Shown here piece by piece: positions 1-38,228 of a DNA stretch of 38,228 bases. Numbering within the stretch: position 1 is the first letter of the stretch; each line of letters begins with the position of its first letter. Source of the DNA: Xanthobacteraceae bacterium. GTDB lineage: Bacteria > Pseudomonadota > Alphaproteobacteria > Rhizobiales > Xanthobacteraceae. The translations under genes and the position numbers were made by a program. The notes under the pieces were generated by a model, which was not told the DNA's origin, did no database searches, and worked only from the letters and a program-made list of their open reading frames with translations. The stretch covers positions 1-38,228 of the forward strand of contig JAICQA010000001.1 of NCBI GenBank assembly GCA_025929595.1. The letters are read 5' to 3'.

Positions 1-45
1 CTGTTAACCGGAGGGTTGCTGGTTCGAGTCCAGCCCGAGGAGCCA
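1..45 (+). tRNA. tRNA-Asn(GUU), 3' portion only (5' part upstream of window)
   Basis: Anticodon loop C-T-GTT-A-A at 1-7, anticodon-stem 3' strand CCGGA, T-arm GCTGG/TTCGAGT/CCAGC (18-34), acceptor 3' strand CCGAGGA, discriminator G and encoded CCA (43-45). The layout closely resembles the E. coli tRNA-Asn 3' half as I recall it. Confidence 0.8.
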
Positions 46-112
46 GCCATTTCACAGAGGGAACGGGCCAAATCCAGCGATTCCAGCCCGAATTGTCGGC
101 GTGTTTCCGGTG

Positions 113-157
113 TCTCGATTTTTCTCGATTCTTCCATAAATACCGTTGTTTTCGAGA
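113..157. repeat. Tandem TCTCGATT x2 (113-120, 123-130) plus inverted TCGAGA (152-157); possible Int arm-type sites or terminator of the HNH gene
   Basis: Exact 8-mers at 10-bp spacing and one inverted copy, read directly from sequence between the tRNA end and the HNH stop codon. Confidence 0.4.
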
Positions 158-160
158 CGG

Positions 161-646
161 TCATGGTAGCAAGTTGGAAGCATGGGTCGGCAGGTACGAC
201 CAAGTCAGCCTCCTTCTGATCCGGCGAATCGTTTGCGCGCCGACGCGATAGCGAGCGGCCTGCGTTTGTGTAGGCTCGTTTGATGCGCGAATGGCGAGCA
301 CGTCATGCTCTGAAAGCTTTGACAGGTTGCTACTGCGTCCGATGGGCGCAGCCCGGCGTTGTTTTCGTTCCCGGTCGTTGACGTTGTCTTGGTGCGTTCC
401 GATGAACAGATGCGCTGGGTTGACGCATGTTGGGTTGTCGCAGTTGTGGCACACAAACATTCCGGCCGGGATGGCGCCGCGTTCGAACTGGTACGACCAT
501 CGGTGGGCCATGATGTTCACGCCGCCTGATGTCGTGAACTGGCCATACCCGCTACGAAACGTAGAAGCCGTCCAAAGCCAGCACCCCTGAGGGTGCGAAG
601 ACTTGTCTACTTTTGGCCAAAACCGAGTCGCTTCTGGTGTCTTCAT
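161..646 (-). CDS. HNH endonuclease (HNH_3-like with C-terminal HTH-like tail)
   Basis: Motif AHRWSY...FVCHNCDNPTCVNPAHLFIGTHQDNVND is a classic phage HNH_3 signature. The start lies 11 nt downstream of the integrase stop on the same strand. Confidence 0.85.
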   Translation of the reverse strand: MKTPEATRFWPKVDKSSHPQGCWLWTASTFRSGYGQFTTSGGVNIMAHRWSYQFERGAIPAGMFVCHNCDNPTCVNPAHLFIGTHQDNVNDRERKQRRAAPIGRSSNLSKLSEHDVLAIRASNEPTQTQAARYRVGAQTIRRIRRRLTWSYLPTHASNLLP

Positions 647-656
647 TTCGGAAATA

Positions 657-1760
657 TTACTTGGAAGCCGTCGCCTTGTTCAGTGCTTTGACGGCCTGTT
701 GCGCCCGGATGTTCGCCGCGGCCTGGGCGTAGCGGCGCGTCGTGTTGATGTTCGCATGGCGCATCAGCGTCGCCGTTGCCTCGAGATCCCCGGTCGCGAC
801 CAGGACCGCCGTCCCGAACGAATGCCGCAGGTCGTAGGCGCGGACGTCGTCGGACAGCGGCCACGGCTTGGGCCGGGCCTTCGTCGCCTCCTGGGCCGTC
901 CAGGCGTCGCGCGCACGGTTCACGGCCCGGCGCCACGCGTACGCCAGCGAGCGCGTTGAGAAGGGCCCGAGCCCGCCCGCTTTCACCAGCGCCTTGAACG
1001 CGGCGGCGCCGGCCAGCGTTAGCGGCAACGTCGCGCCGATGACGCCGCGGCCCTTGATGCGCTGCGAGACGTAGACTTCCCGGGAGCGAAAGTTCAGGTG
1101 ATGGAGCTCGACGCGCTTCAGCATCGCTTGGGCCAGACCGGTTTCCCGCATGACCCGGAGACGATACTTTGCGAGGTTCGCCGGCGGGGCCTTCTTCTTC
1201 GGGTTGACCGGCCATGCGGTATCGGACATGCCGTCGAGAATCCGATCGATCAGGGCGTCTGGGATCGCGCGCGCGTCGTGGTACGTCACGGGCAGCACGT
1301 CGACATCGGCGGCCGGGTTTAGCGTCTGCCCATAGTTGGTTTTGTAGACCGCCCGCAAGGCGTGCAGCATGTTGTTCAGGTGCTTGGGGCTGAAGGGCTC
1401 GCCGTTCGGCCCCTTCGTCAACCAGGCAGCGCGTTGCGCGCGAATCTCTTTCGGCTCGATGCTTCCGCTCGCACGCGGGCCGAACACGTCGATCCAGTGG
1501 TCGAGCATCGCCTTCTGCTCGTTGCGGGCTCGGCCGTCGGGCACGGTCAGCAGATGATCGGCGCAGTCTTTCGCGAGGGTGCCGCGGCGCGCAGCTGGCG
1601 CGTCCAGCAGATCGCGGCGCTTCCGGATCAGTTGCTCGAGTGGCGTGCCGAGCGGATAGCGATGCTCTTTCCCGCGGACGATGATCCCGATGCCGTGCTT
1701 GTCGGCGTAGATGCCGGTGGCCAGCCGCGTACGCTTCGGCCGCGGGCGCGTCCGTGCCAT
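657..1760 (-). CDS. int: Tyrosine recombinase / phage integrase
   Basis: C-terminal catalytic motifs YDLRHSFGTAVL and LMRHANINTTRRYAQ (H-x-x-R, H, nucleophile Y). Adjacent to the tRNA 3' end. Confidence 0.92.
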   Translation of the reverse strand: MARTRPRPKRTRLATGIYADKHGIGIIVRGKEHRYPLGTPLEQLIRKRRDLLDAPAARRGTLAKDCADHLLTVPDGRARNEQKAMLDHWIDVFGPRASGSIEPKEIRAQRAAWLTKGPNGEPFSPKHLNNMLHALRAVYKTNYGQTLNPAADVDVLPVTYHDARAIPDALIDRILDGMSDTAWPVNPKKKAPPANLAKYRLRVMRETGLAQAMLKRVELHHLNFRSREVYVSQRIKGRGVIGATLPLTLAGAAAFKALVKAGGLGPFSTRSLAYAWRRAVNRARDAWTAQEATKARPKPWPLSDDVRAYDLRHSFGTAVLVATGDLEATATLMRHANINTTRRYAQAAANIRAQQAVKALNKATASK

Positions 1761-1764
1761 GCGT

Positions 1765-1890
1765 TTACTTCTTCGGGAAGGGTGTCACGGTCGCCGGCGT
1801 GGGCTCGATGCGGATTTCCAATCCTCCATCCGATCGATCGACGGTGATCTGTTCGCGCTTTGGTGGTTTCGGCGTGCGGGGCGGGCGCAT
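1765..1890 (-). CDS. Small basic ORF (41 aa) immediately upstream of int; function unknown (Xis-position gene)
   Basis: ATG at 1890 and TAA at 1765-1767, 5 nt before the int ATG. Third-position G/C bias is consistent with coding. Translation MRPPRTPKPPKREQITVDRSDGGLEIRIEP... has no recognised motif. Confidence 0.3.
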   Translation of the reverse strand: MRPPRTPKPPKREQITVDRSDGGLEIRIEPTPATVTPFPKK

Positions 1891-1901
1891 CGGATGCACG
1901 G

Positions 1902-2276
1902 TCATTTATTGTTGACCTTCAGATCGACGAGCTTCCAGCCCTGGCCTTCTCGTGCCACTTCACAGCGGTAGCTCGTGCGCAGCAGCGCGCCGAAGCCGTT
2001 CTGTGAATCGACATGCGAGGTGACGACGTAGACCGGATCCTCATTGGAAACGGCGGCGTCTAAGAAGGCTGGATGCTGCGCACTGCCCGGCGATCGAAGG
2101 GTGCGCTCGACGAATTGCGTGCACGCGGCGAAGGCGCCCGCTTGATCGTTGCGGGCCGTGCCGCCGAGCCATTCGACGAGCATCACGGCGGCGAGCACCA
2201 GCACAACCACGCCGACAGTTCCCGCACGTGAACGGAGTCCCGATGATTGATCGCGCACATTTTGCATGGTGGTCAT
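1902..2276 (-). CDS. Membrane-anchored small protein (N-terminal TM helix, ~85-aa extracytoplasmic domain); start may be 2351
   Basis: TM segment VGVVVLVLAAVMLVEWL follows a short basic N-terminus. Lies between the repressor and int on the lysogeny strand. Confidence 0.6.
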   Translation of the reverse strand: MTTMQNVRDQSSGLRSRAGTVGVVVLVLAAVMLVEWLGGTARNDQAGAFAACTQFVERTLRSPGSAQHPAFLDAAVSNEDPVYVVTSHVDSQNGFGALLRTSYRCEVAREGQGWKLVDLKVNNK

Positions 2277-2536
2277 CGTTCGCCTCGCGACAGAATTCGC
2301 CCCGTGATCTCTCTTTCGTGATCGATTGCTCGGGCTGACCCAGCTTGTCACATCGCCGTTGCAAACTCGGCGCTACATGCGTAGAGTTGGCCTTCACCCG
2401 TCAGATGTACTGGTGACATTCAACGCCCCCTAGAAAGCACTCGGCCAATATATGGCTACCCGTCGGCGTTCCGTCGTCGTTCGCTTGTCTGCAGAAGACC
2501 ACGCGGCGTACCTGGTGTATCAGGAGCTGCCCGCGT

Positions 2537-2923
2537 TTATTCGTGCCTCGCTCCGCGCTTTGGTCGTTTCGTTGCACCGGTCCTTCGGTCGGGCGCGGCC
2601 TCCTTCATTACGTTCAGGAACGACGCCCGCAAATCGTCCGTCGGCAGGGCGTTAAACGCCGCGACAACTTCCGATGGCTCACCCGCCGAATCTTGATGCG
2701 CGACGAGATCGAAGAGGGTGCGCCCGAAGAAGCGAGCCCAGCGATCCAGTGTGTCGATGTCGATCGACAGATCGCCCTTCTCCCACTTGCCCACGGTGGT
2801 CTGGTGCGTCCCAGTCACCTGGCCGAGTCGCTCTTGGGACACCTTGTTCTGGTCGCGCCATTTCCGAATGCGCTGCCGCGCCAGTTGCTCGAGTTCTCCC
2901 ATGCGTGGCAGTGTTAATAGCAC
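2537..2923 (-). CDS. XRE/cI-like HTH repressor (start GTG 2923 or ATG 2902)
   Basis: HTH signature VSQERLGQVTGTHQTTVGKWEKGD. Divergent from a Cro-like gene across an AT-rich switch region. Confidence 0.85.
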   Translation of the reverse strand: MLLTLPRMGELEQLARQRIRKWRDQNKVSQERLGQVTGTHQTTVGKWEKGDLSIDIDTLDRWARFFGRTLFDLVAHQDSAGEPSEVVAAFNALPTDDLRASFLNVMKEAAPDRRTGATKRPKRGARHE

Positions 2924-2925
2924 AT

Positions 2926-2990
2926 CAAGCCATATAGATTAGTAATACAAGCGAAATAGGTTGACATGCAAAGCCAGATGGCTTTATCGT
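2926..2990. promoter_or_regulatory. Immunity switch region: perfect operator palindrome AAAGCCA-GA-TGGCTTT (2970-2985), degenerate copy CAAGCCATATAGATTA (2926-2941), rightward promoter TTGACA (2961-2966) / TATCGT (2985-2990)
   Basis: Read directly. The palindrome sits between the -35 and -10 elements. The region is visibly AT-richer than its flanks and lies between divergent HTH genes. Confidence 0.5.
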
Positions 2991-2996
2991 GTCGCC

Positions 2997-3218
2997 ATGT
3001 TGCTTGCCAATACGCCCCTGGCGAAGTGGATGGACGCCACGGGTCGCACGACGTCCGGCTTGGCCCGCGAGCTGGGTGAAAGCCGCCTCCGGATTCAGCA
3101 TTACGTGCATCGTCGGGCGTTCCCCCAAGGGCCCCTGCTGATCAAGCTGATTAACCTCACCGGCTTGGAAGCGGTCGATTTCCTGCCGAAGAAGGCGCGA
3201 CGGAAGAAGGCGGCCTAA
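2997..3218 (+). CDS. Cro-like small HTH regulator (ORF-track frame opens at TTG 2961; ATG 2997 preferred)
   Basis: HTH-like TSGLARELGESRLRIQHYVHRR. First gene of the rightward operon, opposite the repressor. Confidence 0.65.
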   Translation: MLLANTPLAKWMDATGRTTSGLARELGESRLRIQHYVHRRAFPQGPLLIKLINLTGLEAVDFLPKKARRKKAA

Positions 3219-3219
3219 C

Positions 3220-3510
3220 GTGGCCGTCTCCCCTGACCAGAACCGCCAAGCGTCGCATCGAGCGCCGGTAGCGGGCGCGGTGCAGCCGGTACAAGACCCG
3301 ATCGGCGCGGGCGACGGCGAGCAGCTGCGTGAGCTCAGTGCGGCCGAGGCTGCGACGGTGTTCTTCCGGGAGTTCGATCGGATCATCCGCAACAAGCGCG
3401 TCCTTGAAAGTGCTCAGTTGTCCCATGGCTCAGATGGTGTCCTGCGGGCACCGTCGCGGGAACGGGACGGCGCACACGAAAGTTGCCACGAAACGGAGCC
3501 GCGCCGATGA
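3220..3510 (+). CDS. Hypothetical early protein
   Basis: GTG start 2 nt after the Cro-like stop, and its stop overlaps the next ATG (ATGA at 3507-3510). Codon statistics cannot distinguish it from the antisense ORF 3157-3426. Confidence 0.4.
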   Translation: MAVSPDQNRQASHRAPVAGAVQPVQDPIGAGDGEQLRELSAAEAATVFFREFDRIIRNKRVLESAQLSHGSDGVLRAPSRERDGAHESCHETEPRR

Positions 3511-3929
3511 CCCTCGTCGCAGCCGTGCGCAGTCTTGTGCATGACGGGCCCCGCCCACCGAAAGCGATCGCCGATGACGCCGGGGTCGGCTACGCCTACC
3601 TGCTGAAAGCGGCGGACGACGCGCAACCCGATGTGCAGTTTCAGGCCCGCTGGATCGGGCCGGTGACGCGCGCGGCGGGCAACTGCGTGCTCATCCAGTA
3701 CTTGGCGAAGGAGTGCGGCGGCGTGTTCTTCCAGCCGCGTCGCTGCAGCTCCAATACCTCGCACACCGCCCGGACGTTGAAGGAATTCTCCGATTACCTG
3801 GCGACGTACGCGCAGCACGAAGACAAAGGCTTCACCAAGTTCGAAGTCGAGGAGATCGAGCAGGAGGCGCACGACGTCATCAGCGCCCTGCTCTGCCAGA
3901 TCGACAAGTTGAAAGCGGACGCGCGATGA
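3507..3929 (+). CDS. Hypothetical early regulatory-type protein (loosely CII/CP76-like layout)
   Basis: ATGA-coupled start. Acidic C-terminal helix EVEEIEQEAHDVISALLCQIDKLK. The family assignment is only an impression. Confidence 0.55.
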   Translation: MTLVAAVRSLVHDGPRPPKAIADDAGVGYAYLLKAADDAQPDVQFQARWIGPVTRAAGNCVLIQYLAKECGGVFFQPRRCSSNTSHTARTLKEFSDYLATYAQHEDKGFTKFEVEEIEQEAHDVISALLCQIDKLKADAR

Positions 3930-4171
3930 AGCCGACCCTGCGACTCGATACGTGCGGCGACTGGCTGACGCTGCAGCAGTACAGCGATTGGCGCGGTGAA
4001 GCCCCGAAGACGGTCTATGCGCAGATCAAGCGCGCGACCTGCTTTGTGATGCCGGCGACGTTGAAGCCGTTGCGTTGGCGGCGATCGGATTGTGAGAAGG
4101 CCATGGGAAACGCGGACGCCTTGAAAGATCGGCAGCGGCGCGCGAGTGCGCAGTTCAGAGCCGCCAGCTAG
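3926..4171 (+). CDS. AlpA/excisionase-type (HTH_17-like) DNA-binding protein
   Basis: WLTLQQYSDWRGEAPKTVYAQIKR...LKPLRWRRSDCEKAM matches the usual small MerR-like Xis/AlpA pattern. ATGA-coupled start. Confidence 0.55.
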   Translation: MKPTLRLDTCGDWLTLQQYSDWRGEAPKTVYAQIKRATCFVMPATLKPLRWRRSDCEKAMGNADALKDRQRRASAQFRAAS

Positions 4172-4906
4172 ATGAGCCACGACATGATGACTCCCTCTCA
4201 ACGTGAATTCGGTAAATCGGTGCTGTTGTTCGTGGTGGGCGTGTTCTCACTGGCGCTCGTCCTCGGCTGTTCGGATGTAAGGACGCCGACAGGCCCCTCG
4301 GTGGCGCCGGTTGCGTCGAGCGCGATTGTGACTCCGGTTGCCGCTGAACCTGTTCCGGCGCCCACGCCATCACCCGCGCCGCCGATCGCTGCTACGCCGA
4401 CCCCGTCGGCGCCAGCGATCCCCGCGCGTCCCTTCGCCCGCACGGATTGCGACTACAGCAACCTGTCAGCGGTCCGGTGCTACAACCCGAGCGACCAGAC
4501 GATCGTGTTGAGCGCCGGCGTCATCGTGAGCGGTGCCGCGGGATGCAATCTGAACTGGGCAGGGAAGCACGAGAACGTCGTCATTCCGCCGCGATCGAAC
4601 GGCTACTTTACGTTGCCGGGTCCGACCTGCGCGGTCTATCAGTTGGACTTCTTCTTCGGCGCGACCGTTGGCCGCTGCCTGAATCCTGACTTCACCGCCG
4701 AGCGGACGTATGCCAGCACGACGGGATGCGCGCCGCCTCCACCGCCGCCGCCCGTCTGTATCGATCCGGCGTGGGGACCATGGATCAACGTCGTCACGCC
4801 AGCGCAGATCAGGACGCACCCCGGCCCGAAGTGTAGGCAGGAACAGCGGACGCGCACCCTGTGCAACGGCACGGTGGAATCTGAGACGCGGACGGTGTGT
4901 CAGTGA
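4172..4906 (+). CDS. Secreted lipoprotein with Pro/Ala-rich linker and Cys-rich C-terminal domain
   Basis: Signal peptide plus lipobox LLFVVGVFSLALVLGC, then a PA-rich linker, a C-terminal domain with several Cys and a PPPPPPP tract. Confidence 0.7.
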   Translation: MSHDMMTPSQREFGKSVLLFVVGVFSLALVLGCSDVRTPTGPSVAPVASSAIVTPVAAEPVPAPTPSPAPPIAATPTPSAPAIPARPFARTDCDYSNLSAVRCYNPSDQTIVLSAGVIVSGAAGCNLNWAGKHENVVIPPRSNGYFTLPGPTCAVYQLDFFFGATVGRCLNPDFTAERTYASTTGCAPPPPPPPVCIDPAWGPWINVVTPAQIRTHPGPKCRQEQRTRTLCNGTVESETRTVCQ

Positions 4907-5202
4907 GCGAGCAGCACACCCCCGGCCCGTGTAAGTGGGACGACGATGGGTTCACGTCTCTGTCGGCGATTGGCAGCGAAGTCATTACGTATGCGCCATA
5001 TGAAAACAGCTGGTTGTCGTTTGGTCCGCACCGGGAAGCCAACGCGCGTCTGATTGCCTCCGCGCCTGATCTGCTGGCTGCGCTGAAGGCGATGGTAGCC
5101 AGCTACCACGGGCTGCGCGACATGCTGACGAACGGCGTGGTTCTCGACAAGTTGAACGCCGCCGAAGCCGCTATCGCCAAAGCGGAGGGGAAACAGCCAT
5201 GA
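4897..5202 (+). CDS. Hypothetical phage protein (ANARLIASAPDLLAALKA motif); paralogue-like to 15184-15462
   Basis: ORF overlaps the neighbouring stop. Shares a C-terminal ALKA(M/V)V...AI(A/Q)KAEG(K/R) signature with the 92-aa protein at 15184. Confidence 0.6.
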   Translation: MSVSEQHTPGPCKWDDDGFTSLSAIGSEVITYAPYENSWLSFGPHREANARLIASAPDLLAALKAMVASYHGLRDMLTNGVVLDKLNAAEAAIAKAEGKQP

Positions 5203-5309
5203 CGATCCCCTGGCTGTTCTTCGCGAAGTGGTTCTTCGGGGTACTGGCGATCCGCTACGCCGTGAATCAGGGCTGGCTGATCTTCGACGAACGACAGGCA
5301 GAAAAGTAA
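5199..5309 (+). CDS. Small hydrophobic protein (36 aa, one TM)
   Basis: ATGA-coupled start. MTIPWLFFAKWFFGVLAIRYAV..., with strong G/C third-position bias. Confidence 0.45.
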   Translation: MTIPWLFFAKWFFGVLAIRYAVNQGWLIFDERQAEK

Positions 5310-5311
5310 AA

Positions 5312-5334
5312 GCCCGCGACTGCGAATCGCGGGC
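5312..5334 (+). terminator. Hairpin GCCCGCGA-ctgcgaa-TCGCGGGC (no T-tract)
   Basis: Perfect 8-bp GC-rich stem 3 nt after the stop at 5309. Lies in the only sizeable gap of this operon segment. Confidence 0.35.
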
Positions 5335-5364
5335 CGGTAGATCAACGAAAGGTAGGTTTCGTCA

Positions 5365-5799
5365 ATGTCGAGAGTAGCAGAGTCACTAATGGGACAGCAA
5401 CAGAGCACGGGCTGGATGTCTGGACCGTTGCCGAGCCAGCTGGAACAGATCGCCCTCAAGGTGTTCAGCCGTCAGTATCCGATGGCGGCCTGGTCTGACC
5501 CGGTGTTCAGTGCGGAGCGGAACGATGCGCGCCGGTTCGTGCTGCACGTGCGCGAAGACTTTCAGGCGCTGGACGCCTGGACGATCGAGGACGCCCATGA
5601 GCGGCTGACAGACAGGATGCTGCCGCTCGCGTTTGGCGCTCGCCGGATCGGGCCGACACTCCGTCAGGAAGTCGTGGACTACTGCGAGTGCTTCATTGCG
5701 GATTTCTGGGGCGCACTCGGCCGGCGGTTGATCTTCCCCGCCGAGATCGAAAAGAACACGCGCGACTGCGAACGGGAGGATGCCCGTGGCCGTCGCTAA
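5365..5799 (+). CDS. Hypothetical early protein
   Basis: ORF with upstream AAAGG. Its end overlaps the ERF start. No recognised motif. Confidence 0.55.
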   Translation: MSRVAESLMGQQQSTGWMSGPLPSQLEQIALKVFSRQYPMAAWSDPVFSAERNDARRFVLHVREDFQALDAWTIEDAHERLTDRMLPLAFGARRIGPTLRQEVVDYCECFIADFWGALGRRLIFPAEIEKNTRDCEREDARGRR

Positions 5800-6550
5800 C
5801 GCGGTCAAAGACGTGGCGCTCGTTCCGGCGCCGACGTCCGATCCGGCCCTGTCGATGATCGAGCGGTTCGCCGCCGATCCAGCCTTCGACGTCGCGAAAC
5901 TGCAGGCGTTGATGGACATGCGCGAGCGGGAAATGAAGCGAGTCGCCGAGCAGGACTTCAACCAGGCGATGAACCGCGCACAGAAGCGGATGCGCCCGAT
6001 CGACGCCGATTCAAATAATCCGCAGACGAAGAGCAAGTACGCCAGCTACAAGGCGCTTGATCTGGCGCTTCGGCCGATCTACACCGACGAGGGCTTCGGC
6101 TTGTCGTTCGACACCGCTGATAGTCCACTGCCGGCGCATGTCCGCGTCCTGTGCTACGTGACGCAGGCGGCCGGGCACGCGCGCACCTACCGGGTCGACA
6201 TGCCCGCCGATGGCAAGGGTGCCAAGGGCGGCGATGTGATGACGCTGACGCACGCCGCCGGCGCGGCCATGTCCTACGGGATGCGCTACTTGCTGAAGAT
6301 GATCTTCAACATCGCCGTCGGCGAAGAGGATCGCGACGGCAACCAAGTGCGCGAAGAAGTCGCCGCGCCGGCCGGTTTCCAAGACTGGTTCTTGGACATG
6401 GACGCGTCACTGGCCACGTCAGATTGGAAGCAATGGTCTGACGCGTGGAACAAGTCCAAGCCCGAACACCGCGGCCATCTGGCGAAGACGAACCCCGGAA
6501 AGATTGACGAGTGGAAGCGCAAGGCGAAGGCGAACGGGTTGCCGAAATGA
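5780..6550 (+). CDS. erf: ERF-family single-strand annealing protein
   Basis: SKYASYKALDLALRPIYTDEGFGLSF and THAAGAAMSYGMRYLLKMIFNIAVGEEDRDG match the ERF core pattern. Followed by a YqaJ exonuclease. Confidence 0.75.
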   Translation: MPVAVANAVKDVALVPAPTSDPALSMIERFAADPAFDVAKLQALMDMREREMKRVAEQDFNQAMNRAQKRMRPIDADSNNPQTKSKYASYKALDLALRPIYTDEGFGLSFDTADSPLPAHVRVLCYVTQAAGHARTYRVDMPADGKGAKGGDVMTLTHAAGAAMSYGMRYLLKMIFNIAVGEEDRDGNQVREEVAAPAGFQDWFLDMDASLATSDWKQWSDAWNKSKPEHRGHLAKTNPGKIDEWKRKAKANGLPK

Positions 6551-7209
6551 GGGCATTCACGATCATCGACGCCGAGCAGCGCTCGGACGCATGGAAGCAG
6601 GCCCGGCTCGGTCGCCTGACCGGATCCACAGCCGGCAAGATGCTGGCGAAGACGCAAAAGGGCTGGGGCGCCGACCGTCGGAACTTGATGCTGCAAATGA
6701 TTCTCGAGCGGCTCACGAACAAGCCGCAGGAATCGGGCTACCAGAACGACGCGATGCGCACCGGCATCGAGCGCGAGCCGCTGGCGATCGCCGCGTACGA
6801 GGCATACACCGGGTATCTGTTCGAGCAGACCGGATTCCTGTCGCACGACACGCTGATGGCTGGGGCATCGCTCGACGCCCACCTGGGCGACTTCGAGGTG
6901 CTGGTGTCGATCAAGTGCCGACAGCCGGCGGCGCATTGGGATTTTCTGCGCTCAGGGATCATCGACGCGAAAGCGATCGCGCAGATGCGGCATGAGGCGT
7001 GGATGTGCTCAGACACGTTCCGTGAACACCACTACGTTAGTTGGAATCCTGACTTTCCAGACGACAAGCAACTGAAGGCGGTCGTCTACACGCCGCAGAT
7101 GCTCGACATCCCAGAATACGAGCGCGAGGCGCTGAGTTTCCTGAGCGAGTGCGACACCGAACTGAAATCGATCGATGGCTGGAAGGCCGAAGCGGCAGGT
7201 GTCGCATGA
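6547..7209 (+). CDS. YqaJ-like (lambda-Exo fold) recombination exonuclease
   Basis: N-terminal QRSDAWKQARLGRLTGSTAGKML, GIEREPLAIAAYE and ASLDAH...VSIKC motifs. ATGA-coupled to erf. Confidence 0.85.
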   Translation: MRAFTIIDAEQRSDAWKQARLGRLTGSTAGKMLAKTQKGWGADRRNLMLQMILERLTNKPQESGYQNDAMRTGIEREPLAIAAYEAYTGYLFEQTGFLSHDTLMAGASLDAHLGDFEVLVSIKCRQPAAHWDFLRSGIIDAKAIAQMRHEAWMCSDTFREHHYVSWNPDFPDDKQLKAVVYTPQMLDIPEYEREALSFLSECDTELKSIDGWKAEAAGVA

Positions 7210-7463
7210 GCGAGAAATTTTACTATCGCCTCACACAGCGCGGGCACGAAGTCACCAGCGAGATCGTCTGCCTGGAACACTACGCCTACGCCTCACAACC
7301 CGGTCGAGACATGGGCCCGCTCTCCGTGCGCGAACAAGCCGCCGGCTACCGACAGACGGTCATTCCGTACAAGGGTGATCGGGATTGTGCGACGTGCAAC
7401 GAGATCGACAACCGTCATTCCGAGCAGGGTGAATTGCAGTCTGAGCGGAGGTTGCAGCCGTAA
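7206..7463 (+). CDS. Hypothetical small protein
   Basis: ATGA-coupled ORF. No recognised motif. Confidence 0.5.
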   Translation: MSEKFYYRLTQRGHEVTSEIVCLEHYAYASQPGRDMGPLSVREQAAGYRQTVIPYKGDRDCATCNEIDNRHSEQGELQSERRLQP

Positions 7464-8068
7464 TGGACGCGACCCGATTCCCTTTGTCGTGGCCGACTGG
7501 CTGGATTCGCACGAAGTATCGACATCGAGCCAAATTCGGCAAGCGCCAAGGCTTCCAGAAGGATCGCCTGAGTGTTGGCGATGGACTGTCGCGGCTCACC
7601 GGAGAGTTGCGTCGACTCGGCGCCGGGCGAACGATCATCAGCAGCAACCTGCAGACGCGCGGCGACGGTTTGCCATACGCCAATCAGGGCAAGATGCTCG
7701 CCGATCCTGGCGTCGCGGTCTACTTCCACCTAAAGGGCCAGCCGCGCGTGTTGGCCTGTGATAAGTGGGATTCCGCTGCCGACAACATGGCCGCGATCGC
7801 TGGACATATTGAAGCGATCCGAGCGGTCGATCGCTACGGCGTCGGCACCCTTGAGCAGGCATTTGCCGGCTACACCGCCCTGCCGGCGCAAGCCGCGTCA
7901 TGGTTCACGGTGTTGGAGTTTGATCAGCCTCCGGCTTCGTTCGACGTCGTCGAAAAGCGGTTCCGTGAGTTGCTACAAAAACACCATCCCGACCGCGGCG
8001 GCAACGCTGAAACGATGGCAAAGATCAACGCTGCGCGCGACACCGCGAGACAGGAGTTGGTCGCGTAA
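7463..8068 (+). CDS. J-domain (DnaJ-like) protein with conserved prophage N-terminal domain
   Basis: C-terminal J domain WFTVLEFDQPP...FRELLQKHHPDRGGN with an HPD motif. TAATG-coupled. Confidence 0.85.
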   Translation: MDATRFPLSWPTGWIRTKYRHRAKFGKRQGFQKDRLSVGDGLSRLTGELRRLGAGRTIISSNLQTRGDGLPYANQGKMLADPGVAVYFHLKGQPRVLACDKWDSAADNMAAIAGHIEAIRAVDRYGVGTLEQAFAGYTALPAQAASWFTVLEFDQPPASFDVVEKRFRELLQKHHPDRGGNAETMAKINAARDTARQELVA

Positions 8069-8478
8069 TGGGCGCCTCGAACTGGCCCGGTTTGGCCATT
8101 CCCAAGCCTGAGCCTCGGTGGAAATCCAAGAGGAAGAAAGTGACCGAAGAATCCTCGGACATCAAAGACGCCTATCAGCTCGTCGACGAACGAGACGAGC
8201 GGAAGTGTCGTATCTGCCGGCGGTGGGTTGGCGGCATCGGCATGTTGAATGCCGTCCACCATCACCACTTGATCTCGCGGAGCATCGCGCCGAGAGAGAT
8301 CAAGCACACGACCGGCAATATCGCCAGCTTGTGCAACGACTGTCACGACCTTGTCGAGAACTCAGGCTTGCTGCGGATTTCAGGCGACGCTGACGCGCGC
8401 GATCCGAATGGCGTGCTCTGTGGCCTGACGCTAGAACGCGCCGTAGATGGCAACTGGGAAGCGGTGGGCCAGCGATGA
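8068..8478 (+). CDS. HNH nuclease (NinG/Rap-position, possible junction-processing nuclease)
   Basis: VDERDERKCRICRR...AVHHHHLISRS...NIASLCNDCHDLVE (CxxC...HH...N...CxxCH). Confidence 0.75.
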   Translation: MGASNWPGLAIPKPEPRWKSKRKKVTEESSDIKDAYQLVDERDERKCRICRRWVGGIGMLNAVHHHHLISRSIAPREIKHTTGNIASLCNDCHDLVENSGLLRISGDADARDPNGVLCGLTLERAVDGNWEAVGQR

Positions 8479-8999
8479 GCGCGCGCGTCTGGATCGGCGT
8501 GATGCAGGACGGACACTTCCATGCTGACGACGGCCGGGAGTACACCGCGCACTGCGCCGATCTGGACGGCTACGAAGTCGAGCAGGTCATCCGGAAGCGG
8601 CGATCGTCGAGAACCCTTCGTCAGAATCGTTGGTTTCATGCGTTCATGCGGCCCTTGGCCGAGCACTTGGGCTATGAGGTTGAGGATCTGAAGCTCGCCG
8701 GCTTGATCGCGTTGTTCGGCACGGATGTCGTCATGGGTTACACCGTGCCCACAAAGCCGCACACGTCGGATCTGAACACCGAAGAGTTTTCGGATCTCTG
8801 TGAATGGTTTGTGCAGAAGGCCGCGGAGTGCGGCTTCGTCGTGCTCTACCCGGAAGAATTTAAGAGGCAACACCGACGCGGTGCCAAGGGATCACTTGGC
8901 GAGTCCGCTCACCACACGAGTCGTCGCTCTTTGGTTCCTGGTGAGTTGGTGGACTCCGAGGATGCGTGTGCATCCCCGGCCGCGTCGAGGCGAGCGTGA
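8475..8999 (+). CDS. NinB/Orf-like recombination mediator
   Basis: RSSRTLRQNRWFHAFMRPLAEHLG and HTSDLNTEEFSDLCEWFVQKAAECGF parallel lambda Orf RSLDQNRKLWACLGDVSRQV and STSRMRVGEFAELLELIQAFG as I recall them. Confidence 0.55.
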   Translation: MSARVWIGVMQDGHFHADDGREYTAHCADLDGYEVEQVIRKRRSSRTLRQNRWFHAFMRPLAEHLGYEVEDLKLAGLIALFGTDVVMGYTVPTKPHTSDLNTEEFSDLCEWFVQKAAECGFVVLYPEEFKRQHRRGAKGSLGESAHHTSRRSLVPGELVDSEDACASPAASRRA

Positions 9000-9193
9000 T
9001 GAATCGAGCGAACGAGGCGGCAGCCGAGAAGGGTCGGCCATTGACACTAGGTGCCGCACTCATCCGAGTTGGAAGAGCGCCAGAAGCAACAGCGGGGGCC
9101 TCCGCCATTCTGGAAATGCCGCGAGACGGTAGCAGGTATCAAGCCCTGTCCGCTTCGTTCGTTCGGTTGATCAAGTTGAACATTGTGAAGTGA
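8999..9193 (+). CDS. Hypothetical small protein
   Basis: ATG overlaps the preceding TGA (TGATG). No recognised motif. Confidence 0.35.
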   Translation: MNRANEAAAEKGRPLTLGAALIRVGRAPEATAGASAILEMPRDGSRYQALSASFVRLIKLNIVK

Positions 9194-9270
9194 CCGAACG
9201 CCGCGCACCGTCGGCACAGGATTGCCGCAACAGGTCGCCACGAACAAGGCAGGAGCGTTAGGCGTTCGGT
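9193..9270. repeat. 10-bp perfect inverted repeat ACCGAACGCC ... GGCGTTCGGT flanking 58 nt
   Basis: Read directly. Lies in the gap between the recombination and replication modules, and TTGACA follows at 9274-9279. Confidence 0.5.
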
Positions 9271-9359
9271 CCCTTGACAGTGTTTCAACCCGGTGGATCA
9301 GGTGAGCGCGACCGTAACGATCGCGAGACGTGTGTAGATTCGACGAGGCGCGTAACGAA

Positions 9360-9941
9360 ATGACATGGATCAAGGTGGACGACAAAACGCCGAGGCACCC
9401 GAAGATTTCGCCGCTGAGCGATCGGGCGTTCCGTGCGTGGTTCGCTGCCTTGTGCTACGCCAGCGAGTTCCTGACTGACGGGTTACTGCCTGTGGCCTTC
9501 CTGTTGAGCGTGCGCCGGGGTATCCAGGAAGAGGTGATCTCGTCCGGCTTGTGGCGCGTCGATGCGTCCGGCGAGGTGTGGATTCACGACTACCTGGATC
9601 ACCAGCGCGACAAAGCGTCCGTCAGGAAACAGCGAGACGGCGGGCGCGACCGACAGCGGAAGTTCCGTAACGCGCAGCGTAACGCCGTTACTAACAACGA
9701 AGTAACGCGACTAGAGGAGAGTAGAGCAGATCAACCCCCCAACCCCCTTTCAGGGGGCTCGCGTCGAAAGGCAAAGACCAAACTCCGAGCTGTCGAGGTC
9801 GCGCGTGATCCCCTCGCGGTTGAACAAGCCATGGAGACGCAACGGCGGCGCGCTGTGATGGTGGCAGAGGGCAAGACGGACGACGAGATCGCGGCCATCT
9901 TCGACGCTGAGTACGACGCCCGAAAGGCGGCCAGCGCGTGA
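9360..9941 (+). CDS. Replication organizer / initiator-like DNA-binding protein
   Basis: N-terminus MTWIKVDDKTPRHPKISPLSDRAFRAWFAALCYA is typical of phage replisome-organizer N-domains. Basic linker. First gene of the replication block. Confidence 0.55.
   Translation: MTWIKVDDKTPRHPKISPLSDRAFRAWFAALCYASEFLTDGLLPVAFLLSVRRGIQEEVISSGLWRVDASGEVWIHDYLDHQRDKASVRKQRDGGRDRQRKFRNAQRNAVTNNEVTRLEESRADQPPNPLSGGSRRKAKTKLRAVEVARDPLAVEQAMETQRRRAVMVAEGKTDDEIAAIFDAEYDARKAASA
9667..9757. promoter_or_regulatory. Candidate origin: GTAACG iterons (9667, 9679, 9702; inverted 9686-9691) plus hairpin CCCCCT-ttc-AGGGGG (9743-9757) inside the linker-coding part of the replication gene
   Basis: Exact hexamers read from sequence. 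Two further copies lie at 9314-9319 and 9352-9357, just upstream of the gene. Confidence 0.45.
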
Positions 9942-10228
9942 CCGGCATCTTCGTGAAATCTCCCTCGCTCGGCCAGTGCGTCTTCTGCCCGCGATCCTTC
10001 GTCGTCGGTGAGGTGATCTACCTCTGGCACAAGCTCGAGAAGCAGACCGTGTGCGGCTACTGCGCGAAGGAACGCTGGGGCTACGCGCCGAACAACGCGC
10101 CGGTGCTGTCGGCGCCGCCGGCCGAGAAATCCTCGGTCGGGTTCGACTCCACGAGGGCGATCTTGCGCTCGTTGCAGTCGAAGGCGAATCAAAACGATCC
10201 CAAGTTACGACAGTCGGGGGAGCGATGA
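9938..10228 (+). CDS. Zinc-ribbon-like small protein
   Basis: GTGA-coupled start. CVFCP...x27...CGYC four-Cys arrangement. Confidence 0.5.
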   Translation: MTGIFVKSPSLGQCVFCPRSFVVGEVIYLWHKLEKQTVCGYCAKERWGYAPNNAPVLSAPPAEKSSVGFDSTRAILRSLQSKANQNDPKLRQSGER

Positions 10229-10431
10229 GCCAGCATCAATTCGATTTCGGCCTTCCCGCTCGCAAGCAACCGCCCGCTCGATGGGAAGCCGTACTGCGAT
10301 GGGAAGGCGAACGGTTGGCCGTCATCTGGACCGACAACGACGTGCGCGCCTGGTTCCAGTCCTGGGATGTGGCGATCGCTTGCGTGCTGCATCCGTTGAA
10401 CGACAACGTGCTGTTGAGGATCCGCGCATGA
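10225..10431 (+). CDS. Hypothetical small protein
   Basis: ATGA-coupled at both ends. Confidence 0.5.
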   Translation: MSQHQFDFGLPARKQPPARWEAVLRWEGERLAVIWTDNDVRAWFQSWDVAIACVLHPLNDNVLLRIRA

Positions 10432-10784
10432 GCCAACTACCGCTGTCCTTCACCAGCTCGCAGCCGTTCGATCCGCATCTAGCGGTCGCACCGTCACCGC
10501 ATCGTGAGGCGCGAGAAACATCCGCACTCGCGGCGATTGAGAACACGTCGACGTCACGTCGGGCGGTGCAGAACACGCGGATCCTCTCGCTGCTGAATGC
10601 GGCCGGATCGATCGGCCTGAGCGACATCGAGATTCACCGCGCGACCGGATACCCGAGGTCATCGATCTGTGCTCGCAGGGGCTTCGATCTGAAGTCGTTG
10701 ATCGAACCGGCGGCCGAGCGGTACGTCGATCCGCTATCGAAGCGTTCGTATACCAGGTGGAAGTTAAAGCAAAGGGGCGCATAG
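10428..10784 (+). CDS. Winged-helix DNA-binding protein
   Basis: RILSLLNAAGSIGLSDIEIHRATGYPRSSICARRGFDLK resembles MarR-type wHTH. Confidence 0.5.
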   Translation: MSQLPLSFTSSQPFDPHLAVAPSPHREARETSALAAIENTSTSRRAVQNTRILSLLNAAGSIGLSDIEIHRATGYPRSSICARRGFDLKSLIEPAAERYVDPLSKRSYTRWKLKQRGA

Positions 10785-10786
10785 GA

Positions 10787-11416
10787 ATGTTGATTCACCG
10801 CGAATCGTTGGAACTGGCGAAGCTTGCACCGGACGCCGAGGATGTCGGGCAGGCAGCGCTGACCGGAATTGAGATCAAGCCGGACGGTCATGTCGCTGTC
10901 TGCGACGGGCATATGTGGTTGCGTGTGTCAGGGAAGGTCGACGAGCCGTCGCTGTTTGACGCGATTATTCCTGTAGAAGAACGCGAGCACGAAAGCACGA
11001 TCGTTCTACCGGCTGAAGCTGCGCTCTCATTCAACGCGGCGCTGAAGAAGCGAAAAAAGAAGAAGGGTGAGGCCCCTCCGCATGTGGTCATCTCGCAAGA
11101 GGGCGACCAGATCAAAATAGCCAGCAGTGATGGCAAGGTGACCCGCCGGTTCGAAGTGGCGAAGGTTGAAGATCCGTATCCAAATATCGACTCGGTCTTC
11201 AAGAACCATGCGACAACCAAGCGCGTCACGTTCGGCGTGGATCTTTTGCTGGCCTTCCTAAAGACGGTTCGCGCGTGTGGCGGAAACTCGATCGAGATGG
11301 AGTTTGCCGAAAGCGAACTGGCGCCCGTGAGGGTGTCGTCCTATAGCCTCACGGTCGGCAAGATCGACGGCGCCCTGATGCCGCAGCGGCCGGCTGAGAA
11401 GGAAGCGGCGGCGTAG
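10787..11416 (+). CDS. DNA polymerase III beta sliding-clamp-like protein (short, ~2 domains)
   Basis: AVCDGHMWLRVS resembles the ATDGHRLA motif. DPYPNIDSVF resembles FPDYRRVIP. The C-terminal GALMPQR resembles the DnaN ...MPMRL end. Confidence 0.5.
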   Translation: MLIHRESLELAKLAPDAEDVGQAALTGIEIKPDGHVAVCDGHMWLRVSGKVDEPSLFDAIIPVEEREHESTIVLPAEAALSFNAALKKRKKKKGEAPPHVVISQEGDQIKIASSDGKVTRRFEVAKVEDPYPNIDSVFKNHATTKRVTFGVDLLLAFLKTVRACGGNSIEMEFAESELAPVRVSSYSLTVGKIDGALMPQRPAEKEAAA

Positions 11417-11578
11417 ATGAAGTGCGCCTGCGGTCGTCCTGTTCGCCTATCGCAGCGGTCGCCGTTGTGTGCGCTCTGCCATCGTGCGCGCCGGCGTGAA
11501 CGCGCCGAAGAAGCCCGTATCGATCGCCTGTTCCGGGTTGCCTTGTCGACGATCAAGCACTTACGGAGGGCCGCATGA
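11417..11578 (+). CDS. Small zinc-ribbon protein (53 aa)
   Basis: MKCACGRPVRLSQRSPLCALCH (CxC-x12-CxxC). ATG abuts the previous stop and ATGA couples it to the next gene. Confidence 0.45.
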   Translation: MKCACGRPVRLSQRSPLCALCHRARRRERAEEARIDRLFRVALSTIKHLRRAA

Positions 11579-11826
11579 CCAGCGCCTACACCATTAGTGG
11601 CCCGATCGATGAGTTGCCGCCGCCGATCAAACCCTGCGGGAAGTCCCGCGACAACTGGTCGTACGCCTACCAGGCGGCACGCGCTGCGCATGGCCGATGG
11701 GTCGCGATCGACTTCGGCATAGACACATTGAAGGCGCGCAACCTGTCCGCTGTAGCGCGCAAGCGGCACGACTTCGACACCGAGACGCGCGGCGCCGTCT
11801 GTTTCATGCGCTTGAGGTTGCGATGA
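11575..11826 (+). CDS. Hypothetical protein
   Basis: ATGA-coupled ORF. Confidence 0.5.
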   Translation: MTSAYTISGPIDELPPPIKPCGKSRDNWSYAYQAARAAHGRWVAIDFGIDTLKARNLSAVARKRHDFDTETRGAVCFMRLRLR

Positions 11827-12044
11827 GCGATCCCGATCGGTCCGGACCCTACACCTGTCACGGCCCCATGAAGGCGGTGACGCTCGAAGCGTTGACGGGC
11901 GGCACGTTGCGGACAGGCGGCGTCGCGGTGTTCGTCTGCACGTGCGGAATTTGGCGTCACGGCTTTTCGATTCACGAATCGCAGTTGCGATCGATCGTTG
12001 AACAGCACATGCCGGTCTTTTTGGCGAAGGAGAAATCCAAATGA
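11823..12044 (+). CDS. Hypothetical protein
   Basis: ATGA-coupled ORF. Confidence 0.5.
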   Translation: MSDPDRSGPYTCHGPMKAVTLEALTGGTLRTGGVAVFVCTCGIWRHGFSIHESQLRSIVEQHMPVFLAKEKSK

Positions 12045-12160
12045 TGCGCATTGTTGGTGTCGTCGTCATCGCCGTCACCGTTGGCGCCTTCGTCATCTTG
12101 ATCGCGGCGAGCCTTTGGGCCGGCAGGTCCGAGCTCAATGGACGGGACGGATTGTCATGA
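12041..12160 (+). CDS. Small membrane protein (39 aa, one TM)
   Basis: MMRIVGVVVIAVTVGAFVILIAASLWAG. ATGA-coupled on both sides, with high GC3. Confidence 0.45.
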   Translation: MMRIVGVVVIAVTVGAFVILIAASLWAGRSELNGRDGLS

Positions 12161-13380
12161 TCACGTATCAAGGCAGTCTCCGCCTCCCGTACACGCCAGG
12201 TGAAGCGGTCGATCACTTCTCCAATGCCGGCCGGCTCGCATGGGATCGGGAGCGGCAGAAGCTCGCGGTGCAGACGCGGCGAGGACGGTGGAGCTACATC
12301 ACCCTTCCGCCGCCCGTGTTGAGCAACGACGTTAATACCTTGCTGATTGCAGGCTTTGATGGAGCGTTTCAGCCAGCGGCGCCGCCACCGCCATTTCCGG
12401 CAGGCTTCGAGGGCTTCCTCCTCAGAGACGGCGAACAGTATCTGGCGAACGCCTTGGACTACTACGACGCGAACAACATCCGCACGGTCGGGACGTGGGT
12501 CGGCGGGGCGTGGAGGGCCTTAGTCCCGAGCAACATGCAAGGGTATGGCGCCGGGTACGCTTGTTGGACGCCTGACCATTGCCGCGCGGAGCACGGCTCG
12601 TTCATTGTTGGGTGCTTTGGCGTGCCGATCATCACGCGCACGTCGTATGGGCCTGCGGCGTGGGCGTGTGGGGAGGATAACGGCTTCTGGGCTCAGCCGA
12701 TGGTGTATTACCCCGGCCAGCATCCGCTGGGGCAGTACTTCTCCAGTGACCCGCTGTTTAACCATACGTTCCTTGCGGCAGGCTGCGCGGTGGTTGGCCC
12801 GTATCTGGACTTCTACGGCTCGATCGGCATCGGTGAGCCTGGATACGGGATCGGCGTGGCGACACCCGAGGAAGTGCGCGTTGAGACATCCCCTCAGGGC
12901 GACACACATTACGTCTATGACCCGGATTACGTGGGCGGCCCGAAAGGGAATCACGGCTGGCCGTACATCTACGTGCGCCTGCGGTTTCGACGGGCTGACA
13001 TTGTGGCCGCGGTGAATCCGTGGGACGTGGTTCCTGAGGTGCTGCGCTTGCCAGATGAATGGTTCTTGCAGGGCCGAACGCAGTTGGGGACGGTGCGCCA
13101 GAAGCGGCTCTTCGGGATGACCTCCGATGAGCAGGGGCGTATTTTCCTGATGCAGTTGGCGTGCGATCACTCGAATCGAGCCGGGTATTACCCGGTGCTG
13201 CATGTGTTGCACGACAGCGACATGGTGATCCCTGAGCCAGAGCCCGAACCAGAACCAGAGCCGGTGCCTGAGCCTGAGCCTGAGCCAGAACCGATTCCGG
13301 AACCTGTCCCACCGACGATTGATCAGCGGGTGTCTTCTTTGGAAGAGAAGTTGTTACGGATCGCGGAGGCGGCATCGTGA
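12157..13380 (+). CDS. Unknown 407-aa protein with (PE)n linker and short C-terminal helix
   Basis: Long ORF with good codon bias. Aromatic/Gly-rich body, then PEPEPEPEPEPVPEPEPEPEPIPEPVPP and SSLEEKLLRIAEAAS. No family recognised. Confidence 0.7.
   Translation: MITYQGSLRLPYTPGEAVDHFSNAGRLAWDRERQKLAVQTRRGRWSYITLPPPVLSNDVNTLLIAGFDGAFQPAAPPPPFPAGFEGFLLRDGEQYLANALDYYDANNIRTVGTWVGGAWRALVPSNMQGYGAGYACWTPDHCRAEHGSFIVGCFGVPIITRTSYGPAAWACGEDNGFWAQPMVYYPGQHPLGQYFSSDPLFNHTFLAAGCAVVGPYLDFYGSIGIGEPGYGIGVATPEEVRVETSPQGDTHYVYDPDYVGGPKGNHGWPYIYVRLRFRRADIVAAVNPWDVVPEVLRLPDEWFLQGRTQLGTVRQKRLFGMTSDEQGRIFLMQLACDHSNRAGYYPVLHVLHDSDMVIPEPEPEPEPEPVPEPEPEPEPIPEPVPPTIDQRVSSLEEKLLRIAEAAS
13231..13314 (+). repeat. Hexanucleotide (CCN-GAR)n coding repeat specifying the Pro-Glu linker
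   Basis: cctgagccagagcccgaaccagaaccagagccggtgcctgagcctgagcctgagccagaaccg..., read directly. Confidence 0.9.
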
Positions 13381-13877
13381 CACCTCGTCAATTGATTCGG
13401 GTTAAGCAGTCCTATTTACGCGAGCAGAACAAGCGTCAGCCCGAGTGCCTCACTGTTCAGGCGCGCGACTGCTGGCCTCCGAATCTACCTCCGCGCGTGT
13501 TTCAAGTGTGGCGCAATCGGAGGTTTCTTGTACAGGGCTACGTCGAAGATACCGGGATGGTGCGTCTCACCGTCTGTCGCACAACGATGCTCGACAACGG
13601 CCGGATGCAGGATGGCATCACATGGGACGAATTACAGGTGCTAAAGCGAGAGGCCGGCTATGGCGACTACGAAGCCGTAGAAGTCTACCCGCGTGATGGT
13701 CACATCGTCGACGTGGCGAACATGCGTCACTTGTGGGTGTTTCCTCACGGAGAAGGGATGCCGTTCACATGGAATGCCGTTGATCCAGACCTCGTGGCAC
13801 GGAACGCGCTCGCGGACGGCAACCAACTTTCGACTGCGATAGCGAGCGGCGTCAACCGTGGGAGCGAAGCGAAATGA
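13377..13877 (+). CDS. Conserved phage protein of unknown function
   Basis: GTGA-coupled. ITWDELQVLKREAGYGDYEAVEVYPRDGHIVDVANMRHLWVF resembles a recurrent phage DUF pattern. Confidence 0.6.
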   Translation: MTPRQLIRVKQSYLREQNKRQPECLTVQARDCWPPNLPPRVFQVWRNRRFLVQGYVEDTGMVRLTVCRTTMLDNGRMQDGITWDELQVLKREAGYGDYEAVEVYPRDGHIVDVANMRHLWVFPHGEGMPFTWNAVDPDLVARNALADGNQLSTAIASGVNRGSEAK

Positions 13878-14110
13878 TCAACCTCACATGTTGGCTCTTC
13901 GGCCACGATCGCGAACCACTTCGGATTGTTGTCGGCGGCAAGTTATCCCTGCAATGCCAGCGGTGTAAGGCAATACGGACGCCGTTACCGGATCAGTCCT
14001 TGAAGGTGCGATCCACGGTCCAGAGTACGTGGGTGAAAGACGATCAGGCGATTCAGTTACGCGAGCGGCTGTTTGTCCATGGGGCTCGGCAGATTCGACG
14101 GGTGAAATGA
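13874..14110 (+). CDS. DUF1660-like small prophage protein
   Basis: N-terminal CWLFGHD plus a CQRC pair. ATGA-coupled. Confidence 0.5.
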   Translation: MINLTCWLFGHDREPLRIVVGGKLSLQCQRCKAIRTPLPDQSLKVRSTVQSTWVKDDQAIQLRERLFVHGARQIRRVK

Positions 14111-15084
14111 CGACCTGGCAGATTTTAAACGGTGACGTGCGCGAGATGCTGAAGGGCTTGCCCGATCAGTCGGTGCGAACGTGCGTCACCAGTCCGCCGT
14201 ATTGGGGCTTGCGGGACTACGGGCATGCCGGCCAGATTGGCGTCGATGCCACTCCTGCCGAGTACGTCGCTCAGTTGGTGGAGGTGTTCGGTGAGGTGTG
14301 GCGTGTCTTGCGGAAGGACGGGACCGTATGGCTGAACCTTGGCGATAGCTACCAAAACGCCAAGGGGCAGGCCGGCGGCATCGATCCAAAGCAAAAGAAT
14401 CGTCGGCACGGCCTACGACCACAGGACCGATCCATTCCCGGCCTCAAGCCGAAAGACCTTGTGGGTATCCCGTGGGAGGTCGCCCTGGCGCTCAGAAAGG
14501 CTGGCTGGTGGCTCCGCAGGGACATCATCTGGAACAAGCCTAACGCGCATCCTGAGCCCGTTACTGACCGTCCCAGCACGTCGCACGAATACGTGTTTCT
14601 GCTGACACGATCACGGTATTACTACTTCGACGGAAAGGCCATTGGCGATGCACCGTCCGACCCGATGTTGAAACAGATTGCCGAGGGCTACAACGGGAAG
14701 GCAACGCGCGACTATGGCAAGGCTGGTGCTCCTCATCCGAGCGCGATAAAGCTTCGCGTCATCAATTCGGCCCGCCGGCGGATAGAGCGTGACGGGTTCC
14801 TGTGGGTGAACGCCCGATCGGTGTGGAGTATCAACACGGCCGGCAGCGGCGGCGAAGATCACCCGGCGCTGATGCCAGAAGAGTTGGCCGCGAAGTGCAT
14901 CCTCGCCGGCAGCAAGGAAGGCGATACGGTGCTCGATCCGTTCGCCGGCTCTGGCACCACTGGAGCGGTGTCCGTGCGGTTGCAGCGCAGCTTCATCGGC
15001 TGCGAGTTAAACCCTGATTACGTGCAACTCGCCAGGACGCGCATCGGCGGCATTGCCCCGCTCTTAGCTTCGGAGGTCGCATGA
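14107..15084 (+). CDS. DNA methyltransferase, beta-class N6-adenine/N4-cytosine (N6_N4_Mtase family)
   Basis: Motif IV TSPPYWGLRDYG precedes motif I VLDPFAGSGTTG. Also IIWNKPNAHPEP and HPALMPEELA. Confidence 0.95.
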   Translation: MTTWQILNGDVREMLKGLPDQSVRTCVTSPPYWGLRDYGHAGQIGVDATPAEYVAQLVEVFGEVWRVLRKDGTVWLNLGDSYQNAKGQAGGIDPKQKNRRHGLRPQDRSIPGLKPKDLVGIPWEVALALRKAGWWLRRDIIWNKPNAHPEPVTDRPSTSHEYVFLLTRSRYYYFDGKAIGDAPSDPMLKQIAEGYNGKATRDYGKAGAPHPSAIKLRVINSARRRIERDGFLWVNARSVWSINTAGSGGEDHPALMPEELAAKCILAGSKEGDTVLDPFAGSGTTGAVSVRLQRSFIGCELNPDYVQLARTRIGGIAPLLASEVA

Positions 15085-15183
15085 ACGGTGATCACGGTGC
15101 AGATCAGCATCGAATGCGAAGCGAGCGGACCGATCACCCGACAGAGCGCAGCGAAGAAAACCACATTCTCGAATTAGGTTTCT

Positions 15184-15462
15184 ATGACGCAGACTGACTC
15201 GACGGGGAAGAAGGAAAGTCGGCAAGAGATGATCGATCGGCTCAGCTTGATCGCGCTCGGTGATCGAGAGTGCGACATGTCTGACAATGACTTGGCCGCG
15301 CTGGAATGGCTGCTGCTGTCCCACGCCGAGGTCGTGACGGCCTTGAAGGCTGTCGTTGAAGCGCTTCGCATCCACGCGCCGGGCACCCCGCTGAACAATC
15401 ACCAGTTCGACGCGCTGGGCATTCAAGCGAACAACGCCATTCAGAAAGCGGAGGGCCGCTAG
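15184..15462 (+). CDS. Hypothetical phage protein, paralogue-like to 4897-5202
   Basis: Shared VVTALKAVVEAL...NNAIQKAEGR signature. Start uncertain. Confidence 0.55.
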   Translation: MTQTDSTGKKESRQEMIDRLSLIALGDRECDMSDNDLAALEWLLLSHAEVVTALKAVVEALRIHAPGTPLNNHQFDALGIQANNAIQKAEGR

Positions 15463-15463
15463 G

Positions 15464-15670
15464 ATGATCCCCGAGAATACCCAACACATTTGTCGTTGCG
15501 GCCACGAGCGCGATCAGCACCAGTCTCGTACTGAGCAGCGGTGTGGGGAGAAGATCCAGGTTGAAAAGTGCGAAGACTGCCCGTGTGAGCACTACATCGA
15601 TCGTGCCGGGCCAATGTCTAGGCTTATCGACCAATTTCGCATGGTCGAGATGCGAAAAGGCACGCGATGA
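15464..15670 (+). CDS. Cys/His-rich small protein
   Basis: HICRCGHERDQH...CGEKIQVEKCEDCPCEHY. Confidence 0.5.
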   Translation: MIPENTQHICRCGHERDQHQSRTEQRCGEKIQVEKCEDCPCEHYIDRAGPMSRLIDQFRMVEMRKGTR

Positions 15671-16296
15671 CTCCTCCGTCGTCAGGGACAGGCACACGAG
15701 AAGGAGACGGCGTGCTGAACGCCTGTGATTATCGCACCGTGGTTGTGGACCCGCCGTGGACACCATCGCTTGATGCCACATGGAATCCAGTCAATCGAAA
15801 GGCTGCTCCACAAAAGCACTATAAGACCCTTTCGTTCGATGCCATCGTGACGTTGAGGCCGCGTCTCGCTCCGCAAGCGCACCTTTACGTATGGGCGCTG
15901 ACGCAACACGTCGATTGGGCGTGGTGCTTGTGTCGATTATGGGACTCAGAGCCGGTCACGATGTTCACATGGAAAAAGCCAGGTCTTGGGGCGGGTCGGT
16001 TCCGTTGTAACACAGAGCACATCGTGGTCGCCCGCAAGGGTAATCGCATTGGCAACGCGTTCGGTTCTGGCGGTCGTAGCGTGCAGGCCACAGCCGGGAC
16101 GTTATTTGAATGGCCTCGAGGGAGGCATAGCGAGAAGCCGGATGAGTTTTTCTCCTTAGTGCACCAGTTATCGCCGTCGCAGCCGCGGCTTGAAATGTAT
16201 GCCCGCTCACCGCGAGAAGGCTGGGTGACATGGGGAGATCAATCGTCGATCGTCACTGACGCAGGAGGGATGACATGGGGCAAGAACCGAGTTTAA
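15667..16296 (+). CDS. MT-A70 family N6-adenine DNA methyltransferase
   Basis: VVVDPPWTP (DPPW), HYKTLSFDAI, HLYVWA, NTEHIVVARKG and HSEKPDEFFSLV. Confidence 0.9.
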   Translation: MTPPSSGTGTREGDGVLNACDYRTVVVDPPWTPSLDATWNPVNRKAAPQKHYKTLSFDAIVTLRPRLAPQAHLYVWALTQHVDWAWCLCRLWDSEPVTMFTWKKPGLGAGRFRCNTEHIVVARKGNRIGNAFGSGGRSVQATAGTLFEWPRGRHSEKPDEFFSLVHQLSPSQPRLEMYARSPREGWVTWGDQSSIVTDAGGMTWGKNRV

Positions 16297-16640
16297 ATGA
16301 AGCGGTACCGTTCACTGTAGAGAATGTGCATCCGACCACAGATGAGGCGCTGCTTAACCCTGTGTCCCAAGTGTATTTCCGAGCCGGCCTCTTGGCCTGT
16401 CGGGAATATATGGCACGGTTTGTTGAAGCCGAATCTCCATCGATCGCGAACAGCATTCGCGCGAATTGGTGGCCGTCGCTCGGAGAAGATTTTGGTCCGC
16501 CGCGTCAGCTTGAGTGGGGAGAGGTCACCAGCGGCGAGTACGGAACACCAGACTTCAAGATCAAGACGGCCGCCGAAATCTCGCCAACGCAAGAGGCACT
16601 CCCGGTAGCGCTTGGTTTCTTGAAACAAGTCACTCCTTGA
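16275..16640 (+). CDS. Hypothetical protein
   Basis: ORF overlaps the MT-A70 end by 22 nt. No recognised motif. Confidence 0.5.
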   Translation: MGQEPSLNEAVPFTVENVHPTTDEALLNPVSQVYFRAGLLACREYMARFVEAESPSIANSIRANWWPSLGEDFGPPRQLEWGEVTSGEYGTPDFKIKTAAEISPTQEALPVALGFLKQVTP

Positions 16641-16682
16641 CATCAATGGTTGGTCTCCAGTGAAGGACGAGAAGAAGGAACG

Positions 16683-16895
16683 ATGATGACCAACGACGAG
16701 AAGAAGCTACGAGTATTCGGCCCGTCCAACGAACCAGAGGATGCGGACTGCCTGATCGCCACGGACACGAGTGATCTGAGTGCTGTCATCGAAACATTAC
16801 AGCACTACATCCCGCAGATGATCGACGGCGAGCAGATCGTCTTCCGAGTAAAGGCAATGACCGACGCGGAAGTTGAGGCGATGCCCGATGTCTAA
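16683..16895 (+). CDS. Hypothetical acidic small protein
   Basis: GAAGGA-n4-ATG ribosome site. ORF-track frame 16650-16895. Confidence 0.5.
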   Translation: MMTNDEKKLRVFGPSNEPEDADCLIATDTSDLSAVIETLQHYIPQMIDGEQIVFRVKAMTDAEVEAMPDV

Positions 16896-17250
16896 CGATC
16901 CCTCGCTCTCAGCGATGACGATCGAACAGGCGAGAGCAGCACTACATAGGGCTATTGAAGAGAATACGGGTTGGGTGCGCGGCGACTCGTCGTATCCAAC
17001 GCTCTTGCCAACCAAGGCCATTGACGATCTCATCACCGCTGTCCGCTCGTCATCGGCGTCCTCAGCAGCCGAGATGACGCTGGCGAAGAAGCTCGAGCAG
17101 GTTGAAGCCGAGTTGCTCATGGCGAAGCAGTTTTTGCACGAACCAGGCACCGATCCGGAAGCGTGGATTGATGGCGCGATGACGAACCTCTCGGAAGCCC
17201 TCGCGGCTCTCCGCTCCTCCCCTGCACCAGGACAGACAGGAGAACAGTAA
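16888..17250 (+). CDS. Hypothetical protein
   Basis: 8-nt overlap with the previous gene. Helical, Ala/Ser-rich. Confidence 0.5.
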   Translation: MSNDPSLSAMTIEQARAALHRAIEENTGWVRGDSSYPTLLPTKAIDDLITAVRSSSASSAAEMTLAKKLEQVEAELLMAKQFLHEPGTDPEAWIDGAMTNLSEALAALRSSPAPGQTGEQ

Positions 17251-17379
17251 ATGGAACCCATAGGCGCTCAGGAACTGTTCTTCATGGCCGCGGCCTTCGC
17301 AATGGTGGCGCTCGTGCTGGCGGGCCTGGTCGCGACCGCGCTCGTCCACTGGTGGAAACGCAGGCGTACCCAGCGGTGA
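17251..17379 (+). CDS. Small membrane protein (42 aa, one TM)
   Basis: ATG abuts the preceding TAA. FFMAAAFAMVALVLAGLVATALVHWWKRRR. Confidence 0.45.
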   Translation: MEPIGAQELFFMAAAFAMVALVLAGLVATALVHWWKRRRTQR

Positions 17380-17467
17380 GCCCAGGGCATTTTCTGGCCT
17401 GAATTTGCAAATCGTGACGACGACAGATCAATGAAATCGGCTCAGTAAAATATAGGAATTTATTGAG
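17380..17467 (+). promoter_or_regulatory. AT-rich gap before the packaging genes (candidate late promoter and/or cos/pac vicinity)
   Basis: Locally AT-rich tract (...aatttgcaaatcgtgacgacgacagatcaatgaaatcggctcagtaaaatataggaatttattgag) containing TAAAAT at 17446-17451. It is the only clear gap between the early and late blocks. Confidence 0.3.
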
Positions 17468-17797
17468 ATGGCCAAGCACATCCCCCCTAACGCCGGCAAG
17501 GGTCGCGGTAAGGGCAACGTCAACAAGACGACACAGGCGGCCCGGGAACTCTCGAGCGACCTTCTTGCCCGCCCCGCCTATCGCAGGAGCCTGCAGAAGC
17601 GACTCGACGCCGGGAAGGCGCCGCACATGGAAGTCTTGCTGCACCACTACGCGTACGGGAAGCCGAAGGAAACCGTTAAGGTCGAAGAACAGCCAGCCGA
17701 GCTCAAGGTGATGATCCTGCGGTCGCGCGCGGACATTCAGGCGATCAACGGGCCCGTCGATCATGACGCCGACGTCGACAGCGATGATGACGAGTAA
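17468..17797 (+). CDS. terS: Terminase small subunit (putative)
   Basis: Immediately precedes and overlaps terL. N-terminal GKGRGKGNVNKTT and LLHHYAYGKPKE resemble the GRPKG..N..T / LLPY..PK pattern of some TerS families. Confidence 0.55.
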   Translation: MAKHIPPNAGKGRGKGNVNKTTQAARELSSDLLARPAYRRSLQKRLDAGKAPHMEVLLHHYAYGKPKETVKVEEQPAELKVMILRSRADIQAINGPVDHDADVDSDDDE

Positions 17798-19070
17798 GGT
17801 TCTCGGCCTGCACGATAACCAGTGGCCGGTGTTCGATGATCCGGCGCGGTTCCCGGTTGTAGCGGCGGGTCGTCGGTTCGGTAAGACGGAATTGTCGCTG
17901 GTGAAGTTGTTCACCGGTGGGAAGGATGGGCGCGGGTGCCTGACGAGGCCCGGCCTGTATCGCTACGTGGCCCCTACGCAGAAACTCGCGCGCAAGGTGT
18001 TGTGGCGCCGAAAGTTGAAGCGGGCGCTGCACCCCTCGTGGTTGTCGAAGCCGCCGAACGAAACGAACCTCGAGGTCACTTTCAAGAATGGCTCCATCCT
18101 GGAAGTCCTGGGCGCTGAGGAAGAAGGCGGACTGCGCGGCGAGGGCGTGACCGGTGTGGTGCTCGATGAGTATGCGCAGATGCGGCTGACGTCGTTCCCG
18201 GAAGAGGTGCGCCCGTCCTTGGCGGACGAGAAGGGCTGGGCCATGTTCATCGGCACGCCGCAGAGCTTCAATCACTTCTACGACATGTTCAACCGCGGGC
18301 AGGATGCCCGGCACCCGACGTGGAAGTCCTGGCAATTCAGGAGCATCGACAACCCGCTGATCGACCCGGAAGAAATCGAAGAGGCGCGGCGTACCACGGA
18401 TCCGCGGACCTTCCGGCAGGAATGGGAGGCGAGCTTCGAGGCCATCGCCGGCCGCATCTATTACGCGTTCACGCGCGCCGAACATGTGCGGAAAGTGGCG
18501 CTCGAGAAGGCGCTGCCGGTGTGCCTGACGTTCGACTTCAACTACAACCCCGCCACGGCGGTGATCGGACAGCGCCTGAAGGATGAATGCCGGATTGTGC
18601 ATGAAGTCTTCCTGCCCTTTCGTGGCGGCGAAGCGACGATCGCCAGCGCGAACGCCTGCAAGGACTGGTTGGCCGAGCAGGGGTTCAAGAGCCAGATCCG
18701 CATCTACGGCGACTCCACCGGCAAGTCGATGAAGACGACCGGGCCGAGCGACCATCAGGTCTTGCGCGACATGTTCCCGTATGCGTCCTGGTGCATTCCG
18801 AACGCGCAGCCGAACCCGCGCGATCGCCATGCCGCGGTGAACGGGCGCTGCCGGACGGCCGATGGACGATCGCACCTAACCATCGATCCTTCGTGCGAGA
18901 AGCTGATTGCCGACCTCGAGCGCGTCATCTACGCACCGAACGGCGAAGAAGACCAAAAGACCGATCCGAATCTGACGCACATCAGCGCCGCGTTCGGGTA
19001 TTGGGCTGTTCAGGATTGGCCGCCAGTCAAAAAGGGCGGCGCGGCAGAAGGGAGTGCCCATTGGCTGTAG
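17763..19070 (+). CDS. terL: Terminase large subunit (start may be 17784/17787)
   Basis: Walker A-like VVAAGRRFGKTE, Walker B VVLDEYAQ and a C-terminal nuclease-like half (LTFDFNYNP, IYGDSTGKS). Position before the portal gene. Confidence 0.85.
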   Translation: MTPTSTAMMTSKVLGLHDNQWPVFDDPARFPVVAAGRRFGKTELSLVKLFTGGKDGRGCLTRPGLYRYVAPTQKLARKVLWRRKLKRALHPSWLSKPPNETNLEVTFKNGSILEVLGAEEEGGLRGEGVTGVVLDEYAQMRLTSFPEEVRPSLADEKGWAMFIGTPQSFNHFYDMFNRGQDARHPTWKSWQFRSIDNPLIDPEEIEEARRTTDPRTFRQEWEASFEAIAGRIYYAFTRAEHVRKVALEKALPVCLTFDFNYNPATAVIGQRLKDECRIVHEVFLPFRGGEATIASANACKDWLAEQGFKSQIRIYGDSTGKSMKTTGPSDHQVLRDMFPYASWCIPNAQPNPRDRHAAVNGRCRTADGRSHLTIDPSCEKLIADLERVIYAPNGEEDQKTDPNLTHISAAFGYWAVQDWPPVKKGGAAEGSAHWL

Positions 19071-19230
19071 GCATGGAGTTTCGAGCGTTCAGTAGTTGGC
19101 GGGTCGGCGTTGGGCGCGTGCATCTCGCGGTGCTTCCTCAGTGGCGTTGGCGCGGCATGTGGTCGAGAACATGCTTCTACCGTCCATGGATTCAATGGGG
19201 CTGCTTTGAGTTTGCGATCGAGAGGCCGCA

Positions 19231-19440
19231 ATGAACGCCTTCCCCCCTCGCTTCAAGACCTCCGAGATCGCCGACATCCTGGGCGTGTCGACGGACTTTA
19301 TCCTCGATGAGATCAAGGATGGACGCTTGCCGGCGGTGATGAACCAGCGCGGGCAGCGCACGATCTACCGGATCGAGCTGCCGGACTTCAAAGCCTACTG
19401 TGAGAAGTACTGGCCGAACGTGAAGGTGAGGGCGGCGTGA
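19231..19440 (+). CDS. HTH_17/excisionase-family DNA-binding protein
   Basis: FKTSEIADILGVSTDFILDEIKDGRLPAV...RTIYRIELPDFKAY is a typical MerR-like Xis/AlpA fold signature. Confidence 0.65.
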   Translation: MNAFPPRFKTSEIADILGVSTDFILDEIKDGRLPAVMNQRGQRTIYRIELPDFKAYCEKYWPNVKVRAA

Positions 19441-19682
19441 ACCTCAAGCGCGGCGACAAGGTCATCGCAATGGGCTACAGATCGAAGCTTACCCGTGACG
19501 TTTCGCTGAAAGAGCTACGGGCGTTCTACGGAGGTTTCTACGGCTACGAACCATTCACCGGCTACCCGGTGTTCGATGACCCGAAACGTGTCGCTGTGGG
19601 CCAAGCGCCTTGGGTTTACGACAGCCTGCCGACGCAAGATGAAGCGCACGCGTTGATGCGCGACGTTCCACGTGGAGCATAG
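19437..19682 (+). CDS. Hypothetical protein
   Basis: GTGA-coupled to the HTH gene. Confidence 0.5.
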   Translation: MNLKRGDKVIAMGYRSKLTRDVSLKELRAFYGGFYGYEPFTGYPVFDDPKRVAVGQAPWVYDSLPTQDEAHALMRDVPRGA

Positions 19683-19792
19683 ACGCTGACACCGCTCTTA
19701 CCGCTGGTGACGCTCAGCCAGAACCGTGCTTTGTCCTGACCTCATCTGACCGCACTCTAGGCACGTCGAGTTTGTAACTCGGCGCTCCTTTC

Positions 19793-21349
19793 ATGCCTGC
19801 GGCTTCGGCTCCGCTCGGAACGACCGGGCCTGTGTTGGGTGTAGCGCATCCGCTTTACACCACATACCGGCCCGTGTGGCAGCAACTGCTCGACGTCTTC
19901 GAAGGCGCCGGCGGGTTTCTGTCGCCATCGAAGCCCTATCTCGTTGCGCACCCGCGCGAATACCTCGATCACTCGATCACGGAAACAGCTGAGGACGGCA
20001 CGACGCCTGTCAAGGTTGTGCCGAACCCGAGCCCCACTGCCCCGTCGCCGAAGTTACTCGAGCGTCGCAAGTTGGCCCGCTACGAGAACTATGCCGAGAC
20101 GCTGATCGAGCAGCTGGCGAACGCCCTTTTTCGTGTCGAACCCACGCGCACGTTCAACGAGAAGGCCGCGGCGCCGACGACCGGTAAGCGTCCGATCGAG
20201 GAGTTCTGGGACGACTGCGATGGGGTTGGCACGAAGTGGATCGACTTCCTGCGGCAAGCCTGGATCGTCGCTGGGGTTTTCGGCCACATGGTGATCTACT
20301 TCGATCACCCGCCCGATGACCGCCTGGTCCCGATAGCGCGCGCCTACACCCCGCTCGATGTGCCCGACTGGCTGGTGAACGAATACGGCCAGATGACGCA
20401 GATCAAACTGCTGGAGGCGGCGCCCCGGGAATCCTTCGGCACCCCTGCCGCGCAGACGGCTGCGCAAGTGCGGGTCCGGGTCGTGACCGAGGTTGGCTGG
20501 TCTGTGCAGTTGTCGAACGGCGCTGCCCTTGAGGCGGACAATCACGGCTTCGAACAGTTGCCGGTCGCGTTCCTCTACTCGAAACGCCGGGCGATCATCC
20601 CCTTTATCGGCAAGTCCTTGCTGGGCGACCCGATGAAGTTCATCGACCTCTACAACATGTCCTCGGAGGAGCGGGAATTGCTGCGCAAGCAGACGTTCTC
20701 GATCCTCAACGTGCCGGTCGGGGAAAACGGCAACATCGATCGCGAGCAGGCGTTGATCGGGCGCCAATCGGGCACCGGCAACATCCTATTTACGTCCGAA
20801 GCGGCCAACTACATCAGCGCCGATGGCGAGAACGTCATCGTCTACCACGCCGCCCAAGACCGGCTCATTCGTTCGATCTTCCGTTCGGCCTTGCTGCCCT
20901 GGGATACCGACTCGAAGGATGCCGAAGCCGAAGGATCCAGGCGAATCAAGCGCGAAGACCTGAATACGCAGCTGTCTAAGTTCGCGGACGAGTTGCAGAT
21001 GGTCGACAACCTCGCGGCCGATCTGGTCTATCAGGCGGCCTACGGCGCCGCGTGGCGGAAGTGGCGCGACTCGGACGGGCTCGGCCTGGGCTGGCCCGAG
21101 AGCTTCGACGTCACACCGCTCGAAGACCTCCTCAAGCAGTACACCGACGGCGTGTCCATGGAGCTCGGCGAGACGGCCACGAAGGAAACGAAGAAGCGCG
21201 CCGCGCGCGTGCTCCTGCCCGACATGCCGCAGGACAAGCAGCAGACCATCGACGACGAGATCGACGCGATGGAAGTCATCACCGAGGAAGACCGGCGCCA
21301 GGACGAGATGAAGGCGATGACCGGACGATTGGCGGCCCTCAATGGCTGA
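19793..21349 (+). CDS. Portal protein
   Basis: 518 aa, the first large gene after terL, followed by a Mu-F-like head protein. Acidic C-terminus. Confidence 0.7.
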   Translation: MPAASAPLGTTGPVLGVAHPLYTTYRPVWQQLLDVFEGAGGFLSPSKPYLVAHPREYLDHSITETAEDGTTPVKVVPNPSPTAPSPKLLERRKLARYENYAETLIEQLANALFRVEPTRTFNEKAAAPTTGKRPIEEFWDDCDGVGTKWIDFLRQAWIVAGVFGHMVIYFDHPPDDRLVPIARAYTPLDVPDWLVNEYGQMTQIKLLEAAPRESFGTPAAQTAAQVRVRVVTEVGWSVQLSNGAALEADNHGFEQLPVAFLYSKRRAIIPFIGKSLLGDPMKFIDLYNMSSEERELLRKQTFSILNVPVGENGNIDREQALIGRQSGTGNILFTSEAANYISADGENVIVYHAAQDRLIRSIFRSALLPWDTDSKDAEAEGSRRIKREDLNTQLSKFADELQMVDNLAADLVYQAAYGAAWRKWRDSDGLGLGWPESFDVTPLEDLLKQYTDGVSMELGETATKETKKRAARVLLPDMPQDKQQTIDDEIDAMEVITEEDRRQDEMKAMTGRLAALNG

Positions 21350-22160
21350 TCTCCTGGGTCGCGGCCGGCGCATCGCGGAGACAGCCGATCGGTTGTCGCA
21401 CGCCTTTCAGCGGGAACTCGCCCGCGTGCTGCAGGACACCGAGCGCGCGTTGCAGCCGATTCTGCGTCGCGCCCTGGATGGCGATCGCACCGAGCAGGTC
21501 CGCGGCGCGCGTGGGCTGGCGCTCCGTCGCGAGTTGCGCGACGCCCTCGCGCGTGCTGGCTATGACCGCTTGGCGGATACCGCGACGTCACAGGCCGTGG
21601 CGCAGATGGCCGAGACGGTCCTCGCCACGCGCATCGGGCAAGGTGCCGTGCGGTTGGTGCAGCCGGACGCGCGGAAGTTGTTCGCGCTCATCGAGATTGG
21701 CCGGACGAATCTGCTGCAGGTCGGGGACGACACCGCCGCGGCGATCTGGCGCTCGACAACTTCCTGGGTGTTCTCGGCACGGTCGACGAATGACATTTTG
21801 GACGATCTCTTCGAGGCGATCGATGAGGACGTGGGCGCGTTGCACACGCTCTTCGATACGCAAGTGTCGATGTTCGGGCGACAGGTGGAAGCCCTCGCGA
21901 CCGCAGACTTGCCAGCCGATCAGCCGTTCCTCTACGTCGGCCCGAACGACAAGCGCAACCGGCCCTTCTGCCGTGAGCACGTCGGCCAGGTCTTGACGCG
22001 CGACCGGATCGAGGCGCTGGACAACGGGCAGTTGCCGAATCCGTTCGTCACCGGCGGCGGGTACAACTGCCGGCATTCATGGTTGGCGGTCGAGTCGCAG
22101 GAGCTGCGCGACATCGTCAACACGGGCGCGCGTGCGCCGGAATTTGCGGGGGTTGCGTAA
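21342..22160 (+). CDS. Head morphogenesis protein (Mu F / SPP1 gp7 family)
   Basis: FLYVGPNDKRNRPFCREHVGQV...GGGYNCRHSW is the family C-terminal signature. Confidence 0.75.
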   Translation: MADLLGRGRRIAETADRLSHAFQRELARVLQDTERALQPILRRALDGDRTEQVRGARGLALRRELRDALARAGYDRLADTATSQAVAQMAETVLATRIGQGAVRLVQPDARKLFALIEIGRTNLLQVGDDTAAAIWRSTTSWVFSARSTNDILDDLFEAIDEDVGALHTLFDTQVSMFGRQVEALATADLPADQPFLYVGPNDKRNRPFCREHVGQVLTRDRIEALDNGQLPNPFVTGGGYNCRHSWLAVESQELRDIVNTGARAPEFAGVA

Positions 22161-22450
22161 TGGGCGTCACCGTCCGCAAGAACTTCTCGCTGAAGGCCGT
22201 GAAGCTCACCACACGCGCCGACATGGAAGCGATCGGTCGTCTCGCGCGCGAGCGGATCATCCGCCGCACGGTGATGGGCGTGGCTCCCGGTGGGGGTTCG
22301 TTCGCGCCGTACTCGGAGAGCTATCGAAAACAGAAGGCCGGCGAGTTGGGCTCGGCCTCCCCCGTGAACCTGCAGGTCAGTGGCGAAATGCTGCGCTCGA
22401 TCCAGGTGATCGCGGAAGACAAGAAGGTCACGTTGACCTTCAACGCCTAA
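22160..22450 (+). CDS. Virion morphogenesis-like protein, N-terminal-type half
   Basis: GGGSFAPYSESYRKQKAG...VNLQVSGEMLRSI resembles the front half of P2 gpS-type morphogenesis proteins. TAATG-coupled. Confidence 0.45.
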   Translation: MGVTVRKNFSLKAVKLTTRADMEAIGRLARERIIRRTVMGVAPGGGSFAPYSESYRKQKAGELGSASPVNLQVSGEMLRSIQVIAEDKKVTLTFNA

Positions 22451-22659
22451 TGGCGAAGAAGGGTCGGGCCAAGGGGCGCACGTTGATCGCGCGGTCCCGG
22501 GATGTCCGACCGGCAGAGAAGGCGCTGTTTCACAACGTGAGCGGCGCCGGGAAGGCACGAACCAAGCGCGAGTTCTTCGATCTGGATGCCAGCGACGTGC
22601 AGGCGATGACCGAGGAATTAGGGCGGCGGGTGACACGCAACCTGCAGACGCAGGGGTAA
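22450..22659 (+). CDS. Virion morphogenesis-like protein, C-terminal-type half
   Basis: FHNVSGAGKARTKREFFDLDASDVQAM resembles the ...G...P.R.FLG.s..d tail of the same family. TAATG start. Confidence 0.4.
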   Translation: MAKKGRAKGRTLIARSRDVRPAEKALFHNVSGAGKARTKREFFDLDASDVQAMTEELGRRVTRNLQTQG

Positions 22660-22673
22660 GGGAGCACGAACAC

Positions 22674-23411
22674 ATGGATCCGATCACGGTAGAAGTCGAC
22701 GAGAAGGGCAACATCGGGAAACTGCCCGAGCCGCTGCAGAAGTTTTTCGACACGCGCATCAATGATGCCGTGCGTCGCAAGGCCGAACAGCTCGAAGCGG
22801 AATTCAAGGGCAAGACCGTCGACCCCTCCGAGCGCGAGCGCATCAAGGCCGTCGAGGACGAGAACAGCCGTCTGAAGGAAGCCGAAGCGCGCGCGCAGAA
22901 GAACTACGAAGAAGCCGATCGCCTGAAGGAAGAACGCCACAAGAAATCGCTCGAAGAGCGTGACGGCGTGGTGACGGCCAAGGATCAAGAAATTGCGCGC
23001 CGGGATACCCGGCTGCGTTCGATGCTCGGGTCCGAGATCAAAGCGTCTGCCGTCGCCGCCGGCGCGCGCGAAGAATCTCTACCCGAACTCGTGAAGCTCC
23101 TCGGAGCGGATTTGGACCTCGACGCTGCGACGCTTGAGCCTTTCGTGAAGGGGACGGACGGAAAGCCCCTCGTCGACAAGGACAACAAGCCCGTATCGGT
23201 TGAGGGGTTCGTGAAGCAATACCTCGCTGATCACCCGCACCACATCGCCAAGCCGGGCGGACGCTCGGGCCGCGCGACAGGTGGGGCGACGATGCGAGGG
23301 GCATCCGCGGTGCCAGGCTCGAAAGAGGAAGCCTTGGCCGCGGCGGCAGACAACCCCAACGCGAGGAACGTCACGACCGCGATCGGTGCGATCCGGAAGA
23401 AGGCGTCCTAA
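22674..23411 (+). CDS. Scaffolding protein
   Basis: Highly charged coiled-coil sequence (ERERIKAVEDENSRLKEAEARAQKNYEEADRLKEERHKK) directly upstream of the capsid gene. Confidence 0.7.
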   Translation: MDPITVEVDEKGNIGKLPEPLQKFFDTRINDAVRRKAEQLEAEFKGKTVDPSERERIKAVEDENSRLKEAEARAQKNYEEADRLKEERHKKSLEERDGVVTAKDQEIARRDTRLRSMLGSEIKASAVAAGAREESLPELVKLLGADLDLDAATLEPFVKGTDGKPLVDKDNKPVSVEGFVKQYLADHPHHIAKPGGRSGRATGGATMRGASAVPGSKEEALAAAADNPNARNVTTAIGAIRKKAS

Positions 23412-23437
23412 CCGCGACGGACTGAGGAGCTACAGAC

Positions 23438-24580
23438 ATGGCCTTTACCGGGCTGGCATCGAACGAACGATTTACCGCGAATCAGGTCCGCGAGGACATT
23501 TCGCGCATCATGGCGACCCTCTCGCCGAAAGAGGCGCCGATCCTGGACTGGCTGGGTGATGCCGACGTCTTCGCGACGTCCACCAAGCACGAGTTCATGG
23601 AAGACCACATGTTGCCCAACTACATCGTGGCGTCGACCGCGATCAATTCGGCGACGGCGGCCACGGGCATCCAGGTCAACGGCCTCGGCTTGGCCCTGAC
23701 GGAAGGCACGATCCTCGAGAACGAAACCTCCGCGGAGTTGATGCAGGTCAGTTCCGTCGTGGGTGCCAACTCCGTGCTGGTCAACCGCAACTACGGCGGC
23801 GGCGGCATCGGCTCGCTCGTGGCGGGCGGGCAGCTCTACGTCCGGGCGATGGCCGGCGTCGAAGGCCAGGATCACAACGGTTCCTCGGTGCGCCGGCTCG
23901 GCGTGCGTCGATCGAACACCGTGGGGATGTTCTACATCCCGGTCGCGGCCTCTGGCACCGATCTGGCGATCAACCTCGCGGGCGGCGATTCGTACGACAA
24001 CGTCATCCGCAAGGGCCTGATCGACGCGCTGCATCAGTTGGAAAAGGAAGCCGTCCGCGGCGTCCTCAACAGCTCGAACTCGCTCGGCACCACGTCGGCG
24101 ACGCGCACGATGCAGGGCATTCGGACGCAGCTCACCACGATCAACTCGACAATCACCGCGAGCTCGTTCGCGACGTCGCCGCACACCTACATCGGCAACC
24201 TCTGGGAGCAGATTTACATGAACGGCGGCTCCCCGAACACCGAGACGTGGGCGATCATCGCCGGCTCGACGTGGTACCGCGACATTTCGAACCTGAACGA
24301 CACCAAGGTCCAGGACTCGAACGACAAAGAAGAGTTCAAGCGCGTGATTCGTCGCTACGTCGGCCCGCTGGGCTCGGCGGAAGTGCTGCTCTCGCGCGTG
24401 CTGCCGGCGACGGAACTGCTGCTCGTGCCGCGTGAGCGGCTGAAGGTGGTCCCGCTGCAGGGGCGCTCGTTCGTCTACGAAGACCTCGGCAAGACGGGCG
24501 ACAACGAGAAGGGCCAGATCGTCGGCGAATACAGCCTCGAGCTGTTCCATCAGAACGCGATGGCGCGGGCGCACACCTAG
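23438..24580 (+). CDS. Major capsid protein (HK97-fold, DUF5309/SU10-like impression)
   Basis: 380 aa with a strong GAGGAG ribosome site, positioned after the scaffold gene and followed by a hairpin. Confidence 0.8.
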   Translation: MAFTGLASNERFTANQVREDISRIMATLSPKEAPILDWLGDADVFATSTKHEFMEDHMLPNYIVASTAINSATAATGIQVNGLGLALTEGTILENETSAELMQVSSVVGANSVLVNRNYGGGGIGSLVAGGQLYVRAMAGVEGQDHNGSSVRRLGVRRSNTVGMFYIPVAASGTDLAINLAGGDSYDNVIRKGLIDALHQLEKEAVRGVLNSSNSLGTTSATRTMQGIRTQLTTINSTITASSFATSPHTYIGNLWEQIYMNGGSPNTETWAIIAGSTWYRDISNLNDTKVQDSNDKEEFKRVIRRYVGPLGSAEVLLSRVLPATELLLVPRERLKVVPLQGRSFVYEDLGKTGDNEKGQIVGEYSLELFHQNAMARAHT

Positions 24581-24593
24581 ACCGCATGACGGC

Positions 24594-24621
24594 GGGGCCT
24601 GGGCGATGGCTCAGGCTCCCC
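24594..24621 (+). terminator. Imperfect GC-rich hairpin after the capsid gene (attenuator-like)
   Basis: GGGGCCTGGGC-gatg-GCTCAGGCTCCCC with one 2-nt bulge, followed by CGTTCGTTTGG. Confidence 0.4.
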
Positions 24622-24645
24622 CGTTCGTTTGGCTGAAAGGCACCG

Positions 24646-24810
24646 ATGAACGAGACGCTGCAGGACATTGCGAACTATCTCCGTGGGCACAAGATCGCCG
24701 CGCGATCCGATGATCCGCGCCAGTGGGCAACCTTTCTTGATCAGGTGATTCAGCCGCAACTCGAGGAACTCGCCAAGCTCAAAGGCGAGGGGAAGAAAGG
24801 CAAAGCGTGA
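24646..24810 (+). CDS. Small protein (54 aa) coupled to the GT fusion gene
   Basis: AAAGG-n6-ATG. Its stop overlaps the GTG start of the next gene (GTGA). Confidence 0.45.
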   Translation: MNETLQDIANYLRGHKIAARSDDPRQWATFLDQVIQPQLEELAKLKGEGKKGKA

Positions 24811-27800
24811 CGCTGACGTTCGGGTTCTACATCGATTCGGTGGCGTTTACGCCAGAAGTCATCGCGGGGACCGCGTCCCTGGGGGGCTCGGAGTCGGCCT
24901 GTCTCGGCTTGGCTCGGGCGCTCAAGGCACGCGGTCACACGGTGGTGATCTTCGCGACGCAGTTGCACGACGAAGCCCCGGCGATCGATCACGCCGGTGT
25001 GCAGTGGGCGCACGCCAATGAGATCGACGGCATGTCCCGCGTCGTGGATTGGGATGTGTTCGTGGCCTTGCGGATGCCGCACTGCTTCACACTGCCCATC
25101 CGCGCGAAATACCGGATCTTGTGGAATCAGGATCTGATGACCGGCGACGACGCCAAGAACATCACGATGGCGCTGTCCTGGGCCTACGACGCGGTCGCGT
25201 ACGTCTCGGCGTACCACCGAAAGCAATGGGAAGGCCAGATCCCGGAACTCGCGCCGATCGGCTGGGTGACGAAGAACGGCTTCGACCCGCAGCACGTCCC
25301 GAAGGATGCCGTCAAGGATCCGAACCGGATCATTCACATCACGCGGCCCGAGCGCGGCTTGCGGCCGATCTTGGCGATGTGGCCCGAACTCAAGCGCCGC
25401 TATCCGCAGGCGACGCTCTCGCTCTGCCGCTACAACTCGATGTATGACGCCCAAGGTTGGGCGAAGGTGTGCGCGTCCTACGACGACGCGGTCAAGGCCG
25501 TCAACGAGCAGGTCGGCGGTATCACCTATCTCGGCGAACTCGGCAAGGCCGATCTCTACCAGGCGATCGCGGAATCGGCGGTCATGTGGTACCCGGGCGT
25601 CGTGGACTTCGCGGAAACCTCCTGCATCGCGGCCATCGAGGCGCAAGCCTGTGGCACCCCGTTTGTCGGCTCATGGAAGGGCGCGCTGCCGGAAACCGTG
25701 CCGAGCGGACTCCTGATCGAAGGCGACGCCGATCGCGATCCGGAGTATGCCGAGGCCAGCATCTCAGCCGTCATCGAGCAACTCCAGGGCTGCGCAACAC
25801 AGTCATTTGCCTACCGATCGCGCGTGAAGCAGGGCCTCGCACACGTCAGCCCCGGCTACAGTTACGACACGATCGCTCAGGAGTGGGAAGCGCACCTCTT
25901 CGCGGAGTTCGATCGCCGCGTGGCCACGAAGGGCCGGCAGGTGCTCGAGCGGTTGCTGCACGAAGATGACCATGTCGCCGCTCAGGCAATGGCGCGACAG
26001 TTGATGGATCGCGAGATTCTGGCCGGCCGCTGGCCTGAAGGCGCGGACGTCGACCAGATGTCTCCGGAACATCGCGCGCTGTTCGAGACGTGGAATTTCT
26101 GCCAGCACGTCATCGACGGCAAGGAACACACCGCCGCCGACTACGCGGAATACGCGCTGGACCCGCTCGAAGAGATCAAGGTCAACGGCCGGATTCCTCA
26201 GGTGTCCGAACAGTTGCGCGGCGCGACCCACATCTTGGATCTCGCCTGCGGCAATGGCTCGATGGCGATCTCCATCGTCCAGGCCAACCCCGGCGCGCGG
26301 GTCCTCGGCATCGACTACGCCCAGCGGAACATCGACGCGGCTACGGAAGCGGCGCGCATCCTCGGCGTGTCCGACCGCTGCACCTTTGTCTGCGCGCCGG
26401 TCTATGACTTTGCGACGCACCAGATCGACCCGGGACTGGCTGCCATCGTGGCCGGCTTCCCCGCCTTCGATGGTGTGTTCATTGGGGAGTTTCTCGAGCA
26501 CATCGCGAATGTCGATGGCTTCCTGAACGCGCTACACCCCCTGGTCGCGCCCGGCGCCCGCGTCGTCTGCACGATGCCGTCGGGGCCCTACTGCGAACTG
26601 AACGCGCGGGATGTGCCCTACAAGCGGGGCCACGTGCACCACTTCCGGCCGCGCGACCTGCAGGCGCTGTTCGGCCAGCAAGCGAACGTCAGCACGTCGT
26701 ATCTCGAAGCCGGCCTCTCGATGCGCTGGAGCGTGCTGGGAACGTGGATTGTCGCCTACAACACGTCAGCGCAACCGATTGGTGCTCGACCCCTCACCGA
26801 GACGATCCGCACGGCTCGGCCGTTCTCGAAGCTGTCGGTCGGGATCATCGCCGGCGAAGCGACGGACCTGCGGCGCTGCCTGCAGTCCGTCTGGGGCATT
26901 ACCGACGAAATCGTGATCGGGGATACCGGCTGTAAACCAGCGGAATTGGCGCAGGTGCTCGCCGAGTTCCCGAAGACGCGCGCGATCCCGATCGGCCCGG
27001 TCGATCACCTCCGTGGCGGGTTCTCCGAGGCGCGCAACATGGTGCTCTCGGCCTGCACCGGGGAGTGGTTCTTCTGGATCGACACCGACGAGGTGCTGGT
27101 CCGGCCCGAGGCCCTGCACCGCTATCTCGAAGCGACGACGTTCCACGGCTACGCGGTCAAGCAGAACCATCTGATGCTCGACATGCCGAAGTCGTTCGAC
27201 ACGCCGGTCCGCATCTTCCGCCGCTCGGCGGCGATTCGCTTCTACGGGTGCATCCACGAACAGCCGCAGATGGGCGACTGCAATGGCGACATCGTGCCGT
27301 CGTTGCAGCTCGCGGACGCGGAAATTGCCCATGTGCTGGGCTATCTCACCGAGGACATCCGGCGCCGGAAGTGCCTGCAGCGGAACCTGCCACTGCTGGC
27401 GCGCGATCAGGACATCTTCCCCGATCGGCGACTCGGCAAGGTGCTGGTCATCCGCGACATGCTGAACCTCGCGCAGTGGGAAACCGAGGAAGCAGGCGGC
27501 CGGCTGACCGCGCGCGCGAAGGAGCGTCTCGGGACGGCCATTGCGCTGTTCGAAAAGCACTTCAGCGACCCGGCCGACAAGTACCACACGCTCGCCCGAC
27601 CGTTCTACGAGGCGGCGCTGAAGCACGTCGCGGGCTCGCTGGAGTGTGAGTTCTCCTTCGTCGCCCAGGTCAACGGCTTGAAGGGCCGGCCGAAGCCTGA
27701 GCGCGTCTGGGTCCGCACACAGGCCCAACTCGACGCCTTGCTGAAGCTCCGCGTCGAACAGTGGACCAAGCCGATGCAGCCGGCCGTGATCGACGTCGAG

Positions 27801-27848
27801 CCGATGGTCGCGCGCGTCGTTGACATGCCGGAAGGAGCGCCGGTCTAG
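24807..27848 (+). CDS. Tri-domain enzyme: GT4 (GT-B) glycosyltransferase + class I SAM methyltransferase + GT2 (GT-A) glycosyltransferase with helical C-terminus
   Basis: aa 1-365: GGSESACLGLARALKARGHTVVIFA and E-x7-E (FAETSCIAAIEAQACGTPFV). aa ~455-600: ILDLACGNGSMA, VLGIDY, FDGVFIGEFLEHI and PGARVV. aa ~675-830: LSVGIIAGEATDLRRCLQSV, DEIVIGDTGC, GGFSEARN and WFFWIDTDEVL (DxD). Confidence 0.85.
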   Translation: MTLTFGFYIDSVAFTPEVIAGTASLGGSESACLGLARALKARGHTVVIFATQLHDEAPAIDHAGVQWAHANEIDGMSRVVDWDVFVALRMPHCFTLPIRAKYRILWNQDLMTGDDAKNITMALSWAYDAVAYVSAYHRKQWEGQIPELAPIGWVTKNGFDPQHVPKDAVKDPNRIIHITRPERGLRPILAMWPELKRRYPQATLSLCRYNSMYDAQGWAKVCASYDDAVKAVNEQVGGITYLGELGKADLYQAIAESAVMWYPGVVDFAETSCIAAIEAQACGTPFVGSWKGALPETVPSGLLIEGDADRDPEYAEASISAVIEQLQGCATQSFAYRSRVKQGLAHVSPGYSYDTIAQEWEAHLFAEFDRRVATKGRQVLERLLHEDDHVAAQAMARQLMDREILAGRWPEGADVDQMSPEHRALFETWNFCQHVIDGKEHTAADYAEYALDPLEEIKVNGRIPQVSEQLRGATHILDLACGNGSMAISIVQANPGARVLGIDYAQRNIDAATEAARILGVSDRCTFVCAPVYDFATHQIDPGLAAIVAGFPAFDGVFIGEFLEHIANVDGFLNALHPLVAPGARVVCTMPSGPYCELNARDVPYKRGHVHHFRPRDLQALFGQQANVSTSYLEAGLSMRWSVLGTWIVAYNTSAQPIGARPLTETIRTARPFSKLSVGIIAGEATDLRRCLQSVWGITDEIVIGDTGCKPAELAQVLAEFPKTRAIPIGPVDHLRGGFSEARNMVLSACTGEWFFWIDTDEVLVRPEALHRYLEATTFHGYAVKQNHLMLDMPKSFDTPVRIFRRSAAIRFYGCIHEQPQMGDCNGDIVPSLQLADAEIAHVLGYLTEDIRRRKCLQRNLPLLARDQDIFPDRRLGKVLVIRDMLNLAQWETEEAGGRLTARAKERLGTAIALFEKHFSDPADKYHTLARPFYEAALKHVAGSLECEFSFVAQVNGLKGRPKPERVWVRTQAQLDALLKLRVEQWTKPMQPAVIDVEPMVARVVDMPEGAPV

Positions 27849-27850
27849 CC

Positions 27851-28708
27851 ATGTCCTGGCACCCCAACGACCTCGTCACCGACGCGGATCTCGTCGCCTA
27901 CGAGCGGACGGTCCTGACGCAGTTCGGCGCCATCGACTGGCAGGCCAAGCGGCAAAAGGCGCTCGAAGACTGGATCTTCCCGCTCTTGGCGTCGAGCGGC
28001 CTGGACCCGCAACGTTTGCGGACCCGCGCACAGCCGCAGGCGGCCTTCGGCTTCACGTCGACCTTCACCGATTACACCGACAAGGCGAAGACGACCACCG
28101 CCGATGACATTCCGCTCGCGTCGATCCTGACCGGCTCGTCGGATGCGTTCTATCTCGGCTCGACGGCACCGTTTCGCGGCGTGTCGATCCGGATGCTCGA
28201 CGCGGTGTCGACGGCGGCGCGCGTGTTGACGGTGGAGATTTGGCGCGATCGCTGGATGGGCGTCGCCGTCACCGATGGCACCGTCGCCACATCCGGGAAG
28301 CCGTTCAGTAAGGGCGGCGCGATCACCTGGTCGGTCCCGGAGGATTGGGTTGTGCGGCCGGTCAACAGTTCAGCCGCGCTCTACTTTGCCCGGCTACAGC
28401 TGGACGGCGCCCCGACCGGTGCCGCGATCGGGCAGGTCAGCGTGATTCGCCGATCGTGCCTGTGCGCCGCGGCGGCCATGCGGACGCTGGCCTACATCTT
28501 CCACGAAGCCCCGACGCAACAAGAGGGGCCCTGGGACAAGAAGGCGGAATGGTACGAGACAGAAGCGCAGCACGCCTGGGAACGCGTGCAGCCGCTGCTC
28601 GGCCGCGAATTTGATACCGAGACGGTCGACGACGTGATCGACGCGGAAGAAGCTGCACAAACCACCGAATCAGCCAACGGCGGCGGCTGGTCGATCGAAC
28701 GGTATTGA
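27851..28708 (+). CDS. Virion structural protein (putative head-tail connector/adaptor)
   Basis: Position between the head genes and tail tube. ATG lies 2 nt after the preceding stop. No motif recognised. Confidence 0.4.
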   Translation: MSWHPNDLVTDADLVAYERTVLTQFGAIDWQAKRQKALEDWIFPLLASSGLDPQRLRTRAQPQAAFGFTSTFTDYTDKAKTTTADDIPLASILTGSSDAFYLGSTAPFRGVSIRMLDAVSTAARVLTVEIWRDRWMGVAVTDGTVATSGKPFSKGGAITWSVPEDWVVRPVNSSAALYFARLQLDGAPTGAAIGQVSVIRRSCLCAAAAMRTLAYIFHEAPTQQEGPWDKKAEWYETEAQHAWERVQPLLGREFDTETVDDVIDAEEAAQTTESANGGGWSIERY

Positions 28709-28709
28709 T

Positions 28710-29141
28710 GTGGCGACGACGCTCGATGCCATCGTCGATCGTGTGCGAAGCCTCTGCTGTAGCAGTCCGTTTGTCTTCAGCGAGGCGGTCAGTACCGAAG
28801 GCTTCACCTTGCAACCCACGGGTCGCGGCGACCAGGTGTTTCGAGTGAAGACACGGGGAGGGCCGGCGCGAGGCCAGATGGCCTACGTCGAAGAGCGCAC
28901 CGACACCGTGGAGATTGAAGTGCTCCGCGCGGTCAATGCGGACTACGACGGCGCGCGGCGGCGGTTACTGAAGGATGTCACCAGTTTGACAGCGGCCATC
29001 ATCCGCGACGGGCACGTGACGAGCGGCGGCGAGTACACGGTCCCGGATGGCGGGCGATCGCACGACGTGATCGGGCAGACAGGCGCGTCATTTCTGACGC
29101 TGCGGATGACGCTGCCGGTCAACTACGAACTGTCGGTTTAG
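28710..29141 (+). CDS. Virion structural protein (putative neck/tail-completion)
   Basis: GTG start 1 nt after the preceding stop. 143 aa, directly upstream of the tail tube gene. Confidence 0.4.
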   Translation: MATTLDAIVDRVRSLCCSSPFVFSEAVSTEGFTLQPTGRGDQVFRVKTRGGPARGQMAYVEERTDTVEIEVLRAVNADYDGARRRLLKDVTSLTAAIIRDGHVTSGGEYTVPDGGRSHDVIGQTGASFLTLRMTLPVNYELSV

Positions 29142-29150
29142 GAGACGCAC

Positions 29151-30215
29151 ATGAGCGGGATTACGGGTCGCGAAACGCGGATCGGCTTCGCGAAGTTCGC
29201 CGCCAACAGCTGGGGGGTCGCCGCGTCCGTCACCAAGGGCGCGTACTTCCAGTCGGACGGCGGCCTGACCTATCAGCCGAACCGGGTCAACGATGAAGCC
29301 TTCGGGCAGTCGTTTCTCGGCGATGGCGACTTGGGGGATGTGAACGCCCCCGACATCACGTGGACCGGGCGCGATCGCTACGGCGATTACGGCTATGTCC
29401 TCGAAGGGCTGGCGATGGGTTCGCCCGCGGCGCCCACGATCTCCACGTCGGCGGCGGGTCAGACGACCAGCTGGCTGCACGTGATCGATCTCGCGCCGTC
29501 GATCGATGGCCTCGGTCTGACCGCGGCGATCGATAAGGTGCTGTTCGTCGACGAGCTGACCTCGGCCAAGGTCTACGGGTTCCAGTTGCAGCCCGGCGAC
29601 GGCGGCGTGATGGACAAGAGCTTCAAGATCATGGGCAGCAAGACGACCCCGATCTCGAGCATCAACACGCGCTCGACGGTGAACGGCGCCACGTTCCCGG
29701 CGCTGTCGGATCGTGTGTTCCGCAAGCACGGCATCTTTCGCATGAACCGCCAGAGCGCCGGCGGGCTCGGTGCCAGCGATGCCGTCGCGATCGAGTCGTT
29801 CTCGCACGCATTCGATCGGCCGCAGGATGCCCCGCACGTCTTTGGGCAGGACTTCGTCTATGAGCCGGCGGACAACGGCTTCCCCACCGTCAAGGTGATG
29901 GTGAGCTATCCGCGCATGAACAGCGTGTCAGCGAATTCGCTGTATCGGGCGCTGCTTGATGATCCGCAGTGGAAGGCGGACATCATCTTCAGCGGTTCCT
30001 ACATCAACTCAACGGACCAGCTCACGGAGAAATACGAGTATCCGGCTCTGGAGCTCGACGAGTGGAGCGCCCCGCTGACGGGCGCCAACCAGGTCAAACC
30101 GACGGCGACGTTTTCCGCGAAGCTCGCGGCGACCTCCCCGACCGGGATGGCCTTCGTGAACCCGTTCCGCCTCACGCGCATCATGGTCAATTCCTTGAGC
30201 GCGTTTGCGGTCTAG
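29151..30215 (+). CDS. Major tail (tube) protein
   Basis: GGAGAC ribosome site. Precedes the chaperone pair and tape measure, and is followed by a clean terminator hairpin. Confidence 0.55.
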   Translation: MSGITGRETRIGFAKFAANSWGVAASVTKGAYFQSDGGLTYQPNRVNDEAFGQSFLGDGDLGDVNAPDITWTGRDRYGDYGYVLEGLAMGSPAAPTISTSAAGQTTSWLHVIDLAPSIDGLGLTAAIDKVLFVDELTSAKVYGFQLQPGDGGVMDKSFKIMGSKTTPISSINTRSTVNGATFPALSDRVFRKHGIFRMNRQSAGGLGASDAVAIESFSHAFDRPQDAPHVFGQDFVYEPADNGFPTVKVMVSYPRMNSVSANSLYRALLDDPQWKADIIFSGSYINSTDQLTEKYEYPALELDEWSAPLTGANQVKPTATFSAKLAATSPTGMAFVNPFRLTRIMVNSLSAFAV

Positions 30216-30224
30216 CGATCGATG

Positions 30225-30254
30225 GGCGGTGCGACTCCCCGCACCGCTCCGTTT
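30225..30254 (+). terminator. Rho-independent terminator/attenuator
   Basis: GCGGTGCG-actccc-CGCACCGC (8 bp perfect) followed by TCCGTTTT. Confidence 0.6.
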
Positions 30255-30271
30255 TGAAGGGATAGCACGGT

Positions 30272-30673
30272 ATGTCGCGCAGTTTGCACGATGAGTCTCA
30301 GACGTTCGAGGTGAAGGAATCGGACATTCCCGAAGTGGTGAATGCCGATCCGGATGTGGCCTACACGGTGCGCCCGCTCACGACGGCCAAGTTTCGCGAG
30401 TTGCAGAAGAGAAACACGCAACAGGTCGTCAACAAGGCATCGCGCAGCATGGAGGCCGAGGTCAACGGCGAGAAGTTGGCCGACGACTTGATCGACTGGG
30501 TCATTGCGGACTGGTCCGGCATCGTCGACAAGGGGCAACCCGCGGAGTGCTCGCGCGCGAACAAGCTACGCCTCGATGGCCAGGTGAAAGCGGGATTGAT
30601 CGGCGTGGCGGGCCTGAACCGAATCGAAGCGGCCCCGGAGGTCCGCACAGACTCGTTTCGTACAACTCCGTAG
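30272..30673 (+). CDS. Tail assembly chaperone (gpG-like)
   Basis: 133 aa, acidic, in the canonical position between tail tube and tape measure. Confidence 0.6.
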   Translation: MSRSLHDESQTFEVKESDIPEVVNADPDVAYTVRPLTTAKFRELQKRNTQQVVNKASRSMEAEVNGEKLADDLIDWVIADWSGIVDKGQPAECSRANKLRLDGQVKAGLIGVAGLNRIEAAPEVRTDSFRTTP

Positions 30674-30992
30674 TTTTTGCGAATTCTGGGACGACAAAGA
30701 CCAGCACACGACGTGCTGTCAGTTCGCGGATGACGAAACGGTCAGGACCGACCCGCAGGAGTTCGATTGTCGCGCCTGCGTCGTGATGGAGCGGTTGACC
30801 GACCTGGACGACGACAACCGGGCCAGTTGGCTGCTCTACCGACAGTTGTGCAATCGGTTCGTGAATGACCTGCAAGCCGGCAGCGTGTTGCTGGACCGGC
30901 TGACTGAAGACGATGACGCCGAGGTGTTCGCCGAGAAGTGCGACCGCCTGCAAGTGATCTACGACGTATTGCAACCACCGAAGACGACCTGA
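30618..30992 (+). CDS. Tail assembly chaperone extension frame (gpT-like); no in-frame ATG/GTG before GTG 30783, probably expressed by frameshift from 30272-30673
   Basis: The frame is open from 30618 and shows coding-type GC3 bias across 30675-30782 (FCEFWDDKDQHTTCCQFADDETVRTDPQEFDCRAC) although no in-frame start precedes 30783. It ends 5 nt before the tape measure ATG. Confidence 0.45.
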   Translation, partial: TESKRPRRSAQTRFVQLRSFCEFWDDKDQHTTCCQFADDETVRTDPQEFDCRACVVMERLTDLDDDNRASWLLYRQLCNRFVNDLQAGSVLLDRLTEDDDAEVFAEKCDRLQVIYDVLQPPKTT

Positions 30993-30997
30993 TTCCT

Positions 30998-33616
30998 ATG
31001 GCCCGAGAACTCGACATCGTTGTCACGATGCAGACCGCCGAGGCGGAACGCGCGGCTGAACGTGTCGACGAAAAGATCGCGAAGATCGGATCGACATCAG
31101 ATCAGACGTCGCAGGCGATCGACGACGCCGCGAAACGGGCCGACGCCAGCATCGCGCGGATCGAGAAGAAGTACGCGGACCAGGAAAAGGCATCAGAGAA
31201 AGCTGCGGCCAGCACCCAGAAGCACGCCGACAAGATGGGTGTCTTGGAATCGGCGGTCTTGCGCTACGCCGGGCCGGCCGTCATCGGTGTCGCGCTCAAG
31301 CAGACCCTCGCCTGGGCGGACTCCATCGAAGACCTCTCGAAGAAGACCGGCGTCGCACCTGGGAAGCTCCAGGCGCTGGAGTTCTCCGCGAAACAAGTCG
31401 GGTTGGCGATCGACCCAGTCGCGCGCGCCATCGGCATGATGGGCGATCGGCTGGCCTCGGGGGATAAGTCGGCCCTCGCGGGCCTCGAACGTCTCGGCCT
31501 CTCCTTCAAGACCATTCGCAGCATGTCGCCGGACGCGGCCTTCTTGGAAATCGCGAAAGCGATCGCGGAAGTCGAAGACCCCATGCAGCGCGCGGCGGAT
31601 GCGACCGATCTCTTTGGCCGCACCGGCATCGAGTTGCTACCGCTGCTCACGTCCGACATCGACGAGTTGATGAAGAAGGCGAAGCAGTTGGGCCTCGTCA
31701 TGGACGACGAGACAACCAAGGCCGCCGCCGATCTCAACGATCAGCTCGAGAACATGGTCGCCATCGGCAAGCGGCTGTTGGTGTCGGTGTTCCTGCCCTT
31801 GATCCCGATCCTGAATCCGATTGCGAACGCCTTCGGATTTCTCGCCGGCGAACTCAACAAGATGATCGTGGCGATTACGTCTCCCCTCGCCCAGATGCGC
31901 GAGTTCGCCGAACTGCTCGGCGTCATCCAATCGCGGTTGCCGAACATGCCCAAGGGGCCCGGGATGACGTTCGATCCGGGCATGTTGGGTACGCCTGGCG
32001 ATCCGATGACATCTGGCGTGTTCGGGCAAACCTACGACTTCGTCAACGACCAGCTCAATACGCGACTCGGGGCGCAAACCCGGAAGCCGCGAGTGCTGCC
32101 GTTTGTGCGGCCCGACCTCATGGGCGAATCCGCCTGGAATAACAGCGCGATCTTCCAGGCGCAGCAGTACGGCCTCTCGCCCGCGTTGTCGTTCCCCGGC
32201 TGGCAGAACGAGATGATGTACGGCCCCTTCGGGCCGATGGCGCCCTTCGCTGGCGCGGGTTCGCGCGCCGAGAATGACGCGATCTATCAGAACAGGCCGA
32301 ACGCCGGATCGGGCTTCTTGCGTGGCAGCGGCGGGCGCTTCCTCAGCGCGGGACTCGGTTCGATGGCCTCCTTCATCCCTGGCATGAATCATCAGGGCTC
32401 GGCGATCGGCTCCTCCTTCGGCTCGGCCCTGGGCGGCCTACAGGGCGTCATGGGCGCGCTCGGTTCGTTCGCGCCGTTCCTGGGCCCGATTGCGGGGATC
32501 GCGGGCGGCCTGCTCGGGAAGCTCTTCGGCCCGTCGGAAGCATCGAAGACCCGCAAGGAGCGATCGAGCTTTATCGATGACTTCGGCGGGATGGAGTCCC
32601 TGCAACTGGCGGCGGATCGCGCGGGGTTCAATCTCGACAAGTTGCTGTCGACGAAGAAGACCGACGTCCTCGCCGGCGAGATCAAGAAGCTCGAAGAGGC
32701 GATGGCGGCGTTCGATCAACAGGTGGCGGACGCGAATACCGAACTCGACACGATGTATTCCACGCTCGATGCCACGGTCGCGAAGGGCAAGGAACTCGGC
32801 TACGAGTTCGACCAGTCCGGCAACCTCGTCTCCGTGAACTTCCAGAAGATGCAGGAGACGGCGCAGAAATACAAGATCGACCTCGAAGCCCTCGGCCCGG
32901 CCTTCCAGCAGCAACGCCTGCACGCGATGGCCGAGGAGATCATCAACGACTTCACGCTCTTGAACATGGGCGGCACCGAGACGGGCACGATCCTGCTCGG
33001 CATGAGCGAGAAGATCAACGAGCTGGTCAACCAGTCGATCAAGTACGGCACGGAAATTCCCGCGAACATGAAGCCGTGGATCGAGAACCTGATCGAAGCC
33101 AATCAGTTGACCGACGAGAACGGCGTCGCGATCACCGACCTGTCACAAATGAAGTTTGGCGAGACGGTCGCGTCCGAGTTCTCGAAGATTCAGGCATCTC
33201 TCGTTGAACTCGTCGACAAGATCGGTGTCCTCGTCGACAAGATCACGGAAATGACGGCGCCGAAGACAATCCATATCGGCTGGCAGGTCGACCCGCCGCC
33301 CGACATCCAGACGCCCGATTACAACAGCATGGGTGGCTTCGTTGGTCAGCCGCGCTATCTCGCCGGCGGCGGCATGATCCCGCGTGGTACCGACACCGTC
33401 CCGGCGATGTTGACGCCCGGCGAAGGCGTCATGCGGCGCGATGCCGTGGCGCGCTTGATGCGCGGCGATTGGCCGCAAGGCGGCGGCACCACGACGATCG
33501 TCATCGACAACATGCAGGTCGACACGTTCTCGAGCGAGATGGAAGCGGAAACGCAGATCGGCCGGGCGCTGGTGCGCGGCCTGAAGCGGCGGGGGGTGCG
33601 GCTCAACGCCGCCTGA
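30998..33616 (+). CDS. Tail tape measure protein
   Basis: 872 aa. Core AIGMMGDRLASGDKSALAGLERLGLSF...ATDLFGRTGIELLPLL, Gly/Ser-rich hydrophobic middle and coiled coils. Confidence 0.85.
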   Translation: MARELDIVVTMQTAEAERAAERVDEKIAKIGSTSDQTSQAIDDAAKRADASIARIEKKYADQEKASEKAAASTQKHADKMGVLESAVLRYAGPAVIGVALKQTLAWADSIEDLSKKTGVAPGKLQALEFSAKQVGLAIDPVARAIGMMGDRLASGDKSALAGLERLGLSFKTIRSMSPDAAFLEIAKAIAEVEDPMQRAADATDLFGRTGIELLPLLTSDIDELMKKAKQLGLVMDDETTKAAADLNDQLENMVAIGKRLLVSVFLPLIPILNPIANAFGFLAGELNKMIVAITSPLAQMREFAELLGVIQSRLPNMPKGPGMTFDPGMLGTPGDPMTSGVFGQTYDFVNDQLNTRLGAQTRKPRVLPFVRPDLMGESAWNNSAIFQAQQYGLSPALSFPGWQNEMMYGPFGPMAPFAGAGSRAENDAIYQNRPNAGSGFLRGSGGRFLSAGLGSMASFIPGMNHQGSAIGSSFGSALGGLQGVMGALGSFAPFLGPIAGIAGGLLGKLFGPSEASKTRKERSSFIDDFGGMESLQLAADRAGFNLDKLLSTKKTDVLAGEIKKLEEAMAAFDQQVADANTELDTMYSTLDATVAKGKELGYEFDQSGNLVSVNFQKMQETAQKYKIDLEALGPAFQQQRLHAMAEEIINDFTLLNMGGTETGTILLGMSEKINELVNQSIKYGTEIPANMKPWIENLIEANQLTDENGVAITDLSQMKFGETVASEFSKIQASLVELVDKIGVLVDKITEMTAPKTIHIGWQVDPPPDIQTPDYNSMGGFVGQPRYLAGGGMIPRGTDTVPAMLTPGEGVMRRDAVARLMRGDWPQGGGTTTIVIDNMQVDTFSSEMEAETQIGRALVRGLKRRGVRLNAA

Positions 33617-33619
33617 TCG

Positions 33620-35032
33620 ATGGCCAATCCGATCACCCTCGGCATCGGTGCGCCCGGCAATATTGCCGAGTTTCTGCTTGTCGGCTTGTCGCCGTCTGGG
33701 GCGCTGGCGAGTCAGGTCTACAACTACGCGATCTCAGGACTCTGTCGATCGGGCGCGACGCGATCGGACTACTACCGCCCCGTCGGGCAAGTGCAGATCG
33801 GCGGCACCTTGCGCTCGACGATGATCGACAAGCGCACCGTCCGGATCGTGGACCTTTTGAACGCGCAGCCGAATACCGCAACCTTCGACTGTGTCGACTT
33901 CACGCCCCTGCGTGGACAGGAAGTCGCGATCTCGCTCGGCACGACGCGCAACAAGATTTTCGCCGGCCACATCATCACCGTCGACCAGACGGCGCCGCAT
34001 AGTGGGCAGCGGGTCCGATTTACCGTCTCCTGCGTCGACTACACATGGTTGCTCGAGACACGGCGGATCACCGGCAAACGCTACGAGAACGAATCGGTCA
34101 CGAACATCATTCGCGACCTGATGATGTTGGCCCCGTCCGGCTTCACCACGGCGAACGTGGAAGCCTCGATGGATGCGGTCGACTTCACGACGAACCACGC
34201 CGAGACGTTGATGCAGGCGATTAGCCGCCTGATGAAGATGGCCTCCAAGGGCGGCGTGCAGGGCGGCTACTGCTACGTTGATTACAACAAGGATCTGCAC
34301 GCCTTCGTCACCCCGGAAGCCGACGGCAACCCGAAGGTGTTGAACGCGACCAATCTCAACTTCTGGGATCTGCAGTACAGCGTCGACCTCTCCCAGGTCC
34401 GTACCCGCGTCTATGCGATGGGCGCGGTGACGCAGACGACATCCACGGTCCCGAACATCTCGACGGCGATTCCTGTGGCCGATACTGGCATCTTTGCGGA
34501 AGCCGGCGGGCAGGCGCTGAGCTTCGGCAATCAGTTGCAGTACGCGGGCACCTCCCCGACCACGGGGCCGGGCTGGCTCACCGGCGTGACCTCGTTCTCC
34601 TATTCGATCCCCCAAGGGGAAAGCGTTCGTGTTCTGGCGACGCGCATCAACTCGAACGCCGCCAACTCGATGGCGGCGATCATCGGGACCGACGGGCTGA
34701 TCGATCACATCGTCAGCGACGAGCGACTGACCGATGCCGGCGCCCGCACGCGCGGGGATGGCGACCTCGGCTTGTTCGCGGAGCCGGAATCGTCCGTGAC
34801 CCTGTTCACCCGCGACAAGTTTATGAAGTCGGGCAAGACACTGCCCGCCTCGCTCACGGCGCCGACGGTGATCTCGACGGAGATGATCGTGCAGGAAGTC
34901 GAAATCTTCGACATCGCGCTCGGCAACGGCTACCGCTTCCCCCGCCGGCGCGTGAAGGCCGGCACCACGACGCGCGATGTCTTCCAGTTACTCGGCACAG
35001 CGGATCAACTGTCGACAGAAGGGCCCGCGTAA
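33620..35032 (+). CDS. Minor tail protein (distal tail/hub-like)
   Basis: Directly after the tape measure gene. N-terminal pattern VRIVDLLNAQPNTATFDCVD...VAISLG...IFAGHIITVDQ...VSCVDYTWLL resembles gpD/hub-type proteins. Confidence 0.45.
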   Translation: MANPITLGIGAPGNIAEFLLVGLSPSGALASQVYNYAISGLCRSGATRSDYYRPVGQVQIGGTLRSTMIDKRTVRIVDLLNAQPNTATFDCVDFTPLRGQEVAISLGTTRNKIFAGHIITVDQTAPHSGQRVRFTVSCVDYTWLLETRRITGKRYENESVTNIIRDLMMLAPSGFTTANVEASMDAVDFTTNHAETLMQAISRLMKMASKGGVQGGYCYVDYNKDLHAFVTPEADGNPKVLNATNLNFWDLQYSVDLSQVRTRVYAMGAVTQTTSTVPNISTAIPVADTGIFAEAGGQALSFGNQLQYAGTSPTTGPGWLTGVTSFSYSIPQGESVRVLATRINSNAANSMAAIIGTDGLIDHIVSDERLTDAGARTRGDGDLGLFAEPESSVTLFTRDKFMKSGKTLPASLTAPTVISTEMIVQEVEIFDIALGNGYRFPRRRVKAGTTTRDVFQLLGTADQLSTEGPA

Positions 35033-35946
35033 TGTCGAAAAATCTGATGGATCACGTCGTCCTGGTGGACGACAGCGGCCTCGGCCTCGACGGCACGATC
35101 ATCAACAATTCGCTCTTCGATCAGGTTCAGGACGAGATCGACGAAGCCATTCAGCAAATCGTGCAGACGAAGAGCGGCAGCTACACAGTCCTCGTCACTG
35201 ACGACATCGTGATCTGCACGGCGGCCTTGACCCTGTCGCTGTACGCCGCGTCGACCGGGTCCGCGCGTCCGCTGCGCGTCGTCAACACCGGATCGGGCGC
35301 GGTCGTGATCGATCCCGATGGCAGCGAAACGATCGGCGGGTTGTCGGCCTGGACGCTGCGACCGAAGCAGACGGCGATCTTGCGCTGTGATGGCTCGAAT
35401 TGGGAGATCGAAGCCCTGTCGAATTGTCGGCAGTGGTCGGAAGAGCTCGCGATCCCGATCTCGTATTTCCGTCCGCACGCGTCGGGCGGTTGTGGGGCGC
35501 TCGAAGATGTGCTGTTGTCGTCGGGTCGCTACGCGTCGGCCTGCCCGTTTGACGGCACGAGCATCGAAAGCGCGTCGTGCTTCCTGCCCTTGCCGCGGCG
35601 GTGGAACCTGGGCACGTTCACCTTCGAGCCCTACGGCTTCAATACGGCTGGCGGGTCGGGGGCGGTTGTCCTCCAGATGGCGGCTGTGGCCGCTGGGGAT
35701 GGGGAAACCAAAGACGCCGCCGTCGGCACGTTCCAGACCTCGACCGACACGATCCTGACCGCGAAGTTTCAGGCGGTGGGCCCGGTGTCCTCGGCCATCA
35801 CGATCGCCGGTACGCCAGCTGTGGCGGATGGCATTCGCTTTGTCCTCCAGCGCGATCCGACCGCTGGCGGCGATACCTACGCCTCGGACTACTACGTCGA
35901 AACCGTGAAAGTGCGGCTGACGATGTTGGCTTTCAACGATGAGTAG
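35032..35946 (+). CDS. Tail fibre / receptor-binding-type protein
   Basis: TAATG-coupled and positioned after the hub. No motif recognised. Confidence 0.4.
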   Translation: MSKNLMDHVVLVDDSGLGLDGTIINNSLFDQVQDEIDEAIQQIVQTKSGSYTVLVTDDIVICTAALTLSLYAASTGSARPLRVVNTGSGAVVIDPDGSETIGGLSAWTLRPKQTAILRCDGSNWEIEALSNCRQWSEELAIPISYFRPHASGGCGALEDVLLSSGRYASACPFDGTSIESASCFLPLPRRWNLGTFTFEPYGFNTAGGSGAVVLQMAAVAAGDGETKDAAVGTFQTSTDTILTAKFQAVGPVSSAITIAGTPAVADGIRFVLQRDPTAGGDTYASDYYVETVKVRLTMLAFNDE

Positions 35947-36799
35947 CCTGCAAAGCGCCGTGCTGTTCGGGCGGTCGATGCCGCGGGCCCTCGCGATTGA
36001 ATCGCTGGTCGTCGGCGGCGGCGGCGGCGGCGGTACCGGGCTGACGAATGTCGGCGGCGGCGGCGGCGCCGATGTACAGAGCGCGTCAGCCGTCCTGCAG
36101 CCTGGCTCGTCCACGACGGTCACGGTCGGGGGAGAGGGCGCCGGACAGGCGGGCGGCACCGGGCGTACCAACGGCGGCACGTCGTCGTTCAACGGCACCT
36201 CTGCGGCCGGCGGCGGCGCGGGCGGCACCGGCGGCGGCGCGGACGCGTCGGCGCGCGCGGGCAACGCGGGCGCAAACGGCGGCGGCGGCGGTGGCACCGG
36301 CGGGGATGGCCCAACGGTTGGCGGTGCGGGCACCTTCACCGGCGGCGGCAGCAACTCTTCGAATAGCTCGGGCGGCGGCGCGGGTGATGGCGCGAACGGC
36401 GCCAATGCGCCGACGAGCACCGGCGGCCAAGGCACGGCGCACAGCATCACCGGGGCGTCAGTCGTCTACGGCGCGGGCGCGGGCGGGGCGAATCGAGAAG
36501 GCGGGACCGGCGGCCCTGGGCCCGTCGGCGGCACGGGCGCCGGGAGTGGGGCGAGCGCTGACACCGACGCGACGGCTGGCACCAACTACGGGGCCGGCGG
36601 CGGCGGCGGCAACGAAGGGTCGGGCGGCACCGGATTCGGCGGCAACGGTGCGCCTGGCGTGGTCTACATCCGTTACATCGGGCCGCAACGGGCGACGGGC
36701 GGCACCGTGTCGACCATCAGCGTCGGGAGCGAATCCTACACGCTGCATCGGTTCGATTTCGCGGACAGCGGAACAGATTTTGTCGTGACAGCGGAGTGA
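35939..36799 (+). CDS. Glycine-rich domain tail fibre-type protein
   Basis: LVVGGGGGGGTG...GGGAGGTGGG...GAPGVVYIRYIG is typical of the glycine-rich domain proteins found at phage tail tips. Confidence 0.65.
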   Translation: MSSLQSAVLFGRSMPRALAIESLVVGGGGGGGTGLTNVGGGGGADVQSASAVLQPGSSTTVTVGGEGAGQAGGTGRTNGGTSSFNGTSAAGGGAGGTGGGADASARAGNAGANGGGGGGTGGDGPTVGGAGTFTGGGSNSSNSSGGGAGDGANGANAPTSTGGQGTAHSITGASVVYGAGAGGANREGGTGGPGPVGGTGAGSGASADTDATAGTNYGAGGGGGNEGSGGTGFGGNGAPGVVYIRYIGPQRATGGTVSTISVGSESYTLHRFDFADSGTDFVVTAE

Positions 36800-37119
36800 G
36801 CATGGAGATCCCGATCATCTTTTCGAGCTTGGAACTGCGCTACATCGACGCCGACGTGGCGCGGCTGAACGCGACCGGCGAGACGCTCACGCGGGAGACA
36901 TACCTCGCGCGGCGGCTGTCGAAAGTCATCGGCAATGAAGTCGCGCGCCAGCGAGTGGAGCGACGCACCAGCAACGCCTCCGTGATCGAGCAGGCGGTCG
37001 AGGCCCTGCCCGCGGATCCAACGGAAGCCTCGCGCGCGCTGCAGGGGCTCGGTCTGGTCATGACGGCCGACGGCAGCATTGCGCCGATCGCGACGCGAGA
37101 GGTCACCGGCACCCGATGA
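36796..37119 (+). CDS. Hypothetical protein (start GTG 36796 or ATG 36802)
   Basis: Coupled ORF between the fibre genes and the lysozyme-like gene. Confidence 0.45.
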   Translation: MSMEIPIIFSSLELRYIDADVARLNATGETLTRETYLARRLSKVIGNEVARQRVERRTSNASVIEQAVEALPADPTEASRALQGLGLVMTADGSIAPIATREVTGTR

Positions 37120-37622
37120 TCTCGGTGGTCCATCGCTTCATCGTGCCGGCCGCGTATGCGGTGTTGCCTGAGCGGATGCAATCGCTCCAGGCGACGGCGA
37201 TGCTGCTCGCGATTGGACTCCAGGAGTCAGAGTTCGAGGCGCGGCGACAACATGCTGGAGGGCCGGCGCGCGGCTTCTGGCAATTCGAAAAGAACGGCGG
37301 CATGAAGGGCGTCGCGACGCATGACGACACGCGCGACCTGTTAACCGACGCGATCGATCGCTTGCGGTATCCACGCGGCCTCAGCCTGACCGCGCAGCAC
37401 GCGATGCTCGAGCACAACGACGTGTTCGCGTGCGTCTGTGCGCGGTTGCTGCTGTGGACGTTGCCGAGAATCCTGCCGCAAGCGGATCAACCGAGTCAGG
37501 GATGGCATCAGTATCTCGACGCGTGGCGACCGGGCAAGCCCCATCCCGACACATGGGAGCGGAATTACGGGCGCGCGTGGACGATGGTCGCGGACGCCGA
37601 GCAGAGGACGGTAGAGGAATGA
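37116..37622 (+). CDS. Lysozyme-like / lytic transglycosylase-type endolysin (putative)
   Basis: AIGLQESEFEARRQ...GPARGFWQFE resembles the SLT catalytic E-S and GLMQ motifs. Followed by membrane proteins. Confidence 0.5.
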   Translation: MISVVHRFIVPAAYAVLPERMQSLQATAMLLAIGLQESEFEARRQHAGGPARGFWQFEKNGGMKGVATHDDTRDLLTDAIDRLRYPRGLSLTAQHAMLEHNDVFACVCARLLLWTLPRILPQADQPSQGWHQYLDAWRPGKPHPDTWERNYGRAWTMVADAEQRTVEE

Positions 37623-37750
37623 GACGAATGGACGTCGACTTCTTCAGGAGCGGGACCGCACCCGAGTGCGAATCGAATGCGGCCCCTTGCGAACATGAGC
37701 ACACAACTTGCCCATGCCCGCCACGGGCATTTATCGGGAGATACCGCTGA
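37619..37750 (+). CDS. Small Cys/His-containing ORF (43 aa)
   Basis: ATGA-coupled, but GC3 is only moderate. Confidence 0.3.
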   Translation: MRRMDVDFFRSGTAPECESNAAPCEHEHTTCPCPPRAFIGRYR

Positions 37751-38115
37751 TGACTTCAGTGGCCATCCCGTTGGCGCCTGACGCGATGTCACCCCCACGC
37801 GAAAGCCAACGACGCTTGTCCGACTTTACCGACTTGACGAAGGCGTCAGTGCCGCTGCCGTTCATGCTGTCGGTGATTGGCTCCGTCATCGTGATTGCCT
37901 TCTTCGTGTTCCAGATCAAGAGCGATGTGCGCTTGATCGAAGAACGACAACAGCACCAGAAGGAAACCACGCAACTGCAGTTCGACGAGTTGAAGGCGCT
38001 GGTCGCCGGTGCAGGACTGCGGAATGCCAACATGTCGATGGCGCAAGAGATGTCGAGAGTGCAGCAAGAAAACACGCAACTGCGCGAGCAGTTGAAAGAG
38101 AGGGGCGCACGCTAA
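37750..38115 (+). CDS. Single-TM protein with coiled-coil C-terminus (holin or i-spanin-like)
   Basis: TM segment LPFMLSVIGSVIVIAFFVF, then a heptad-like region QQHQKETTQLQFDELKAL...QQENTQLREQLKE. Confidence 0.45.
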   Translation: MTSVAIPLAPDAMSPPRESQRRLSDFTDLTKASVPLPFMLSVIGSVIVIAFFVFQIKSDVRLIEERQQHQKETTQLQFDELKALVAGAGLRNANMSMAQEMSRVQQENTQLREQLKERGAR

Positions 38116-38228
38116 TGGATCCGATCACATGCTGTCTGTTGGGGATTTGTTGCCCACCATTACAGCGACAAACTCGCATCGCGTCGTACATCGCCTCGTT
38201 CGGCATCCCGGCGGAAGTCGCCGACAAG
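38115..38228 (+). CDS. Partial ORF (5' end only), Cys-rich N-terminus
   Basis: TAATG-coupled. MDPITCCLLGICCPPLQ..., truncated by the window end. Confidence 0.3.
   Translation, partial: MDPITCCLLGICCPPLQRQTRIASYIASFGIPAEVADK

Follow-up and report, generated by a model that had tools for sequence, protein, structure and literature searches.

A phage head module that encodes two glycosyltransferases and a methyltransferase in one protein was found in the window, by which we mean the whole 38,228-nucleotide stretch of DNA analyzed here. The ORF (24807..27848, + strand, GTG start) encodes a predicted soluble protein of 1013 aa. A GT-B/GT4 domain at the N terminus is joined by a helical linker to a class I SAM methyltransferase, after which come a GT-A/GT2 domain and a helical tail. 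The gene directly follows the major capsid gene inside the string of structural genes, as a first-pass annotation of the sequence had proposed, and the GT2 domain of its product falls in the clade of GmaR, SunS, and ThuS, which glycosylate polypeptides directly. The best-supported explanation, to which we give about an even chance, is that the enzyme, made late and working in the cytoplasm as an assembly line, places an O-glycan on virion proteins and caps this glycan with a methyl group.

Domain organization of the fusion protein

The GTG start overlaps the TGA of a 54-aa ORF (24646..24810) in a shared GTGA, and the TAG stop is followed, after 2 nt, by the ATG of the next ORF (27851..28708); the ORF, the overlap, and the short downstream gap had all been described correctly from the sequence. 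Homologue alignments begin at about residue 3, which supports the GTG start. Pfam places each of the three enzyme signatures where the first-pass annotation had located it, and an AlphaFold2 model (pLDDT 89.4, pTM 0.87) contains the expected GT-B, Rossmann-MT, and GT-A folds, each in agreement with Foldseek, together with the helical linker and tail. Every motif quoted earlier is present, and across 67 distinct homologues, down to ~37% identity, each is invariant or close to it, the conserved set being G26-G-S-E-S30, E270-x7-E278, D478xACGxG484, D503, E561/E564/H565, D759-x-D761-E762, and H817-E-Q-P820. Judged by these residues, the three enzyme domains look catalytically competent. No membrane segments were found in the 1013-aa protein, so the enzyme would act in the cytoplasm, the compartment of virion protein folding and assembly.

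Domain 1 (24807..25736, + strand, aa 1-310) is a GT-B fold, GT4-type (retaining-type) glycosyltransferase (PF13692/PF13579/PF00534, phrog_2170) with a GGSES nucleotide-sugar loop and the E270-x7-E278 motif, which is interrupted by an intein in the relative P0052. Glyco_trans_1_4 matches aa 183-308 (33.5 bits, cut-off 27), and Pfam assigns the N-terminal half of the GT4 domain to aa 26-68. Foldseek matched this domain to MshA, PimA, ManT, and AviGT4 (E 1e-12, TMt ~0.7), with glycogen synthase also among its structural neighbors. PimA, MshA, ManT, and glycogen synthase act on lipids, small molecules, and polysaccharides, not proteins, a point against virion proteins as acceptors. Domain 1 is proposed to carry out the glycan-extending step. 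The linker that follows (25737..26216, + strand, aa 311-470) is all-helical in the AlphaFold2 model and is the least conserved region (mean 36% identity).

Domain 2 (26217..26771, + strand, aa 471-655) is a class I SAM-dependent methyltransferase with motif I (DLACGNG), D503, and EFLEH. Five class I methyltransferase Pfam models match aa 468-624, all above cut-off. Its best PDB matches are 6uv6, a "D-glucose O-methyltransferase," and 3bus, and Foldseek retrieved 6uvq AtmM (E 6.5e-9). The nearest solved relatives are thus sugar O-methyltransferases, with a weak separation from other methyltransferases (5e-9 versus 2e-8). O-methyl capping of the glycan is the role proposed for this domain.

Domain 3 (26814..27350, + strand, aa 670-848) is a GT-A fold GT2 enzyme of the GmaR/SunS/ThuS clade, carrying D759xD761E, HEQP, and GY...RRN. 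Glycos_transf_2 matches aa 684-782 (31.7 bits, cut-off 23.3). In a profile search against the PDB, the GmaR GT domain scored 1.6e-32, ThuS 1.2e-20, and SunS 2.4e-20, where the best generic GT2 reached only 2.3e-8; the top five Foldseek matches were ThuS/SunS, and phmmer, too, relates the domain to GmaR/SunS/ThuS. The sole NCBIfam match was the SunS family, at 31.8 bits against an equivalog cut-off of 350, and specificity cannot be transferred from SunS because the score falls so far under that cut-off. GmaR is a flagellin O-GlcNAc transferase of Listeria (PMC9638930), and ThuS/SunS are glycocin S-/O-glycosyltransferases (PMC12457901); among GT2 enzymes with solved structures, only these are known to transfer sugars directly to polypeptides. 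By homology to them, Domain 3 is proposed to transfer the initiating sugar onto a polypeptide Ser/Thr.

The helical C-terminal tail (27351..27806, + strand, aa 849-1000) consists, in the model, of four to five helices and a small beta element and is conserved (mean 48% identity). Foldseek alignments to ThuS/SunS cover 272-299 columns, extending past the ~200-residue GT-A core. No TPR was matched by Pfam in the window protein. GmaR and SunS have helical/TPR domains after the GT domain, and by comparison with these the tail may be an acceptor-recognition or scaffold domain.

Genomic context and predicted expression

The gene upstream (23438..24580, + strand) encodes, as had been recognized from the sequence, the major capsid protein (MCP), here of the SU10-type HK97 fold (PF17236 SU10_MCP, E 5e-44; phrog_1328). 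Its conserved S/T-dense stretches lie at aa 64-78, 211-225, and 233-247, and the alignment showed no S/T-rich C-terminal extension comparable to the C-terminal sites reported for mycobacteriophages, which also speaks against a virion acceptor. Virion proteins are higher in S/T content, as beta-rich structural proteins generally are.

A G+C-rich hairpin (24586..24628, + strand; MFE -36.5 kcal/mol, z -2.74) directly follows the MCP stop, within the 65-nt spacer between the MCP gene and the 54-aa ORF (g54). Its 11-bp inner stem (24594-24619) is followed by a weak U-tract, and a scan for consensus terminators did not flag it. Most family loci have a hairpin at the same position with different stem sequences: the median MFE there is -35.7, versus -22.7 within the MCP gene, and z falls below -2 in 58% of 53 loci. 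The hairpin is probably a leaky terminator/attenuator or an mRNA-stabilizing element that lowers expression of the enzyme relative to MCP. The first-pass annotation had seen no terminator-like gap on either side of the enzyme gene; this holds for the ORF's own junctions, which are gapless, but overlooks the conserved hairpin one gene upstream. Its suggestion that the enzyme is made with the virion proteins needs a corresponding adjustment, since the hairpin makes equal co-expression with MCP unlikely and reduced read-through more plausible. Late expression would fit the gene arrangement.

The g54 family (24646..24810, + strand; extracted and aligned from 51 loci) consists of small conserved helical proteins with the motif ...RRWQxYLRxEIQPxLDEL... 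and a K/R-rich tail, in some members with an AT-hook-like GRPRK; it has no Pfam or PHROG match. Downstream, g285 (27851..28708, + strand) is assigned as a virion structural protein from synteny, its model (pLDDT 81), and Foldseek. The model has helical N- and C-terminal parts with a jelly-roll beta-sandwich between them; aa 69-83 form an S/T-rich loop. Foldseek matched it to 9efk_M of the LME-1 portal-tail complex (E 5e-7), to CIS baseplate proteins, and weakly to CBM/discoidin domains, and a profile search matched 9efk orf18 (E 6.8e-6); what g285 shares with the podophage tail (nozzle) protein and the CIS proteins is only a beta-sandwich. Searches with Pfam, PHROG, and NCBIfam models left g285 unmatched, and the earlier label of "connector" is therefore not borne out by any recognizable connector family in the window, whereas the downstream genes of a divergent clade are indeed adaptor/Neck1-like.

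Next in the string are g143 (28710..29141, + strand), a conserved small protein placed by synteny only at a neck or tail-completion position (no Pfam, PHROG, or NCBIfam matches), and g354 (29151..30215, + strand), by position the probable major tail (tube) protein. The latter, without a direct match in the same three databases, is S/T-dense at aa 163-177 and directly precedes the tail assembly chaperone (30272-30673, phrog_313/389) and the tape measure (30938-33616). MCP, g285, and g354 are the candidate acceptors, with g285 alternatively a candidate partner. The phage is temperate, with an integrase at 657-1760, ~23 kb from the enzyme gene.

Distribution and conservation

The first-pass annotation was not aware of this architecture having been described in a phage head operon, but it is not rare: relatives carrying the fusion occur in at least 575 IMG/VR viral contigs and in 367 protein clusters (50% identity). 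It was absent from deposited, annotated phage genomes and from the literature within reach of our search. The three-domain layout is retained in 24-26 of 28 representatives, down to ~26% identity.

All loci of the window lineage with enough flank (104/104) have the order SU10-type MCP, small conserved ORF, enzyme, and g285, and g285 remains the downstream neighbor even where other synteny breaks. A divergent clade with another major head protein family (phrog_1005) again has the enzyme between head and adaptor/Neck1 genes, and no g54 homologue was detected in it. Across 72 loci, enzyme identity tracks MCP and portal identity; because it diverges in step with them, the enzyme is a vertically inherited core gene and not an inserted moron. 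Inteins have invaded the gene repeatedly, and such invasion is typical of indispensable, conserved active sites. In some relatives, extra tailoring genes occur at the site of the enzyme gene, namely a Methyltransf_24 O-MT-like ORF in one locus (L031) and radical-SAM ORFs adjacent to the enzyme in 12 divergent loci.

Proposed function and comparison with known systems

The first-pass annotation favored a self-contained module that builds a short methylated glycan on virion proteins. This remains the best-supported reading and is strengthened by the placement of the GT2 domain in a clade of direct polypeptide glycosyltransferases; the glycosylation itself, the acceptor, donor sugars, order of steps, timing of expression, and biological benefit are what we infer. 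The enzyme gene would share late transcription with the head/neck genes, probably at a reduced level through read-through of the post-MCP hairpin, and its product would be cytoplasmic and would act on the phage's own MCP, g285, and/or tail-tube-like g354. The GmaR/SunS-type GT2 domain and helical tail would place the first sugar on an acceptor Ser/Thr, the GT4-type domain would add a further sugar, and the central methyltransferase would O-methylate and thereby cap the glycan. If so, virions would carry a small methylated glycan that changes their surface, with effects on stability, shielding from binding proteins or enzymes, or adsorption behavior.

In mycobacteriophages, GT and O-MT genes of the structural operon are reported to glycosylate capsid and tail tube (PMC4351075, PMC11600133, PMC12363180); the enzymes are not found in virions, whose capsid and tail-tube subunits are reported to be glycosylated (PMC4351075, PMC11600133, PMC12363180, PMC12619734). 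The genes for Corndog gp35 (O-methyltransferase) and gp36-38 (glycosyltransferases) and for Che8 gp110 lie inside the virion structural operon, as does the fusion, and Corndog has the same inventory of two or more GTs and one MT. However, the experimentally validated Corndog enzymes have no detectable sequence similarity to the fusion and are analogous, not homologous. Mycobacteriophage hosts are Actinobacteria, whereas those of the fusion phages are probably Acidobacteriota or Nitrospirota-type; the mycobacteriophage acceptor sites are reported at C-termini, and the window MCP has no comparable extension; and the enzyme here is a fused, universally conserved core gene.

Chlorovirus PBCV-1 offers A064R (and A111/114R) as a parallel: A064R combines two GT domains and one MT in one viral polypeptide, extends the MCP glycan, and methylates its terminal sugar (PMC7826918, citing Speciale et al. 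2020). It differs in length (638 aa) and domain order (GT-GT-MT, against GT4-MT-GT2 here), comes from a eukaryotic giant virus, and extends an N-linked glycan without initiating on protein. No A064R structure was among the top Foldseek matches of the window protein, and the likeness is one of analogy.

Closest by profile and fold are GmaR and SunS/ThuS, which share DxD, HE(Q/E)P, and GY...RRN with Domain 3 and likewise have a helical domain after the GT-A domain. They are cytoplasmic and act directly on polypeptides, and SunS is prophage-encoded (PMC9638930; PMC12457901). Unlike the window protein, with its two additional catalytic domains, they are single GTs that add one sugar to host or bacteriocin substrates, and GmaR has TPR and antirepressor domains.

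Two further systems invite comparison. The multidomain O-antigen and S-layer glycan enzymes E. coli WbdD/WbdA and Geobacillus WsaE have GT domains fused to or coupled with an MT that caps the non-reducing end of the glycan, acting on lipid-linked polysaccharides at the membrane from within large polysaccharide loci, whereas neither such a locus nor membrane association was found for the window enzyme. GtrABC-type genes, which like the window enzyme are phage-encoded glycosyltransferases of temperate phages, sit close to int/att and code for membrane proteins made in the lysogen. A seroconversion-type glycosyltransferase was rejected for the window, as the first-pass annotation had anticipated: the enzyme is soluble and lies in the head module, far from the integrase.

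Alternative explanations

An unlikely alternative is that the target is of host origin, a protein or an envelope glycoconjugate (flagellin, pilin, S-layer protein, or LPS/EPS precursor). Its glycosylation, whether in the lysogen or late in infection, would mask the phage receptor and so exclude superinfection or prevent progeny loss on cell debris. Temperate phages such as this one often carry surface-modifying glycosyltransferases, and the GT4 neighbors PimA and ManT act on envelope lipids/polysaccharides. Conversion genes are typically patchy morons, whereas this one is a core gene whose divergence keeps pace with that of structural proteins across hundreds of phages and two capsid families. 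It is also set among overlapping or abutting ORFs of the head/neck string at its ~23-kb distance from the integrase, with no membrane segment and no Gtr/Wzx-type partner found in the window. Among solved structures GmaR is the nearest to the GT2 domain, and it does modify a host surface filament protein (PMC9638930), but a protein modified late in the cytoplasm would have little time to reach the surface.

Less probable, at around one chance in eleven, is a product without a protein acceptor, either a free or lipid-linked methylated oligo-/polysaccharide, comparable to mycobacterial methylmannose polysaccharide, or a glycosylated small molecule; it would help in assembly, in the timing of lysis, or in taking over the host. 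The resemblance of the GT4 domain to ManT (of the methylmannose polysaccharide pathway), MshA, AviGT4, and glycogen synthase, and of the MT domain to natural-product sugar O-MTs, would suit such a product. The specific clade of the GT2 domain is polypeptide-directed, however, no sugar-nucleotide or carrier-lipid genes were found alongside in the window, and the conserved head-module position would be left unexplained.

More doubtful still is glycosylation of a non-virion phage polypeptide such as g54, a glycocin-like or regulatory peptide modification comparable to that of SunS/sublancin in prophage SPbeta. The SunS/ThuS-clade homology of the GT2 domain, the constant presence of a small conserved ORF directly upstream with its stop overlapping the enzyme start, and the radical-SAM ORFs, common RiPP maturases, that adjoin the enzyme in the 12 divergent loci all point this way. 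Yet Cys pairs, a leader-like region, and transporter or immunity genes are all lacking for the g54 family, which is S/T-poor (5.6% in the window), ends in a basic, AT-hook-like tail suggestive of nucleic-acid binding, and has no detectable homologue in the divergent clade. A two-GT-plus-MT machine would also be excessive, as known glycocins carry single sugars (PMC12457901).

Hypermodification of phage DNA (glycosylation with or without sugar methylation) to evade restriction is very improbable: phage GT-A and GT-B enzymes do glycosylate 5hmC/5hmU DNA, and two DNA methyltransferases are encoded in the window (14029-15084 and 15667-16296), but DNA-modifying GTs occur in clusters with homologues of C5-MT/5mYOX or thymidylate synthase (bioRxiv 10.1101/2023.12.21.572611), none of which was detected among the window ORFs, the two methyltransferases are of the N6/N4 and MT-A70 types, T4 beta-GT-like structures are not among the top Foldseek matches, and the gene is part of the head module and not of the replication module.

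The enzyme gene in its phage genome

The window is a temperate phage genome. Its left half carries an integrase gene (657-1760, minus strand), ERF and YqaJ recombination genes, a replication initiator and RusA. The genes for TerL (17763-19070), the portal (19793-21349), the scaffold (22674-23411) and an SU10-type major capsid protein (MCP; 23438-24580, plus strand; PF17236, E = 5e-44) come next. After them lie a small ORF (g54, 24646-24810), the fused enzyme and three structural ORFs that could not be annotated, named after their lengths in amino acids (g285, 27851-28708; g143, 28710-29141; and g354, 29151-30215, tube-like by position), and then the genes for a tail chaperone, the tape measure (30938-33616) and a gpD-like hub.

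The enzyme ORF (24807-27848, plus strand) has 1013 codons and a GTG start, which is supported because its homologs align from residue ~3. This GTG overlaps the TGA of the 54-codon g54, and the TAG stop is followed after 2 nt by the ATG of g285, both junctions being as the first-pass annotation had described them. The same annotation saw no promoter- or terminator-like gap around the gene, which held in part: a sigma-70 promoter consensus scan around the gene returned 0 sites, and a consensus terminator scan near it gave nothing convincing, but folding revealed a strong G+C hairpin (24586-24628, with an inner 11-bp stem at 24594-24619; -36.5 kcal/mol, z = -2.7) in the 65-nt spacer between the MCP gene and g54. 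In most relatives, a hairpin lies directly 3′ of the MCP stop, its position being kept while the stem sequences differ, often with a T-rich run after it. The median MFE of these hairpins was -35.7 kcal/mol, versus -22.7 kcal/mol inside the MCP gene, with z < -2 in 58% of 53 loci. The hairpin is probably a leaky terminator or a stabilizer that would lower the enzyme-to-capsid ratio. In several relatives, a second small conserved hairpin (GGCGTCTGAGCAACGCC) was observed just downstream of it.

Fold, catalytic residues and inteins

Pfam placed the three enzymatic signatures where they had been read from the sequence: a GT1/GT4 domain at residues 26-68 and 183-308 (PF13692, 33.5 bits versus a cut-off of 27), a class I SAM methyltransferase (MT) at residues 468-624 (PF08242, PF13847, PF13489, PF13649 and PF08241, all five above cut-off), and a GT2 domain at residues 684-782 (PF00535, above cut-off). 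Two further glycosyltransferase families were matched in PHROGs. Structure prediction, which had been proposed as a check, returned all three expected folds: the AlphaFold2 model, with 24 homologs as input (pLDDT 89.4, pTM 0.87), comprises a GT-B domain (residues 1-310), an all-helical linker (311-470), a Rossmann MT (471-655), a GT-A domain (670-848) and a helical tail (about 849-990). No membrane-spanning segment was found, the maximum 19-residue hydropathy being 1.57.

The E-x7-E motif, MT motif I and GT2 DxD motif picked out at first reading are present and invariant or nearly so in 67 distinct sequences. The residues conserved to this degree are GGSES, E270 and E278 in the GT4 domain; D478xACGxG484 (D478, G482 and G484), D503, E561, E564 and H565 in the MT; and D759, D761, E762, H817, E818, R859 and N860 in the GT2 domain. 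Mean identity to the window protein was 64% for GT4, 55% for GT2, 48% for the tail, 45% for the MT and 36% for the linker, and every domain is under constraint.

In one homolog (P0052, 1264 aa), an HNH-bearing mini-intein is inserted exactly between S272 and C273 (window nt ~25620-25625), within the E-x7-E motif, with the junctions ...FAETS / C...HN / CIAAIE.... Inteins were found in five of the unusually long family representatives, and two of these have LAGLIDADG domains. A glycosyltransferase active site is an unusual location for an intein, and the insertion suggests strong constraint on the site.

Relatives of the three domains

The GT4 domain has a two-Rossmann GT-B fold that Foldseek matched to MshA, PimA, ManT (a methylmannose-polysaccharide enzyme) and AviGT4 (E ~1e-12, TMt 0.66-0.74). 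Glycogen synthase is also among its relatives, which are generic retaining-type GT-B enzymes. The best PDB relatives of the MT domain are sugar O-methyltransferases (6uv6, 5.3e-9, and 3bus, presumably RebM, 5.6e-9), with other MTs close (2e-8 to 1e-7), and Foldseek matched it to AtmM (6uv6/6uvq, "D-glucose O-methyltransferase") with an E-value of 6.5e-9.

For the GT2 domain, the sole phmmer matches in the PDB were GmaR and SunS/ThuS. The family profile hit the GmaR GT domain at 1.6e-32, ThuS at 1.2e-20 and SunS at 2.4e-20, versus 2.3e-8 for the best generic GT2. These alignments cover the whole domain (profile positions 10-209), including the HE(Q/E)P and GY...RRN motifs, and ThuS/SunS also took the top Foldseek rank for this part, similarities that place it in the GmaR/SunS/ThuS clade. 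The sole NCBIfam match of the enzyme was the SunS family TIGR04195, at 31.8 bits versus an equivalog cut-off of 350, on which ground a SunS orthologue was rejected in favor of a clade relative. The helical tail falls partly inside the ThuS/SunS Foldseek alignments (272-299 columns) and has no Pfam TPR match. The N-terminal domain of GmaR puts GlcNAc on flagellin, and the TPR domain after it has been proposed to recognize the substrate (PMC9638930), while SunS-type enzymes S- or O-glycosylate glycocin peptides (PMC12457901). Therefore, all solved members of the clade act directly on polypeptides.

Two multidomain GT/MT proteins of uncultured Caudovirales in BFVD (A0A6J5M7M7, 787 aa, and A0A6J5T3W3, 1119 aa) could be aligned across >900 columns, with 13-14% identity, so annotation may understate how common fused glycan-tailoring enzymes are in phages.

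Distribution and synteny

Deposited GenBank phage genomes held no record of the GT4-MT-GT2 fusion and only two distant relatives of the MCP. More than 120 full-length homologs (49-73% identity) were present among 630 matches in a collection of 5.8 billion proteins, many on 40-66 kb contigs; the JGI annotations are generic. Scanning genome contigs with the single enzyme protein gave no match, and with the alignment the matches were confined to three contigs from MAGs (one each of Vicinamibacterales and Nitrospira, plus a 225-kb one of Acidobacteriota). These scans thus identified no host in culture.

Synteny was analyzed in 72 loci (67 IMG/VR contigs, 3 MAG contigs and 2 assembly contigs). In this lineage with the SU10-type MCP, the order MCP, short gap, enzyme, g285, g143, g354, chaperone and tape measure was found in 72/72 loci, and the identity of the enzyme (37-70%) tracks those of the MCP (35-79%) and the portal (30-68%). 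None of the 104 loci from an MCP-based search had sufficient flank and lacked the enzyme; the two apparent exceptions come from a variant in which structural genes spanning 9.7 kb separate the MCP gene from the enzyme. The adjacency of enzyme and g285 is kept in this variant and also in one with g354 7 kb further on. These distant variants (L056:398-9511, plus strand, and L071:14056-21508) have 9.7 kb from MCP to enzyme or ~7 kb from g285 to the tube-like gene, and the 9.7-kb stretch includes a podophage GP4 gp77-type fibre-tail adaptor (PF23148).

An exhaustive search with residues 662-1013 returned 367 clusters (50% identity) at E ≤ 1e-30, most of them 950-1050 aa long with the match at ~620-990; all three domains were kept in 24-26 of 28 divergent representatives. 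The alignment of divergent members detected at least 575 IMG/VR stretches, while a scan with a single divergent protein (P0387) gave one spurious match only. These phages form a divergent clade with another capsid family: HMMs of the MCP, g285 and g354 of this lineage detected none of the enzyme's neighbors there, and the neighbors were clustered and PHROG-annotated separately. Upstream of the enzyme are a portal, a head maturation protease, a small scaffold-like protein and a major head protein (phrog_1005, positions -1 to -4, 40 loci); downstream are an adaptor-like protein (+1), Neck1 (+2) and a tail protein (+4). With head genes upstream and neck genes downstream here too, the head/neck position is therefore conserved across two capsid families.

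We found no description of a GT4-MT-GT2 enzyme family in the searchable literature. New aspects are the fusion itself, the fact that it is a core gene that co-diverges, its place at the head/neck junction in two capsid families, its occurrence in hosts outside Actinobacteria, and the membership of its putative initiating domain in a polypeptide-glycosyltransferase clade.

Genes flanking the enzyme

The first-pass annotation set the fusion between capsid and connector genes. It was borne out overall, with two corrections, the hairpin after the MCP gene and the "connector" label: g285 is not recognizable as a connector. Because profile searches against the PDB gave one partial match for g285 and no match for g354, "connector" and "tube" are positional calls. 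In the model of g285 (pLDDT 81), both ends are helical and the center is a jelly-roll that matches a domain of orf18 and CIS baseplate proteins, with weak CBM/discoidin-like matches; orf18 is a hexameric tail protein of the LME-1 portal-tail complex (PMC12407071). We take g285 to be a virion neck or tail protein.

The g54 product is a divergent member of a conserved coiled-coil family of small proteins (52-104 aa) with the motif ...RRWQxYLRxEIQPxLDEL... and a K/R-rich tail, in some members with a GRPRK AT-hook-like motif. In this lineage, an ORF of this family is always directly upstream of the enzyme; the family matched no known family.

Proposed function and alternatives

We give about even odds to the best-supported reading, in which the enzyme is made late and works in the cytoplasm as a self-contained assembly line on structural proteins of the phage itself. 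The GmaR/SunS-type GT2 domain and helical tail would start a glycan on Ser/Thr, the GT4 domain would extend it, and the MT domain would O-methylate it. We infer the acceptor, donors, order of steps, timing and benefit of this scheme; the domains, folds, invariant residues, clade membership, position and conservation of the enzyme were observed. The idea of a glycan-building module had been put forward at first reading; it finds partial support, and the kinship of the GT2 domain with GmaR/SunS strengthens it.

Glycosylation of capsids and tail tubes has been reported for mycobacteriophages, in three papers that all cite Freeman et al. 2023 (PMC11600133, PMC12363180 and PMC12619734). In that system, GT (and MT) genes likewise lie among virion structural genes. 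The chlorovirus PBCV-1 protein A064R, which extends and methyl-caps the capsid glycan (PMC7826918), has the same inventory of two GT domains and one MT domain in one polypeptide, but in the order GT-GT-MT rather than GT4-MT-GT2, and no A064R structure was among the best 50 Foldseek PDB matches. By analogy, the enzyme would resemble both systems in function while being homologous to neither. Homology to Corndog gp35-38 was rejected on BLASTP E-values of at least 0.17 for all pairs and different Pfam families.

Several observations count against virion glycosylation. Mycobacteriophage O-glycans are reported at the C-termini of capsid and tail-tube subunits, whereas the window MCP, in which an S/T-rich C-terminal tail was looked for, has no such extension. 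The validated Corndog enzymes are not homologous, and the structural neighbors of the GT4 domain are not protein-directed. Among the candidate acceptors, the MCP (residues 211-247), g285 (69-83) and g354 (163-177) have S/T-dense segments, but S/T density is by itself not discriminating.

Modification of the host surface or receptor would fit a temperate phage and the host filament that GmaR targets, but it seems unlikely for a soluble, core, head-module gene product encoded far from int. Seroconversion GTs of the Gtr type, in comparison, are membrane proteins encoded next to int/att, while the enzyme has no membrane segment and int lies at 657-1760. Synthesis of a free or lipid-linked methylated glycan, or of a small molecule, is in our view quite improbable. 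SunS analogies and radical-SAM neighbors would be in line with a non-virion phage peptide such as the g54 product as the target, but the g54 product contains little Ser or Thr and no Cys pairs, and the divergent clade lacks it; such a target is very improbable. Glycosylation of DNA is extremely improbable: its pathway genes are clustered (bioRxiv 10.1101/2023.12.21.572611), and the ThyS, 5mYOX and C5-MT partners looked for in the window were not detected.

Extending the structural-protein reading to the whole family, we tentatively raise the possibility, itself rather doubtful, that virion O-glycosylation is not peculiar to actinobacteriophages. One polypeptide with a GmaR-like GT2, a GT4 and an O-methyltransferase domain would initiate, extend and methyl-cap a capsid/neck glycan, as a vertically inherited step of head/neck morphogenesis in a very large, worldwide set of uncultured tailed phages, with at least 575 IMG/VR contigs, two unrelated capsid families and hosts including Acidobacteriota and Nitrospirota. 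If so, the strict g285 linkage and the intein load would mark the enzyme as near-indispensable for infectious particles.

To our knowledge, the only phages whose particles have so far been shown to be glycosylated are a few mycobacteriophages. If the family glycosylates virions, the phenomenon would extend to a very large set of environmental phages from little-studied phyla, as a widespread trait that is core rather than accessory in these lineages, with a bearing on views of phage surfaces, stability, host recognition and immune or defense evasion. The enzyme would then be a compact, soluble, single-gene machine initiating, extending and methylating a protein-linked glycan, attractive for the glyco-engineering of proteins or phage particles. 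Since acceptor candidates are encoded beside it, the hypothesis is testable by heterologous co-expression without culturing the host. Two features also make useful markers of this phage group, the inteins that recur in the GT active site and the small conserved protein encoded upstream.

Other features of the window and of related loci

No terminal repeat and no tRNAs were found in the window. Two DNA methyltransferases, one of the N6/N4 type (N6_N4_Mtase; 14029-15084, plus strand) and one of the MT-A70 type (15667-16296, plus strand), are encoded shortly upstream of the terminase and presumably serve anti-restriction. A 123-aa ORF (22079-22450, plus strand) weakly matches phrog_26 (Neck1/tail completion) and overlaps the last part of ORF 21342-22160; it lies between portal-associated and scaffold genes, an unusual spot for a neck protein, and its presence is conserved across the family. 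In the distal tail region, a 286-aa glycine-rich (G/A/S/T) protein (35939-36799, plus strand; phrog_2295, unknown function) is probably a glycine-rich tail fibre. Its gene is the source of a local GC peak (0.73) and contains no tandem DNA repeats.

HNH endonuclease ORFs lie next to the integrase gene at the left end (161-646, minus strand) and at 8068-8478 (plus strand), and 8 divergent loci have an HNH ORF immediately 5′ of the enzyme gene. Some relatives carry additional tailoring-type genes beside the enzyme. A radical-SAM-like ORF occupies position -1 or -2 of the enzyme in 12 divergent loci (e.g., L147:7418-8143, plus strand).

Other ORFs occur downstream of the MCP gene in a few relatives. 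One locus has a further tailoring-type gene, a Methyltransf_24/O-methyltransferase-like ORF between MCP and enzyme (L031:1098-1700, plus strand), of the same Pfam family as Corndog gp35. Another has three tandem paralogous ORFs between the MCP gene and the small ORF (L058:6655-8168, plus strand), encoding very basic proteins (GYGGRGGKGGA...KKRGGKGSVKASGRVGTG) that may be internal or DNA-binding proteins. In some relatives (L001:7468-8001, L098:9460-9990 and L100:9381-9911, plus strand), a 176-177-aa ORF with the motif …ITVTLGTDGAG..D..KNT.TL.AAA.DAL… and no Pfam match is inserted between MCP and enzyme; its product could be a decoration protein.
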